64,000 nucleotides of DNA, from the NCBI GenBank assembly GCA_020137815.1, contig CM035352.1, positions 8,990,001 through 9,054,000 on the forward strand, read 5' to 3'. Numbering within the stretch: the first letter of the stretch is position 1; every line of letters starts with the position of its first letter. The notes beneath the pieces were generated by a model. It was not told the origin of the DNA and made no database searches. It saw only the letters and a list, made by a program, of their open reading frames with translations. Of this stretch, positions 1-64,000 are shown piece after piece. A program made the translations under genes and the position numbers. This DNA is from Hormiphora californensis (taxonomy: Eukaryota; Animalia; Ctenophora).

Positions 1-1120
1 AAAAGGGTATTCTAAGGAGCCAGCTGCTGGGAGTGGCATCACTCAGAACAATAGTCAAGACATTGAGCCACAATACATCCCTTCAAAAGGGTATTCAGGG
101 GAGCCAGCTGCTGGGAGTGGCATCACTCAGAACAATAGTCAAGACATTGAGCCACAATACATCCCTTCAAAAGGGTATTCAGGGGAGCCAGCTGCTGGGA
201 GCGGCATCACTCAGAACAATATTCAAGACATTGAGCCACAATACATCCCTTCAAAAGGGTATTCTAAGGAGCCAGCTGATGGGAGTGGCATCACTCAGAA
301 CAATAGTCAAGACATTGAGCCACAATACATCCCTTCAAAAGGGTATTCTAAGGAGCCAGCTGCTGGGAGTGGCATCACTCAGAACAATAGTCAAGACATT
401 GAGCCACAATACATCCCTTCAAAAGGGTATTCTAAGGAGCCAACTGCTGGGAGCGGCATCACTCAGAACAATAGTCAAGACATTGAGCCACAATACATCC
501 CTTCAAAAGGGTATTCAGGGGAGCCAGCTGCTGGGAGTGGCATCACTCAGAACAATAGTCAAGACATTGAGCCACAATACATCCCTTCAAAAGGGTAAGG
601 AGCCAGCTGCTGGGAGTGGCATCACTCAGAACAATAGTCAAGACATTGAGCCACAATACATCCCTTCAAAAGGGTATTCTAAGGAGCCAGCTGCTGGGAG
701 TGGCATCACTCAGAACAATAGTCAAGACATTGAGCCACAATACATCCCTTCAAAAGGGTATTCAGGGGAGCCAGCTGCTGGGAGTGGCATCACTCAGAAC
801 AATAGTCAAGACATTGAGCCACAATACATCCCTTCAAAAGGGTATTCAGGGGAGCCAGCTGCTGGGAGCGGCATCACTCAGAACAATATTCAAGACATTG
901 AGCCACAATACATCCCTTCAAAAGGGTATTCTAAGGGGCCAACTGCTGGGAGTGGCATCACTCAGAACAATAGTCAAGACATTGAGCCACAATACATCCC
1001 TTCAAAAGGGTATTCAGGGGAGCCAGCTGCTGGGAGTGGCATCACTCAGAACAATAGTCAAGACATTGAGCCACAATACATCCCTTCAAAAGGGTATTCT
1101 AATGAGCCAGCTGCTGGGAG
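1..1120. repeat. 84-bp tandem array (about 13 copies in window, runs off the left edge)
   Basis: Unit AAAAGGGTATTCTAAGGAGCCAGCTGCTGGGAGTGGCATCACTCAGAACAATAGTCAAGACATTGAGCCACAATACATCCCTTC recurs every 84 bp. One copy near 596 has a 5-bp deletion. Confidence 0.97.
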
Positions 1121-1650
1121 TCGCAACCAGACCAGAATGAGTGTGCGGACCCTGAGATTACAGAAGCAATGGTGACGAATGAGATGGGGGCATTCGAGAC
1201 TGCAGATGGTTTGGTGTTCTTTAGAAATAGAAACAGAAGTGCTGGCGATGATGTCGGATCTCAAAGTGGGGAAAATCACTGTTACCCGCCCGGACAGTAA
1301 ACCCGCAGAAGAGCTGGTTACACGTCAACCAGAGACTAAACGAGCTGAAACGGAGTGCAGAAGCAGAGGCTATGGTAGAAGAGGAAAAGCCTGTCCGCGA
1401 AGCCTACCAGGAATTCGTGAAAGCCACAGTCTACTTGTGGAACCTACGGAGCCCGATAGAGATCAGCTAAATTTTAAATTCTTTTCAACCTATTTCTTGT
1501 TTCCATCTTGTTTACCAGACAGAGTTCTAAGGGAAAATTCGGTTTCACCTCATTTTTTCTTTGTGGAGGGAATTGTTGTATAGTCACAGTTGTCGTTCTG
1601 TCTGTGGTTGTCCTCTCACTCTCACGGTAGTAGTCATGGTAGTGCTCAGT

Positions 1651-4600
1651 ATAGAGATTACATAGTTAAGGGGAAGAACACCACCGTTGCCTTGGTTGTC
1701 ATGGTAACGAGAAGGTGTCTAATTGATAATGAGGTGTGATAATCACCCCCGTGGTGTTCTTCCGTAACATTTCCATACATTCCCATGATCTAATAAAGGA
1801 CCCCTCTGTTACACACTCGCATTGATATGGCTTCATTGATAATGAGGTGTGATAATCACCCCCGTGGTGTTCTTCCGTAACATTTCCATACATTCCCATG
1901 AACTTATAAAGGACCCCCTTACATTACACACTCGCATTGATATGGCTTCATCTAGAGATCCTGTGATTGGTTAGAATGGTGTCATATGACCTTCCATGTG
2001 ACCCATTTTCATCCAATAGAATAGCTGGTTTTGTATGTACCCATAATCTGACAAGATCCCCCTGAAAGTAGTACACGGAGTAGCAGCAGCAGCACACCGT
2101 GTACTAATAAAATACAAATTCTTAATATTTTTTCCCTGCCCGGGTGGATGCCCGAAGGGCATCTACCCGGATGATCGTTTTAGCACGTGTGCTAAAAAGA
2201 TCATAAAGGGTTTAGAAATCTCGGATTTGAAATAGTAACTCGAGCGTGGTCAAAATCGCGTGTGTCACGGTAGCAGCATAGTAACTGCTCCTTCATAAAA
2301 TCAAATAACTGTTTTGATGAAATATGATGTCAGGACGCTTATTTTTCAAAGCTGTGTGCGGCGCTCACAACACTGTTGCTGAAGGGGTGAGGGTAGAGCA
2401 GTAACACTGTGTAACTGCATACATACAGGACGCATACATCTCACATTACGACCAAATCTTTATTGTGATAGTGTGATACTGATCCTGTCGACGGAGGGCA
2501 GGGAAACACCGCATTATGAATACATAATGCAATAATTCTTGTTTAGAATACAATTTAAAATTACACAAAATACAATATTGTATAATAATCACTGATTTAA
2601 AATAACAATTAAGTATTATTCATATTCAAACGTCTGTATCGTCTTTATGCATTTCCTGTGGTGGGTCTGGGATCTGAAGTTTAGCTTTTTGGAGATTCAC
2701 CAAGCAGAAGGCCACCTTTAGTTAGGGGCGGGGGGCTTGTGAATTGGAAAAAAATCGAACCAGCCAATTTCTTCACCAATGTATCCCAAATGGTCCCCAG
2801 AAACACCAAAAAGTTTTGTCCGGCTCGGGATGAAGGGCAGAGGGTCCATTTCCGGGTTTATATGCATGTGCGTCAAGTACTGTGAGGGGGGACACAAAAA
2901 TCGGAAAAATTGGAGTTTTGGACCCGGAAAAGGGTCTACCCCGACCGGAAACACCGTGTTAGTGGGGGTAAAGCATGTCAAATTTATGATTAAACCATTT
3001 GCTAATGAGATAATTACATAATTAGTCGACTAATTATCGAAAAATTGTAAACATTGGAGTTTTTGACCCAGAAAAAGACATATTCCGACCGGAATCATCG
3101 TGTTAGTGGGGGTAGAGCAGGTCAAAATTACCCTCAACCCATTTTATAATGAGATAATTGCATAATTAGTAGACCAATTATCGACAAACTTCAAAATAAG
3201 AGTTTTGGAACCGGAAAATGGCCGTGCTAATACCCATCCGATCCTACCTGATACCCATCAGACCGTGCTATATACCCCTCTAATCCTACTAAAAACTCCT
3301 CTAACCCTACTAGGTAGCCCTCTGACCCTACTCGATACCCCTCAGACCCTCCCAGATACCTCTACCTGATAACCCCTCTATATGTACCTGATAACCCTTA
3401 GACCATGCCAGACACCCCTCAAACCCCATTAGATACCACTCTGATCCTACCTGATACCCCTCTGACCCTCCCAAATAACCCTTAGACCATACAAGATACC
3501 CTAAGGCCCTCCCTGGTACCCCTCTGACCCAACCTGATAACCCTCAGACCGTGCTAGATACCTCTCAAACCCCATTAGATACCCCTTTGATCCTACTAGA
3601 TATCCCTTTGATCCTACCTAATACCCGTCTGACCCTACTAGATACCCTAAGACCGTCCCAGATACCCCTTTGGTCCTCCCAGATAACTTTTAGACCATGC
3701 TAGATACCCCTAAAACCCAATGTGATACCCTTTTGACTCTACTTGATACCCCTCTGACCCTACCTGATACCCCTCTGACTCTACTAGATACTCTAGCACC
3801 CTGAAGGTATCTGGCTAGGTAGGGCCAGAGTGATATCTAGGGCCAGAGTGGTATCTAGGGACAGAGTGGTATCTAGGGACAGAGTGGTATCTAGGGACAG
3901 AGTGGTATCTAGGGCCAGAGTGATATCTAGGGCCAGAGTGGTATCTAGGGACAGAGTGGTATCTAGGGACAGAGTGGTATCTAGGGCCAGAGTGGTATCT
4001 AGGGACAGAGTGGTATCTAGGGACAGATGGATATACCAGAGGGGTATCTAATGGGGGATCTAATGGGGTTTGCGAGGTATCTAGCACGGTCTGAGGGTTA
4101 TCAGGTTGGGTCAGAGGGGTACTAGGGAGGGCCTTAGGTTATCTCGCATGGTCTAAGGGTTATCTGGGAGGGTCAGAAGGGTATCAGGTAGGATCAGAGG
4201 GGTATCAAATGGGGTTTGAGGGGTGTCTAGCATGGTCTAAGGGTTTTCAGGTAGGGTAAGAGAGGTATCTGGGAGGGTCTTAGGGTATCTAGTAGAGTCA
4301 GAGGGGTATCAGAGAGGTCCATAGGGTATCTAGTATTGGTATAGAATTTGTATTTTATTAGTACACGGTGTGCTGCTGCTGCTACTCCGTGTACTACTTT
4401 CAGGGGGATCTTGTCAGATTATGGGTACATACAAAACCAGCTATTCTATTGGATGAAAATGGGTCACATGGAAGGTCATATGACACCATTCTAACCAATC
4501 ACAGGATCTCTAGATGAAGCCATATCAATGCGAGTGTGTAATGTAAGGGGGTCCTTTATAAGATCATGGGAATGTATGGAAATGTTACGGAAGAACACCA

Positions 4601-4814
4601 CGGGGGTGATTATCACACCTCATTATCAATGAAGCCATATCAATGCGAGTGTGTAACAGAGGGGTCCTTTATTAGATCATGGGAATGTATGGAAATGTTA
4701 CGGAAGAACACCACGGGGGTGATTATCACACCTCATTATCAATTAGACACCTTCTCGTTACCATGACAACCAAGGCAACGGTGGTGTTCTTCCCCTTAAC
4801 TATGTAATCTCTAT
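1651..4814. mobile_element. Foldback-type element with about 470-bp terminal inverted repeats
   Basis: 1651-2121 is the reverse complement of about 4343-4814, and the ORF track shows the identical 66-aa ORF on opposite strands. The interior has degenerate ~20-bp repeats, themselves partly inverted (3230-3800 vs 3820-4330). No clear TSD. Confidence 0.75.
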
Positions 4815-4943
4815 GTAATGTAATCTCTATGTTGCCGGGCCTAAACCTCTATAATTAAACACTACGGACTATTATATGACCAGTGAAGACCAGGTTCTTT
4901 ACAAGTTGTAGTGTTCCTCTATATAACACTACGGACTATTATA

Positions 4944-6547
4944 TGGTCATGTTTTTTTTTTCATTGCACGTTTGACCAAAAATTTTCAGAAGAGAATTGC
5001 AGAGCAACCACACGGCTTGGATGGTTACTCATATTTGCAAAAAGTGCATAATACTTTGAATTTTACTTTAGTGAAAACACGGTTACTCTTATTCAACGGC
5101 TCTCAGAGATACATGCTAAAACATCAGTGCGGTTTAAAATTGCGGCACAGGGCTCTCATGTTGCGCTAGTTATGATTAAAGTGAGAGTGGACCGAATCAG
5201 AATTGGACAAGTTTGTTGTAGGTAGTAGAGATTAGCTTTCTGAGCATTTTGCATTTTTGCCGCTCAAAATCGACCCACCCATCACTGAGATATTATTGTT
5301 ATGTTGGGAGAATTTCTGCTGGATCAATATTTATCAAACAGGATAGAAACAATCCTTGTGTTTTACTAACACATTCTTTAAATTTTTAATATGCTGGCTT
5401 GCATTGCCCTGCTTCTGTACATGGACATGACAACCTCACTGCTTATATTCAGAATGTGTTAGTAAAACACCACGATTGTTTCTTTTCTGTTTTATACATA
5501 CTGATTAAACAGGAGTTCTCCCAACATAACAAAAATATCTCAGTGATGGGTGGGTCGATTTTGAGCGGCAAAAACGCAAAATGCTCAGAAAGCTTATCTC
5601 TACTACCTACAACAAACTTGTCCAATTCTGATTCGGTCCACTCTCACTTTAAACTTTTGAAATTTCAGGAATCATAGTAAATAATTTTTGGTAAAAGGAT
5701 AGGCTAGGTTTCGGGGGGAAATTTACTCATATTGTGCGGCACACGGCTATTTTCTACCGTAAATCTTACTCCTAAGGTGTACAAGGAGTAAATCAATGTT
5801 TGAGTTTTTGCACATATCTCCTTTGAACAATTATGAGTATGATAAGGCGATAACCGGTACTCTCAGTTACTCATATTGTGCGGCACGAGACCTGAAAACA
5901 AGGTTGATTTTAGCCAACAGTCAATAGAGCCGCAATTTTTGAGTAAACAGATTAAAAACATGGTAGATACAGTAGTCATTGGTCATATGAACTGTATCCA
6001 ACCACTTTGAGATCTGTTTACTCATTTAGTGCGGTGCTACAGCAGGTTAAAGATGAATTCTATTTTTAGCCGCACCGCACAATTTGAGTAAAATTTGGTA
6101 TTTTTCTTTAGCTGAGGTGGTTGTTTATTATATTTGCAACAGTTTAGTATCATTTTACTCATAAATCGGTACCAAAGAAGGGTGTTAAATGCAGTTTTAA
6201 AAATTCAATCAATTCAACCACCTTTTACACCGCACAATATGAGTAATTCGCTTACTCCTAGCTATGGATAAGAAATATGTACCATTTTTCTGTAATTTAC
6301 GCAAAAAATTGTGACGATATTGTTTAAACTGTTTGATTGGTGCCAGCTTTAGCAAAGTTGGTTCTCAGTGCCGCAATTTATGAGTAAATTCAATTTTAAG
6401 TACATAAAAGTGATCAAAAGACACTTTTGCTATTAGGGTTGGAATATCAACAGATTTTTACTAAATTAAGTGCCGCATTTTTGAGTAAATGTAACATTTG
6501 CTCATTTTTGAAAAATTTTTACGTGCAATGAAAAAAAAACATGACCA
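4944..6547. mobile_element. Non-autonomous DNA transposon with TA target-site duplication
   Basis: TIR TGGTCATGTTTTTTTTT(T)CATTGCACGT at both ends. The uninterrupted target ACTATTATATGACCAGTG is visible at about 4868, so the insertion is at TA. Confidence 0.8.
5177..5652. mobile_element. Nested MITE with TTAA-flanked AG...CT termini (Kolobok-like)
   Basis: TTAA|AGTGAGAGTGGACCGAATCAG... and ...CTGATTCGGTCCACTCTCACT|TTAA, with about 200-bp imperfect inverted arms. Confidence 0.65.
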
Positions 6548-9500
6548 TATGACCAGTGAAGACCAGGTTCTTTAAAAGTTATAGTGTTCCGATTCCCGAT
6601 TCCTGCCTATGAGCGTTTTATTTTATATTATAATATGTTCTACCAGGTGGCCCAGTGAAGATAAGTTGTAGTGTCCTAATTCCTAAAGCAACAGGAAGAA
6701 AAAGAGATGGAAGAAGAATCAAATCAATCGGAATATCTACATCTTGTAAATGCAACAGTGGTTGCCAGCGAAATAATTGTACCTGTCTGTCCCATGAATG
6801 ACAATGCTCTTCTCGATATGCGTGTAAGGGAAATTGTGTTGGAAATCCGAAGACAAAGGTTTGTTTCCCAAACCTCTAACATGGTTCATGCAATTCCCTA
6901 CCTCTAACATCAGTTAGGGTCAGTGCACAGAGTCAACTTGGAGTGTGTTGAGTCTCATTGGTGTGGGGACAAATAGTTGAAATACTAACATCGCGTTTAG
7001 CTATAATAGTTTCTTTACACAATTTAACCTTCAGAGAGTTTTCATTTAAGGCAACAATAGGAATGAACACACTAAGCAGAAGTCGTTCTTGCAGAGGTCA
7101 GAGAAGTAAATAGAAGGCGGCAGAACTTCTTGCAGAAGGCATTATCCAGTATTGTATACCAATCACGGATCAACATCTTACAATGCTGTAGCGAAGGTAA
7201 ATTCCTCGAATAATATCAAAAATATAACAATACGTAATCGGAACTTTGTAAAACGTCTGCATTATACACTTTAGTACATTTATCATATTGATATCCTTAT
7301 GCCGAGAGCACGGTACGAAACACCTCGTAGATTCACAGAGACAGGTGGTGAACTATCGATGAACCAATGCAATGAAGAAAGGGACTACCGATTGTGTTCA
7401 CGAGTGTTGGCTTTGACACCTTTCGAGCGAATGCAGGTGAACGATGATTCAAATCAAGATCGAATAATTGTTCAACAAACCGGGTGAATGGGTGCAGGAC
7501 ATGAAAAATAAAGTACTCAGCATATGCTCAAATATTGAGAGAGGATTGAACCATATTTTTTATGGTTTCATTCTGTATTGTATTGTTTGGGCAGTTTCTG
7601 GACGAAGATACTAGGAACTGACCAGAACTGTATCCCGGAACTGTATCCCAGAACTGTATTGACCAAAATGAGTGTGCGGACCCTGAGATAGCAGCACAGT
7701 GTGATCAACAATGTGTGTCAACACTGCTGCTGCAGGTATGATACAATCTTTGGATTTTATTAACAATATATAGACAACGATATAGTGGTACATACACTCC
7801 GAGAGTGGTGTATGCACACAGAACGAAGATCAGGAGGATCATAGAAGAAAGTTGGGGATCAATTTTCATTTGAAGTTGATTGTTCATGTTTACATTGAAA
7901 CCAAGGCACGACTCGATGAGCTCAGCGAACGGCTAAATAGGAAAATCGGCCCAATAGTATTTTTCAGACCGCCTATAGATCTTCCTAACGAAGGAAAGAG
8001 AGGGAGACACCATGCGATTTTCATTTGAAGTTGATTGTTCCAGTTTACATAGGATCTCAATAGAGGAGAAGATCAATGCTCGCCGTACAAAACATGTACA
8101 AGGAAAACACAGGGCTGTAGAGGAAGCTATCGCGTCCCTTTAAATGGACGAGCCCCCGTAGTGCTGTACTTTGATGGGAAGCGAGTACAGAAACTAATAG
8201 ACAACCACCTGGAGGAAGAAGAGCAGGTGACTATCCAGGCATATGGGGATTTGGCTGGATATAAGAACTGTACCAATGCTTTACCTCAAGAGTGTTTCAG
8301 TAAGTTTATCATTTTAGTTTAAACTAAAATGATAAACTTAGTAAGTAAATATTTAATGTTCTATGAAAAATATTTGAAATACTAGCATCGCGTTTAGTTA
8401 TAATAGTTTCTTTACACAATTTTACCTTCAGAGAGTTTCCATTTAAAAGGCAACAATAGGAATAAACACACAAAGCAAAAGTCGGTCTTGTTCTACTAGG
8501 TGGCCCAGGCGTCCTAAAGCTACAGGAAGCTACAGGAAGCTACAGGAAGCAACAGGAAGAAAAAGAGATGGAAGACAGAAGAATCAAATCAATCGGAATA
8601 TCTACATCTTGTAAATGCAACAGTGGTTGCCAGCGAAACAATTGTACCTTGTTTCACTTGTCACAATAGTACCTGTCTTTCCCGTGAACGACAATGCTCT
8701 GCTCGATGTGCGTGTAAGGGAAATTGTGTTGGAAATCCGAAGACAAAGGTTTGTTTCCCAAACCTCTAACATGGTTCATGTAATTCCCTACCTCTAACAG
8801 GGGTGTGGCGAGGAGATTGCATGGGACAGAAGTGGTACTAGATCTTTATATATTAAAAAACGGAATAATTAATACGTTATTTTAAACATTGTAGAGCTTT
8901 ATTTTGATTTTATATTATAATGAAACATTGTTTGACCACGTTTGACTATAATTTATTGTACTATTCCTAATTACCAGCAATAGGAGTAGCTGCATATCTC
9001 GGGATATGGGGGTCCTTGTGGGGACAGCCACCCCACGGCACGAGCAGTTCTAGAGGACTTGTGCAGACTTGTGGGGACTGCCACCCCACGGCACGAGCAG
9101 TTTTAAAGGACTTGTGTAGCGTCAATTGGACAATCTATTCTGGATTATAACAGTCGTTATAGCAGTTCTATAAATCAGTCCATCATATCACGGGATATAA
9201 TGGGGATCCTTGTGGGGACCAATCACCTTGTCAGTCGTCTCATGGTCTTCTGGAAATATGTATCTTACTGACAGCTGTTTCGGCACCGTTTACCCTGTGT
9301 TACACCTATAAACTGCTGAAGTGAATACCATATCGGCCTACCTGCTGGAGGACACGGCAGTAATTGACATGGATGCAGCTGACGCAGAGGAGCGAGGCTT
9401 CACCAACTTCAAAAATCAACTGTAGAGTGGGAGTATAACATGCCATCTCATTTTAAAGACTGTCATCCTAATGGATTGCAACATCTACTTACAATCAGCG

Positions 9501-10119
9501 CCTCGTACCAAAGGTGAAGGACCCATGGTCATCACCCAAGAAGAGACCCTCCGGCGTCCGATCTCTTTCCATGATGATCGAAGTACATGCACAACATGTG
9601 AAGGAGCTGTCTCAAGCTGATACTTGTGATAAGTACAGGGAGAGATCCAACACCGCCTATAATACAGCAAAGAAGAAGAAGTTTAGTAGTTAAATTATAC
9701 TGCTTAGGTTAGGAAGGCTAGGTCAGGGTAGGCTAGGGCTCAATGCGGCTGCAATACACTACACTGGAGGACCGATTAATAATACGCGACAGATGAACTA
9801 ATTGTAGTCCAAATGTAGACAATATAATACTTGGTTGATTATTGATTAATTGTAATACTTGCAGTTTGAGCTCAGAATAAATGCTGTTGAATAAATGCTG
9901 TTGAGTTTGGATAACCACTGTGCTGGCAAGCGCAAGGGTTGCCCCATTCAGCCCCTCCTCTAGACCCCATTTTAGGTGATGGCAAAGACTATTCAAACGC
10001 AACCAACAGATTCTCAACAGCTGCTTTGCCGCTACGACGGAACACCAAGGACCACCAACAACGCATGAGAGACGGGGCATGAGAGACGGTGTCATCAGCC
10101 CTATCCCAGACAGTTATAT

Positions 10120-13100
10120 AAATAATTTGAATTAAAGATATGAAGGTATGTTTCCAAGCAGCACTAACGCCCCGGGCTACTTGATAATAATGGAACGTCT
10201 CAGCAACCTTCAATATAAGGGGGAGGACCTGTGCGAGCTTTTAAAGTGTCCCGTTTGTATGGTGAGAGACCCCACTTAATGGAGGTGGTATGGATAGGGC
10301 GGTTGCGGTCCTTTGGCAACAGCGAGTTGGCGAGAGCGGAAGGATGAGGATATAACATCTACAGTCGTTCCTGAAAAAAGTTGAAAAGGAAAATGGGTAG
10401 GAGAGCATCATTCTTTGGGCTGATAATTGTACAGCACAAACCTGGACATTGTTCTCCACCTTGACCGACATGATGGAGAAAAGGCTCCGATTCGAAGAAA
10501 TTATCATTGAATATTTTGAGCCCGGACATGAGTTGACACCGACATGTGTCACGTGCACAACACTTTAGCAACTATATAACTAACTGCCTTCAACTCAACT
10601 GTTTCTTCTTCTAGCTATCCCTTCACCATGCCAGTTGTGTCATTCGTGACTTACCTTGTAGAGGAGCATACTCGAACTAAGAGTTACCGGTAAGTCATGT
10701 CTTGAATGTTCTCATCAGCTTTTTCATAGTGAGATTCACAGGTGAAAGTGGATAACACACTCTTGTAATAATAATTTGAATTAAAGATACATAATTGATA
10801 ATTTGAATTAAAGATATTTAATAATTTGAATAAAAGGTATTCCCCCACCATGGCTTTGGAGTGAAATTTTATGAAGATCTTTAGCCAATTTAAAATCAAG
10901 CAGACAGGCCAGGGGATTGGCAATGTGGGAACTGTGGGTTCTACAATTTCGCAAGGAGAGTCAGCTGTTACCAGTGTGTGGTGGTGCGGTACGGCCCCGG
11001 GGGAACAAACATAAATAATTTGAATTAAAGATATTAAAGGTATGTTTCCAAGCAGCACTATAAGTACCGGGCTACATTCTAATAATGGACCATCGCAGCA
11101 ACCTTCAATATAAGGAGGAGGACCTGTGCGAGCTTTTAAAGTGTCCCGTTTGTATGGTGAGAGACCCCACTTAATGGAGGTGGGTTGGATAGGGCGGTTG
11201 CGGTCCTTTGGCAACAGGGAGTTGGCGAGAGTGGAAGGACGAGGATATAACATCTACCTTTTGCAAAAAGGCATAGCTGTTAAGAATTCGAAAATTATAC
11301 ACAGTGTTGCTTGTAGTGGAAATACGATTTCTGAATAATACGGTATTTGACCATTACGGTATTTGACCATTACGGTTTCTGAAATACATATGTATTTGAA
11401 ATACATATATTTCGGTGACGCGTGTTGTCAATCAGGTGCTCTGATTGGTCTCGTCTTACCGTTTTTTCACTGATACCGTGTTGAATCGATACTGTATTCT
11501 CACTACAAGCACCCCTGATACTAGAGAGATGTCACAGCCACAAAAATGACTGTTTTTTATCCCTTTCAGGAAGATTTTCACAGACAACGGCGTCTAATAT
11601 ATGTTTTGACAGATCAATCATCATTGAACCAAACAAAAAGGTTACCTGCGTGGTGAAAAAGGCCAAACCGCCACAGAGATCTAATATTATCCTGGTAAGA
11701 ATCAACTCACCCTAGAACACCTTTCTACTTATTCTAATTGTCGAGTTCACCATACACCTCATTTTGACTGTTTTTGAGTCCTACCCCTTATGAGTTTGGA
11801 TATGGCCATCGTCACACCCCCTATCCGTGACTTGCCAGACCCCGAATTTGACAACTATTTTTTCCCTCAGTGTATAATTTTATCGAAGGAGTGTACTGAG
11901 AGCGGAAGTGATGACGATGAGAGAAGCGACTTGGATGACGAGACTCAAGACCCCGATAGTGAAACTTCACCTACGCGAATGCTAAACGAGTCTACCAGTG
12001 CTGCTAAACGCTGTAACTGTAAGATTGCGATTGAATTAAAGATATTTAATAATTAAAAAGATATTCCCCCTCCCCCACCTGAAAAATTATTCCACCATGG
12101 TTTTGGAGAGTGCTGAGTGGAATTTTATGTAGATTTATCAATTGATTAGAAATTTATGTGATACTAAAATTTGATCATTTGTCTAGATACAGGGAACAAG
12201 GAAATGTATTTATTGGACTGATGAAACAGCCTCAACTTGTCATTAATCACTTGTCATTAATCACCCATGCATTTTACAGCAAACATGACCAAGCAGAGAC
12301 TCCCATTGAAGATTGTACATAAAGGGTACTGATAATAATAATAATCTGAATTAAAGATACTTATTGGACTGATGAAACTTGGTTCAATACTAGAATCATA
12401 TTATACACGGAATTATGGGTGGCGAACCAAGACCCGGCGGGGCAGAAGGAATGGCTGATGTTCCGCACGGGGATGTGATGAACCAGAATGGACTTGTAGA
12501 GGCAACAGGAGATGTGTTCGGTGAGAACGAGGGTGACATATTATATAAATAATTTGAATTAAAGATATGATTTAAAGGTATTTTTCCAAGCAGCACTATA
12601 AGTACCGGGCTACATGCTAATAATGGAACATCTCAGCAACCTTCTATATAAGGAGGAGGACCTGTGCGAGCTTTTAAAGTGTCCCGTTTGTATGGTGAGA
12701 CCCCACTCAATGGAGGTGGTTTGGGCGGTTGCGGTCCTTTGGAATAGGGAGTTGGCAAGCGGAAGGACGAGGATATAACATCCACATACATCAAGTTCCT
12801 AAAAAAAGTTGAAAAGGAAGAAGGAGAGCATCATTCTGTGGGCTGATAATTGCACAGTACAAAACTGGACATTGTTCTCCACTTTGGCCGACATGGTGGC
12901 GGAGAAAAAGCTCCGATTCGAAGAAATTATCATTAAATATTTTGAGCCCGGACATACTTACGAGTCGACACCGACATGAGTCACGTGCACAACACTTTAG
13001 CAACTATATAACTAACCATCTAGCTGCCCTCAACTCAACTTCTCTTAGCTACCTGTCCTTCTCATAGCTACCTGTCCATCTAGCTATTCTAGCCATCCTA

Positions 13101-15470
13101 ACCATGCCAATTGTTTCGCTAATAGTCTATCTTGTTGAGGAACATACTAGGACTAAGAGTTACCGGTAAGTCATGTCGTGAATGTTCTCATCAGCTTTTT
13201 CATAGTGAGATTTACAGCTTTCGACTTGCTTTTTTTCTTTCTTTTCTAGACAAAGCTAGTAAGAGAGGAACTGGAGGTGGGAAACCAGTGAAGATGAAAC
13301 TTTTTCCAATAAATACTAATTATACATAAAGGGTACTGATAATAATAATAAAGAATGAATTAAAGATACTTATTGGACTGATGATGAAACTTGGTTCAAT
13401 ACTAGAATCATTATACACGGAATTATGGGTGGCGAACCAAGAGCCGGCGGGGCAGAAGGAATGGATGATGTTCCGCACGGGGATGTGATGAACCAGAATG
13501 GACTTGTACAAGGTGGGCCACGGATTGTTGGTAAGGGTTAGCGAGGTGTGCCGCCAAAACGGTGATAGTTGTGAAAATAAAAATTACGGGAGCACTCTGG
13601 ATCAATTTCTTGGTAACTTTTTCCATAATTTTTTGTCAAAAATTCGAAAATTCATTTTTCATTCCTTCATTCATTTGTCGTTCATTTATGATGTGAGCAT
13701 CCTAATTTTCCATCATTATGTTATTTTTCTTTGGCTTGAATTTATCTTTCCAATGAACACCATAAAAATGAAATTGAAGCTCCAGGTCACGTTGCAGTTG
13801 AGAAAATGCTCATGCATGATTTTGGCTCTTCCTGCGACTTTCAATGAGCTGTATCACGGCTCCCTTTTGTTCAATCTTTTTAAAAATTTGGGTGAACATT
13901 GGATAAACAAAGATCTTTGCTCACAAGAAAAATCAAGGTTGAAACTCAAAGTTCATTTTTCATTTTTGGTAGTTCATTCCACTCATTCAGGAACCAACAT
14001 CTCAAAAGTGATGAAAATTTTTGGCTTTTGTTTGGCCCATGCTCTGCCATGTCTGAGAGGTGTAGTAGCGTGTTTCCGGGCTAGTTTGTGGGTGTCCATG
14101 TGATCATGATGATACCTGACACCTTCTTTGGGCCATAATTAAGAGATTTTCTCAAATTCAAGCATGTGATTTGGGTTTACTGTGATTGATATCGTGTAAC
14201 AATGTTATGAGATCCAATAGCACCCCTAAAATAATTATTGATTCAACAAAATGGGTTGATTTATGATTGAAAAGATTTAAACCGATGACAAATTCAACTA
14301 AACGAACAATTTCAATCATAAATTAACCCATTTCATTGAACTAATCATCATTTTTGAGGTGCTATGGGATCTCATAACATTTTTACACGATATCAATCAC
14401 AGAAAACCCAAATCACATGCTTGAATTTGAGAAAATCTCTTAATTATGGCCCAAAGAAGGTGTCAGGTATCATCATGATCACATGGACACCCACAAACTA
14501 GCCCGGAAACACGCTACTACACCTCTCAGACATGGCAGAGCATGGGCCAAACAAAAGCCAAAAATTTTCATCACTTTTGAGATGTTGGTTCCTGAATGAG
14601 TGGAATGAACTACCAAAAATGAAAAATGAACTTTGAGTTTCAACCTTAATTTTTCTTGTGAGCAAAGATCTTTGTTTATCCAATGTTCACCCAAATTTTT
14701 AAAAAGATTGAACAAAAGGGAGCCGTGATACAGCTCATTGAAAGTCGCAGGAAGAGCCAAAATCATGCATGAGCATTTTCTCAACTGCAACGTGACCTGG
14801 AGCTTCAATTTCATTTTCATGGTGTTCATTGGAAAGATAAATTCAAGCCAAAGAAAAATAACATAATGATGGAAAATTAGGATGCTCACATCATAAATGA
14901 ACGACAAATGAATGAAGGAATGAAAAATGAATTTTCGAATTTTTGACAAAAAATTATGGAAAAAGTTACCAAGAAATTGATCCAGAGTGCTCCCGTAATT
15001 TTTATTTTCACAACTATCACCGTTTTGGCGGCACACCTCGCTAACCCTTACCAACAATCCGTGGCCCACCTTGTAGAGGCAACAGGAGATGTATTCGGAG
15101 AAAATGAGGGTGACATATTATATAAATAATTTGAATTAAAGATATTAAAGGTATGTTTCCAAGCAGCACTAACGCCCCGGGCTACTTGATAATAATGGAA
15201 CGTCTCAGCAACCTTCTATATAAAGGAGGAGGACCTGTGCGAGCTTTTAAAGTGTCCCGTTTGTATGGTGAGACCCCACTTAATGAAGGTGGTTTGGATA
15301 GGGCGGTTGCGGTCCTTTGGACCAGGGAGTTGGCGAGAGCGGAAGGACGAGGATTTAACATCTACTACTCACCTACTTAGTACCTACATCAAGTTCCTAA
15401 AAAAATTTAAAAGGAAGAAGGGCAGGAGAGCATCATTCTTTGGGCTGATAATTGCACAGCACAAACCTTT
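10120..15470 (+). pseudogene. Four degenerate copies of a DDE transposase fragment (Sola-like, WADNC..QN / FEPGH motifs)
   Basis: Related blocks start near 10143, 11037, 12575 and 15149. Piecewise translation gives AVLW..GRKDEDITS..IKFLKK..IILWADNCTAQNWTLFSTL..YFEPGH, with many frameshifts. The superfamily call is from recalled motif similarity only. Confidence 0.55.
13509..15073. mobile_element. Palindromic (foldback) MITE with TA TSD and Tc1/mariner-like CAAGGTG ends
   Basis: The arms 13509-14200 and 14400-15073 are near-perfect reverse complements. The empty site GGACTTGTAGAGGCAACAGG is seen at about 12490. Confidence 0.88.
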
Positions 15471-16455
15471 GTGAAATAATTATTATCGTTATTGTGTATT
15501 TATAAATCTCAAACTGTTATTCCTCCAGGAAACAAATCCTTTTACGGTGAACGGGGAAAGACAGCAACTGAAAAGGATGAAATATAGATTACCCTTATTA
15601 TAGATGGCATAGCAAGTCTAATGCCATTAATATGACACTTCTATAAGGATGAGAATAACCGAACTCCCTGCACGGCAGTGGAGGGAGCAGCTGATTGAGG
15701 GGGTCGACCTGATAAATTTGGTTGTCAATCCGAATAGTAACCCGGGGGCGGATGGTACTTGGAGAGGAATAGCATGTGGTCGAATGCGGAGGGGATTGAC
15801 GATGGAGTTCGGGGGGGGGGGGGGGGGGGGGGTGGGTGGAGTTCGATGTCCTCACAATGCTCAACCTGGGGTCAACTGTTCCAAAGCGACATTCCTAGCA
15901 CATCTACCCAATCCAATGATTTATGCTGTATAATTTATTACATATTATGGACAGGGGTGATTGATGCTAAAATCGCCATGGAAATCGCAGAAGTACTTTC
16001 GGATAGTGGAACTCATGGACAGAAAGGAAAGAGCGCAGAAAGGAGAGGGCGCAGGTAAATGGAACGGGGGAGGTACACATACTAGCGGCTCGGTTTTGTT
16101 TTGTCCGTAGTACTCGTGTACTTTATATATTAATAACCTTTATACAATCTTTATACTTATCTTTATACTTTTTTATTTTCCTCTATCTTCATTAACCCCA
16201 TAGTGAATTGAATGACTCCCCTGCCTGAGATGCAAAGTGGAAGAACATGACACTGCAAACTCTGACGTGAGTACTGGAAAGGGTTGGTGTTGGCTATGTG
16301 AGGCATGTTATGGTCTTGTTGAGGGTGGTATTGAGGGTGATATTGCGAAAAGGAAAGTACGCAGGAGCCTTGTACTATGCATTAAGATCTAGATGTATTT
16401 CACTCGCTTACATACACATGCATCTACCTTCTCACTAATCACTATCCCTTTTCAG

Positions 16456-16700
16456 GTATTTGTCGGCCCGACTTGAGTTTTATGTTTGCACATGTTGGGT
16501 CGCCTGGTAGCCGCGGAGATAAGGCAGTGTTCAACAAAACAGGACTAGCCCCCTATCTGGAGAAGAACCTGCCGTATGCCTGGCATATTGTAGGAGACTC
16601 CGCCTTTCCACTACGGGAGTGGTTACAGATCCCGTACGAACATTCCTTGACTCTTGAATCTGACAAGCGTCTTTTTAATCACAGACTGTCATGTACGAGA
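16456..16700 (+). pseudogene. PIF/Harbinger (HARBI1-like, DDE_Tnp_4) transposase fragment
   Basis: FMFAHVGSPGSRGDKAVF...HIVGDSAFPLREWLQIPY...FNHRLSCTR matches the characteristic Harbinger GDS(A)YPL and FN.RLS motifs. Truncated. Confidence 0.8.
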
Positions 16701-17823
16701 ATTAATAAAAGATTAAGAAAGCATTATCTTTGCCGCACTGCACTGCAAAATACTCGAATATATTTTAATGAATGTGTGGATATCCCACTCCACAAGCAAC
16801 AAGGTGGTTACCGTTGTGGCGAGGAAGAGCCAACCGAACATGTGAAAATAACAATGGAAGAACCTTAAACAATAGGAAACTAGACAATATTTTATTTGAC
16901 ACCTAGCAACTATAAAAACCGCTTCCCTTCATCTTGCTATATAACGAGCGGTCTGACATTGAGGAATTCGCTGCTGACATTCTTCGATGTCATCGATGAT
17001 GAGTTTTTCGATGAAAATTGTACTGACATTCTAACCCAAAAGAACGAACAAAGAAATATAGGAATTAGGATAGTCATGTGATAAATGTTTATATCATAAA
17101 TGCATCCAGACTAATTAATCTAATTGAATCCAAGCTCACCCTCAAGACGAGTTCTTGGGAACAAAGGAAGGTTCATTGAGCTTCTTAGCAAATAATTAAC
17201 TGATGAAATCGGTAAACATTACATACAGTGCGAGAGGGATGCAGATGATTTGCCGATGATATCGTCGATAAGGCAGATTTGAGTGCGGTGTTCTCGGGGA
17301 AGATACTGATAAATTATACATTGCTTTCTTTAGTCACATTCCCGAGTGTTTCCCTATCTCAGACCTGGGGGAACTCAGATTATATTAGATAGACATAAAC
17401 ATTATAATAGAGATTTCCGAGTGTTTCCCTATCTGGGGGAACTAAGATTATATAGAACTGCTATTTCTTCCTCCAGAGACCGTTAGACTTGTTCAGAGAA
17501 GATACAAAACAGAGGCTTCCACGTATCATATAGTGGAGGCTGCTCCTTTGCCAGAAATTCAATCGCAGATGTAAAAACAGCCTCAAGAGCATTTTCATAT
17601 GTCGTATGTGATAGTTGGAGGGGATGAGCTTACGATTAACCAAACGAAGCTATACCAGCGACGACTCCGGCAGACAACGAAAAAGATTGAAACACAATAC
17701 AGCCCTTTTCATTGTTTGATGAAAATTACTCAGGTTTATTTGGGGACCATTTCATAAAACATTTGGAACGTACGGACAAGAACTAACACAGACGAGGTTA
17801 GAAGAACTAAGTCATACTCCACG

Positions 17824-18249
17824 ATGGCAATCTCCTTCAGGAGTGTGAACACAGAAGACAACACCAGAGGTCCTCCTAAATCCCCCAGGCCAACCAACAC
17901 TGGAAGCAGCTTCCCACAAGCACAGGGTGCACCGATCCAACCACACACAGGCAGAGTGGTGAAGAAGGAGAAGAAAGAGAAGAAAGAGGAGACGGAGGAG
18001 GGATTCGAGGGATTGTTGGAGGAGGACGTAGAGTAGGAAGAGGGGGCAGCGGTAGCGTGGGTCAAGGAACAATTCGCAAAGTTCGGGAGTTTGATTGTTA
18101 TGTTTTTGATTTTATGTGTTATTGGTATTCTTATGGTCTGCTGCCTCTCAGCCTGCTGCAAGGCGGGCTGCAGTTCCTGTTGGAGCTGCATCTGGTCAGC
18201 CTTCAACAACGTCGTGGATAGCTGTACAATTCATATAAATTTGCAATAG
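17824..18249 (+). pseudogene. Small single-pass membrane protein ORF with Cys-rich tail, interrupted by one in-frame TAG
   Basis: The 70-aa ORF continues in frame past TAG (18034-18036) into EEGAAVAWVKEQFAKFGSLIVMFLILCVIGILMVCCLSACCKAGCSSCWSCIWSAF. Confidence 0.4.
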
Positions 18250-19100
18250 TAAATATCGGTTTCTTTATTATTATGTTCTAACCGAGAGCGCACAGAAAGA
18301 GGGTCGAATAAAGCGGAAAACGGTGTCCATAAAACATTTGGAACGTATGGAGATAAACAAGAACTAACACAGACGAGATTAGAAGTACTCAGCATAGGCT
18401 CAAATATTGAGAGAGGATTGAACTATATTTTTATGGTTTCATTCTGTATTGTATTGTTTGGGCAGTTTCTAGTGTGTCACGGCTATTTTCATGCGGCTGC
18501 AAAAGGGCATGTAAAATTAAAAAGAGAAATACTGATCGAACTTCAGAAGAAAATCGACTTTACATAAAAATCAATGATGAGTTGTTTGATGAAAATTGTA
18601 CTGACATTCTAACCTTAGCTAACCCCACATTGTCCTGAGTGCGCGGTAGAGCTACCTCTATCTATGATGGAGGGGCACCTCACGGCCTTCCATAACGCAC
18701 TGAAGGTCCCAGTTCTGGTTACCATGTTACACCGGGATAACCGCGGAATTGGCCTGGTGATTCTGGGGCGGGATCTTTATCTTTATCTTTATTTGTATCT
18801 TTATCGGAAATTATTATGTTTTAACCGAGAGTACACGGAAAGAGGGTCGAGTAAAACGGTGTCCACAAAACATTTGGAACGTACGGAGATAAACAAGAAC
18901 ACAATCAAATGATTCAGCAAATGATTCAGACAAGGTTAGAAGAACGATATGGGGTAAAAAAGACCTAAGATTGTCTATCTTAAAAAATATCTTACATCAA
19001 TTAACAATTATAAAATCTAGAAATGAAGACATGGAAAGCCTGCAAGTGCGTTATTGGGAGTTGTACATCTGGCTGCATGAAGCGGATACAAGAAGAACAT

Positions 19101-20320
19101 GACGCTGTGAGGGTTCATGTACCTTGACGCTGTGAGGGTTCATGTACCTTGACGCTGTGAGGGTTCATGTACCTTGACGCTGTGAGGGTTCATGTACCTT
19201 GACGCTGTGAGGGTTCATGTACCTTGACGCTGTGAGGGTTCATGTACCTTGACGCTGTGAGGGTTCATGTACCTTGACGCTGTGAGGGTTCATGTACCTT
19301 GACGCTGTGAGGGTTCATGTACCTTGACGCTGTGAGGGTTCATGTACCTTGACGCTGTGAGGGTTCATGTACCTTGACGCTGTGAGTGTTCATGTACCTT
19401 GACGCTGTGAGGGTTCATGTACCTTGACGCTGTGAGGGTTCATGTACCTTGACGCTGTGAGGGTTCATGTACCTTGACGCTGTGAGGGTTCATGTACCTT
19501 GACGCTGTGAGGGTTCATGTACCTTGACGCTGTGAGGGTTCATGTACCTTGACGCTGTGAGGGTTCATGTACCTTGACGCTGTGAGGGTTCATGTACCTT
19601 GACGCTGTGAGGGTTCATGTACCTTGACGCTGTGAGTGTTCATGTACCTTGACGCTGTGAGGGTTCATGTACCTTGACGCTGTGAGTGTTCATGTACCTT
19701 GACGCTGTGAGGGTTCATGTACCTTGACGCTGTGAGGGTTCATGTACCTTGACGCTGTGAGTGTTCATGTACCTTGACGCTGTGAGGGTTCATGTACCTT
19801 GACGCTGTGAGGGTTCATGTACCTTGACGCTGTGAGGGTTCATGTACCTTGACGCTGTGAGGGTTCATGTACCTTGACGCTGTGAGGGTTCATGTACCTT
19901 GACGCTGTGAGGGTTCATGTACCTTGACGCTGTGAGGGTTCATGTACCTTGACGCTGTGAGTGTTCATGTACCTTGACGCTGTGAGGGTTCATGTACCTT
20001 GACGCTGTGAGTGTTCATGTACCTTGACGCTGTGAGGGTTCATGTACCTTGACGCTGTGAGGGTTCATGTACCTTGACGCTGTGAGGGTTCATGTACCTT
20101 GACGCTGTGAGGGTTCATGTACCTTGACGCTGTGAGGGTTCATGTACCTTGACGCTGTGAGTGTTCATGTACCTTGACGCTGTGAGGGTTCATGTACCTT
20201 GACGCTGTGAGGGTTCATGTACCTTGACGCTGTGAGGGTTCATGTACCTTGACGCTGTGAGGGTTCATGTACCTTGACGCTGTGAGGGTTCATGTACCTT
20301 GACGCTGTGAGGGTTCATGT
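19101..20320. repeat. 25-bp tandem array (about 49 copies) beginning at the stop codon of the Rdx-like gene
   Basis: Unit GACGCTGTGAG(G/T)GTTCATGTACCTT, nearly homogeneous. Confidence 0.97.
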
Positions 20321-20664
20321 GACGTGATAAAGCTTTTCCTGCCGAGGGGGGGGGGGGTCGTCTTGTTGATATTGTTAACAATGGTAACCATTAATATGAA
20401 GACTCCCCCTCCCCCGTACCATATCATTAAATGAATTCAATCAACATCAATATGAATTCAATTTAATTTCATACCAGAAAATATTTATTTTACTAAAATT
20501 ATAAAATAGGCAGTGGTTCTGAACAAATGACGGAAAATGCACAAAGAAGGGAGCAACACAGATTGACACACAGTGAGTAATCACAGCAATATAAAGGGAA
20601 GGGCGGTAAAACGGCGGCAAAACGGTAATGAAAGAAATGAGATGTGTGCCCCCCCCCCTCTCTC

Positions 20665-20709
<45 letters not shown>

Positions 20710-22153
20710 CTCCATCTCATATTTCATCGAATTATCTTACTAGACTAATTAGATTTTAGAATTAACAGTCACCTGATACCTCTATATTTCAACACAGCGG
20801 TGTCGTGGCGGTCTTGAAGTCGTTACACTCATCGTTCTACCGACTGAATGTGTGAAGAGGAATAAATAATAAATAATAAGGCACTCGTCTTAAAACATGT
20901 GACAAAAGAAACCAAACAACCACACAGAATAGGAATAGAATTTTTTTTTTAAGAATAGGAATAGAACAAGTTTGAACGTGCCCGCAGACACTAAACGCGC
21001 GCCGCGCTAGACCGCTAACCAATGTGTCTCGGCGCGTTACGACTATGTGGTCGAATAACATAGCCCCTAAAATGTGGCAAAAATTGTTGTCACAAATATA
21101 TCATTAGTTATATCATTATTTATTAGGATTTCAGAACTAGCTATTTCATCGAATTATCTTACTAGACTAATTAGATTTTAGAATTAACAGTCACCTGATA
21201 CCTATATATTTCAACACAGCGGCGTCGTGGCGGTCTTGAAGTCGTTACACTCATCGTTCTACCGACTGAATGTGTGAAGAGGAATAAATAATAAGGCACT
21301 CGTCTTGAAACATGTGACAAAAGAAACCAAACCACCGCACAGAATAGCACAAGTTTGAACGTGCCCGCAGACACCAAACGCGCGCCGCGCTAGACCGCTA
21401 ACCAATGTGTCTTGGCGCGTTACGACTATGCGGTCGAATAACATAGCCCCTAAAATGTGGCACAAATCGTTGTCACAAATATATATCATTATTTATTCGG
21501 ATTTCAGAACTAGCTATGTCAATTAACACGAACCTGAACTATGTCATTAAAGATGGTGTGTGCTGATTTTTCAATATCCGATGTTGCCAAAGCAGAGGGG
21601 AAGGTTTTCGACTGGCGATCATTTGACACTGTTACAACTGATACCTCGTCTGAACACTGAACCTAGGGGCAGAACAAAATTAGGGTAAAGAGATTTACCA
21701 AATGGTAGTATGTATTTGTTAATACTAAGGGAGTACAACAATTAGTGTAACTACCAAGGTAATGAACTATGTAGTTTAAAACAACCAACTGTGTTGGACA
21801 CCTACCTCAAAAGAGGACGTATTGTCAGCATCAGGTATAACACTAATATTCCCCATTCCATCCTCTTTAACTACCACTCCCTCTGCTAGATGAAGATATA
21901 ACAGGGCCCGTATTGCCTCACATTCTGTACAGTTAGGTATCTTTACCACCCATCTGTCATATTGCTGTATCGAACTGGTCCTGTATCTAGTTACCATGGC
22001 AACCATGGCAACTCCTATCACTCCTGTTACCATGGTAACCATAGTACGCCACCAGTGATCCTTTTTGTGGCCAGATATGTTGGAGGTGGGTCGATGGAAG
22101 ATACGCTGATTTGGTTTCACAGATCTCATTGCCACAATAACTCGTCTAAACAT
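20315..22153 (-). CDS. About 166-aa protein with N-terminal basic leader, TM segment and Rdx/SelW-like CxxC domain
   Basis: Three in-phase GT-AG exons: 22153-21806, 21662-21534, 20338-20315. Motifs CTEC...SSFEV...KTFP resemble the Rdx-family CxxC, GxFEV and FP motifs. Confidence 0.55.
20720..21515. repeat. Diverged direct tandem duplication (about 400-bp units) in an intron
   Basis: ATTTCATCGAATTATCTTACTAGACTAATTAG... at about 20721 and about 21144, both ending ...TTCAGAACTAGCTAT. Confidence 0.85.
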
Positions 22154-22531
22154 TGCCCTATTAAAAAGGTGGTTTGGAGAGAGAGGGTCGGGGAATAGGG
22201 GCTGGTTAGTTGTTGGGGGGGGGGGGGGGGGGGGTTACCATGGTAACTATCATTAATAGAGCCGAGCTGATTGTTTAGAAAATAATATACGCAAAACAAA
22301 ATACAAAATCAATAACACACTTTACATACCAGATACTACCCAAATACGTTCTTGGAATGTCCTTTTATTTCCAAAATTACCTCTAGACTGACAAACGTGT
22401 AAACACACCAAAAAGTTCCAGCTTCCACTCTCCAACACTCTATGGCCTCCAAATTACCCGGGTATAACCCAATATACTAACTCTCAGTATTTATCCAAAT
22501 TTAATTAACATCCCAGTCCTAGCATACCTAT

Positions 22532-25500
22532 TTAACCGAACCTCAGACTACCGTCTAGTAAGGGTTGACTCCCCTCAAAATCAGCAGATATCTCGGTGTA
22601 TCCTGACCCAGGTGGAGGACGGGGCGAGGCAATACACTCTATGTAGATAATCTCGTTGTATAGTAGGGTTCCGAGAAGGAGCATCGCAAATCCACCCAGC
22701 TGGAGGAATCCGTACCTGGCATGGGGGGGGGAGTTACCATGGTTACTGGGGGATTTACCATGGATACTGGGCCGGGGGAGTTACCATGGATACTAGATGG
22801 GGGAGGGGTAGAGGAATCCGTACCTGGCATGGGGGGGGGTGTACCAAGGTTACAGTTACCATGGCTACTAGATGGGGGGGGGGGGGGGTACCATGGTAAC
22901 TAGATGAGGGGCTAGAGGGGTAGAATCGGAGTATATATGGTAGGGATCTATTTATAAAAGAAAATGGAAAGGGTAAGTGGAGATTGTTTTTTGTCGACTT
23001 CACGTCTCCCTTAATCGTCTAATAAACACAATATGTTTCACATGGTTACCATGGTTACCATGTTTCACTCACGTCATGTCGAAGTTCTCTCCATAGTCTG
23101 TGGTTATGGCGTAGTGGATAAAGAGGTCAATTATCCAGACAAGGATAGTCCTACATGCATCAATCAGCGTCCGGTGAACCGCGGTAAGAGACTGAGGAGA
23201 GAAATAATGGTACAAATTAAAACAGGTTTCGCAACACAAGTTTCCTGCAAAACACCCTTCTCACAGTAACAAGTAACAAGTGTCTGGCTATCTGATCTAC
23301 ATATATATGTATTGTGCACACGAGGGGTGATCAACTATCAAGGCACGTTTTCATTGACTGGTTGGTACCAGAAACTTAAATAACAAAAAGAAAATTACCT
23401 TGGTAACAAATAACCATGGTAACAACTACTGAGTTTTACCTTGGTAACTAATAACCATGGTAACAACTACTGAGTTTTACCTTGGTAACTAATAACCATG
23501 GTAACAACTACTGAGAATTACCTTGGTAACCGTGGTAACAACTACTGAGTTTTACCTTGGTAACCATGGTAACAACTACTGAGTTTTACCTTGGTAACTA
23601 ATAACCATGGTAACAACTACTGAGTTTTACCTTGGTAACCATGGTAACAACTACTGAGTTTTACCTTGGTAACCGTGGTAACAACTACTGAGTTTTACCT
23701 TGGTAACCATGGTAACAACTACTGAGTTTTACCTTGGTAACCATGGTAACAACTACTGAGTTTTACCTTGGTAACTATGATAACTATGGTAACAACTACT
23801 GAGAATTACCTTGGTAACTATGGTAACAACTACTGAGTTTTACCTTGGTTACTATGATAACAACTACTGAGTTTTACCTTGGTAACTGAGAGTCCAAAGA
23901 AATTGTAAAATGCAATGCTAAGTAGATATAGCGCTCCAAATAGTAAGATAGGCCATCTGTTGTACATCTGAGGAAAGAGGGGGTGGTGATTACATATGAT
24001 ATGTCACCAAGATAAGTAGTAATGTAATAACAAAGGATTGAGAACTGGGGGACGAGAGAAATATTAATCAATTATCTAATTATCTAACTAATTACCTGTG
24101 CGACTGCATCAATTAAGAGGGATATCAATTAACTAATTAGTAATTATCTAACTAATTACCTGTGCGACTGCATCAATTGAGTCATCATGCATTGAGCTAA
24201 AGTGTCCGGTCGCAGGCATGAAGTAACAGATGGGTAGGACTAGTAGTGACATGAAAATAACACCAAAACATCCCTCCATACCCACCACCTGAAATAGTGT
24301 TTAGTAATTAGTATAATTAATATTAGTAATTAGTAAACAAATGAGAGGGGGATTAAACAACCCATCATTCCCCTCCCCGGCTCCCCACCGCCTGTGTGGC
24401 ACAGTAATAATTTTTTTGGAAAGCCGGGTTGACCGGTTCAACTTTATATACGAAATAAATCAGGTTACACAATCACTATATACACATTAAGTTGGTCATT
24501 AGGACTATAAAAGTAATAAGTTAGATTATAAGGTTAAAATCATTGTCATAAGAATTAAATCGGGTAAAACAGTTTCCTCTGTACCCCCTTATTGATATCA
24601 GTATAGTCTTCAGCAGACAAAATGAAAGGCGGAGCCGGATATAGCGGATGGAGTCGCTGTAGGTGTGGCCTGTTTTGTTGGATAGAAGGGTGGCAGCCCG
24701 TTTGTAAAAAACTTCCGCCTTAGGACCCATCAGGCCTGTAGTAGAGAACACAAGCGGCATGAAAGTCGCCTTTTCTACCTGTATTACACGGTCGTTATAG
24801 TTCCGGATCTTCTCCTGTTCGTGTCTCCGAAAAGTGTCATCCACGGACTGGCGGTTGTTAGTGGGTGCCAAAGAGTTGAAAACCCTTATATCCGTGTAAA
24901 CCTTGTCAAGCGGGCTCCACACACCTCTGGCCGAGACGTCAAGTCGGGCACTGTTCTCAGTGATTGTTGAACGATAGTTGAACGTCTCGCCGGAGATGGG
25001 AAGGAGCTGAGGCTCGACTTCGACATCCTTACACCCAGCCTCGAGTAGAATATTAGCAGTCAGGTCCCTGATGTTATTGTGGCGCATATACACGTACCCG
25101 CCAAGAGCGCATGATAAGCAATGTTCAAGGGTATTGACCTTTCCACAGGCACAGGACAGGGGAATGTTTTGGAACGGCAGATTGTATCTGAGAAGAAGGG
25201 CGTCATGAAACTGCTGTTTGTTTAGTACAAAACCGTGTTCCTTTAGAGGGAGGGCGGTTAGCCAACTAGAAGCGCCCCGGGAAGAAATTTCATCAAAAAG
25301 TCGTCTCTCGTTTTCAGGTATATTACCGCAGGCACTTTCCTTTTCGGTAGATTGGATCTTACGCTTTTTCTTGACAACGTCGGACTTGGCCTCCTTGGAG
25401 TCGGAGATAAATCTGCCGGCTCGTTCGTCATCAATAGACAAGCGCTGTTCAAGTATCAGTTCCTTCAGAGGAGCAGTGGCCTGGGTAGAGTTGGAGAACT

Positions 25501-28500
25501 CAGCATCAGCTTGAGATGGGGTAATGTGGATGCCAAGGCCTCCGTCCCTCGAGGGAAGAGCAAACACGGACCGTAGATGTTGTGGTAAATTGGGACCAAG
25601 TAATGCTGGGATAAAGGAGTTCGATATAGCCTCCTCAAGGGGGTCAAAAAGATTGCCAATGTCCGATGTTGTACGCATAAGAAACAACCATTTTTTCGAT
25701 AAACCCATTGAGTAACCACTATATGCACATTGGGGTTCAGAGAGGGCGATGGCAGACAACAACTCCACCTGTCTACACCATTCGTCAACCTTCCCAGACA
25801 CGAAAGTTGCCTTGAAATCAGCTGTCCCAATGGGGGACCCAAGATATCTAACACCATCAACCGTGACCACAACTCCTGTTCCATCAAATACTTCCTGTGC
25901 TCGACTGAGATGTTGTGGTTTCACCAGAAGCACTGATTTGGCCCCATTAGGATAGTATCCGTAACCAGGGCCACGTTCGCAGAGTTTATCCCACCAACGT
26001 TTGAGGTTAACCAAGCTTCCAGCACTGGCACCATCGTCTGCATAAAACATTTGGAACTCCACAATTGATGATAAATCGTTCATAAGGGGGTACAGCGAGA
26101 TAGAATAAAACGGGGCCGCTGCATTGTCGCCTTGAGTAGTACCCTCCCTCGACATAATAAATTTGCCATTGTATAAAAAGAGTTTGGATGGTAAACGGTA
26201 TATATTGATTAAAAAAATAGAAAAAACGGGGCATAAAAATCTCACATTTACTAAGGCAGTTTTTCGATTTAAAATGTTGAACGCATTTGAGGCATCAGCA
26301 CACAATATCCCTTCACACTCATCATTCTCCCAATAACTGTTCATGGCATGAATCGCCGCTTCACATCCACCTTCCTGACCAGCTGCCAGTTGAAGGGGCC
26401 CTGCAGCATTGATAATGTCTGATTTCAGGAATTGAGTCACTGTTCGCCCTACTATCCTTCTGAGAATTTCACCTACCCCTATGGGTCGAACTCCAGGGTT
26501 TTTATTCAGTCCAATTAACCTACAGGAAACTAAACTGGAGATAGTGGATGGGTCAATGAGCTCCGTACACAGTCGGCGGGTTACACGAGCCAGCGTGTTG
26601 CTGAGATTGTCACCTTCACGGGCAAAAGCTCGAGAACACAGCATTCTACTCCACAGGTCATCTGTCATGCCACTGGGGCCACATCCTCCACGAGTAGACT
26701 TTGCTGCCTTTTTGATGTCACTCCCGCCAATTGCATCAAAGATAACATGTTCAAAAGCAGGTGCAGGTCCTGAAGATAATAGGTGTGTACGATTCAAGGG
26801 CCCATCAGGAGGGTGTTTTGATTCGAGAGCAGCGATTAGTTCAGGAGTAACCTCCAGGGGCTCTGACTGGGCCTTGCCGACGAGTCTCATTGCACTACCC
26901 ACACGTCCATTAAACATCAACCTAGAAAAACCTCGACTAATACTCTCTTTGCTGGGACCACTTTTACGGAGACGCTTCTGAATCTCTCTCGCTTCTGATA
27001 ACAGTTCTGAAAATGATCCTTTCTTCCAAAGGTCAAGTCTCCGGGTTAGAGCAACTTTGTTTTCCTTGGCAGTTGATCTCTTTCCTGGATTTTGGAGCAG
27101 AAGTGCCCCGATGGTATGAATAGCAAGAATTGCTACCTGCTCCAGGTCTGATTTGTTGACCCAGGCGTTGGCGAGACGATCTATTTCAGAAACAAGGGCC
27201 CGCCCCGATGTGCCTTTAGGGAGCTTAAACATGTTTGGCCGCCAGCCAACGATGTCGGAGTAGGCCTTGAGAAGCTCGACCTCTATTTCTTGTCCCTTTA
27301 GAGCTCCCCAGGAGGCGGTGAGGGGTTGTGCCTGTTGGAAATCAGGAATAAGACAACAGTTGTGGCAGAACCATTTGGCGTCAGATAATTGAAGATTAGA
27401 GAATTGTTCGTCAGATAGACTGGCACATGTTGGGTGGTACCAGGACTGACAATTGTCACACAGAATTGATTGCCAAGAGGGCGTAAATTGAACGAAACCT
27501 GTGGAACATGTAGGGCAGTTCGTGACAGTATCGTCTGTGGACTTCGTCTCGTCGTGGCTGTGCCGTTCGTTTCTCTTCTTCTTGCCATTATCTGCAACGA
27601 CCATTGAGGCAGCCACAAGGACCACCTCAAATTCCGACAAATTTTGAGTAATAACAACAAAATGAGACGATATATTTAAAACAAAGGGGTAATGGAGAAA
27701 GTGTAGAGAGAGAGAGAGAGAACTGATAAGTAAAAGAACTGGTGGGCCATGATAGGTACACCGTAACGGGGTACCTATCATCACTTTCTCATTTATAGGG
27801 TTTCCCTCTCTCACACAAACACTTTTTCCCACCTCTTCCCAAGACAGTGTGACGGTCCCACACTTCATGTAGAGAGATGGAGGAAAACACAGAGAGAAAC
27901 CATATGTTTCTCTCTCTCTCTCTCTCTGTCCATCTTTATCTCTTCAGTCTCCCTCAACCTCCCCCTCTAGACACACTACACTGTAAAAACAGGATTCCAC
28001 CCTTGATCTGTGAGAGCCTCATCAATACATCCCTCACACAGCCCCCAAGAAAGAAAGAGAGAGAGAGGGACAGAGAAAACATCTCCATAATATCGGGTGG
28101 ATAATAATATTAGCTAGTTGGGTCAGTACCAATTATGCTAATTACCTGAACAGGCGGTACGTTATGTTTCTTGATAAATATCTCCTCGATCACCATTTGA
28201 CTAGCACTAACTAGTTGAGCAAGGAGAATACTGTGCTGTGATTGGCTAATGGAGGTCACGTGACACCAATACTGTGCTGTGATTGGCTAATGGAGGTCAC
28301 GTGACACCAATACTGTGCTGTGATTGGCTAATGTTACCTGAACAGGCGGTACATTATGTTTCTTAATAAATATCTCCTCGATCACCATCTGGCTAGCACT
28401 AACTAGCTGAGCAAGGAGAATCAGGATGATGCCTAATAGCATCTCAGCGTGTGTAACACCACTGTCTTGTGTAGCGCTACTACCTGAAACAGAGCTGTTA

Positions 28501-30010
28501 TTGGCTGGAGATAATACTGTGTTGTGATTGGCTAATGGAGGTCACGTGTCACCAATACTGTGCTGTGATTGGCTAATGTTACCTAGAACGGAGGAGAGGC
28601 CGACCATTGCCAAACCCACCATCACAAATGCCATTCCTATCCAGTTAGTAGGGTAGAGACGCCGTTTTAGGAAGATTACCTGTAATGATACCCTGGATTA
28701 GTCCACAACTGGGGTCTGTGGGCCCGGGGTGGGGGAGGGGGGTGGGGGCTGTAATACTACAACTAAGTGGTAGTAGTATCTGACTGTGGTCTGGAATCCC
28801 CTTGTATTAGTGTACTTTCTTTAGTTTCCATGTGATGCAATGTATTAGGCTCACCGATAGAATCCCCGCAAACACTATGATAGCTCCTCTAAGCATCTGC
28901 CACACAGAGGCCGGTACATACAGCAGACCAATACCAGATAAAGTTGTACCAATCAGATCACAGCATGTTGGTAACACGAATATACCAGTCAGAACCCGCC
29001 TGGAACATGTTTTTAAGTGAGTCAGGGGAGAGATAGACAGAAAATGCCCCGGGGGGCTTGCTGAAGTTTTTGTACTTCCCCCCTCGCACTACTTCCTCCT
29101 CTATGGCAGTGTTACCATCCTCCATGTACCCTCTCCCCACACTGCACCACCCCCCCCCCCTCACCCTCCACCCCGCCCTCCACCCCAACGCCCCACCCCC
29201 GCACCCACCCGCCCTCCACCACCGCACCCCCTCCACCCCCAACCGCCCCCGCCCCCTCCACCCAGCCCCCCTCCACTACTTACTCAGGTTCCTCCTCTCC
29301 CTCCTCCTGGATGGCAGTGTTCCCACCCGCCCTCCACCCAACCGCCCCGCACCCCCTCCACCCCCAACCGCCCCAGCCCCCTCCACTACTTACTCAGGCG
29401 ATTCCGAAGTAAGTAAGAAGTAAAGTAACCTCCACCCGCCCTCCACCCCACCGCCCCGCCCTCCACCCGCACCCCTCCACTACTTACTCAGGTTCCTCCT
29501 CTCCCTCCTCCTGGATTGCTGTGTTCCCATCCTCCCTGTACCCACCCTCCACCCAACCCCCTCCAAGGCCGCCCGCGCCCCCCATCTCCCCCTCCACCCC
29601 GCCCCCCCCCCCGCACCCACCCGCCCTCCACCCCACCCCCTCCACTACTTACTCAGGCGATTCCTCTACCTCCTCCTGGATGGCTGTGTTACCATCACTT
29701 GATGACTTTCTCTTCCGTCGCTGCCACTCGTACACAAACAGACACAATGCCTCACCATAGAACATCAGCAGGGTCTGAGAGAGGGGGATTGTTTAGTTAG
29801 GGTGGGATGATTAATTAATTATGAAATTGAAAAGAAAATCAAATCTCTCTATCTCCTAACCTGGAACCAGGGATGGTTAAACTTGTGCTCTTCTCCATAC
29901 TTCCCCGCTGCCACACTGTCGTTCTGCGCCTTCTTGGTGAGGGTGTTGAATGAACCTGTAACCAACATACCCACCACGAGTATAACTGTGTAGAGTTGGA
30001 TAGAGGCCAT
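22532..30010 (-). CDS. SLC35F6: Solute carrier family 35 member F6 (TANGO9-like nucleotide-sugar transporter), about 393 aa
   Basis: Nine phase-consistent exons: 30010-29861, 29774-29653, 28999-28855, 28679-28583, 28483-28338, 24288-24160, 23967-23878, 23191-23073, 22715-22532. Motifs GMLVTGSFNTL, FNHPWFQ, MFYGEALCL, CDLIGT, QMLRGAIIVF, QMVIEE, VGMEGCFG, SIAFYNFFGLSVTK, RTLIDACRT, FLQLGGF. Confidence 0.92.
23395..23887. repeat. Variable 33-41-bp tandem array repeating the SLC35F6 exon 7 end and donor
   Basis: Minus-strand unit ...GTTACCAAG|gtaaaactcagtagttgttaccatg, about 13 copies. Confidence 0.9.
24411..27646 (-). mobile_element. Apparently full-length CRE-like non-LTR retrotransposon in SLC35F6 intron 5
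   Basis: Single long ORF, short 3' UTR and A7 tail at 24411-24417. The 8-bp TSD AGTAATAA is at 24403-24410 and 27647-27654. Confidence 0.88.
24521..27604 (-). CDS. Retrotransposon ORF: PHD finger, reverse transcriptase, Zn motif and restriction-like endonuclease
   Basis: PHD CPTC..CDNCQSWYHPTC..WFCHNC. RT motifs GVRPIGVGE, DASNAFN, GTTQGD, FYADD, YLGSPIG. C-terminal CACG..EHCLSC, RHN, RLDV and EK..Y. The likely start is MVVADN at 27604, because the longer ORF extends beyond the TSD. Confidence 0.92.
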   Translation of the reverse strand: MVVADNGKKKRNERHSHDETKSTDDTVTNCPTCSTGFVQFTPSWQSILCDNCQSWYHPTCASLSDEQFSNLQLSDAKWFCHNCCLIPDFQQAQPLTASWGALKGQEIEVELLKAYSDIVGWRPNMFKLPKGTSGRALVSEIDRLANAWVNKSDLEQVAILAIHTIGALLLQNPGKRSTAKENKVALTRRLDLWKKGSFSELLSEAREIQKRLRKSGPSKESISRGFSRLMFNGRVGSAMRLVGKAQSEPLEVTPELIAALESKHPPDGPLNRTHLLSSGPAPAFEHVIFDAIGGSDIKKAAKSTRGGCGPSGMTDDLWSRMLCSRAFAREGDNLSNTLARVTRRLCTELIDPSTISSLVSCRLIGLNKNPGVRPIGVGEILRRIVGRTVTQFLKSDIINAAGPLQLAAGQEGGCEAAIHAMNSYWENDECEGILCADASNAFNILNRKTALVNVRFLCPVFSIFLINIYRLPSKLFLYNGKFIMSREGTTQGDNAAAPFYSISLYPLMNDLSSIVEFQMFYADDGASAGSLVNLKRWWDKLCERGPGYGYYPNGAKSVLLVKPQHLSRAQEVFDGTGVVVTVDGVRYLGSPIGTADFKATFVSGKVDEWCRQVELLSAIALSEPQCAYSGYSMGLSKKWLFLMRTTSDIGNLFDPLEEAISNSFIPALLGPNLPQHLRSVFALPSRDGGLGIHITPSQADAEFSNSTQATAPLKELILEQRLSIDDERAGRFISDSKEAKSDVVKKKRKIQSTEKESACGNIPENERRLFDEISSRGASSWLTALPLKEHGFVLNKQQFHDALLLRYNLPFQNIPLSCACGKVNTLEHCLSCALGGYVYMRHNNIRDLTANILLEAGCKDVEVEPQLLPISGETFNYRSTITENSARLDVSARGVWSPLDKVYTDIRVFNSLAPTNNRQSVDDTFRRHEQEKIRNYNDRVIQVEKATFMPLVFSTTGLMGPKAEVFYKRAATLLSNKTGHTYSDSIRYIRLRLSFCLLKTILISIRGYRGNCFTRFNSYDNDFNLII

Positions 30011-30741
30011 ATTGTATAGTCTAGCATTGGGGGATGATTCGTTAGTTGGATAGAGGCCATTATATTAGTAGCTAACATTGGGGGGGGGGGGGATTCGTTA
30101 GTTGGATAGAGGCCATATCAGTAGCTATTAGAAGGGGGATGATTCGTTAGTTGGATAGAGGCCATTATATTAGTAGCTAACATTGGGGGGGGGGATTCGT
30201 TAGTTGGATAGAGGCCATAACGTCTAACATTGGGTTATTTGTTAGGATTATTTGTTAGCATGTAAAGGGGTATTGGCTGAACAGTATGCCTCAGGGGGCT
30301 TGTTCAGACTGTTTGGGGATAAATCAGAATCACCGCAGAATCTGACTCATTCGGCATCACATGTGGCACAGATGAGGCCGAATGAGTCAGTCCGTCATAC
30401 TGAGTCTGAACACAAAAAAGGGGATGTGGCAGTACAGTCATATCAGACGATACCGGAACCCTAATTACCATGGCAACTATAAAAAATCTTGACTTATCTC
30501 TTGACTTATCTCAACCACTGCATCAAATGGTAATATAGATTGAAACTACAGCTCTAGCTCTATATTGAGAACAGTCCTGCAGGCCCCCCCCCCAGGCAGC
30601 TCTCTATACTGAGTCCTGCAGGGGGCCCCATCGTTGTTAGTTTTACATGATCTGCTAGCTTGTACTACGGTCAAGTTAAAGTCTAAACTCTCCATGTCTA
30701 TCTCTTGGTATTTTACTATTTTTTTCTCAACCATCTAGGAA

Positions 30742-30909
<168 letters not shown>

Positions 30910-31166
30910 CTCTGGTAAATAAGTGCATGACCGCGTCCCTCAAACTCCAGCACAACGTGCAAGATGAGCACTCAGATAATGACGAGCCGGGAGACTGGCA
31001 CACACGATTCAGAGGGGGTTTATAATGCGACATGAATTGATCGGTCTATTACTCAGCTGAGGTGTCACCAATGTTGTTGTTACAGGGCCTCCCTCCGGAG
31101 ATAGCTCCCAGCTGGCACGTCACGTCTCTGGGAGATCTCCAGAGGTGCAAGGGAGGCCGTTTGCGT

Positions 31167-32551
<1,385 letters not shown>

Positions 32552-32685
32552 GTAGTTTAGTAACTAATTCGGTTTTTCAGGACTATTTGTCGTTTATTTC
32601 AACATTTTGAATAGGGTGAATTAATACTGTATAACAGATATATATTTTGTCAGCACTTGGTTAACATTCACATTTCTTACACAGA

Positions 32686-33459
32686 ATGAAAGTCCTACTT
32701 TTGTTACTGATTGTTGCAACTCTGGCAGCTGCAAACCGGCACTGTGGCACCGGTCCACTGCAGAAGGATTACAGGGGTACAATTGCCAAAACTAAATCAG
32801 GGCTAAAATGCCAAAAGTGGACCAGCCAAAGTCCTCATAATCACAGCAGAAACCCAGAAAAGTAAGTGGTGCACACCCCAGAAATCTATACCAGTCGTCT
32901 ACTATATTTCACTGCATCTTACTGTTTCAGGACCCCTAATTCACCATGATCTCAACAAGTTTTATTTCAGGACCCCTAATTCACCCCTAATTTCAGGACC
33001 CCAGGAACTGCTCCTTCATCAAACCAATTATTTCAGGACCCCAGGAACTGATCCTTCATCAAACCAATTATTTCAGGACCCCAGGAACTGCTCCTTCATC
33101 AAACCAATTATTTCAGGACCCCAGGAACTGCTCCTTCATCAAACCAATTATTTCAGGACCCCAGGAACTGCTCCTTCATCAAACCAATTATTTCAGGACC
33201 CCAGGAACTGCTCCTTCATCAAACTAATTATTTCAGGACCCCAGGAACTGGTACGGGAGACCACAACTACTGCAGGAATCCAGACAATGAGCCTGAGGGT
33301 GCTTGGTGCTACACTGTCAATCCCAGGGAGAGATGGCAGTACTGTCCCGTTCCTAAATGCGGTCCCGATGGTAGGCCCCCACGTCCTCCTCCCGGTGAAC
33401 GCCGTGGAGGTCGTGGAGGTCGTCGTGGAGGCCGCCGTCGTCGTCGTGGTGGGCAGTAG
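32686..33459 (+). CDS. Secreted single-kringle protein with Pro- and Arg/Gly-rich C-terminal tail (about 132 aa)
   Basis: Exons 32686-32861 and 33237-33459, joined in phase 2. Signal peptide [16 protein letters not shown]. Kringle [42 protein letters not shown]. Tail [20 protein letters not shown]. Confidence 0.9.
32924..33250. repeat. 40-bp tandem array repeating the kringle exon 2 acceptor and exon start
   Basis: TTTCAG|GACCCCAGGAACTGCTCCTTCATCAAACCAATTA six times before the true exon, plus two shorter TTTCAGGACCCC copies upstream. Confidence 0.93.
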
Positions 33460-33974
33460 GCCCCCTCGCCTAGAGGATAGGAGCAAGCTGAGCTGTTTGA
33501 GCAGATCATGTGGACCCACTCCTTCTCCCCCCTGAGGAATGTAATTGAAATACTATTTAGTAGATTTGATCATTTCAACTGAATTTCTGCTGTTTCAAGC
33601 CGTCTTAATATTATTCATATGTCTCACTGAGGATGCACTGATCAAACAACGAATCACAACAAGGTGCACCCCCCTGGAGCTGCACTGATCAAACAACAAG
33701 GTGGAGGTGGGTACGAGTTGTCCCCTCTCTTAAAGTAACATCGTGAGAGAGGACAGCACATGAGCGAGAGAAAAGATATCATACCCAAAGTGTAGTCACA
33801 GGGTGTGGGAGGTGGTACAGACAGAACACCTTATCTTAAACAAGACTTGTAATAAGAGAAGAACAGGAATCAAACTTCATACACACAATCACATGACATA
33901 TAATAGGGAGTATAAAAAACAAAATCAACGATTATCAAAATTAAAACAAGATCTGAACTAGAGAGTCTTTGACT

Positions 33975-35434
33975 TCAGTTTTGGTTTTGAAGGGCAAGTT
34001 TAGCCTTCTCCAGCTCAATCAATAGTTCATAATACTGATCTAGGGACATCTCCATGGCAACGGATTCTGTGTTCCCATTTTCATCTTTCAGACCCAGGTC
34101 CATCTAAACAAGGAATAATGATTTGTGAGTTAATGAAGCTGAGTGACTTATAAAGGAGTGTTAATGAATTAATGAATTCATTAGCGAGAAAAATTTCTCG
34201 AATCGCATTTTCTTTATATGTACAATAAAATTTCTCGAATCACATTTTCTAAGCGAGAAAATTTCTCGAATCATAATTTTTAAGCGAAAAAATTTCTCAA
34301 ATTGCATTTTCTTTACAATAAAATTTCTCGAATCACATTTTCTAAGCGAGAAAATTTCTCGAATCGCAATTGTGCTTGCCTAGGAGGGTTAGAAGTTCTA
34401 TTTTCTCGCTTAGAAATTGCGAATCGAGACATTTTATCGCTAAGAAATCGGGATTTGAGAAATCTTCTCGCATAGAAACTACGATTCGAGAAATTTTCTC
34501 GCTTAGAAATTGCGAATCAAGACATTTTATCGCTAAGAAATTGTGCACAATTTTGTTATGTTCTAACTTAGAACATAACAAAATTGTTTCTATGCGAGAA
34601 GATTTCTCAAATCCCAATTTCTTAGCGATAAAATGTCTCGATTCGCAATTTCTAAGCGAGAAAATTTCTCGAATCGTAGTTTCTAAGCGAGATGATTTCT
34701 CAAATCGCAATTTCTAAGCGAGAAAATTCTCGAATCAGAATTTCTAAGCGAGACATTTTTTCGAATCGCAATTTCTAAGCGAGAAACTTTCTCAAATCGT
34801 ATTTTCTAAGCGAGAAAATTTCTCGAATCATAATTTCTAAGCGAGAAAATTTCTCGAATCACAATTTGTTAGCGATAACATTTCTCGAATCGCAATTTCT
34901 AAGCGAGAAAATTTCTCGAATCAGAATTTCTAAGCGAGACATTTTTTCGAATCGCAATTTCTAAGCGAGAAACTTTCTCAAATCGTATTTTCTAAGCGAG
35001 AAAATTTCTCGAATCGTAGTTTCTTAGCGAGAAGATTTCTCAAATCGCAATTTCTAAGCGAGAAAATTTCTCCAATCAGAATTTCTAAGCGAGACGTTTT
35101 CTCGAATCCGAATTTCTTGGCGAGAAAATTTCTCGAATCGCAATTTCTAAGCGAGAAAATTTCTCGACTGCAGCAATTTCTAAGCGAGAAACTTTCTCGA
35201 ATCGCAATTTCTAAGCGAGAATCGTATTTTACTATCCAGATGTGAATAAAATGACTAAATTAATGTTTACATATTTGGTTTGGTTGGTGAAATGGTGATG
35301 TGAGAGATAATGTCTGTTACCATGGTTACTGTGTGTTACTGTACCTGTACAAAGGTGTCTGTTGGAGCAACATTTGATTTTGAGGCGACAGTTACACCCC
35401 ACTTCCATTTCACATCACATACCTCCCTGGACAT
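33975..35434 (-). CDS. COMM-domain-only protein (COMMD6/COMMD7-like), 72 aa
   Basis: Exons 35434-35345 and 34103-33975 give MSREVCDVKWKWGVTVASKSNVAPTDTFVQ|MDLGLKDENGNTESVAMEMSLDQYYELLIELEKAK, the COMM-domain W-K-x-G-V...EM(S/T)LxQ(F/Y) pattern. Confidence 0.8.
34180..35225. repeat. Degenerate ~30-bp satellite with an internal inversion, filling the COMMD intron
   Basis: Repeated AATTTCTAAGCGAGAAAATTTCTCGAATCGC. The segment at about 34400-34545 is inverted. Confidence 0.9.
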
Positions 35435-35576
35435 GGCTAAAATATGGAAAGGTGGGGACTGGGGAAACACACCAATATGGCTAAAAATAGATCTACTGTA
35501 ACATAAAGGAAATTATATGAAGTTAAATTAAACAAAACTACTCCTGTTCTTAAAAACAAAAGGCTGACACGCCATG

Positions 35577-36998
35577 TTATTTCATAGATTCCTTCCACCA
35601 TTGACTGACACTAAAACTAACACTCAGTGATCTAACATGATGCCACCAATGTAGTGGTATATACAACACATCCCCCGGACCAACCTCTACATACCACGCC
35701 TGCTCCTTTATAAAATCAGATTCCACGTCAAGTTGACTAGTGTTGCTAAGCAACGTAGACTCGTGAGCTGCCATGGCTTCAACCCTACCAAACATGATAA
35801 ACCGTTTGTGGCCGTGGATCTGACAGAACAGATTATGATATCTGTCATGATGAAGGGGTGACACAGTACCCGCAGGACCGAACCAGCATTGATCGACACT
35901 ATTCTCGCTGAACAAACTGATATAGTCAAGGGGTGCTATATCGTTACGTAACGAGGGTATGTGATGAAACAAATCGAACTGAGCGAGATACCCAACGGAG
36001 TTATCAGCTGAACAGACGTGCTCCTTCACAAACATTTCCATCGTCATTAGTTTTTGTGTCCAATTTGCGCTGGTGTAGGAAGATCCAACCTCGACAGGAA
36101 CTGTTCTATCACCGAACCTGTCAACAAAATACTGAGGTGTCCATTTGGAGAGGGCAATCCAATGGTCGATCACACCTCGCATCACAAAGGGTTTCCCCAC
36201 TTGAACCAGTTGTACAAAACCCTCCATTGATGGCTGGTGATGAATCGGGACAGTGACGATATCGTTCAAATTCTGAAATGATGGGACTGGATTGGGTATT
36301 GGAGGTATCTCTACTACTAAATGTCTGGTATTGTTTCTGGATAGATCTTTCTGCAGGAGATCGGCTATTTCCTGAGTGAACTGTTCGTTTTGAAGAGGAG
36401 CACCCATAATCAGACCCATATCGCAATGTAACAAGGCAGCCTTGGTGACGTCACTTGGTGTTGCCTTGGTGACGTCACTTGGTGTTGCCTTGGTGACGTC
36501 ACTAAGTGTTGTTGCCATGGTGACACAACTTGGTGTTGCCATGGTGTCACAACTTGTTGTTGCCATGGTGTCACAACTTGGTGTTGCCATGGTGTCACAA
36601 CTTGTTGTTGCTATGGTGTCACAACTTGGTGTTGCCATGGTGTCACAACTTGTTGTTGCCTTGGCGACACCACAACTCGTCATTGTAAGGGTTGCCTCCA
36701 TGAGTCGCGCTACACGATACATAACCCTATACACCTCTGCAACATCCTTCCAATGACCAATATTCAACCTCTCCCACAGTAAATCTCTCAGAACACCACA
36801 CTCGAAAAGAGCAGTTGATAATAATCCTTTGGTGCCACCCACCTCATCAGACTGATTAGAAGATAAGATGTCTGTTGTGATGCTGATGCAGTCTCGGAAC
36901 ACTGCTGAGACGTGATCATGATCAGGAAGTAGTTTAGTCAGGTTTGTAGTGTAGAACTGAAGGGCATCTAGGGAGATTCTCTTGATCTTGTCACCCAT
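35577..36998 (-). CDS. KDM8: JmjC-domain protein KDM8/JMJD5
   Basis: Single-exon ORF with N-terminal LWERLNIGHWKDV, and a JmjC domain with RTVPVEVGSSYT, GYLAQFDLF, WFGPAGTVSPLHHD and WWHHVRSL (HxD...H). Carries an in-frame 8-aa repeat insert. Confidence 0.93.
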   Translation of the reverse strand: MGDKIKRISLDALQFYTTNLTKLLPDHDHVSAVFRDCISITTDILSSNQSDEVGGTKGLLSTALFECGVLRDLLWERLNIGHWKDVAEVYRVMYRVARLMEATLTMTSCGVAKATTSCDTMATPSCDTIATTSCDTMATPSCDTMATTSCDTMATPSCVTMATTLSDVTKATPSDVTKATPSDVTKAALLHCDMGLIMGAPLQNEQFTQEIADLLQKDLSRNNTRHLVVEIPPIPNPVPSFQNLNDIVTVPIHHQPSMEGFVQLVQVGKPFVMRGVIDHWIALSKWTPQYFVDRFGDRTVPVEVGSSYTSANWTQKLMTMEMFVKEHVCSADNSVGYLAQFDLFHHIPSLRNDIAPLDYISLFSENSVDQCWFGPAGTVSPLHHDRYHNLFCQIHGHKRFIMFGRVEAMAAHESTLLSNTSQLDVESDFIKEQAWYVEVGPGDVLYIPLHWWHHVRSLSVSFSVSQWWKESMK

Positions 36999-37109
36999 TC
37001 TACGTGTCTCTAGATTTAAAGCGTTGTTGAGTAAGAGGTGGGGGATTCAGCAAGATAAGTGACATAGTTCAACCTAAATTAGGGGTGAAGACTAAATTCT
37101 AGAACAAAC

Positions 37110-37528
37110 ACAATTGGGGGGGGGGGGGGGTGCAGCCCCAAAAAAATCAAACTTTTTCCGAAACCCAGGATATGGTTGGTTTTTTTTTGGTTTTTTTTGG
37201 TTGAAATTTCTTTGATTTTTTTTGGTCGTTTTTTATTTTTTTTGGTCGGTTTTGATTTTTTTGAATTTTTGTGATCGTTTTTGAATTTTTTTGATCGTTT
37301 TTGAATTTTTTTGATCTTTTTTGATTTTTTTAAATGTTTAATGTTGAACAAAAAATCAAAAACGATCAAATAAAATAAAAAACGATCAAAAAAGTTCAAA
37401 AAAATCAAAAACGATCAAAAAAAATTAAAAAAAATAAAAAAAATAAAAAACGACCAAAAAATCAACACTTTTGAAAATCCAGGGTATGGTTGGTTGTTTT
37501 TTTGGGCTGCACCCCCCCCCCACAATTG
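37110..37528. mobile_element. Palindromic MITE with poly-G/poly-C termini and T-rich/A-rich arms
   Basis: CAATTGGGGGGG..GTGCAGCCC at the left and GGGCTGCACCCCCCC..CAATTG at the right. Confidence 0.7.
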
Positions 37529-37721
37529 CTACTTGAGCTTACAAATGCAATAATGTTCGAAACAAATTCAAATTCAAACTAAACTTATAGTTGCTGGGTT
37601 CTTCAATATACAAACACCCATACACTCTTAGTTCTTACATTCTCAAATACTGTTTATCACACACGTCTCTCTATATATCGGCAATCTCTTTAGCTGAGGG
37701 TCACATCAGCTTCTAGTTTGT

Positions 37722-38677
37722 TTACTTGAGGTCTGGTTGTCGTGTTCGGTCCTTCATTTCTCTGTTTTGAGTAAACTCTTTCAGCATTTGGAGAACCTGG
37801 TGCAGGGGAAATGTAATGTGTTGTGAACATTATAATCAATGTTATCTTTGTGTTCTGAACGGTCAGTATAACTGTGAAATGAACAAAATAACTAAGAATC
37901 AGCTCAGCTATACCTCCGTATCAAATGGTGGGGGTGGTTGATCCTTGCCAGTCATCCAGTAGTACAAGTCCCAATCACTATCTACAGAGTTTATCAAGAT
38001 ATCAAACTGATACAGCTGTTCGCGGGTCAACGAGGCTCCTTGCTCCGCAAAGAATGTGCTGAAAGTGATAGTAATGTTGTAAATCTTACAATGATCAATG
38101 AAATATTGGTATTGGAGTGAGTTCTGAGAGATCCACTACATGTCCAAATTGATATGACAACTGATATATCAGATATGATACACTGAGAGATACCTAAGAA
38201 TAAGGCAGTTCTCACTGATTCCCCGTTTTCTGGATTGCCAAAGAAGTCGTGCCCTTTGCTTCTCCTCACTCTCTCCTTTTCTAATTGGGTATGCAGGCAC
38301 TGTGAACTCTGTATCATCCTGGGGGGGAGGGGAGGGGGAATAGAGGACTGTGTTCAACAACGGGGGAGGGCGTTTGACGTAGGTTGTTCAACAGGGGGGG
38401 AGGGCATGTGACGTAGGTTGTTCAACAGGGTGGATTGTGATTGATGACAAGTCATGGAAATATTGGTAGAAAGGAGTATCAAATAAACGGCTCAGTACAT
38501 AATTGACTGTACCTTGATGGGTTCGTACTCAATCATTATGTCACCATATGGAGTTGCAACGTTCTTGTCTCTCCCAGACCCAGACCCAGACCCAGATCCT
38601 GATCCAGATCCAGAGGATAGAGCACGGACCTGCCTTCCTCCTCCAGTCACCAAACGAGTTATCGCTGTTCTTAACAT
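37722..38677 (-). CDS. SDHAF2: Succinate dehydrogenase assembly factor 2 (SDH5)
   Basis: Four exons. Mitochondrial-type leader MLRTAITRL, then [40 protein letters not shown] and a C-terminal RQPDL. Confidence 0.93.
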
Positions 38678-38905
38678 CTTGCTAGTTGTATAGACGATGA
38701 GTTTTGTAGTGTATAAGGCAAATAAAGGACGTAAAATGAGAAACAACATTCAACAAAATAAATAGCTTTTATTATTAAAAAACGTGACTGTAAATAAACA
38801 AAATTGTGCTGAAAATATAATCTATATAATAATCTATATCCCTTTGATCTTCATTCATTGACAATAAATGGAACAAAACACACAAATAAATTAATTTGTC
38901 TAAGT

Positions 38906-41900
38906 CTAAGATCCGCTCAGTTCCAACCCGATTCCTTTCCGATCTATCCTCTCTACCCTAACACCTAACCTCTGCCCCAATACCACTGTCCTCCCTACTG
39001 TCTTGCTCCTGTGTAACAAACCATCCCGTGAGGCACCTATATCAACAAATGCACCAAACTGGGTGACATTGGTAACCCTCCCCTCGGTTACCATGCCTAC
39101 CCGAACCTCACTAGCAGCACTGCTTCGGAGAAGGGGCTGTGAGAACTGGGATCTGTAGTCGTAGTTGATGGGTTGGGAGAGGGAGGAGATGATCTGGCTG
39201 CTTAGAGATGGGTACTGACCTAGCAGGGGGATTATAATGGGTCAATAATATGGGTACTGACCTAGCAGGGGGATTATAATGGGTCAATAATGAGTTGTCT
39301 TAGAGATGGGTACTGACCTAGCAGGGGGATTATAATGGGTCAATAATGAGTTGTCTTGGAGATGGGTACTGACCTAGCAGGGGGATTATAATGGGTCAAT
39401 AATGAGTTGTTCAGACTTCCCCATCCCCCTTTACAGTTTGATTATCTGAACGAAATAAATGTAGTGACATGTGAGATACATACCAATATCTACCATCTTT
39501 ATTCTCTGTATAAAACTGTCTGTCCCAATATCTCTCTTGTCAAGTCCCGCATCGCTAATTATCTGGTCTGTGAAAATATATGAGGTCAGAGGTACAGCCC
39601 GTGTGATTGTAAACGGTAACTTTACCTTGGTATGAGGCACCGAGTTAAATCGACTTGCGTTATGAAGATTAATCTAGTGACAATCTAAATCTAAACCAAT
39701 CAGGGACGACCTATACCTGCTAGTTCATAGCATTCAGGATGGACTGAAGTCTGATCAAGATAATCTATCATCACCCCATCCTTCTTCCTCTTTTTACTAC
39801 TTCCCACTGCTGCTGCCCTCTTTTTCCTCTTTCTACCACCGCTACCTTCTTCATCTGCACAGAAACACAAGGTTTAGATTGTTATGTTCTAACCCTCCTT
39901 TACCGGGGGCGCGGTGAAAGAGGGTCAAGCAAGATAAGTTTAGAAATTGGGTCGGCTGACACTTAGTCACCACTACAGTGAAACAAAAAGTATAAACAAT
40001 TTAATGATGGGATTTACCTGACTCTGCTTCCTCCACTTTTTCAGTGGTATCATCTGACTGATGGTAAATCCGCAGGAATCCTATACACTGTTCAAATGTC
40101 TTGGGACCCACCCCCTTTACCTTGAGCACCTAAATATTGGAGGCATGAAACTAACTGTCTAACTGTATTTAGATTGCCCCTGATCTACTAGTTAACCTAA
40201 TTGTTAATTATCCCGATTAGTGTAAAGCAACATTGAATGAAACAGTGGATAAGATTATTATACCTGTTGTCTGTTAGTAAATGGTCCACTATCACGTCTC
40301 CTTTGAACGATATTCTTGGCGGTAGCTACATTCAACCCAGCTACACGCTGCAATAACGCCTGACTACACATGTTTAAATCCGCTCCTGGGGAAGGCCGAA
40401 GGGAAGGGGAGAGGTCAAGACAATAATATTCCTGATGCTAAACCATTTGAAGTATTTGAGGTCCCCCAGTGGTGCCCCCCCCCCCCCCGTTTGTAAATGG
40501 ATCCCTACCTGTAAAACTGACACACTCCACGACAGTATCGTTGAGTCGTGAGTTGAGTTGAGAGGCAGGTAAGTCGTGTTGGTACTGTCCCACACCGAGA
40601 TGCTGAGGCTCGATCTTCACATACTCAGATAAGGGGTCAAGCAATCGCCGTCCTGAGAAGTAGAGTACGGTGAGGTGATTATATTATAACAGGGGATAGT
40701 GCAAAAACTGCCTCTTTTCTAGATTGGTAACCAAGTGGTTGCATCCTAGTTACCAAGTGGTTGCATCTTAGTTACCAAGTGGTTGTATCCTAGTTACCAA
40801 GTGGTTACCAAGTGTGTCTCTCACCTATACTGACTGCACTCCTATGGACCATGTTAACATCAGCTAACTCTGCCGCTGCCACATCTGAGCAACTGTAAAT
40901 ACTAGCACCTCTCTCTTCCACAACAGTGTACTTTACACCACCTCCCAACCTCTCAATCACCTGTGGGTGAGAGACTAGTGAATGAGGGGATTAAAGGGGT
41001 GTGTTAGTTAGTACATACATTATAAGGCCTTCGAAGGGAGGGACAAAAGAAAAGTTGGCCGAGAGTAGCACAACACAACAATGTACATTGTACATTGTAC
41101 AGTTAGGTACTAGGGGAATGTAAAAAGTAGAGTTACCTTGGTAACAGCGTGTTCCGTTTCCCTACAGGCAGTACCATTGCCAATACCAATGATACTGAAT
41201 CTGTGTTTCCTATACAGATCAACTATCACACCAGGCTGGACAAACTCTTTCGCCTAAATAGAAATCAATCTGTTATTGGGGGGGGGGGGGCCTGCCGCAA
41301 GAATCTCATGCCTCATTGGCGATTTTCAGGGTAGCTGAGATTTTTGGGATTTTCGATTTTTGGCTAAAAATTTTTGAGGCAAATTTGCGATTTTTCCGGA
41401 AAAAGTCGGAAATTTTTCTGAAAAATCTCATAGAAAGGAAAAATGTCCATTCGAAAGTTTGGGATAGAAACAATCCTTGTGTTTTTTAACCAAAAATCGA
41501 AATTCTGAATAGAAATTTTCCTTGTGTTCTAATACAAAAGACTAAGTATTGGCAGCCAAAATTGTTTCAATTTACCACAAAAATCTCAAACGTAATTGAT
41601 AAAATCTTTCCAAAATCTCAAATCCCCCCCCCCCCCCGAGATTACTTCACTAATTTGATATTAAAGCTCAGTACGATGGTAATGTATTAATTGCACTGAA
41701 CTGCTGTAGACATCACCCACTCACTTCATACACACACAACACCCACACACATGACCAAGCCTGTACGACAGGTTATTGATCACCGGCTGTATTACAGCAC
41801 GAGAGAGCCGTCACTAGTATCGTGCAGTGATCCGAAGATCATGATAACAATTAATAATGAACAGTTGGGCTATAGCAGTTGATCACGTCATATTAAAAGC

Positions 41901-42765
41901 TCAGTACGTTACCACAGGTTGCATCTACCCCCTCAGCAATCAATTGGGGTGTATTAATTAAGAATATTAATATTTTGTCCCACTCTAGAGAGAGAGAGAG
42001 GAAAATAAACTGGCCTAAACACGGCGAGGAATTATATTGCCTAGCTAGACTCTGTTTCGCTTTATGTAAAGGAGGGGTAGAACATAACAAGAATTATAAT
42101 TCATTTTTCATAGTAATTCGTTGTCCATTTCTCCGGGCCTGGCGTCCAGTGAAGGTTTTGCTAAGTTTGGCTTTTCCACACTATTATCAATAACGTATCT
42201 CTCTCTCTATAAAGTTGTGCTTGTTCAGTATAATTGGTCAATACGTTAATGAGGAAGGAAAGTGCTCCATTTCCGGTGGCGTGCATTGTACAGTAGCAGT
42301 AGGCCTCATGGCCTGGAGTTCATTAAAACGGCCCATTTAAACAGTTCTTATTGCACCGCACCAGTATCCCATGTTGGTATCAAAGACACCTCACACTCAG
42401 GCCGCTTCGCGGCCTTCGTTTGGTGCGCTTTGCGTGCCGGCAAGGGAGGGGTAACTTCGTTACCAATATCCCATGTTGACTCCATATTATAGCTTTAATA
42501 AATTGTGAGCCTTGCCGGTTAGTTCTCTCATTTCAAGAGCCCCTGAGAGACAGAAAAACAGAGAGTGAGAGAGAGAGAGAGAGAAAAGTTGCCAGAGATG
42601 TTGGTGTTTGAATAGTCCAGTCTCGGCAGTATCGTCCTCCATATTTTTCTCATAGGATGACCTCATGCTACAAACACACTTTCCCACCTTGTTTTGTTCA
42701 AACCCATTTTAGCTAGGCCATTACCACACCGATCACCGATTTCCTTCAAGGAAATGATGGAGGGA

Positions 42766-42849
<84 letters not shown>

Positions 42850-42886
42850 GAGAGAGAGAGAGAGGGGGGTGAGAGAGAGAGAGAGA

Positions 42887-42929
<43 letters not shown>

Positions 42930-45900
42930 TTCATACACCAACTTCTCTGGCAATTCCACCAGCACCTTTTGTGTCTCCCCACACTAACATTTGTCACTCG
43001 CTGTATTACATGCCATGTACCTGTGTCCACGGATTGACAGATGTTAAACTCTACAGCCACCGCAGAGCTGTAAATACAACTTTTTGTCACACGCAAATCT
43101 GAGATTTATTTTTTTGGTTGACAAACGCAAAAAATTATAGTCATTCTCATGCTTTACTTGCTTTTGCTTGGTCGAAAATTACCTACCTACTGAATTATAA
43201 TTCTATCTGCGCCTGCCTTTTTAGTCTGTCTTTAGACCACTCGATAATTAGTTTAAATTTTCCTGCAGCACAATATGTCAGAGGAATTCTGTCCGCCAAA
43301 CGGTTCAACAGCTGCACAAGTCAATCCAGACTTTATTTCCCCTGTGGATGATTGGAGAAAGGTATTTTTCTACTTTAATATACCTTGCGGAGTCATCGGT
43401 GTTGCTCTAAACACTCTCTGTCTTTTCTACTTCCTGAGGCACCAGCGGAAAGGGCTCGGCGACCAAATGGTTATGGGACTTTGTTTCTCCGACATCACGA
43501 TTTGCCTGGAGATGATGATAGTAATGGCGTACCCCTGGCAGCCAAACAACCTACAACCGGAGTATACAGCCATCTACTGCCTCTGGGCCGCGTTTATAGT
43601 TTTCAACTCTTTCATGCTTTACAGGCCTGTGGTATCTTCGTACGTATACCATTCTCCGGCCTTTGGTACGGATAAATCCAGTTCGCTTCAGGATCAAAAT
43701 TCTTGTTTCTTCAATTTTCGCAATCATCACAAATTTCGCATCGGGCATTCCCATGATGAAAATATGGTTTGGTAGTCTAATTAACGGGAGTCTGGAGTTG
43801 CCAAGTGGATTATGGACTATTCGGTGTACATAAGACTATCAGCTAGCCCAAGTGTTTCTCATGTTTAGTTTTGTCACTGGAGTCCTCAGTGTGAGGGCCA
43901 TAAAAATGTTGAGGAAAAGTGTCTCTCGATTGGAACTAGCCAAGGACTCTCTCAACAAGAGACATGCTGCTATCACGGTGCTAATCATCATATCAGTCCA
44001 ATTCAGTTCCCTCTTGGTATGGCTTTGTGTCGATACTTACATATTTGTATCATTATTGGGATTTACACCGTGCGGTGATGACTGGGCTGGTATATCTGAG
44101 CATGGATAAACAGCAGTACGATATTTTAAAGGCTACTTTGGTTCTAGAGATGCTGTGCACTTTAACATCTATTGCAAACCCTATCATCCATATTACAAGG
44201 AACGGAAGGTTGAATAAGTGGGTGAGGGAAACGTTCTGCTCTTATGCAATCCCTACACAAGGTGGGACCAATAGTGGAACTACAGCGATTACGGAAACCA
44301 CGCACGCAACAACCCCACTGAATCAACAAGAAACTAATTGATGTCCTTCAACAAGCATCTCTTCGTCTTCAAAAGAAGTTGTGAAAAGGTCAAGAAAAGA
44401 GGAGAGGAATCAAAAATGCAAGAAACAAAAATATGAAGTAAGAGGATGTGCCACGTGAACAAAAACGATGGAAGTTGCCCTCGGAAAGAACAATACACAG
44501 AAGTTTGGGTTTTGACACTATTATTATTAACCCATTATTAACCCATTATTGACCCATTATTGTTAATTATCATTGAACAGTTGGACCTCGGTTTACCGAG
44601 ATGCTCGGGGAAAGGATTTTATCGGTTATATATCTATTATCGGTGTGAAACATTGTAATTTCCTTATACTAAGTCGTCCAATAAATCGGGGTGATTGTCC
44701 GACTGTGTTACATCTTCACTTTAATATGTTATATTTGGGGGGGGGGGGGGGCTGCCGCAAGAATCTCATGCCTCATTGGCGATTTTCAGGGTATCTGAGA
44801 GTTTTGAGATTTTCGATTTTCAGCCAAAAAGTGTGAGATTAATGAGATTTTTGAGGCAAATCTGCGATTTTTCCGGGCAAAATCGCAAATTTTTCTCAAA
44901 AATCCCAAGAAAGGAAAAACTTCCATTACATCCTATAATTTGGGATAGAAACAATCCTTGTGTTTTTTTACAAAAATCAAAATTCTAAATAAAAACTGTC
45001 CTTGTGTTCTAATACAAAAGTAAATAAGAAGCTAAAATACAACATTGACCCTATCAAGTTACTAAATTAATAGTATTGTCTGGTTTAAAGCTATAAAATA
45101 TGACGAAAGAGTATTGGCATCCAAAATTGTACCAATTTACCACAAAAATCTCAAAAGTAATTGAGCAAATTTTCCCGAAAATCTCAAAATCTCATTGGCC
45201 AAAAGCAGGGTAGCTGAGATTTTTGCGGCAGCCCCCCCCCCCCTTATTGCGATGTACTTTGTAGTGTTAATAGTTATCAATCCGTTATTTCAATTTACTT
45301 TGTGGTGCCAATAGTTCTCATCCTGGATGTGGTGATTTTAGAAAATAATCTGTCACAACCCAACTCACATAATAATCAGCTTCTAATTACCTTTGCATTC
45401 AAGTGAGCAGTACAAGTATCCAGCACCTCTAATTACCTTTGCATTTAGGTGAGCAGTACAAGTATCCAGTACCTCTAATTACCTTTGCATTCAGGTGAGC
45501 AGTACAAGTATCCAGCACCTCTAATTACCTTTGCATTCAAGTGAGCAGTACAAGTATCCAGTACCTCTAATTACCTTTGCATTTAGGTGAGCAGTACAAG
45601 TATCCAGCACCTCTAATTACCTTTGCATTTAGGTGAGCAGTACAAGTATCCAGCACCTCTAATTACCTTTGCATTCAAGTGAGCAGTACAAGTATCCAGC
45701 ACCTCTAATTACCTTTGCATTCAAGTGAGCAGTACAAGTATCCAGTACCTCTAATTACCTTTGCATTTAGGTGAGCAGTACAAGTATCCAGTACCTCTAA
45801 TTACCTTTGCATTCAAGTGAGCAGTACAAGTATCCAGCACCTCTAATTACCTTTGCATTCAAGTGAGCAGTACAAGTATCCAGTACCTCTAATTACCTTT

Positions 45901-48900
45901 GCATTTAGGTGAGCAGTACAAGTATCCAGCACCTCTAATTACCTTTGCATTCAAGTGAGCAGTACAAGTATCCAGCACCTCTAATTACCTTTGCATTCAA
46001 GTGAGCAGTACAAGTGTCCAGCACCTCTAATTACCTTTGCATTCAAGTGAGCAGTACAAGTGTCCAGCACCTCTAATTACCTTTGCATTCAAGTGAGCAG
46101 TACAAGTATCCAGCACCTCTAATTACCTTTGCATTCAAGTGAGCAGTACAAGTATCCAGCACCTCTAATTACCTTTGCATTCAAGTGAGCAGTACAAGTA
46201 TCCAGCACCTCTAATTACCTTTGCATTCAAGTGAGCAGTACAAGTATCCAGTACCTCTAATTACCTTTGCATTTAGGTGAGCAGTACAAGTATCCAGCAC
46301 CTCTAATTACCTTTGCATTCAAGTGAGCAGTACAAGTATCCAGCACCTCTAATTACCTTTGCATTCAAGTGAGCAGTACAAGTGTCCAGCACCTCTAATT
46401 ACCTTTGCATTCAAGTGAGCAGTACAAGTATCCAGCACCTCTAATTACCTTTGCATTCAAGTGAGCAGTACAAGTATCCAGCACCTCTAATTACCTTTGC
46501 ATTCAAGTGAGCAGTACAAGTATCCAGCACCTCTAATTACCTTTGCATTCAAGTGAGCAGTACAAGTATCCAGCACCTCTAATTACCTTTGCATTCAAGT
46601 GAGCAGTACAAGTATCCAGCACCTCTAATTACCTTTGCATTCAAGTGAGCAGTACACGTGTCCAGCACCTCTAATTACCTTTGCATTCAAGTGAGCAGTA
46701 CAAGTATCCAGTACTTCTAATTACCTTTGCATTCAAGTGAGCAGTACAAGTATCCAGTACCTCTAATTACCTTTGCATTCAAGTGAGCAGTACAAGTATC
46801 CAGCACTTCTAATTACCTTTGCATTCAGGTGAGCAGTACAAGTATCCAGTACCTCTAATTACCTTTGCATTCAAGTGAGCAGTACAAGTATCCAGTACCT
46901 CTAATTACCTTTGCATTCAAGTGAGCAGTACAAGTATCCAGCACTTCTAATTACCTTTGCATTCAGGTGAGCAGTACAAGTATCCAGTACCTCTAATTAC
47001 CTTTGCATTCAAGTGAGCAGTACAAGTATCCAGTACCTCTAATTACCTTTGCATTCAAGTGAGCAGTGCAAGTATCCAGTACTTCTAATTACCTTTGCAT
47101 TCAAGTGAGCAGTACAAGTATCCAGCACCTCTAATTACCTTTGCATTCAAGTGAGCAGTACAAGTATCCAGCACCTCTAATTACCTTTGCATTCAAGTGA
47201 GCAGTACAAGTATCCAGCACCTCTAATTACCTTTGCATTCAAGTGAGCAGTACAAGTATCCAGCACCTCTAATTACCTTTGCATTCAAGTGAGCAGTACA
47301 AGTATCCAGTACCTCTAATTACCTTTGCATTTAGGTGAGCAGTACAAGTATCCAGTACCTCTAATTACCTTTGTATTTAGGTGAGCAGTACAAGTATCCA
47401 GCACCTCTAATTACCTTTGCATTCAAGTGAGCAGTACAAGTATCCAGTACCTCTAATTACCTTTGCATTCAAGTGAGCAGTACAAGTATCCAGCACCTCT
47501 AATTACCTTTGCATTCAAGTGAGCAGTACAAGTATCCAGCACCTCTAATTACCTTTGCATTTAGGTGAGCAGTACAAGTTTCCAGCACCTCTAATTACCT
47601 TTGCATTCAAGTGAGCAGTACAAGTATCCAGCACCTCTAATTACCTTTGCATTTAGGTGAGCAGTACAAGTTTCCAGCACCTCTAATTACCTTTGCATTC
47701 AGGTGAGCAGTACAGGTATCCAGTACTTCTAATTACCTTTGCATTCAAGTGAGCAGTACAAGTATCCAGTACCTCTAATTACCTTTGCATTCAGGTGAGC
47801 AGTACAAGTATCCAGTACCTCTAATTACCTTTGCATTCAAGTGAGCAGTACAAGTATCCAGCACCTTTAATTACCTTTGCATTTAGGTGAGCAGTACAAG
47901 TATCCAGCACCTCTAATTACCTTTGTATTCAAGTGAGCAGTACAAGTATCCAGCACCTCTAATTACCTTTGCATTCAAGTGAGCAGTACAAGTATCCAGC
48001 ACCTTTAATTACCTTTGCATTCAAGTGAGCAGTACAAGTATCCAGCACCTCTAATTACCTTTGCATTCAAGTGAGCAGTACAAGTATCCAGCACCTCTAA
48101 TTACCTTTGCATTCAAGTGAGCAGTACAAGTATCCAGTACCTCTAATTACCTTTGCATTCAAGTGAGCAGTACAAGTATCCAGTACCTCTAATTACCTTT
48201 GCATTCAAGTGAGCAGTACAAGTATCCAGTACTTCTAATTACCTTTGCATTCAAGTGAGCAGTACAAGTATCCAGTACTTCTAATTACCTTTGCATTCAA
48301 GTGAGCAGTACAAGTATCCAGTACCTCTAATTACCTTTGCATTCAAGTGAGCAGTACAAGTATCCAGCACTTCTAATTACCTTTGCATTCAGGTGAGCAG
48401 TACAAGTATCCAGTACCTCTAATTACCTTTGCATTCAAGTGAGCAGTACAAGTATCCAGTACCTCTAATTACCTTTGCATTCAAGTGAGCAGTACAAGTA
48501 TCCAGCACTTCTAATTACCTTTGCATTCAGGTGAGCAGTACAAGTATCCAGTACCTCTAATTACCTTTGCATTCAAGTGAGCAGTACAAGTATCCAGTAC
48601 CTCTAATTACCTTTGCATTCAAGTGAGCAGTGCAAGTATCCAGTACTTCTAATTACCTTTGCATTCAAGTGAGCAGTACAAGTATCCAGCACCTCTAATT
48701 ACCTTTGCATTCAAGTGAGCAGTACAAGTATCCAGCACCTCTAATTACCTTTGCATTCAAGTGAGCAGTACACGTATCCAGTACCTCTAATTACCTTTGC
48801 ATTCAAGTGAGCAGTACAGGTATCCAGTACCTCTAATTACCTTTGCATTTAGGTGAGCAGTACAAGTATCCAGTACCTCTAATTACCTTTGCATTTAGGT

Positions 48901-51568
48901 GAGCAGTACAAGTATCCAGCACCTCTAATTACCTTTGCATTCAAGTGAGCAGTACAAGTATCCAGCACCTCTAATTACCTTTGCATTTAGGTGAGCAGTA
49001 CAAGTATCCAGCACCTTTAATTACCTTTGGATTTAGGTGAGCAGTACAAGTATCCAGCACCTCTAATTACCTTTGCATTCAAGTGAGCAGTACAAGTATC
49101 CAGTACCTCTAATTACCTTTGCATTCAAGTGAGCAGTACAAGTATCCAGCACCTCTAATTACCTTTGCATTCAAGTGAGCAGTACAAGTATCCAGCACCT
49201 CTAATTACCTTTGCATTTAGGTGAGCAGTACAAGTTTCCAGCACCTCTAATTACCTTTGCATTCAAGTGAGCAGTACAAGTATCCAGCACCTCTAATTAC
49301 CTTTGCATTTAGGTGAGCAGTACAAGTTTCCAGCACCTCTAATTACCTTTGCATTCAGGTGAGCAGTACAGGTATCCAGTACTTCTAATTACCTTTGCAT
49401 TCAAGTGAGCAGTACAAGTATCCAGTACCTCTAATTACCTTTGCATTCAGGTGAGCAGTACAAGTATCCAGTACCTCTAATTACCTTTGCATTCAAGTGA
49501 GCAGTACAAGTATCCAGCACCTTTAATTACCTTTGCATTTAGGTGAGCAGTACAAGTATCCAGCACCTCTAATTACCTTTGTATTCAAGTGAGCAGTACA
49601 AGTATCCAGCACCTCTAATTACCTTTGCATTCAAGTGAGCAGTACAAGTATCCAGCACCTTTAATTACCTTTGCATTCAAGTGAGCAGTACAAGTATCCA
49701 GCACCTCTAATTACCTTTGCATTCAAGTGAGCAGTACAAGTATCCAGCACCTCTAATTACCTTTGCATTCAAGTGAGCAGTACAAGTATCCAGTACCTCT
49801 AATTACCTTTGCATTCAAGTGAGCAGTACAAGTATCCAGTACCTCTAATTACCTTTGCATTCAGGTGAGCAGTACAAGTATCCAGTACCTCTAATTACCT
49901 TTGCATTCAAGTGAGCAGTACAAGTATCCAGCACCTCTAATTACCTTTGCATTCAAGTGAGCAGTACAAGTATCCAGCACCTCTAATTACCCTTGCATTC
50001 AAGTGAGCAGTACCAGTATCCAGTACCTCTAATTACCTTTGCATTTAGGTGAGCAGTACAAGTATCCAGCACCTCTAATTACCTTTGCATTCAAGTGAGC
50101 AGTACAAGTATCCAGTACCTCACCCATCTCATCTAGCACTGCCATCTTGCACCCATTCTTATACCCCGGATCCAGTGCCAGCACTCTAACTGACCCGTGT
50201 ATGGGTGGTGTGAGAAGGAGATGTCTCAGGTTCTCAACAAATACACCTACAGAACTCCCTACTGCAACCTCCTTTAGCTGTCCCCTGACCCGGCGGGTTA
50301 GATAGGACTTCAGACTGGTAGTGGCGGCTGTTATAACTCTGTTGTGGATCTCGGGTGCACGTATCATGTTCATTGCACGTTGACAGGAGCGTTTTAGGTT
50401 CTCAACACTAGCTGTAGGAAGGGTAACTGAGACACTGAGAGCCTTTAACTTCTCGCCCCTGTTTATTGCCATAACCTCAAAGGGTTGGAGAACATCAACT
50501 GATTTTCTCATCTTGAAGTAGTGACTGAATTTCTCTCCTGTTGCATCTGCTTCTTTAGATTTCGATTTCTCTACACTCATCATAATTCCTCGTCTATGGG
50601 TCTTCAGAATGCTCTCACAGCAGTCCATTACATCTCGATTTGTTTTGACCAAGTCCACCAACACTGCATCCACTAAGTTCCATTTCCCAGCGAGATCTAT
50701 AGTTTTAGTAACACCTCCCTCATCTCGGACCTGAATCTTATCTCCCGGGAGCACGGGACATCCAGCTAGCAGGGCAAATGCAACAGGTTCCAGTCCTTGT
50801 GTACGTGCCTTTTGAAGGGTTGATCCTTGTTTAGCTGGCATGTAGGGAGCAGACACTGGGAGGGGGGGATAAAATGTTAAACTAATATAATAATCGATAA
50901 CAGATCAAGTTAAATTATTAGTTACTCAGTAACTGATGAACTACTAATTTAACTGTTGAAAACTGGGACATACCTCTTACCTATTTCCAATGCAGAGAGG
51001 GTGGTACAACTAACAATTGAGTGTGCAACTTTGGATGTCAACTTCTTCTCCTTCTCTATTGCAGCTAAACTCTTCGTTATTTCTTTTGCCAGTTTATCTA
51101 GCCTTGCCATCTCCTCCTTTATTTTGTAAAGTTTATCAACCCCCATGTTACCTACATTCTCCCCTCGGTACCTGTGTAATGTTATCGTGTGTGTGTGGAT
51201 AGTAGTCAACGTGTAACTTGACAGTTGTGAAGTGTGAACTTCATCCCTAGAACTCATTATGTAAACTCTAATCAATAACATTTTCTGGTAACAAAGATGG
51301 GCTCTCTACTATCTAGGTGTGTGTACCTTGCTATATGAATGGTATCGTGCTATCAGGAAATACTGGTCCCTGATTGGCTGATAACCAGTCACGTGACCTA
51401 AATAAAGAGTTCTGATTGGTTCCTGAACATGTACCTCGCTATGAAGGGTATCGTGCTATCTGATCGCATGAGATTTTCAGCATTCCTCACGTAAACCTCA
51501 TTTTCTCCGATTTTATCAGAGATCAGCTTCGAGGTTGTCCATCGGGGTTTAAGCTCTTTCAAACTCAT
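38906..51568 (-). CDS. SRBD1: S1 RNA-binding domain protein 1 (Tex-like)
   Basis: About 11 exons, including 51568-51435, 51171-50981, 50856-50083 and 41253-41137, down to a last exon ending at 38906. Tex motifs [79 protein letters not shown], and a C-terminal S1 domain ([11 protein letters not shown]). Confidence 0.95.
39207..39410. repeat. Four copies of the SRBD1 last-exon acceptor and exon start
   Basis: GATGGGTACTGACCTAGCAGGGGGATTATAATGGGTCAATAAT four times; minus strand cccctgctag|GTCAGTACCCAT. Confidence 0.9.
41277..41640. mobile_element. Partial copy of the MITE family at 44737
   Basis: GGGGGGG..CTGCCGCAAGAATCTCATGCCTCATTGGCGATTTTCAGGG shared with 44737. Confidence 0.75.
43275..44341 (+). 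pseudogene. Intronless rhodopsin-class GPCR pseudogene, nested antisense in SRBD1 intron 3
   Basis: TM1 [17 protein letters not shown]2 GLCFSD, TM3 end RTYTILRP (shifted frame), TM6 [11 protein letters not shown] and TM7 [10 protein letters not shown]. The sequence is split across several frames. Confidence 0.8.
44737..45243. mobile_element. MITE with GGGGG-CTGCCGCAA(G/A)A terminal inverted repeats
   Basis: GGGGGGGCTGCCGCAAGAATCTC at the left and GAGATTTTTGCGGCAGCCCCCCC at the right. Confidence 0.8.
45382..50121. repeat. 46-bp tandem array (about 100 copies) of the SRBD1 exon 3 end and 5' splice site
   Basis: Minus-strand unit GTGCTGGATACTTGTACTGCTCACTTGAATGCAAAG|gtaattagag ([12 protein letters not shown] plus donor). 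The first unit is the true exon end at 50083. Confidence 0.97.
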
Positions 51569-51782
51569 ACTAGATTTAACGAAATGATTGAGTAAAAAAC
51601 GCCTGGTTTGAGGAAAATTAAAGGACTTTTTTTCAAATGTTCTCCCTTCTTCTACTGATAACTCCGGTTCCTTATGAGATAGAGACATCAACCTGGGGGC
51701 ATTGGGAAGGTCTTACAATTATCTTTCTAATGCACCTAGGATGGAGTCTGTATCTTACCTGGGACCAGAGATATCATAGAAA

Positions 51783-51934
51783 ATGAGGCCCCTCGGAAAT
51801 GTTCAAGTCATGCACAATCAAGTCACGCCCACCAATCACAGCTCAGAACGCGCGGAGTGCTTCGCGCGTTCTGCGCTGTGATTGGTGGGCGTGACTTGAT
51901 TGTGCATGACTTGAACATTTCCGAGGGGCCTCAT
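51783..51934. repeat. Near-perfect ~150-bp palindrome (hairpin/MITE) upstream of SRBD1
   Basis: ATGAGGCCCCTCGGAAATGTTCAAG...CTTGAACATTTCCGAGGGGCCTCAT. Confidence 0.85.
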
Positions 51935-52246
51935 ATAAATAAAATTTGCGAAAACCAGGGGTCAGAAAAAAAAGTGATTTTATTTTTTCGCAAGTCGCGT
52001 TGGTCGGGTTGGGTGGCGCGCGAAGGGCCTGCAGCGCTTACCAATTCGCGCGCGTCAATTCAAAAAAATTTATTTGGCCTGGTACGGCCAGTAAATAAAA
52101 GTGCGTTTCAAACGACTTTTAAAAAAAAAAAAGTTTCAAACGACTTGACCTGAGATTCCTGGAAATTCAGGATTTCCCCTTTGTAAATACACGCGCGATG
52201 CGCCGAATTCCAAGAATTACGGGTCAAGTCGCTTGAAACGGACTTT

Positions 52247-52467
52247 AGTGGAAGCTCTTACGGTAATTCCCACGCCCCGTGGGAAAGTTTTTGACCGTGG
52301 GAAAGTTTTCAAAGCGTGGGAAAAGAGAGATACATACAATAACTAAGAAAAAACAATTTATTTTTTATAGTTATTGTATGTATCTCTCTTTTCCCACGCT
52401 TTGAAAACTTTCCCACGGTCGAAAACTTTCCCACGGGGCGTGGGAATTACCGTAAGAGCTTCCACTA
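52247..52467. repeat. Near-perfect ~220-bp palindrome (hairpin/MITE)
   Basis: TAGTGGAAGCTCTTACGGTAATTCCCACG...CGTGGGAATTACCGTAAGAGCTTCCACTA. Confidence 0.85.
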
Positions 52468-52965
52468 CAGCGTTAAAATCTTTTTTCTTTTTTTTTTTGG
52501 AAAAGAGGTTTAAAATTATACGGATAACAATCAAATTATATATAAACACACTGTGGTAATAAATTAAACATACAATAAATTAATATCTATACTACTGGAA
52601 TAGTATGGTGTAATCGTCTTCCCTCGGTAACCCCGGAGGCTGACAATGAGAGTTTTGAGGAGACAGAAACTGGGGTGTAGGAACGATTTTTCAAGTGAGG
52701 GGGCGAAGTCACGTGACCAATTACAGCGCTGGCCAGCGCCCAAGAAAATTTTTTGTGAGCAAGATTTAGCCACCTATTCAATTGCATTCGGGCGGAGCGA
52801 CAGCGGAGCCCGAGAAAATTTTTAGGGGTTTGAGCCAAAAAGTCATGATTTCGTCATTTGGGAGTATGTGTTGACTGTTGGCGACAAAGTGAGGGGGCGA
52901 ACCTGGCCAAAAGTGGGGGGGGCGGCCGCCCCCCTCGCCCCCCCCCCCCTATTCCTACACCCCTG

Positions 52966-53456
52966 GACAGAAAGATAGTCTCTGTCGGATGTAGCGTACC
53001 GCATCAGGGATAGATTGTTTAGTTTTCCCGGAAAGGAGAACTGCCAGTCTGCGGTAGAACCTTTCTGCTTCACGTCCCATGGTTCCGGTGGTGGAGAAAA
53101 CAATGGGTGTGAAAGAGGCTTTCTCTACTTCCAGGATTCGTTCGTTATACACCCTCTTTTTCTCTTTCTCGTGAGAAGCCAAGGCCGATTTCAATGACTT
53201 TTTGATGTTGGAGTCAGCACGTGAGTTAAACACTCTGATGTCAAGAAAGGTTTTGTCCATGTCAACCCATACCTTCCTAGCAGACACGTCAAGCCTGGCT
53301 TGATCATCAGTGTTGGCACTCTTGTATTTGAAATGCTCTCCAGTGATGGGAAGGAGATGTGGTTCAATAGTAACGTCTGTACATCCAGCCTCGGACAGAA
53401 GATTCGCAGTGAGGTCCCGTATTTGATTGTGGCGGAGATGAACGTAGCCACCAAGG
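52966..53456 (-). pseudogene. Truncated CRE-like retrotransposon fragment (endonuclease region)
   Basis: GGYVHLRHNQIRDLTANLLSEAGCTDV.IEP..ARLDVSAR..DIRVFNS..EK.RVYNERILEVEKASFTPIVFSTTG is homologous to the C-terminus of the 24.5-kb ORF but diverged. Confidence 0.85.
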
Positions 53457-54273
53457 GTGTTTCGTGAGTGCTGACAAACGGTTTTTTAGGGTTAGGGCTA
53501 AAGTGGGGTTAGGGTTAGGGCTGGTGTTTGGGTTGGGGTTAGGCCTTGACATTGCCTACCACATAAACTTTGAATTAGCCAAAACGGTTGAGTGGTTCGG
53601 CGGTTAGAGCCGTTTTAGTGAATCAACTTTTTTGGTAGCGCGCACCTGTAAACAGGCCACCAAACACCCAGATCGTAACGGCGCCCGCCTGGTACTGGAC
53701 AGAAATTTTACTTTTTAGTTTTTTCTTTTTTTTGAAAATAGTGCCACAACACGGATTGGCGCCACTTTTCAACAGCTGAGGAGAAACCGCCGAAGAGAGA
53801 AAGGGGTAATTAATCCTGACTAGTCTCACAGACATTTTGAGGAGAAATCTGGGTGTTTTAAGTGTCAGCACTCGCGGTTTTTAGGGTGAGGACTAAAATT
53901 CTAAAGTAGGGTCAATGTTGAGGAGTGAGGTTCGGGTTGGGTCTTGAGGTTTCCTATCAGATTGACTTTGAATTAGCCAAAAGGTTGAGTGGTTTGATCG
54001 TTAGAGTGTAAACAGGCCGTTAAAGACCCTGGACCCATATCGTAACGGCGCCCCATTTTGAGCTTATGGTCTGCGATTAACCCTTCATTTAACCCCTTTC
54101 TCTTTTCGGCAGCTTCTCCCCTGTTATTGAAAAAAGATGTTGATATGTCCTCTCGGCTCTCTAGCCCCTGCTTGACACCCCTCCGCCTTGTTTTCTAGTT
54201 TGATTCTATTGTTCAACGAATTGGTACGATTAACTAATGAGACTGACCCCTATCCATCCTGTTCCCATTAGCC

Positions 54274-55452
54274 ATGGCTGCACCAGTTAAACAGATGTTA
54301 AACTCTGCCAGAGAAGCCTTGGAAAGTGAGGATGGCCGGGTATTCGCTGATCTCATGTCACTCAACCACCCCTACTGCAAACAGCAATGGTCAGTCAGCC
54401 ACATCAGTCTAGATGCCCCATTTGACCAGCTTGTATTTGAACACTTCAGAACCTCTGACGCAATCCTAGCGGGGGATTATCTCACAGCCTTTGCCTCTCA
54501 GAGCAATGTGGTTCAGATATTCGCTAAGATGTTTAAAATCCAGAAGGAGGATAATTGGGGCTTGCCACTGATGAACGCCATTATCAAAGACCTGTATCTA
54601 GTTGCTAGGAAGGCTGATATAGCTGCGGTTGCTAATGGGGAAGCCCCTGGGAGTAAGATAGATGCTTGTGCTGATATCCTTATGACAGTGTTTCGAGTGT
54701 GTGCCAGTGACAGTAGAACGAGTATCGAGTACTCCAAACGATGGGGTCTAATGACCATCATCAATCTTCTTTTCAAATGCTACTTTAAAACTAACAAGCT
54801 GCACCTCTGCAAACCGCTGATTAAAGCAATTGATAACAACAATAAGGACATCAAGGATGAGTACACTATTGCTGATCGAGTCACCTACAATTACTTTGTG
54901 GGTATGAAGTTTATGTTTGATAATGAATTCAAAGCGGCAGATAAGTGTCTCACATTCGCCTTTGAGAACTGTTTGAAGAGTAGTATGGGTAATAAGAGGA
55001 AGATCCTGACATATCTCATCCCGGTGAAGATTTCTCTTGGACATATGCCAAGTGGTGGAGTGCTGAAAAAGTACAATTTGTGTGAGTTTGAGAATGTAGT
55101 GACGGCGGTTAGGAATGGAAATATAAAGCTGCTGAATGAAACGATAGAGGAACATGCTGCGTTCTTCATTCGGGCAGGGATCTACCTGATACTGGAGAAA
55201 TTGAAGGTGATCACTCTGAGAAATCTCTTCAAGAAGATATATATTATCACAGGATCATTCCAAATGGACGTTGTAAACTTCAAACTTGCACTAAACTGGC
55301 AGGGTCTTGAGGATGTGGACTTTGAGGAGACGGAGTGTATTCTGGCTAACATGATCAATGATGGGTTTATAAAGGGGTATCTTTCGGAGGCACACAAGAA
55401 AATGGTTGTCAGTAAGGTCACCGCTTTCCCTGCGCTAAAAGACTTTTTGTGA
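54274..55452 (+). CDS. PCID2: PCI domain-containing protein 2 (TREX-2/CSN12-like)
   Basis: Intronless 392 aa. QKEDNWGLPLM, FRVCASDSR, NLLFKCYFKTNKLHLCKPLI, NKRKILTYLIPVK, GIYLILEKLK, ECILANMI..GFIKGYLS..KMVVSK..AFP. Confidence 0.95.
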   Translation: MAAPVKQMLNSAREALESEDGRVFADLMSLNHPYCKQQWSVSHISLDAPFDQLVFEHFRTSDAILAGDYLTAFASQSNVVQIFAKMFKIQKEDNWGLPLMNAIIKDLYLVARKADIAAVANGEAPGSKIDACADILMTVFRVCASDSRTSIEYSKRWGLMTIINLLFKCYFKTNKLHLCKPLIKAIDNNNKDIKDEYTIADRVTYNYFVGMKFMFDNEFKAADKCLTFAFENCLKSSMGNKRKILTYLIPVKISLGHMPSGGVLKKYNLCEFENVVTAVRNGNIKLLNETIEEHAAFFIRAGIYLILEKLKVITLRNLFKKIYIITGSFQMDVVNFKLALNWQGLEDVDFEETECILANMINDGFIKGYLSEAHKKMVVSKVTAFPALKDFL

Positions 55453-55676
55453 GAGAAAATATTTTTATTCTTGATATCGTTACTTTGCATTTTATTCATT
55501 GTTAGAATATGGGAGTAGTATCATTCTTACCCCCATTTGACTGTCTCTCCCAACACCCCTTCCTCCCTAGTATAGTACCCAGACTCCACTCCTCCCTTTT
55601 TTACGTTTCCATTCCCTCTATTATAGCCTCCTCTCCGATCCCCCTTTATTACACCCCCTCTATTATAGCTCCGTTG

Positions 55677-57944
55677 ATGGCACGAGAGCTGCAGTATCTG
55701 CGGCTGCAAGATGACCTAGAACAGGCAGCAAAGGAAATAACTCATCTTCAAAACATCAACGACTCCCTGTACAGCACCCAGAGTACTTCCAATGGGGAGC
55801 TCAGTAAGTTGAATATAGAGGTGACTGCACTGAGATTAGAACGAGACGAATTGAGGAACATAATCCAAGTGGCTGATTCAGGGATAGCGGATATCAGTGA
55901 TCACTGGAAACAGAAGTTCTTCTCCTGGAGAGAGACAGAGACCGCACTGAGAAAGGAAATCAATGAGAACAGGAAGCAGATTGAAGAACTTGTCGCAGAG
56001 AGAAAAGCAGATCAGGAGGAATGGGAGAGAAAATCAGAAAAGTTACTGCAAGACAACGCAGCATTAGTTGACAAAAACAAGGAGCTAACAGTGATATTGA
56101 GTAACAAAGAAACAGAGATGGACCATGTTAGTTGTAAACTAGTTGAGGAATCCAAGAAGGGTGTCCAGCTGATGTTTGTTGCACGTGAAAATGAGATCCT
56201 CCAGGAAAAGCTAAGGGTTTTAGAGAACAAAGTGAGCTCGTTCTACGAACAATCCTCGAAACAACATTACCCACAGTCAGACCGGGAGGTGGAGGAGAGA
56301 TATCGGGCTGAAAATAGCCGACTGAAAACAGAGCTCTCACAACGTACTAGTGATCTCCGGCGAATCCAGGAAGAGCTAGGTCGGACAAACTGCCTGAATG
56401 AAACACAGGCATCCAAAATGGTGCACCTCCGTAAACAATCTGAGACATCAAATGAGTCGGTTGCTAATGCGGCACTCAGTCTCTCTAAGGAGCGGGAAAA
56501 GTGCAGGAGAGCAAATGATAAGGTCAGCCAGCTAGAACACCAAGTTGCCACTCTAACTAAAATCAACTCTGATCTAAAGGGTGAAGTGTCTCTGAAGATG
56601 AGGCTCCTTCAGGAGAAAGACAACCAGATCCACAACTACAGAACATCCTACCAAACACTGGAGGAGAAGGTTGGCAAGAACATATCTGATATGGATCAGT
56701 ACCGGGCTACTGTGGAGACATCTGAGAAAGAGAACCGGGTTTTGGTTCAAAAGTTGGAGGACTTGAAGCAAAAACACGCTGCGTTGATAAAGAGAGCTCA
56801 TAACCTGGAGGAGGATAAAATTGTGTTGGAGAGGGAGAATGATGAATGTAATAGCAAGATTCGGTTGCTTAGCAACCAATATCGAGAAGCAGAACTTGGT
56901 ACTACCAACGCAGACCGGGCTCTAGGTCAGTGGCAGCAGCGAGTGTTGGACCTAGAGATGGATCTCAATGAGAAGGTGCTTCAAATTAACGAAACTTCCC
57001 AAGAAAATGCCAGGCTTTCCTCTGAAATCTCCTCACTCACATCGGAGGCAGGACGACTTAACGATGTGGTACTAGAGAAGGCTGGTGCTGTTAGGAAGTT
57101 ACAAGAGGAGCTTGTTGCTGAGAGAGCGAGAGCTGATTCAGAACTCTCCAAACTCAAGGAAGAGATTGTTATCAAACAGGCTGAATCTGAGGAGGGTAAA
57201 TCCTTGGTGTCCGTTCCTTCAGTTGTACTGGTTGATGTTGCTACTGAAACAGACAGGAAGGAATCCCCTCCTCCCTCTAATCACCGTCTTCACCAACTTG
57301 AGATTGAGTGTGAAATGAGAGAACGGAAACTGAATCACGCTAAAATGGAACTCCAGAAACAAGCAACAAAGCTGATTGAGAGTCAGTGTCAGATAGACAC
57401 ACTACAGGTGAAGTTAGCTGCTGCTGTCCCTCCTCCTGTTTTGAACAAGTCCAGATCCAGACAACCTTCCTCCAGATCAGAAGAGTTGGCACGACTCCAG
57501 AGTGAGATAAGGTCCCTGCAGCAAGTTATAGCTGACAGGGAGGGGGAGTTGGATGGGTTGAGGGAGACCGAGATGAAGTTAAAGGAACAAAACCAGGCGT
57601 ACGGGAAACTTGGTGAGCTAGTTGAAACTCTGCAACGTGAGCTGGAAGAGAAACATAGCTCTGTTATCAGAGAGATGAATTTCTACAAGGATAGGCTGAT
57701 GAGATATGAACAGGGTCTGTGTAATGGGGTTAGTAAAGGGATTAACACATCACCATCGGTTGATAGACCACCCTCCTCTCTAGTTGCTACAGACATGATT
57801 ATAAAGCCTGCACCTCCCTCCCCTGTTAATTTGAAAGAGCTGGTTAACGTTATGGATAATCTAAAGTGTGAATATCAAGTTGGCCTTGATAGGATTTACG
57901 GGGAGTTTCAAGATCGGGTCTCGGAATACCCCGAGTGTTTGTGA
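55677..57944 (+). CDS. Long coiled-coil protein of unknown family (about 755 aa)
   Basis: Uninterrupted E/K/L/Q-rich heptad ORF. The likely start is MARELQY at 55677, just after an AG acceptor; the upstream ORF extension is low-complexity. Confidence 0.8.
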   Translation: MARELQYLRLQDDLEQAAKEITHLQNINDSLYSTQSTSNGELSKLNIEVTALRLERDELRNIIQVADSGIADISDHWKQKFFSWRETETALRKEINENRKQIEELVAERKADQEEWERKSEKLLQDNAALVDKNKELTVILSNKETEMDHVSCKLVEESKKGVQLMFVARENEILQEKLRVLENKVSSFYEQSSKQHYPQSDREVEERYRAENSRLKTELSQRTSDLRRIQEELGRTNCLNETQASKMVHLRKQSETSNESVANAALSLSKEREKCRRANDKVSQLEHQVATLTKINSDLKGEVSLKMRLLQEKDNQIHNYRTSYQTLEEKVGKNISDMDQYRATVETSEKENRVLVQKLEDLKQKHAALIKRAHNLEEDKIVLERENDECNSKIRLLSNQYREAELGTTNADRALGQWQQRVLDLEMDLNEKVLQINETSQENARLSSEISSLTSEAGRLNDVVLEKAGAVRKLQEELVAERARADSELSKLKEEIVIKQAESEEGKSLVSVPSVVLVDVATETDRKESPPPSNHRLHQLEIECEMRERKLNHAKMELQKQATKLIESQCQIDTLQVKLAAAVPPPVLNKSRSRQPSSRSEELARLQSEIRSLQQVIADREGELDGLRETEMKLKEQNQAYGKLGELVETLQRELEEKHSSVIREMNFYKDRLMRYEQGLCNGVSKGINTSPSVDRPPSSLVATDMIIKPAPPSPVNLKELVNVMDNLKCEYQVGLDRIYGEFQDRVSEYPECL

Positions 57945-58292
57945 GACAACACAATACCCCGAGTGTTTGTGAGACAACCCTCCCCGTCGGAGTGTTTGTA
58001 ATTAGAAGTTATGGAATGTATATTAAGTATTTTTATTTATTTTACTCTGACAATGTAAATATTATTAGATATTTTGTTACTACAGATTAATGACCTGCCT
58101 TTCTTCTTCTCAGCTCACCTCTCTCTTATTTTACTTGCTCGACCCCGTCTCACCAAACGAAACAACTCTCTCGCTCTCACCTCTCTCGCTCTTACCTTAC
58201 TCTCAGATTTCTCACCTCTCCCTCCCTGCCTTGCTCGACCCTGTCTCACTGAAGAAAAAAAACAATCTCATGCTCTCCCTCTTATTCTCTGA

Positions 58293-59234
58293 CTAGAGAG
58301 CCCAGGCAAAAGAACAAAAAACTCTCACACCCTATTGACTCCTCTCAATCCTAATCCCTGGCTCATGCCTACTTTGCTCCCTACGGCGCCGCTTCGCGGC
58401 ACCTCCGGTCGCGAGATCAAACTCCACACCCCCTTCCCCCTGTTGACTCCCCTCATTCCTCACCCCTCTTATCCCTATTGACTCCCCTCGGCCCCTATTG
58501 AATCATATCGTCCCCTATTCACGTCATCTCACCCTCTAGGTATTCACTTTCCTATAACGCCATAAGGAACACTTCCCTAACCCCTCTCTCAATCTGTGAT
58601 CTGAAGCAGTTCAGAGCACCACATTTTCCATCATTGTTCACCATTTCCCCCATTACTCAGTCATTTCTCAACCAATTTCGAAAATCTTGGGCTCATTCGA
58701 AAGATAATCTTAAGCTCTTTCAAATCAGCTATTATCCCCCAAATTTATAAAACCTTTACACACGCACGTGCACTCCCCAAGCCCCACCAACCATCCCTAA
58801 CAACACGCCAATTTTCCACGTGCAAACCCTAAAAACCCCTCCCCCAAATTTTGTCTTGCAACCATCTCTGCTTTATAATATAGACTAGAGAGCCCAGGCA
58901 AAAGACCCAAAACTACTCTCGCCCCCTACTGACTCCCCCCACCCCTATCGAATCCTCTCAATATCTACTGACTGCTCTCGCCCCACATTATTGAATACTC
59001 ATTCCTCAACACCCTCCTTCCCCCCGCCCCCGCTATGTTGACCAACTCACCCCATAACCCCCTTACAGCCAGTTGGAGTCCTATAACAACCCCAACCCCC
59101 CCCCCCGTCTCCATGTCTCTCTCTCCCCCTCTCCATCTCCCTCTCTTTCCCTGTCCCTTCTCCAATGGATAGTCTCCATCTATCCCCTATCCCCCTCTCT
59201 CTCTATCCCTCTCACCCCATCATTCGATTCCCTC

Positions 59235-59302
<68 letters not shown>

Positions 59303-60657
59303 TCCCCCCCTCTTTCTCTCTATCGTCGTCTTCATATCGGGCTGGTGAATATAATAGAAGCTGGTACAGGGAACTCTTTAGAGTACTGCAGCTGAAGAAC
59401 ATACCGAATCAGGTTATAAAGATCCGTAGAACTGGAGCAGTGTAGAGTTATTAAAGCTGGGATACGAATTGGTAGAAAAGCTTTTGCATTCATCGGGGCC
59501 GCAGCAGTAGATGGCAAAACACCACAAAACACGACAGGAACACGCAATACAACACCCAACAACATGCACGTGCAGTATTAACACTCTTGCCCACCATCAT
59601 GGCAACTCCCCAAACCCCCCACCAAACACCCCTAACAACACGTCAATTTTCCACGTGCAAGCCCTAAAACCCCCTCCCCCAAATTTTGTCTTGCAACCAT
59701 CTCTGCTTTATAATATAGACTAGAGAGCCCAGGCAAAAGAACAAAAAACTCTCACACCCTATTGACTCCTCTCAATCCCCTACTTTGCTCCCTACGGCGC
59801 CGCTTCGCGGCACCTCCGGTCGCGAGATCATAATCCACGCCCCCTTCCCCCTGTTGACTCCCCTCAGTCCTCACCCCAGACCCCTCTTATCCCTATTGAC
59901 TCCCCTCGGCCCCTATTGATCATATCGTACCCTATTCACTCCATCTCACCCTCTATTCACTCCCCTATAACGCCATAATGAACACTCCCCTCACCCCTCT
60001 CTCAATTTGTGATTTGAAGCAGTTCAGAACCCCACATTTTCCCTCATTTTTCACCATTTTCGCGATAACTCGGTCGTTTCTGAACCAATTTCGAAAATCT
60101 TGGGCTCATTAGAAAGATAATCTCAAGCTCTTTCAAATCAGCTATTATCCCCCAAATTTATAAAACCTTTACACACGCACGTGCACGACCCAAACCCCAC
60201 CAAACACCCCTAACAACACGTCAATTTTCCACGTGCAAACCCCCTCTCCCCTCCTCCCCCAAATTTTGTCTTGCAAGGTTCTCTGCTTTATAATATAGAC
60301 TAGAGAGCCCAGGCAAAAGACCCAAAACTACTCTCGCCCCCTACTGACTCCCCCCACCCCTATCGAATCCTCTCAATATCTACTGACTGCTCTCGCCCCA
60401 CATTATTGAATACTCATTCCTCAACACCCTCCTTCCCCCCGCCCCCGCTATGTTGACCAACTCACCCCATAACCCCCTTACAGCCAGTTGGAGTCCTATA
60501 ACAACCCCAACCCCCCCCCCCCCCCCCCCGTCTCCATGTCTCTCTCTCCCCCTCTCCATCTCCCTCTCTTTCCCTGTCCCCTCTCCAATGGATAGTCTCC
60601 ATCTATCCCCTATCCCCCTCTCTCTCTATCCCTCTCACCCCATCATTCGATTCCCTC

Positions 60658-60753
<96 letters not shown>

Positions 60754-61750
60754 TCCCCCCCTCTTTCTCTCTATCGTCGTCTTCATATCGGGCTGGTGAA
60801 TATAATAGAAGCTGGTACAGGGAACTCTTTAGAGTACTGCAGCTGAAGAACATACCGAATCAGGTTATAAAGATCCGTAGAACTGGAGCAGTGTAGAGTT
60901 ATTAAAGCTGGGATACGAATTGGTAGAAAAGCTTTTGCATTCATCGGGGCCGCAGCAGTAGATGGCAAAACACCACAAAACACGACAGGAACACGCAATA
61001 CAACACCCAACAACATGCACGTGCAGTATTAACACTCTTGCCCACCATCATGGCAACTCCCCAAACCCCCCACCAAACACCCCTAACAACACGTCAATTT
61101 TCCACGTGCAAGCCCTAAAACCCCCTCCCCCAAATTTTGTCTTGCAACCATCTCTGCTTTATAATATAGACTAGAGAGCCCAGGCAAAAGAACAAAAAAC
61201 TCTCACACCCTATTGACTCCTCTCAATCCCCTACTTTGCTCCCTACGGCGCCGCTTCGCGGCACCTCCGGTCGCGAGATCATAATCCACGCCCCCTTCCC
61301 CCTGTTGACTCCCCTCAGTCCTCACCCCAGACCCCTCTTATCCCTATTGACTCCCCTCGGCCCCTATTGATCATATCGTACCCTATTCACTCCATCTCAC
61401 CCTCTATTCACTCCCCTATAACGCCATAATGAACACTCCCCTCACCCCTCTCTCAATTTGTGATTTGAAGCAGTTCAGAACCCCACATTTTCCCTCATTT
61501 TTCACCATTTTCGCGATAACTCGGTCGTTTCTGAACCAATTTCGAAAATCTTGGGCTCATTAGAAAGATAATCTCAAGCTCTTTCAAATCAGCTATTATC
61601 CCCCAAATTTATAAAACCTTTACACACGCACGTGCACGACCCAAACCCCACCAAACACCCCTAACAACACGTCAATTTTCCACGTGCAAACCCCCTCTCC
61701 CCTCCTCCCCCAAATTTTGTCTTGCAAGGTTCTCTGCTTTATAATATAGA
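58293..61750 (-). mobile_element. Head-to-tail concatemer of non-autonomous Helitron-like units (A-B-A-B-A)
   Basis: On the minus strand each unit starts TCTATATTATAAAGCAGAG and ends GGGCTCTCTAG. Internal junctions CTAG|TC lie near 58886, 59720, 60300 and 61171. The outer flanks are A|TC and CTAG|T with no TSD. Confidence 0.8.
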
Positions 61751-61916
61751 TTTGTCTGTCAGTCAAATACTTGAGTGTGCACACACATATATTTGACTGA
61801 CAGAAACGTGTTGCCCCTCATTATTTCTTCGACTCCTCTCATCCCCCCCCCCCCCCCCCTCGTGTCTGAACTAAACCCTCCTCCCACTACTTTATATTTT
61901 AGCCCCCTCTGTAGCC

Positions 61917-62831
61917 ATGGTTGCCGCACCCCCCAGTAACGACCTCAGACGGAAGGACAGGATCGTCAGGTAAGGGCGGGATTGGGAGCCGGGATGGTTA
62001 ACTGTATGGATTAGGGATTGGGCAATTGGGATTTATTGTTTAGCTCGTAGACCCTTTGTTACATTACATAGCATAGACTAGTATAGTATTAGTTGCTCAC
62101 ATCAATCCAGCCCTCAGGCGAACAGTACCTTTGAAATGGACCCCTTGTATCACTGATCCCTCTATTCCCACACAGGTACAAACCGTATGTGCCGAAGGAG
62201 GGAGAGGACCCAATGTCAGAGTACATGAACCTACTGGCCATGCTGTTTAGTATGTGCGGCCTTATGATGCGCTTCAAGTGGGCAGCATGGGCAGCTGTAA
62301 GTGATAATATTAATATCACATTGTTAATCATCCCCCCAACTAACTATCAAATCATTCTGGTTATTTGGGACAGACTGGACAGAGATCACCATATAATATC
62401 GATGTGACGTGTTGTGATCAATCTTAGTAGTATGGGTTCATGTGGGAATGTATTATTGTGGGGAAGCCATTATATTAACCATGTCTCCCCTGTCACATAT
62501 TGTTACACTGTGTTAGTTAGTTTAATAGTTTTGCCCTAGTGTTCCTTTTGAACTTACAACGTACAACTTGCACGTCTCCAATCTTTTAGTTAGGGAAACT
62601 AACATTTCATGGGATGAGAGAGGGTCAAGCAATAGGTGTCAATATAATGCCTGGGAAATTAACTAAACCCCCCCCCCCTGACAGGTGTACTGTGCGTTTA
62701 TTGGGTTTTCAAATTCACGAAGCTCAGAGGATACTAAGCAGATATTCAGTAGTTTCATGCTCTCCATCTCTAGTGTCGTAATGAGTTATCTACAGTCCCC
62801 AACACCCATGGCAATCAGCTATTTCTCCTGA
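61917..62831 (+). CDS. WDR83OS: PAT complex subunit Asterix (PAT10)
   Basis: Three exons: [10 protein letters not shown]|[33 protein letters not shown]|[42 protein letters not shown]. Confidence 0.93.
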
Positions 62832-63102
62832 ACACTTAACGGGCACTAGGGGACCTCCCTGCTCGTCTCGGGTGTATCAGACCTGGACAATGTGACAAAA
62901 TGTGACAATGTGTCGTCCACGCTCGGAACCTCCCCCCAATATGTTTCTCTCTTTTTGTGTGACTATTAATAATGCGAATATGTATCAGTTAAAATTATTC
63001 TGTTTTTGAGACCTTTACTTTCCTGACACTATTTCACTGCTATTTTAGAGGCTGTTTAATGATCAACTATAATCAGTCCCCCCTCTCTAGCAAGACTGAA
63101 AC

Positions 63103-63938
63103 ATGGCTACAATGGAAGACAGACTACTTGGGGAGAAACTCCACTATTACTGCAGCAGTAGTGAAGATGAGGGGGATGACAAAGAAGAGGAAAAAGAGAC
63201 GCAACAAGAGGATGAAGAGGGTGGATTCAACACAGAAAAGTCGAAGGAGGCCCAAGCAGAAAAGATAGCCGGGCAAGAGTGGAAGGGGGTGAGTAAACGG
63301 AGCGCGCGGTGTCTAACTCACATGACATTTCTTGTTGTCAGCACTTCGTGCGCGCGCACTGTACTTCGCTGAGCTTCCACAACGTCTTTACCCTCACACT
63401 TCCAAATGTGGATGGCATCAGCCCGGAAGCAGTGATGGCTACCAGAAAGCGAACACGTTGTTTTTTCAGGGTAACAGACGACATAACACTGGTGTAAAGG
63501 GAGTGAAAGAAGATGCGAGGGCCTATCAACGGTGGATCTTAGAAAAAGAACAGAAACGGATAGATGATCTGGCGAAAGCTGCTTCTCGATTCTCTCTCCA
63601 GGGTAACTCTCATAATGTCCTCCCCAGTCCCCCGATTATATAGCCCCATTATCTTCCCCTCGAGCTTCCCCTCGCCACACACCTAAATCCTAACCCCCCC
63701 CCCCCCCCCACTTAGAGCCTGATAAAGGGGAGGTTAGTGACCTAGAAGACGATGATGACGAATTCATGGCCGCCTATAGACAGAAGAGGATGCAAGAAAT
63801 GAAGGAGATAGTGTCACCAGTATTTGGAGTTGTTACTGAACTAACGGAGAACACATTCTGTGAGACTATAGATGCAGCTGCCCCTTACACTGATGTTGTA
63901 GTGTACATACATGAGAACCATATTGCTGCCTGCAGGAG
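63103..63938 (+). CDS. PDCL: Phosducin-like protein 1 (3' end beyond the window)
   Basis: MATMEDRLLGEKLHYYCSSSEDE, exon 2 NTGVKGVKED, exon 3 EFMAAYRQKRMQEM..VVVYIHE..AC. Confidence 0.9.
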
Positions 63939-64000
63939 GTATGTGGGGACCATTGTACAGGATGGTAGGGAGGTGGCCCCATCTTGGGGTGGTAGGGAGG

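What the first reader, a model, noticed from the sequence alone, without database searches (positions are those of the whole stretch)
45382..50121. About 100 intronic copies of an exon end plus donor whose variants are mostly synonymous in the SRBD1 reading frame
Seen in sequence: the 46-bp unit is 36 nt of coding sequence ([12 protein letters not shown]) plus gtaattagag. Read in the exon's frame, the recurrent variants are Val GTG/GTA, Leu TTG/CTG/CTA, Asp GAT/GAC, Thr ACT/ACC/ACG, Cys TGT/TGC and GAG/GAA at the preceding Glu position. Non-synonymous changes (GAT>GAA, GCA>ACA, GCA>CCA, TGT>GGT, GAG>AAG) are rarer. A neutral intronic satellite has no reason to respect codons. Reading into the array frameshifts and hits TAG within two units, so only the first donor is productive. 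Inference: the array and the live exon end exchange sequence by gene conversion or unequal crossing-over. Either the array records past alleles of the exon, or units rotate into the coding position and are filtered by selection. A more speculative option is that units act as alternative microexons (..ATG G|gtgagg donor to aattag|AG GTG acceptor stays in frame). Higher-order blocks of about 34-36 units show ongoing turnover.
Basis: partly seen in the sequence, partly recalled or inferred. Interest (0 to 1): 0.9.

Follow-up and report, generated by a model that had tools for sequence, protein, structure and literature searches.

The report
Intron repeat stores exon's silent variants
In a comb jelly, the last 36 bases of an SRBD1 exon and its splice signal are repeated 103 times into the next intron, a known kind of repeat, and the copies differ mostly at silent codon positions, likely because they were copied from other natural versions of the exon rather than because they are translated.

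Summary
The array is real: 103 exact-period 46-bp units (minus strand, 50118-45381), each 36 nt of SRBD1/Tex exon end plus the donor, in a Pleurobrachia-like ctenophore. Read-contig depth fits roughly 100 copies, and a second sample from another study also carries it. It belongs to the known class of splice-junction minisatellites (human F7 intron 7, amphioxus 'mirages'). Independent support comes from other junction duplications in the same window: 8 of 9 differences synonymous (P=3e-4), or 12 of 17 when a low-complexity exon end is added. Exon alleles in the runs differ by 6-12%, and 36 of 40 listed differences are silent. Best reading: intronic copies are taken from other alleles of the exon (unequal exchange or templated repair between homologues), then amplified and shuffled. 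Allele matching was not shown and splicing could not be tested. Microexon use is unlikely.

The parts
45381..50118 (-). Minisatellite of 103 x 46 bp; each unit = last 36 nt of SRBD1 exon 3 + first 10 nt of the intron
50083..50118 (-). Unit 1, exonic part ([12 protein letters not shown]); the only copy in frame with the exon; phase-0 donor follows at 50082
   Evidence: Tex_YqgF match ends here
50083..50855 (-). SRBD1/Tex exon 3 (Tex central region and start of YqgF domain)
41254..50082 (-). Predicted 8,829-nt intron that holds the array
   Evidence: predicted from GT/AG and homology, no RNA
41137..41253 (-). Predicted next exon (AKEFVQPG...AVTK), phase 0
45340..45381 (-). 3' junction of the array; source of the position-46 A variant; the same flank is joined to a unit in run X5
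   Evidence: loose end at 50074
51324..51460 (-). SRBD1 exon-1 end and donor (51460-51433), a ~78-bp piece of a high-copy element, then a second copy of the exon end (51354-51324) with 2 synonymous differences and a 2-nt insertion; absent from one contig each of X1 and X5
39208..39410 (-). SRBD1 last acceptor and exon start repeated 4 times; the 1 difference is non-synonymous
28142..28421 (-). Control locus: 84-nt exon end + donor of a nucleotide-sugar-transporter-like gene, duplicated (28421-28334 and 28229-28142); 5 of 5 differences synonymous
29282..29696 (-). Control locus: exon end + GTAAGT donor of the same gene copied three more times; 4 of 8 differences synonymous over the whole exon end
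23395..23886 (-). Control locus: ~34-bp donor-spanning array (13 copies, 9 exonic nt); 1 of 1 difference synonymous

Best explanation
The array is a splice-junction minisatellite: the end of SRBD1 exon 3 and its donor are repeated 103 times into the intron, the cell is predicted to splice at the first donor only, and the silent-site variants were likely captured from other alleles of the exon. Shown: the anatomy, the frameshift and stop past unit 1, the microhomology at the junction, all four combinations of the variants at unit positions 3 and 25 (so units recombine internally), and block duplications of 34-36 units. Inferred: a misaligned crossover or templated repair between two homologous chromosomes copies one allele's exon end behind the other's. 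Because alleles here differ by 6-12%, almost all at silent sites already filtered by selection, the copies are born differing synonymously (2-4 differences expected in 36 nt; three common ones are seen). Slippage and unequal exchange then amplify and shuffle them, and later mutations inside the intron add the rarer amino-acid-changing variants. The copies need no function and no translation.
For: Array: 7 of 12 distinct variants synonymous against 3.8 expected, P=0.031; the three variants in 19 or more units are all synonymous, and no non-synonymous one exceeds 4 units. Other junction duplicates in the window: of seven scored, two show no difference; four give 8 of 9 synonymous against 2.64 expected, P=2.7e-4; adding the whole low-complexity exon end gives 12 of 17 against 4.16, P=3.7e-5. 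The 84-nt duplicate differs at 5 of 5 silent sites and, by my reading of the sequence, has no in-frame acceptor, so post-duplication drift cannot easily explain it. Exon contigs of runs X5/X6 differ from the window by 8/137 to 30/252; 36 of 40 listed exonic differences are synonymous, including a CTA/TTG Leu pair just upstream of the array, the same kind of pair as in the units. One X6 exon contig is clipped by 2 letters at unit position 25-26, a hint that this variable site also varies among exonic alleles. Depth profile: 103 copies simulate to a peak 825x the exon; observed 1039x (X1), 988x (X3), 737x (X6), 101x (X5).
Against: The array alone is only marginally significant, and it was picked out for this very pattern. 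5 of 12 distinct variants are non-synonymous. The letters carried by exon-linked unit 1 in other alleles were not listed by the tool, so the allele match is unproven. At the exon-1 duplicate, the X5 joint placement suggests that allele keeps the window's GCG, not the copy's GCA (my inference). The control duplicates were found and framed by me, without RNA, and most were not checked against reads. The last-acceptor repeat gives 0 of 1 synonymous. No gradient of variants from the exon end is seen, which gives no support for continual re-seeding from unit 1.
Confidence: 0.65

Rival explanations
1. Ordinary neutral minisatellite: a few early mutations happened to fall on silent sites and were amplified by drift; no exchange with exonic alleles.
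For: Only 12 distinct variants, P=0.03 before allowing for how the finding was chosen; three top transitions all silent has about a 5% chance by my arithmetic from the 14 of 36 silent transitions; an earlier scan note on another genome found distinct variants near chance (e1-7810567, unchecked).
Against: The same skew appears in independent duplicates in the window, 8 of 9 and 12 of 17.
Confidence: 0.2
2. Two-way exchange: array units rotate into the coding position by contraction or conversion, so selection on unit 1 purges amino-acid-changing variants from the whole array.
For: Unit-like contigs stay close to the window's unit in the second sample (28 of 60 and 104 of 161 laid contigs 99% or more alike) while the exon elsewhere differs by 6-12%; units recombine internally.
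Against: Selection would act on 1 of 103 positions; two-copy duplicates show the skew without any array to rotate; recent spread of the array across alleles explains the similarity equally well.
Confidence: 0.07
3. Assembly mixing of two haplotypes creates or inflates the copies, and the silent differences are simply the two alleles of one animal.
For: The H. californensis paper notes haplotype redundancy in the published P. bachei assembly (PMC8527503, passage); the window has a probable 1-base error at 51627; most control duplicates were not read-checked.
Against: Depth fits about 100 copies per exon copy in X1 and X3; variants are interleaved unit by unit with exact 17-unit block repeats; the 3' junction occurs in another study's run; the 84-nt duplicate lacks the exon's first part and acceptor, which a simple merge would not produce.
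Confidence: 0.05
4. Internal units are spliced in as 36-nt in-frame microexons, so they are under protein-level selection.
For: Each unit has 36 nt in frame between an AG and a GT.
Against: 5 of 15 pyrimidines before the internal AGs against a pyrimidine-rich real acceptor; 5 non-synonymous variants tolerated; direct splicing puts the IGNG motif at position 54 counted from DPG, homologues 53-62, one extra unit 66 (my count); the alternative upstream donor would delete a Gly found in 177 of 189 aligned homologues.
Confidence: 0.03

Closest known systems
Human F7 intron 7 37-bp VNTR and the class listed with it (6-16/IFI6, CBS intron 13, lamin B2, PDGF intron 4); Borensztajn et al. 2006, PMC1557585 (abstract and 12 passages read)
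   Same: First monomer spans the exon-intron boundary, so the donor is reiterated in the intron; in F7 only the most upstream donor is used.
   Different: Here 103 copies against 5-25 in the listed genes; 36 of 46 nt are exonic (4 of 37 in F7), which allows a codon analysis; the passages read say nothing on silent-site variation.
Amphioxus 'mirage' minisatellites (Adh3, globins BflGb6/BflGb9); Ebner et al. 2010 (author name from an earlier scan note), PMC3087553 (abstract and mirage passages read). The original Adh paper (PMC117041) is not held and was not read.
   Same: Tandem copies of exon-intron boundaries at both donors and acceptors, several per genome region, length-unstable, attributed to unequal crossing-over, not disturbing splicing.
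   Different: Found here in a ctenophore and at high density (eight junction duplications in three genes of one 64-kb window, counting the array); the word 'synonymous' does not occur in that paper's main text.
Rogers' tandem-duplication model of intron gain (cited in PMC3087553; the paper itself not read)
   Same: Duplication across AG/GT sites creates new potential splice signals.
   Different: A 46-bp unit breaks the frame, and no new exon or intron is evident here.

Membership tests
Splice-junction minisatellite (F7 IVS7 type / mirage) | Head-to-tail tandem units of minisatellite size | tested here: met
   46 bp x 103, 0% indels
Splice-junction minisatellite (F7 IVS7 type / mirage) | First unit spans a real exon-intron boundary | tested here: met
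   Unit 1 ends the Tex/SRBD1 reading frame; the next homologous exon begins at 41253 in phase 0; boundary inferred from homology and GT/AG
Splice-junction minisatellite (F7 IVS7 type / mirage) | Donor sequence reiterated in the intron | tested here: met
   All 103 units keep the donor heptamer at exact 46-bp spacing
Splice-junction minisatellite (F7 IVS7 type / mirage) | mRNA uses the first donor; the others are silent | not testable with these tools
Splice-junction minisatellite (F7 IVS7 type / mirage) | Copy number varies between alleles or individuals | tested here: inconclusive
   Peak-to-exon depth ratios 101-1039 across four runs against 825 simulated; contig depth is no copy number
In-frame microexon cassette array | Functional 3' splice site before each unit | tested here: not met
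   5 of 15 pyrimidines upstream of the internal AGs
In-frame microexon cassette array | Inclusion of extra units in mRNA or protein | not testable with these tools
   No RNA; homologous proteins need no extra residues here

The most novel reading that the evidence does not exclude
In this hyper-polymorphic ctenophore genome, splice-junction duplications are routinely made by copying from the homologous chromosome, so introns hold a genome-wide archive of other exon alleles, including ones lost from the population. Non-coding DNA thereby carries a false signature of purifying selection, and large arrays such as this one stay tied to their exon by continuing exchange and could feed silent variants back into it.
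Probability: 0.35. Interest if true: 0.68.

Novelty: new variant of a known kind. Interest (0 to 1): 0.42.

Why it matters
The repeat class is known, but a silent-site signature in intronic copies gives a way to tell where junction duplications come from (homologue versus sister or slippage), a point PMC3087553 calls unclear for mirages. It is directly testable genome-wide with one phased assembly. It also warns that a synonymous excess in exon-like intronic DNA is not by itself evidence of hidden exons in highly polymorphic marine animals. Nine literature searches of an open-access library, judged from listings and from passages of three papers, found no report of this signature or of such arrays in ctenophores; subscription papers were not covered.

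Tried and rejected
No whole genome is held for this window, so no genome-wide count of junction duplicates was possible. Sequencing runs: no RNA holder listed; X7 (RNA by guess) laid only one repeat-element contig; neither is evidence on expression. Joints in X5/X6 that first looked like splicing are not: 51321-51430 is the insertion polymorphism, 50865-50956 does not match the intron ends (50980-50856), and 50121-50586 rests on one contig of depth 3. My first idea that 51322-51429 is a gained or lost intron was dropped. Laying contigs on 1.5 units did not list variant letters inside the array, and matching contig shapes to simulated unitigs gave no unambiguous shared rare variant. The unit motif had 0 matches in metagenome contigs; the protein scan returned 50 loci of 27-59% identity, none a close relative. 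The first control count (13 of 15) used a pattern degenerate at third positions and a hand-picked block, so I replaced it by 8 of 9 without that locus and 12 of 17 with its whole exon end; the 'worst case' (16 of 26) had a misaligned short copy and is discarded. The other-frame control gave 7, 3, 2, 1, 3 and 6 of 12; the 6 is probably the antisense frame that shares third positions. GAG/GAA and GAG>AAG (unit positions 46 and 44) were left out of the codon test as intronic or junction positions. The 25-bp array at 19100-20320, the 22-bp repeat at 40724-40806 and the start-codon repeats at 29994-30219 were looked at and not scored; the 13-nt acceptor copy near 22830 is identical by eye and was not scored.
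Full report
1. Observation. Tandem Repeats Finder reports 45382-50121, period 46, 103 copies, no indels. On the minus strand there are 103 units at exact 46-bp spacing; each is 36 nt reading [12 protein letters not shown] followed by 10 nt that begin with a GT donor. Unit 1 (50118-50083) ends an open frame with Tex_YqgF and Tex central-region matches. tblastn with SRBD1 proteins of a sea star, a sea hare, a sea urchin and Bolinopsis maps the gene on the minus strand from about 51577 to 38912. The next homologous exon starts at 41253 after a pyrimidine-rich acceptor, in phase 0, giving a predicted 8,829-nt intron. Reading past donor 1 stops inside unit 2. A neighbouring PCID2 frame is 98% identical to a Pleurobrachia bachei protein and 74% to Bolinopsis, so this is a Pleurobrachia-like ctenophore.

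2. How strong is the silent skew? The 36 nt hold 12 distinct variants: 7 synonymous and 5 not. Matching for 8 transitions and 4 transversions, 3.8 are expected (P=0.031; 0.0075 unmatched). Weighted by copies it is 100 of 110 (permutation P=0.004), but copies descend from one another. The three common variants (positions 3, 25, 27) are all silent; the non-synonymous ones occur in 1-4 units. All four combinations of positions 3 and 25 occur (46, 28, 16, 13), so units recombine internally. Units 7-23 repeat as 43-59 and 31-40 as 65-74. Variant frequencies show no trend along the array. On its own the array is a marginal case.

3. An independent test in the same window. Junction-spanning duplications are common here: two more in SRBD1 (exon-1 donor, last acceptor), four scored in a nucleotide-sugar-transporter-like gene at 22-30 kb (weak Pfam UAA match, E=0.005; the name SLC35F6 is my recall) and one at a kringle exon acceptor. 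Of these seven, two show no difference from the exon. Four give 8 of 9 synonymous differences against 2.64 expected (P=2.7e-4): 5 of 5 in an 84-nt exon end, 2 of 2 (plus a 2-nt insertion) at SRBD1 exon 1, 1 of 1 and 0 of 1. The seventh, a low-complexity exon end, gives 4 of 8 over its whole length; with it the total is 12 of 17 against 4.16 (P=3.7e-5). A fourth, donor-less copy at that locus was left out of the last count. Frames were assigned by me from open frames, splice signals and homology, not from RNA. If such copies simply decayed after duplication, most differences would change amino acids; they do not, so the copies were probably born different.

4. Where could the differences come from? 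Seven runs were listed, none on record as RNA. Contigs of X5 and X6 (one sample label, another study) differ from the window's exon by 44/464, 29/349, 30/252, 8/137 and 23/240. Of the exonic differences that the tool listed (34 of the 40 rows shown, out of 157, plus 6), 36 of 40 are synonymous, including a CTA/TTG Leu pair just upstream of the array. At 6-12% divergence two alleles differ at 2-4 of 36 nt, nearly all silent, which is what the three common array variants look like. High exonic heterozygosity is reported for the close relative Hormiphora californensis (3.2% overall; PMC8527503, passages). The tool did not list letters inside the array, so the direct match is unproven. One X6 exon contig is clipped by two letters at unit position 25-26, a hint of an exonic variant there. 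Against: at the exon-1 duplicate the X5 joint suggests that allele has the exon's GCG rather than the copy's GCA (inference).

5. Is it real? Summed contig depth over the unit peaks at 1039x, 988x, 737x and 101x the exon depth in X1, X3, X6 and X5; a de Bruijn simulation of the window's 103 copies gives 825x with a similar profile. This is order-of-magnitude only, and X1/X3 may be the source animal. X5 has a contig joining a unit to the same 3' flank, so the array or at least its end exists in a second sample. The exon-1 insertion is skipped by one contig each in X1 and X5, while another X1 contig covers its junction with 37 and 30 letters on the two sides, one short of the tool's bridging rule; it looks polymorphic.

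6. Mechanism. Shown: anatomy, frameshift, junction microhomology, internal recombination, block duplication, allele divergence. Inferred: misaligned crossover or templated repair between homologues copies one allele's exon end behind another's; two of the control duplicates have foreign sequence between the copies (a piece of the preceding intron at 28337-28230; a piece of a high-copy element at 51432-51355), which fits template switching. Amplification and shuffling follow, and fresh intronic mutations add the rare non-synonymous variants. Splicing at the first donor is predicted from the frame and from the F7 precedent, where only the most upstream donor is used (PMC1557585). Rivals: chance (0.2), rotation into the coding position under selection (0.07), haplotype mixing in the assembly (0.05), microexons (0.03). 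Microexons are disfavoured by the weak internal acceptors, the conserved Gly that the alternative donor would remove (177 of 189) and the spacing to the IGNG motif.

7. Comparison and novelty. The array meets the three sequence-level features of splice-junction minisatellites (human F7, CBS, lamin B2, PDGF, 6-16; amphioxus mirages); first-donor use was not testable and length variation is inconclusive. Earlier scan notes list many such arrays in other animals, one with about 155 copies, and two with a silent-site skew (unchecked AI notes, not support). What is added here is the ctenophore case, the density of such duplicates, and a within-window control plus allele data pointing to allele capture. 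My nine searches found no paper on that signature; the original amphioxus Adh paper and supplements of the papers read were not seen and may bear on it. Verdict: new variant of a known kind, interest 0.42.

Noticed in passing
window 51324-51432: A ~78-bp piece of a very high-copy element (loose ends in the runs show inverted terminal arms that the window's copy lacks) sits at the SRBD1 exon-1 donor with a ~30-bp duplicate of the exon end; contigs of X1 and X5 lack the 108-110 bp.
   Followed up: partly
window 43257-43775 and 43985-44341 (+): Two open frames on the opposite strand inside the array-bearing intron look like pieces of a nested seven-helix receptor gene (impression from recall; the first had no Pfam match, the second was not scanned).
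   Followed up: partly
window 22500-30220 (-): A nucleotide-sugar-transporter-like gene has a duplicated splice junction or start region at about six places (29994-30219, 29282-29696, 28142-28421, 24077-24181, 23395-23886, near 22830).
   Followed up: partly
window 32990-33250 (+): 40-bp x 6.5 repeat of an acceptor and the first 14 nt of a kringle-domain exon; copies identical in the exonic part.
   Followed up: yes
window 24521-27943 (-): 1140-codon open frame with PHD finger and reverse-transcriptase matches inside an intron of the transporter-like gene; a related fragment lies at 52955-53485 (similarity seen by eye).
   Followed up: partly
window 41278-41640 and 44730-45245: Two related AT-rich elements bounded by C/G runs and inverted ends (MITE-like) in the array-bearing intron.
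   Followed up: no
window 51627: X1, X5 and X6 contigs all lack one base here, so the window probably has a 1-base assembly error upstream of SRBD1 exon 1's matched part.
   Followed up: no
window 1-1125: 84-bp (28-codon) repeat, 13.5 copies, open in one frame except for a frameshift near 590.
   Followed up: no
window 19100-20320: 25-bp x 48.8 near-perfect array at the end of a short Cys-rich frame; not obviously at a splice site.
   Followed up: no
window 54247-55452 (+), 35577-37046 (-), 55506-57944 (+): Intronless frames for PCID2, a KDM8/JmjC-like protein and an 812-residue coiled-coil protein, in contrast to the intron-rich neighbours.
   Followed up: partly
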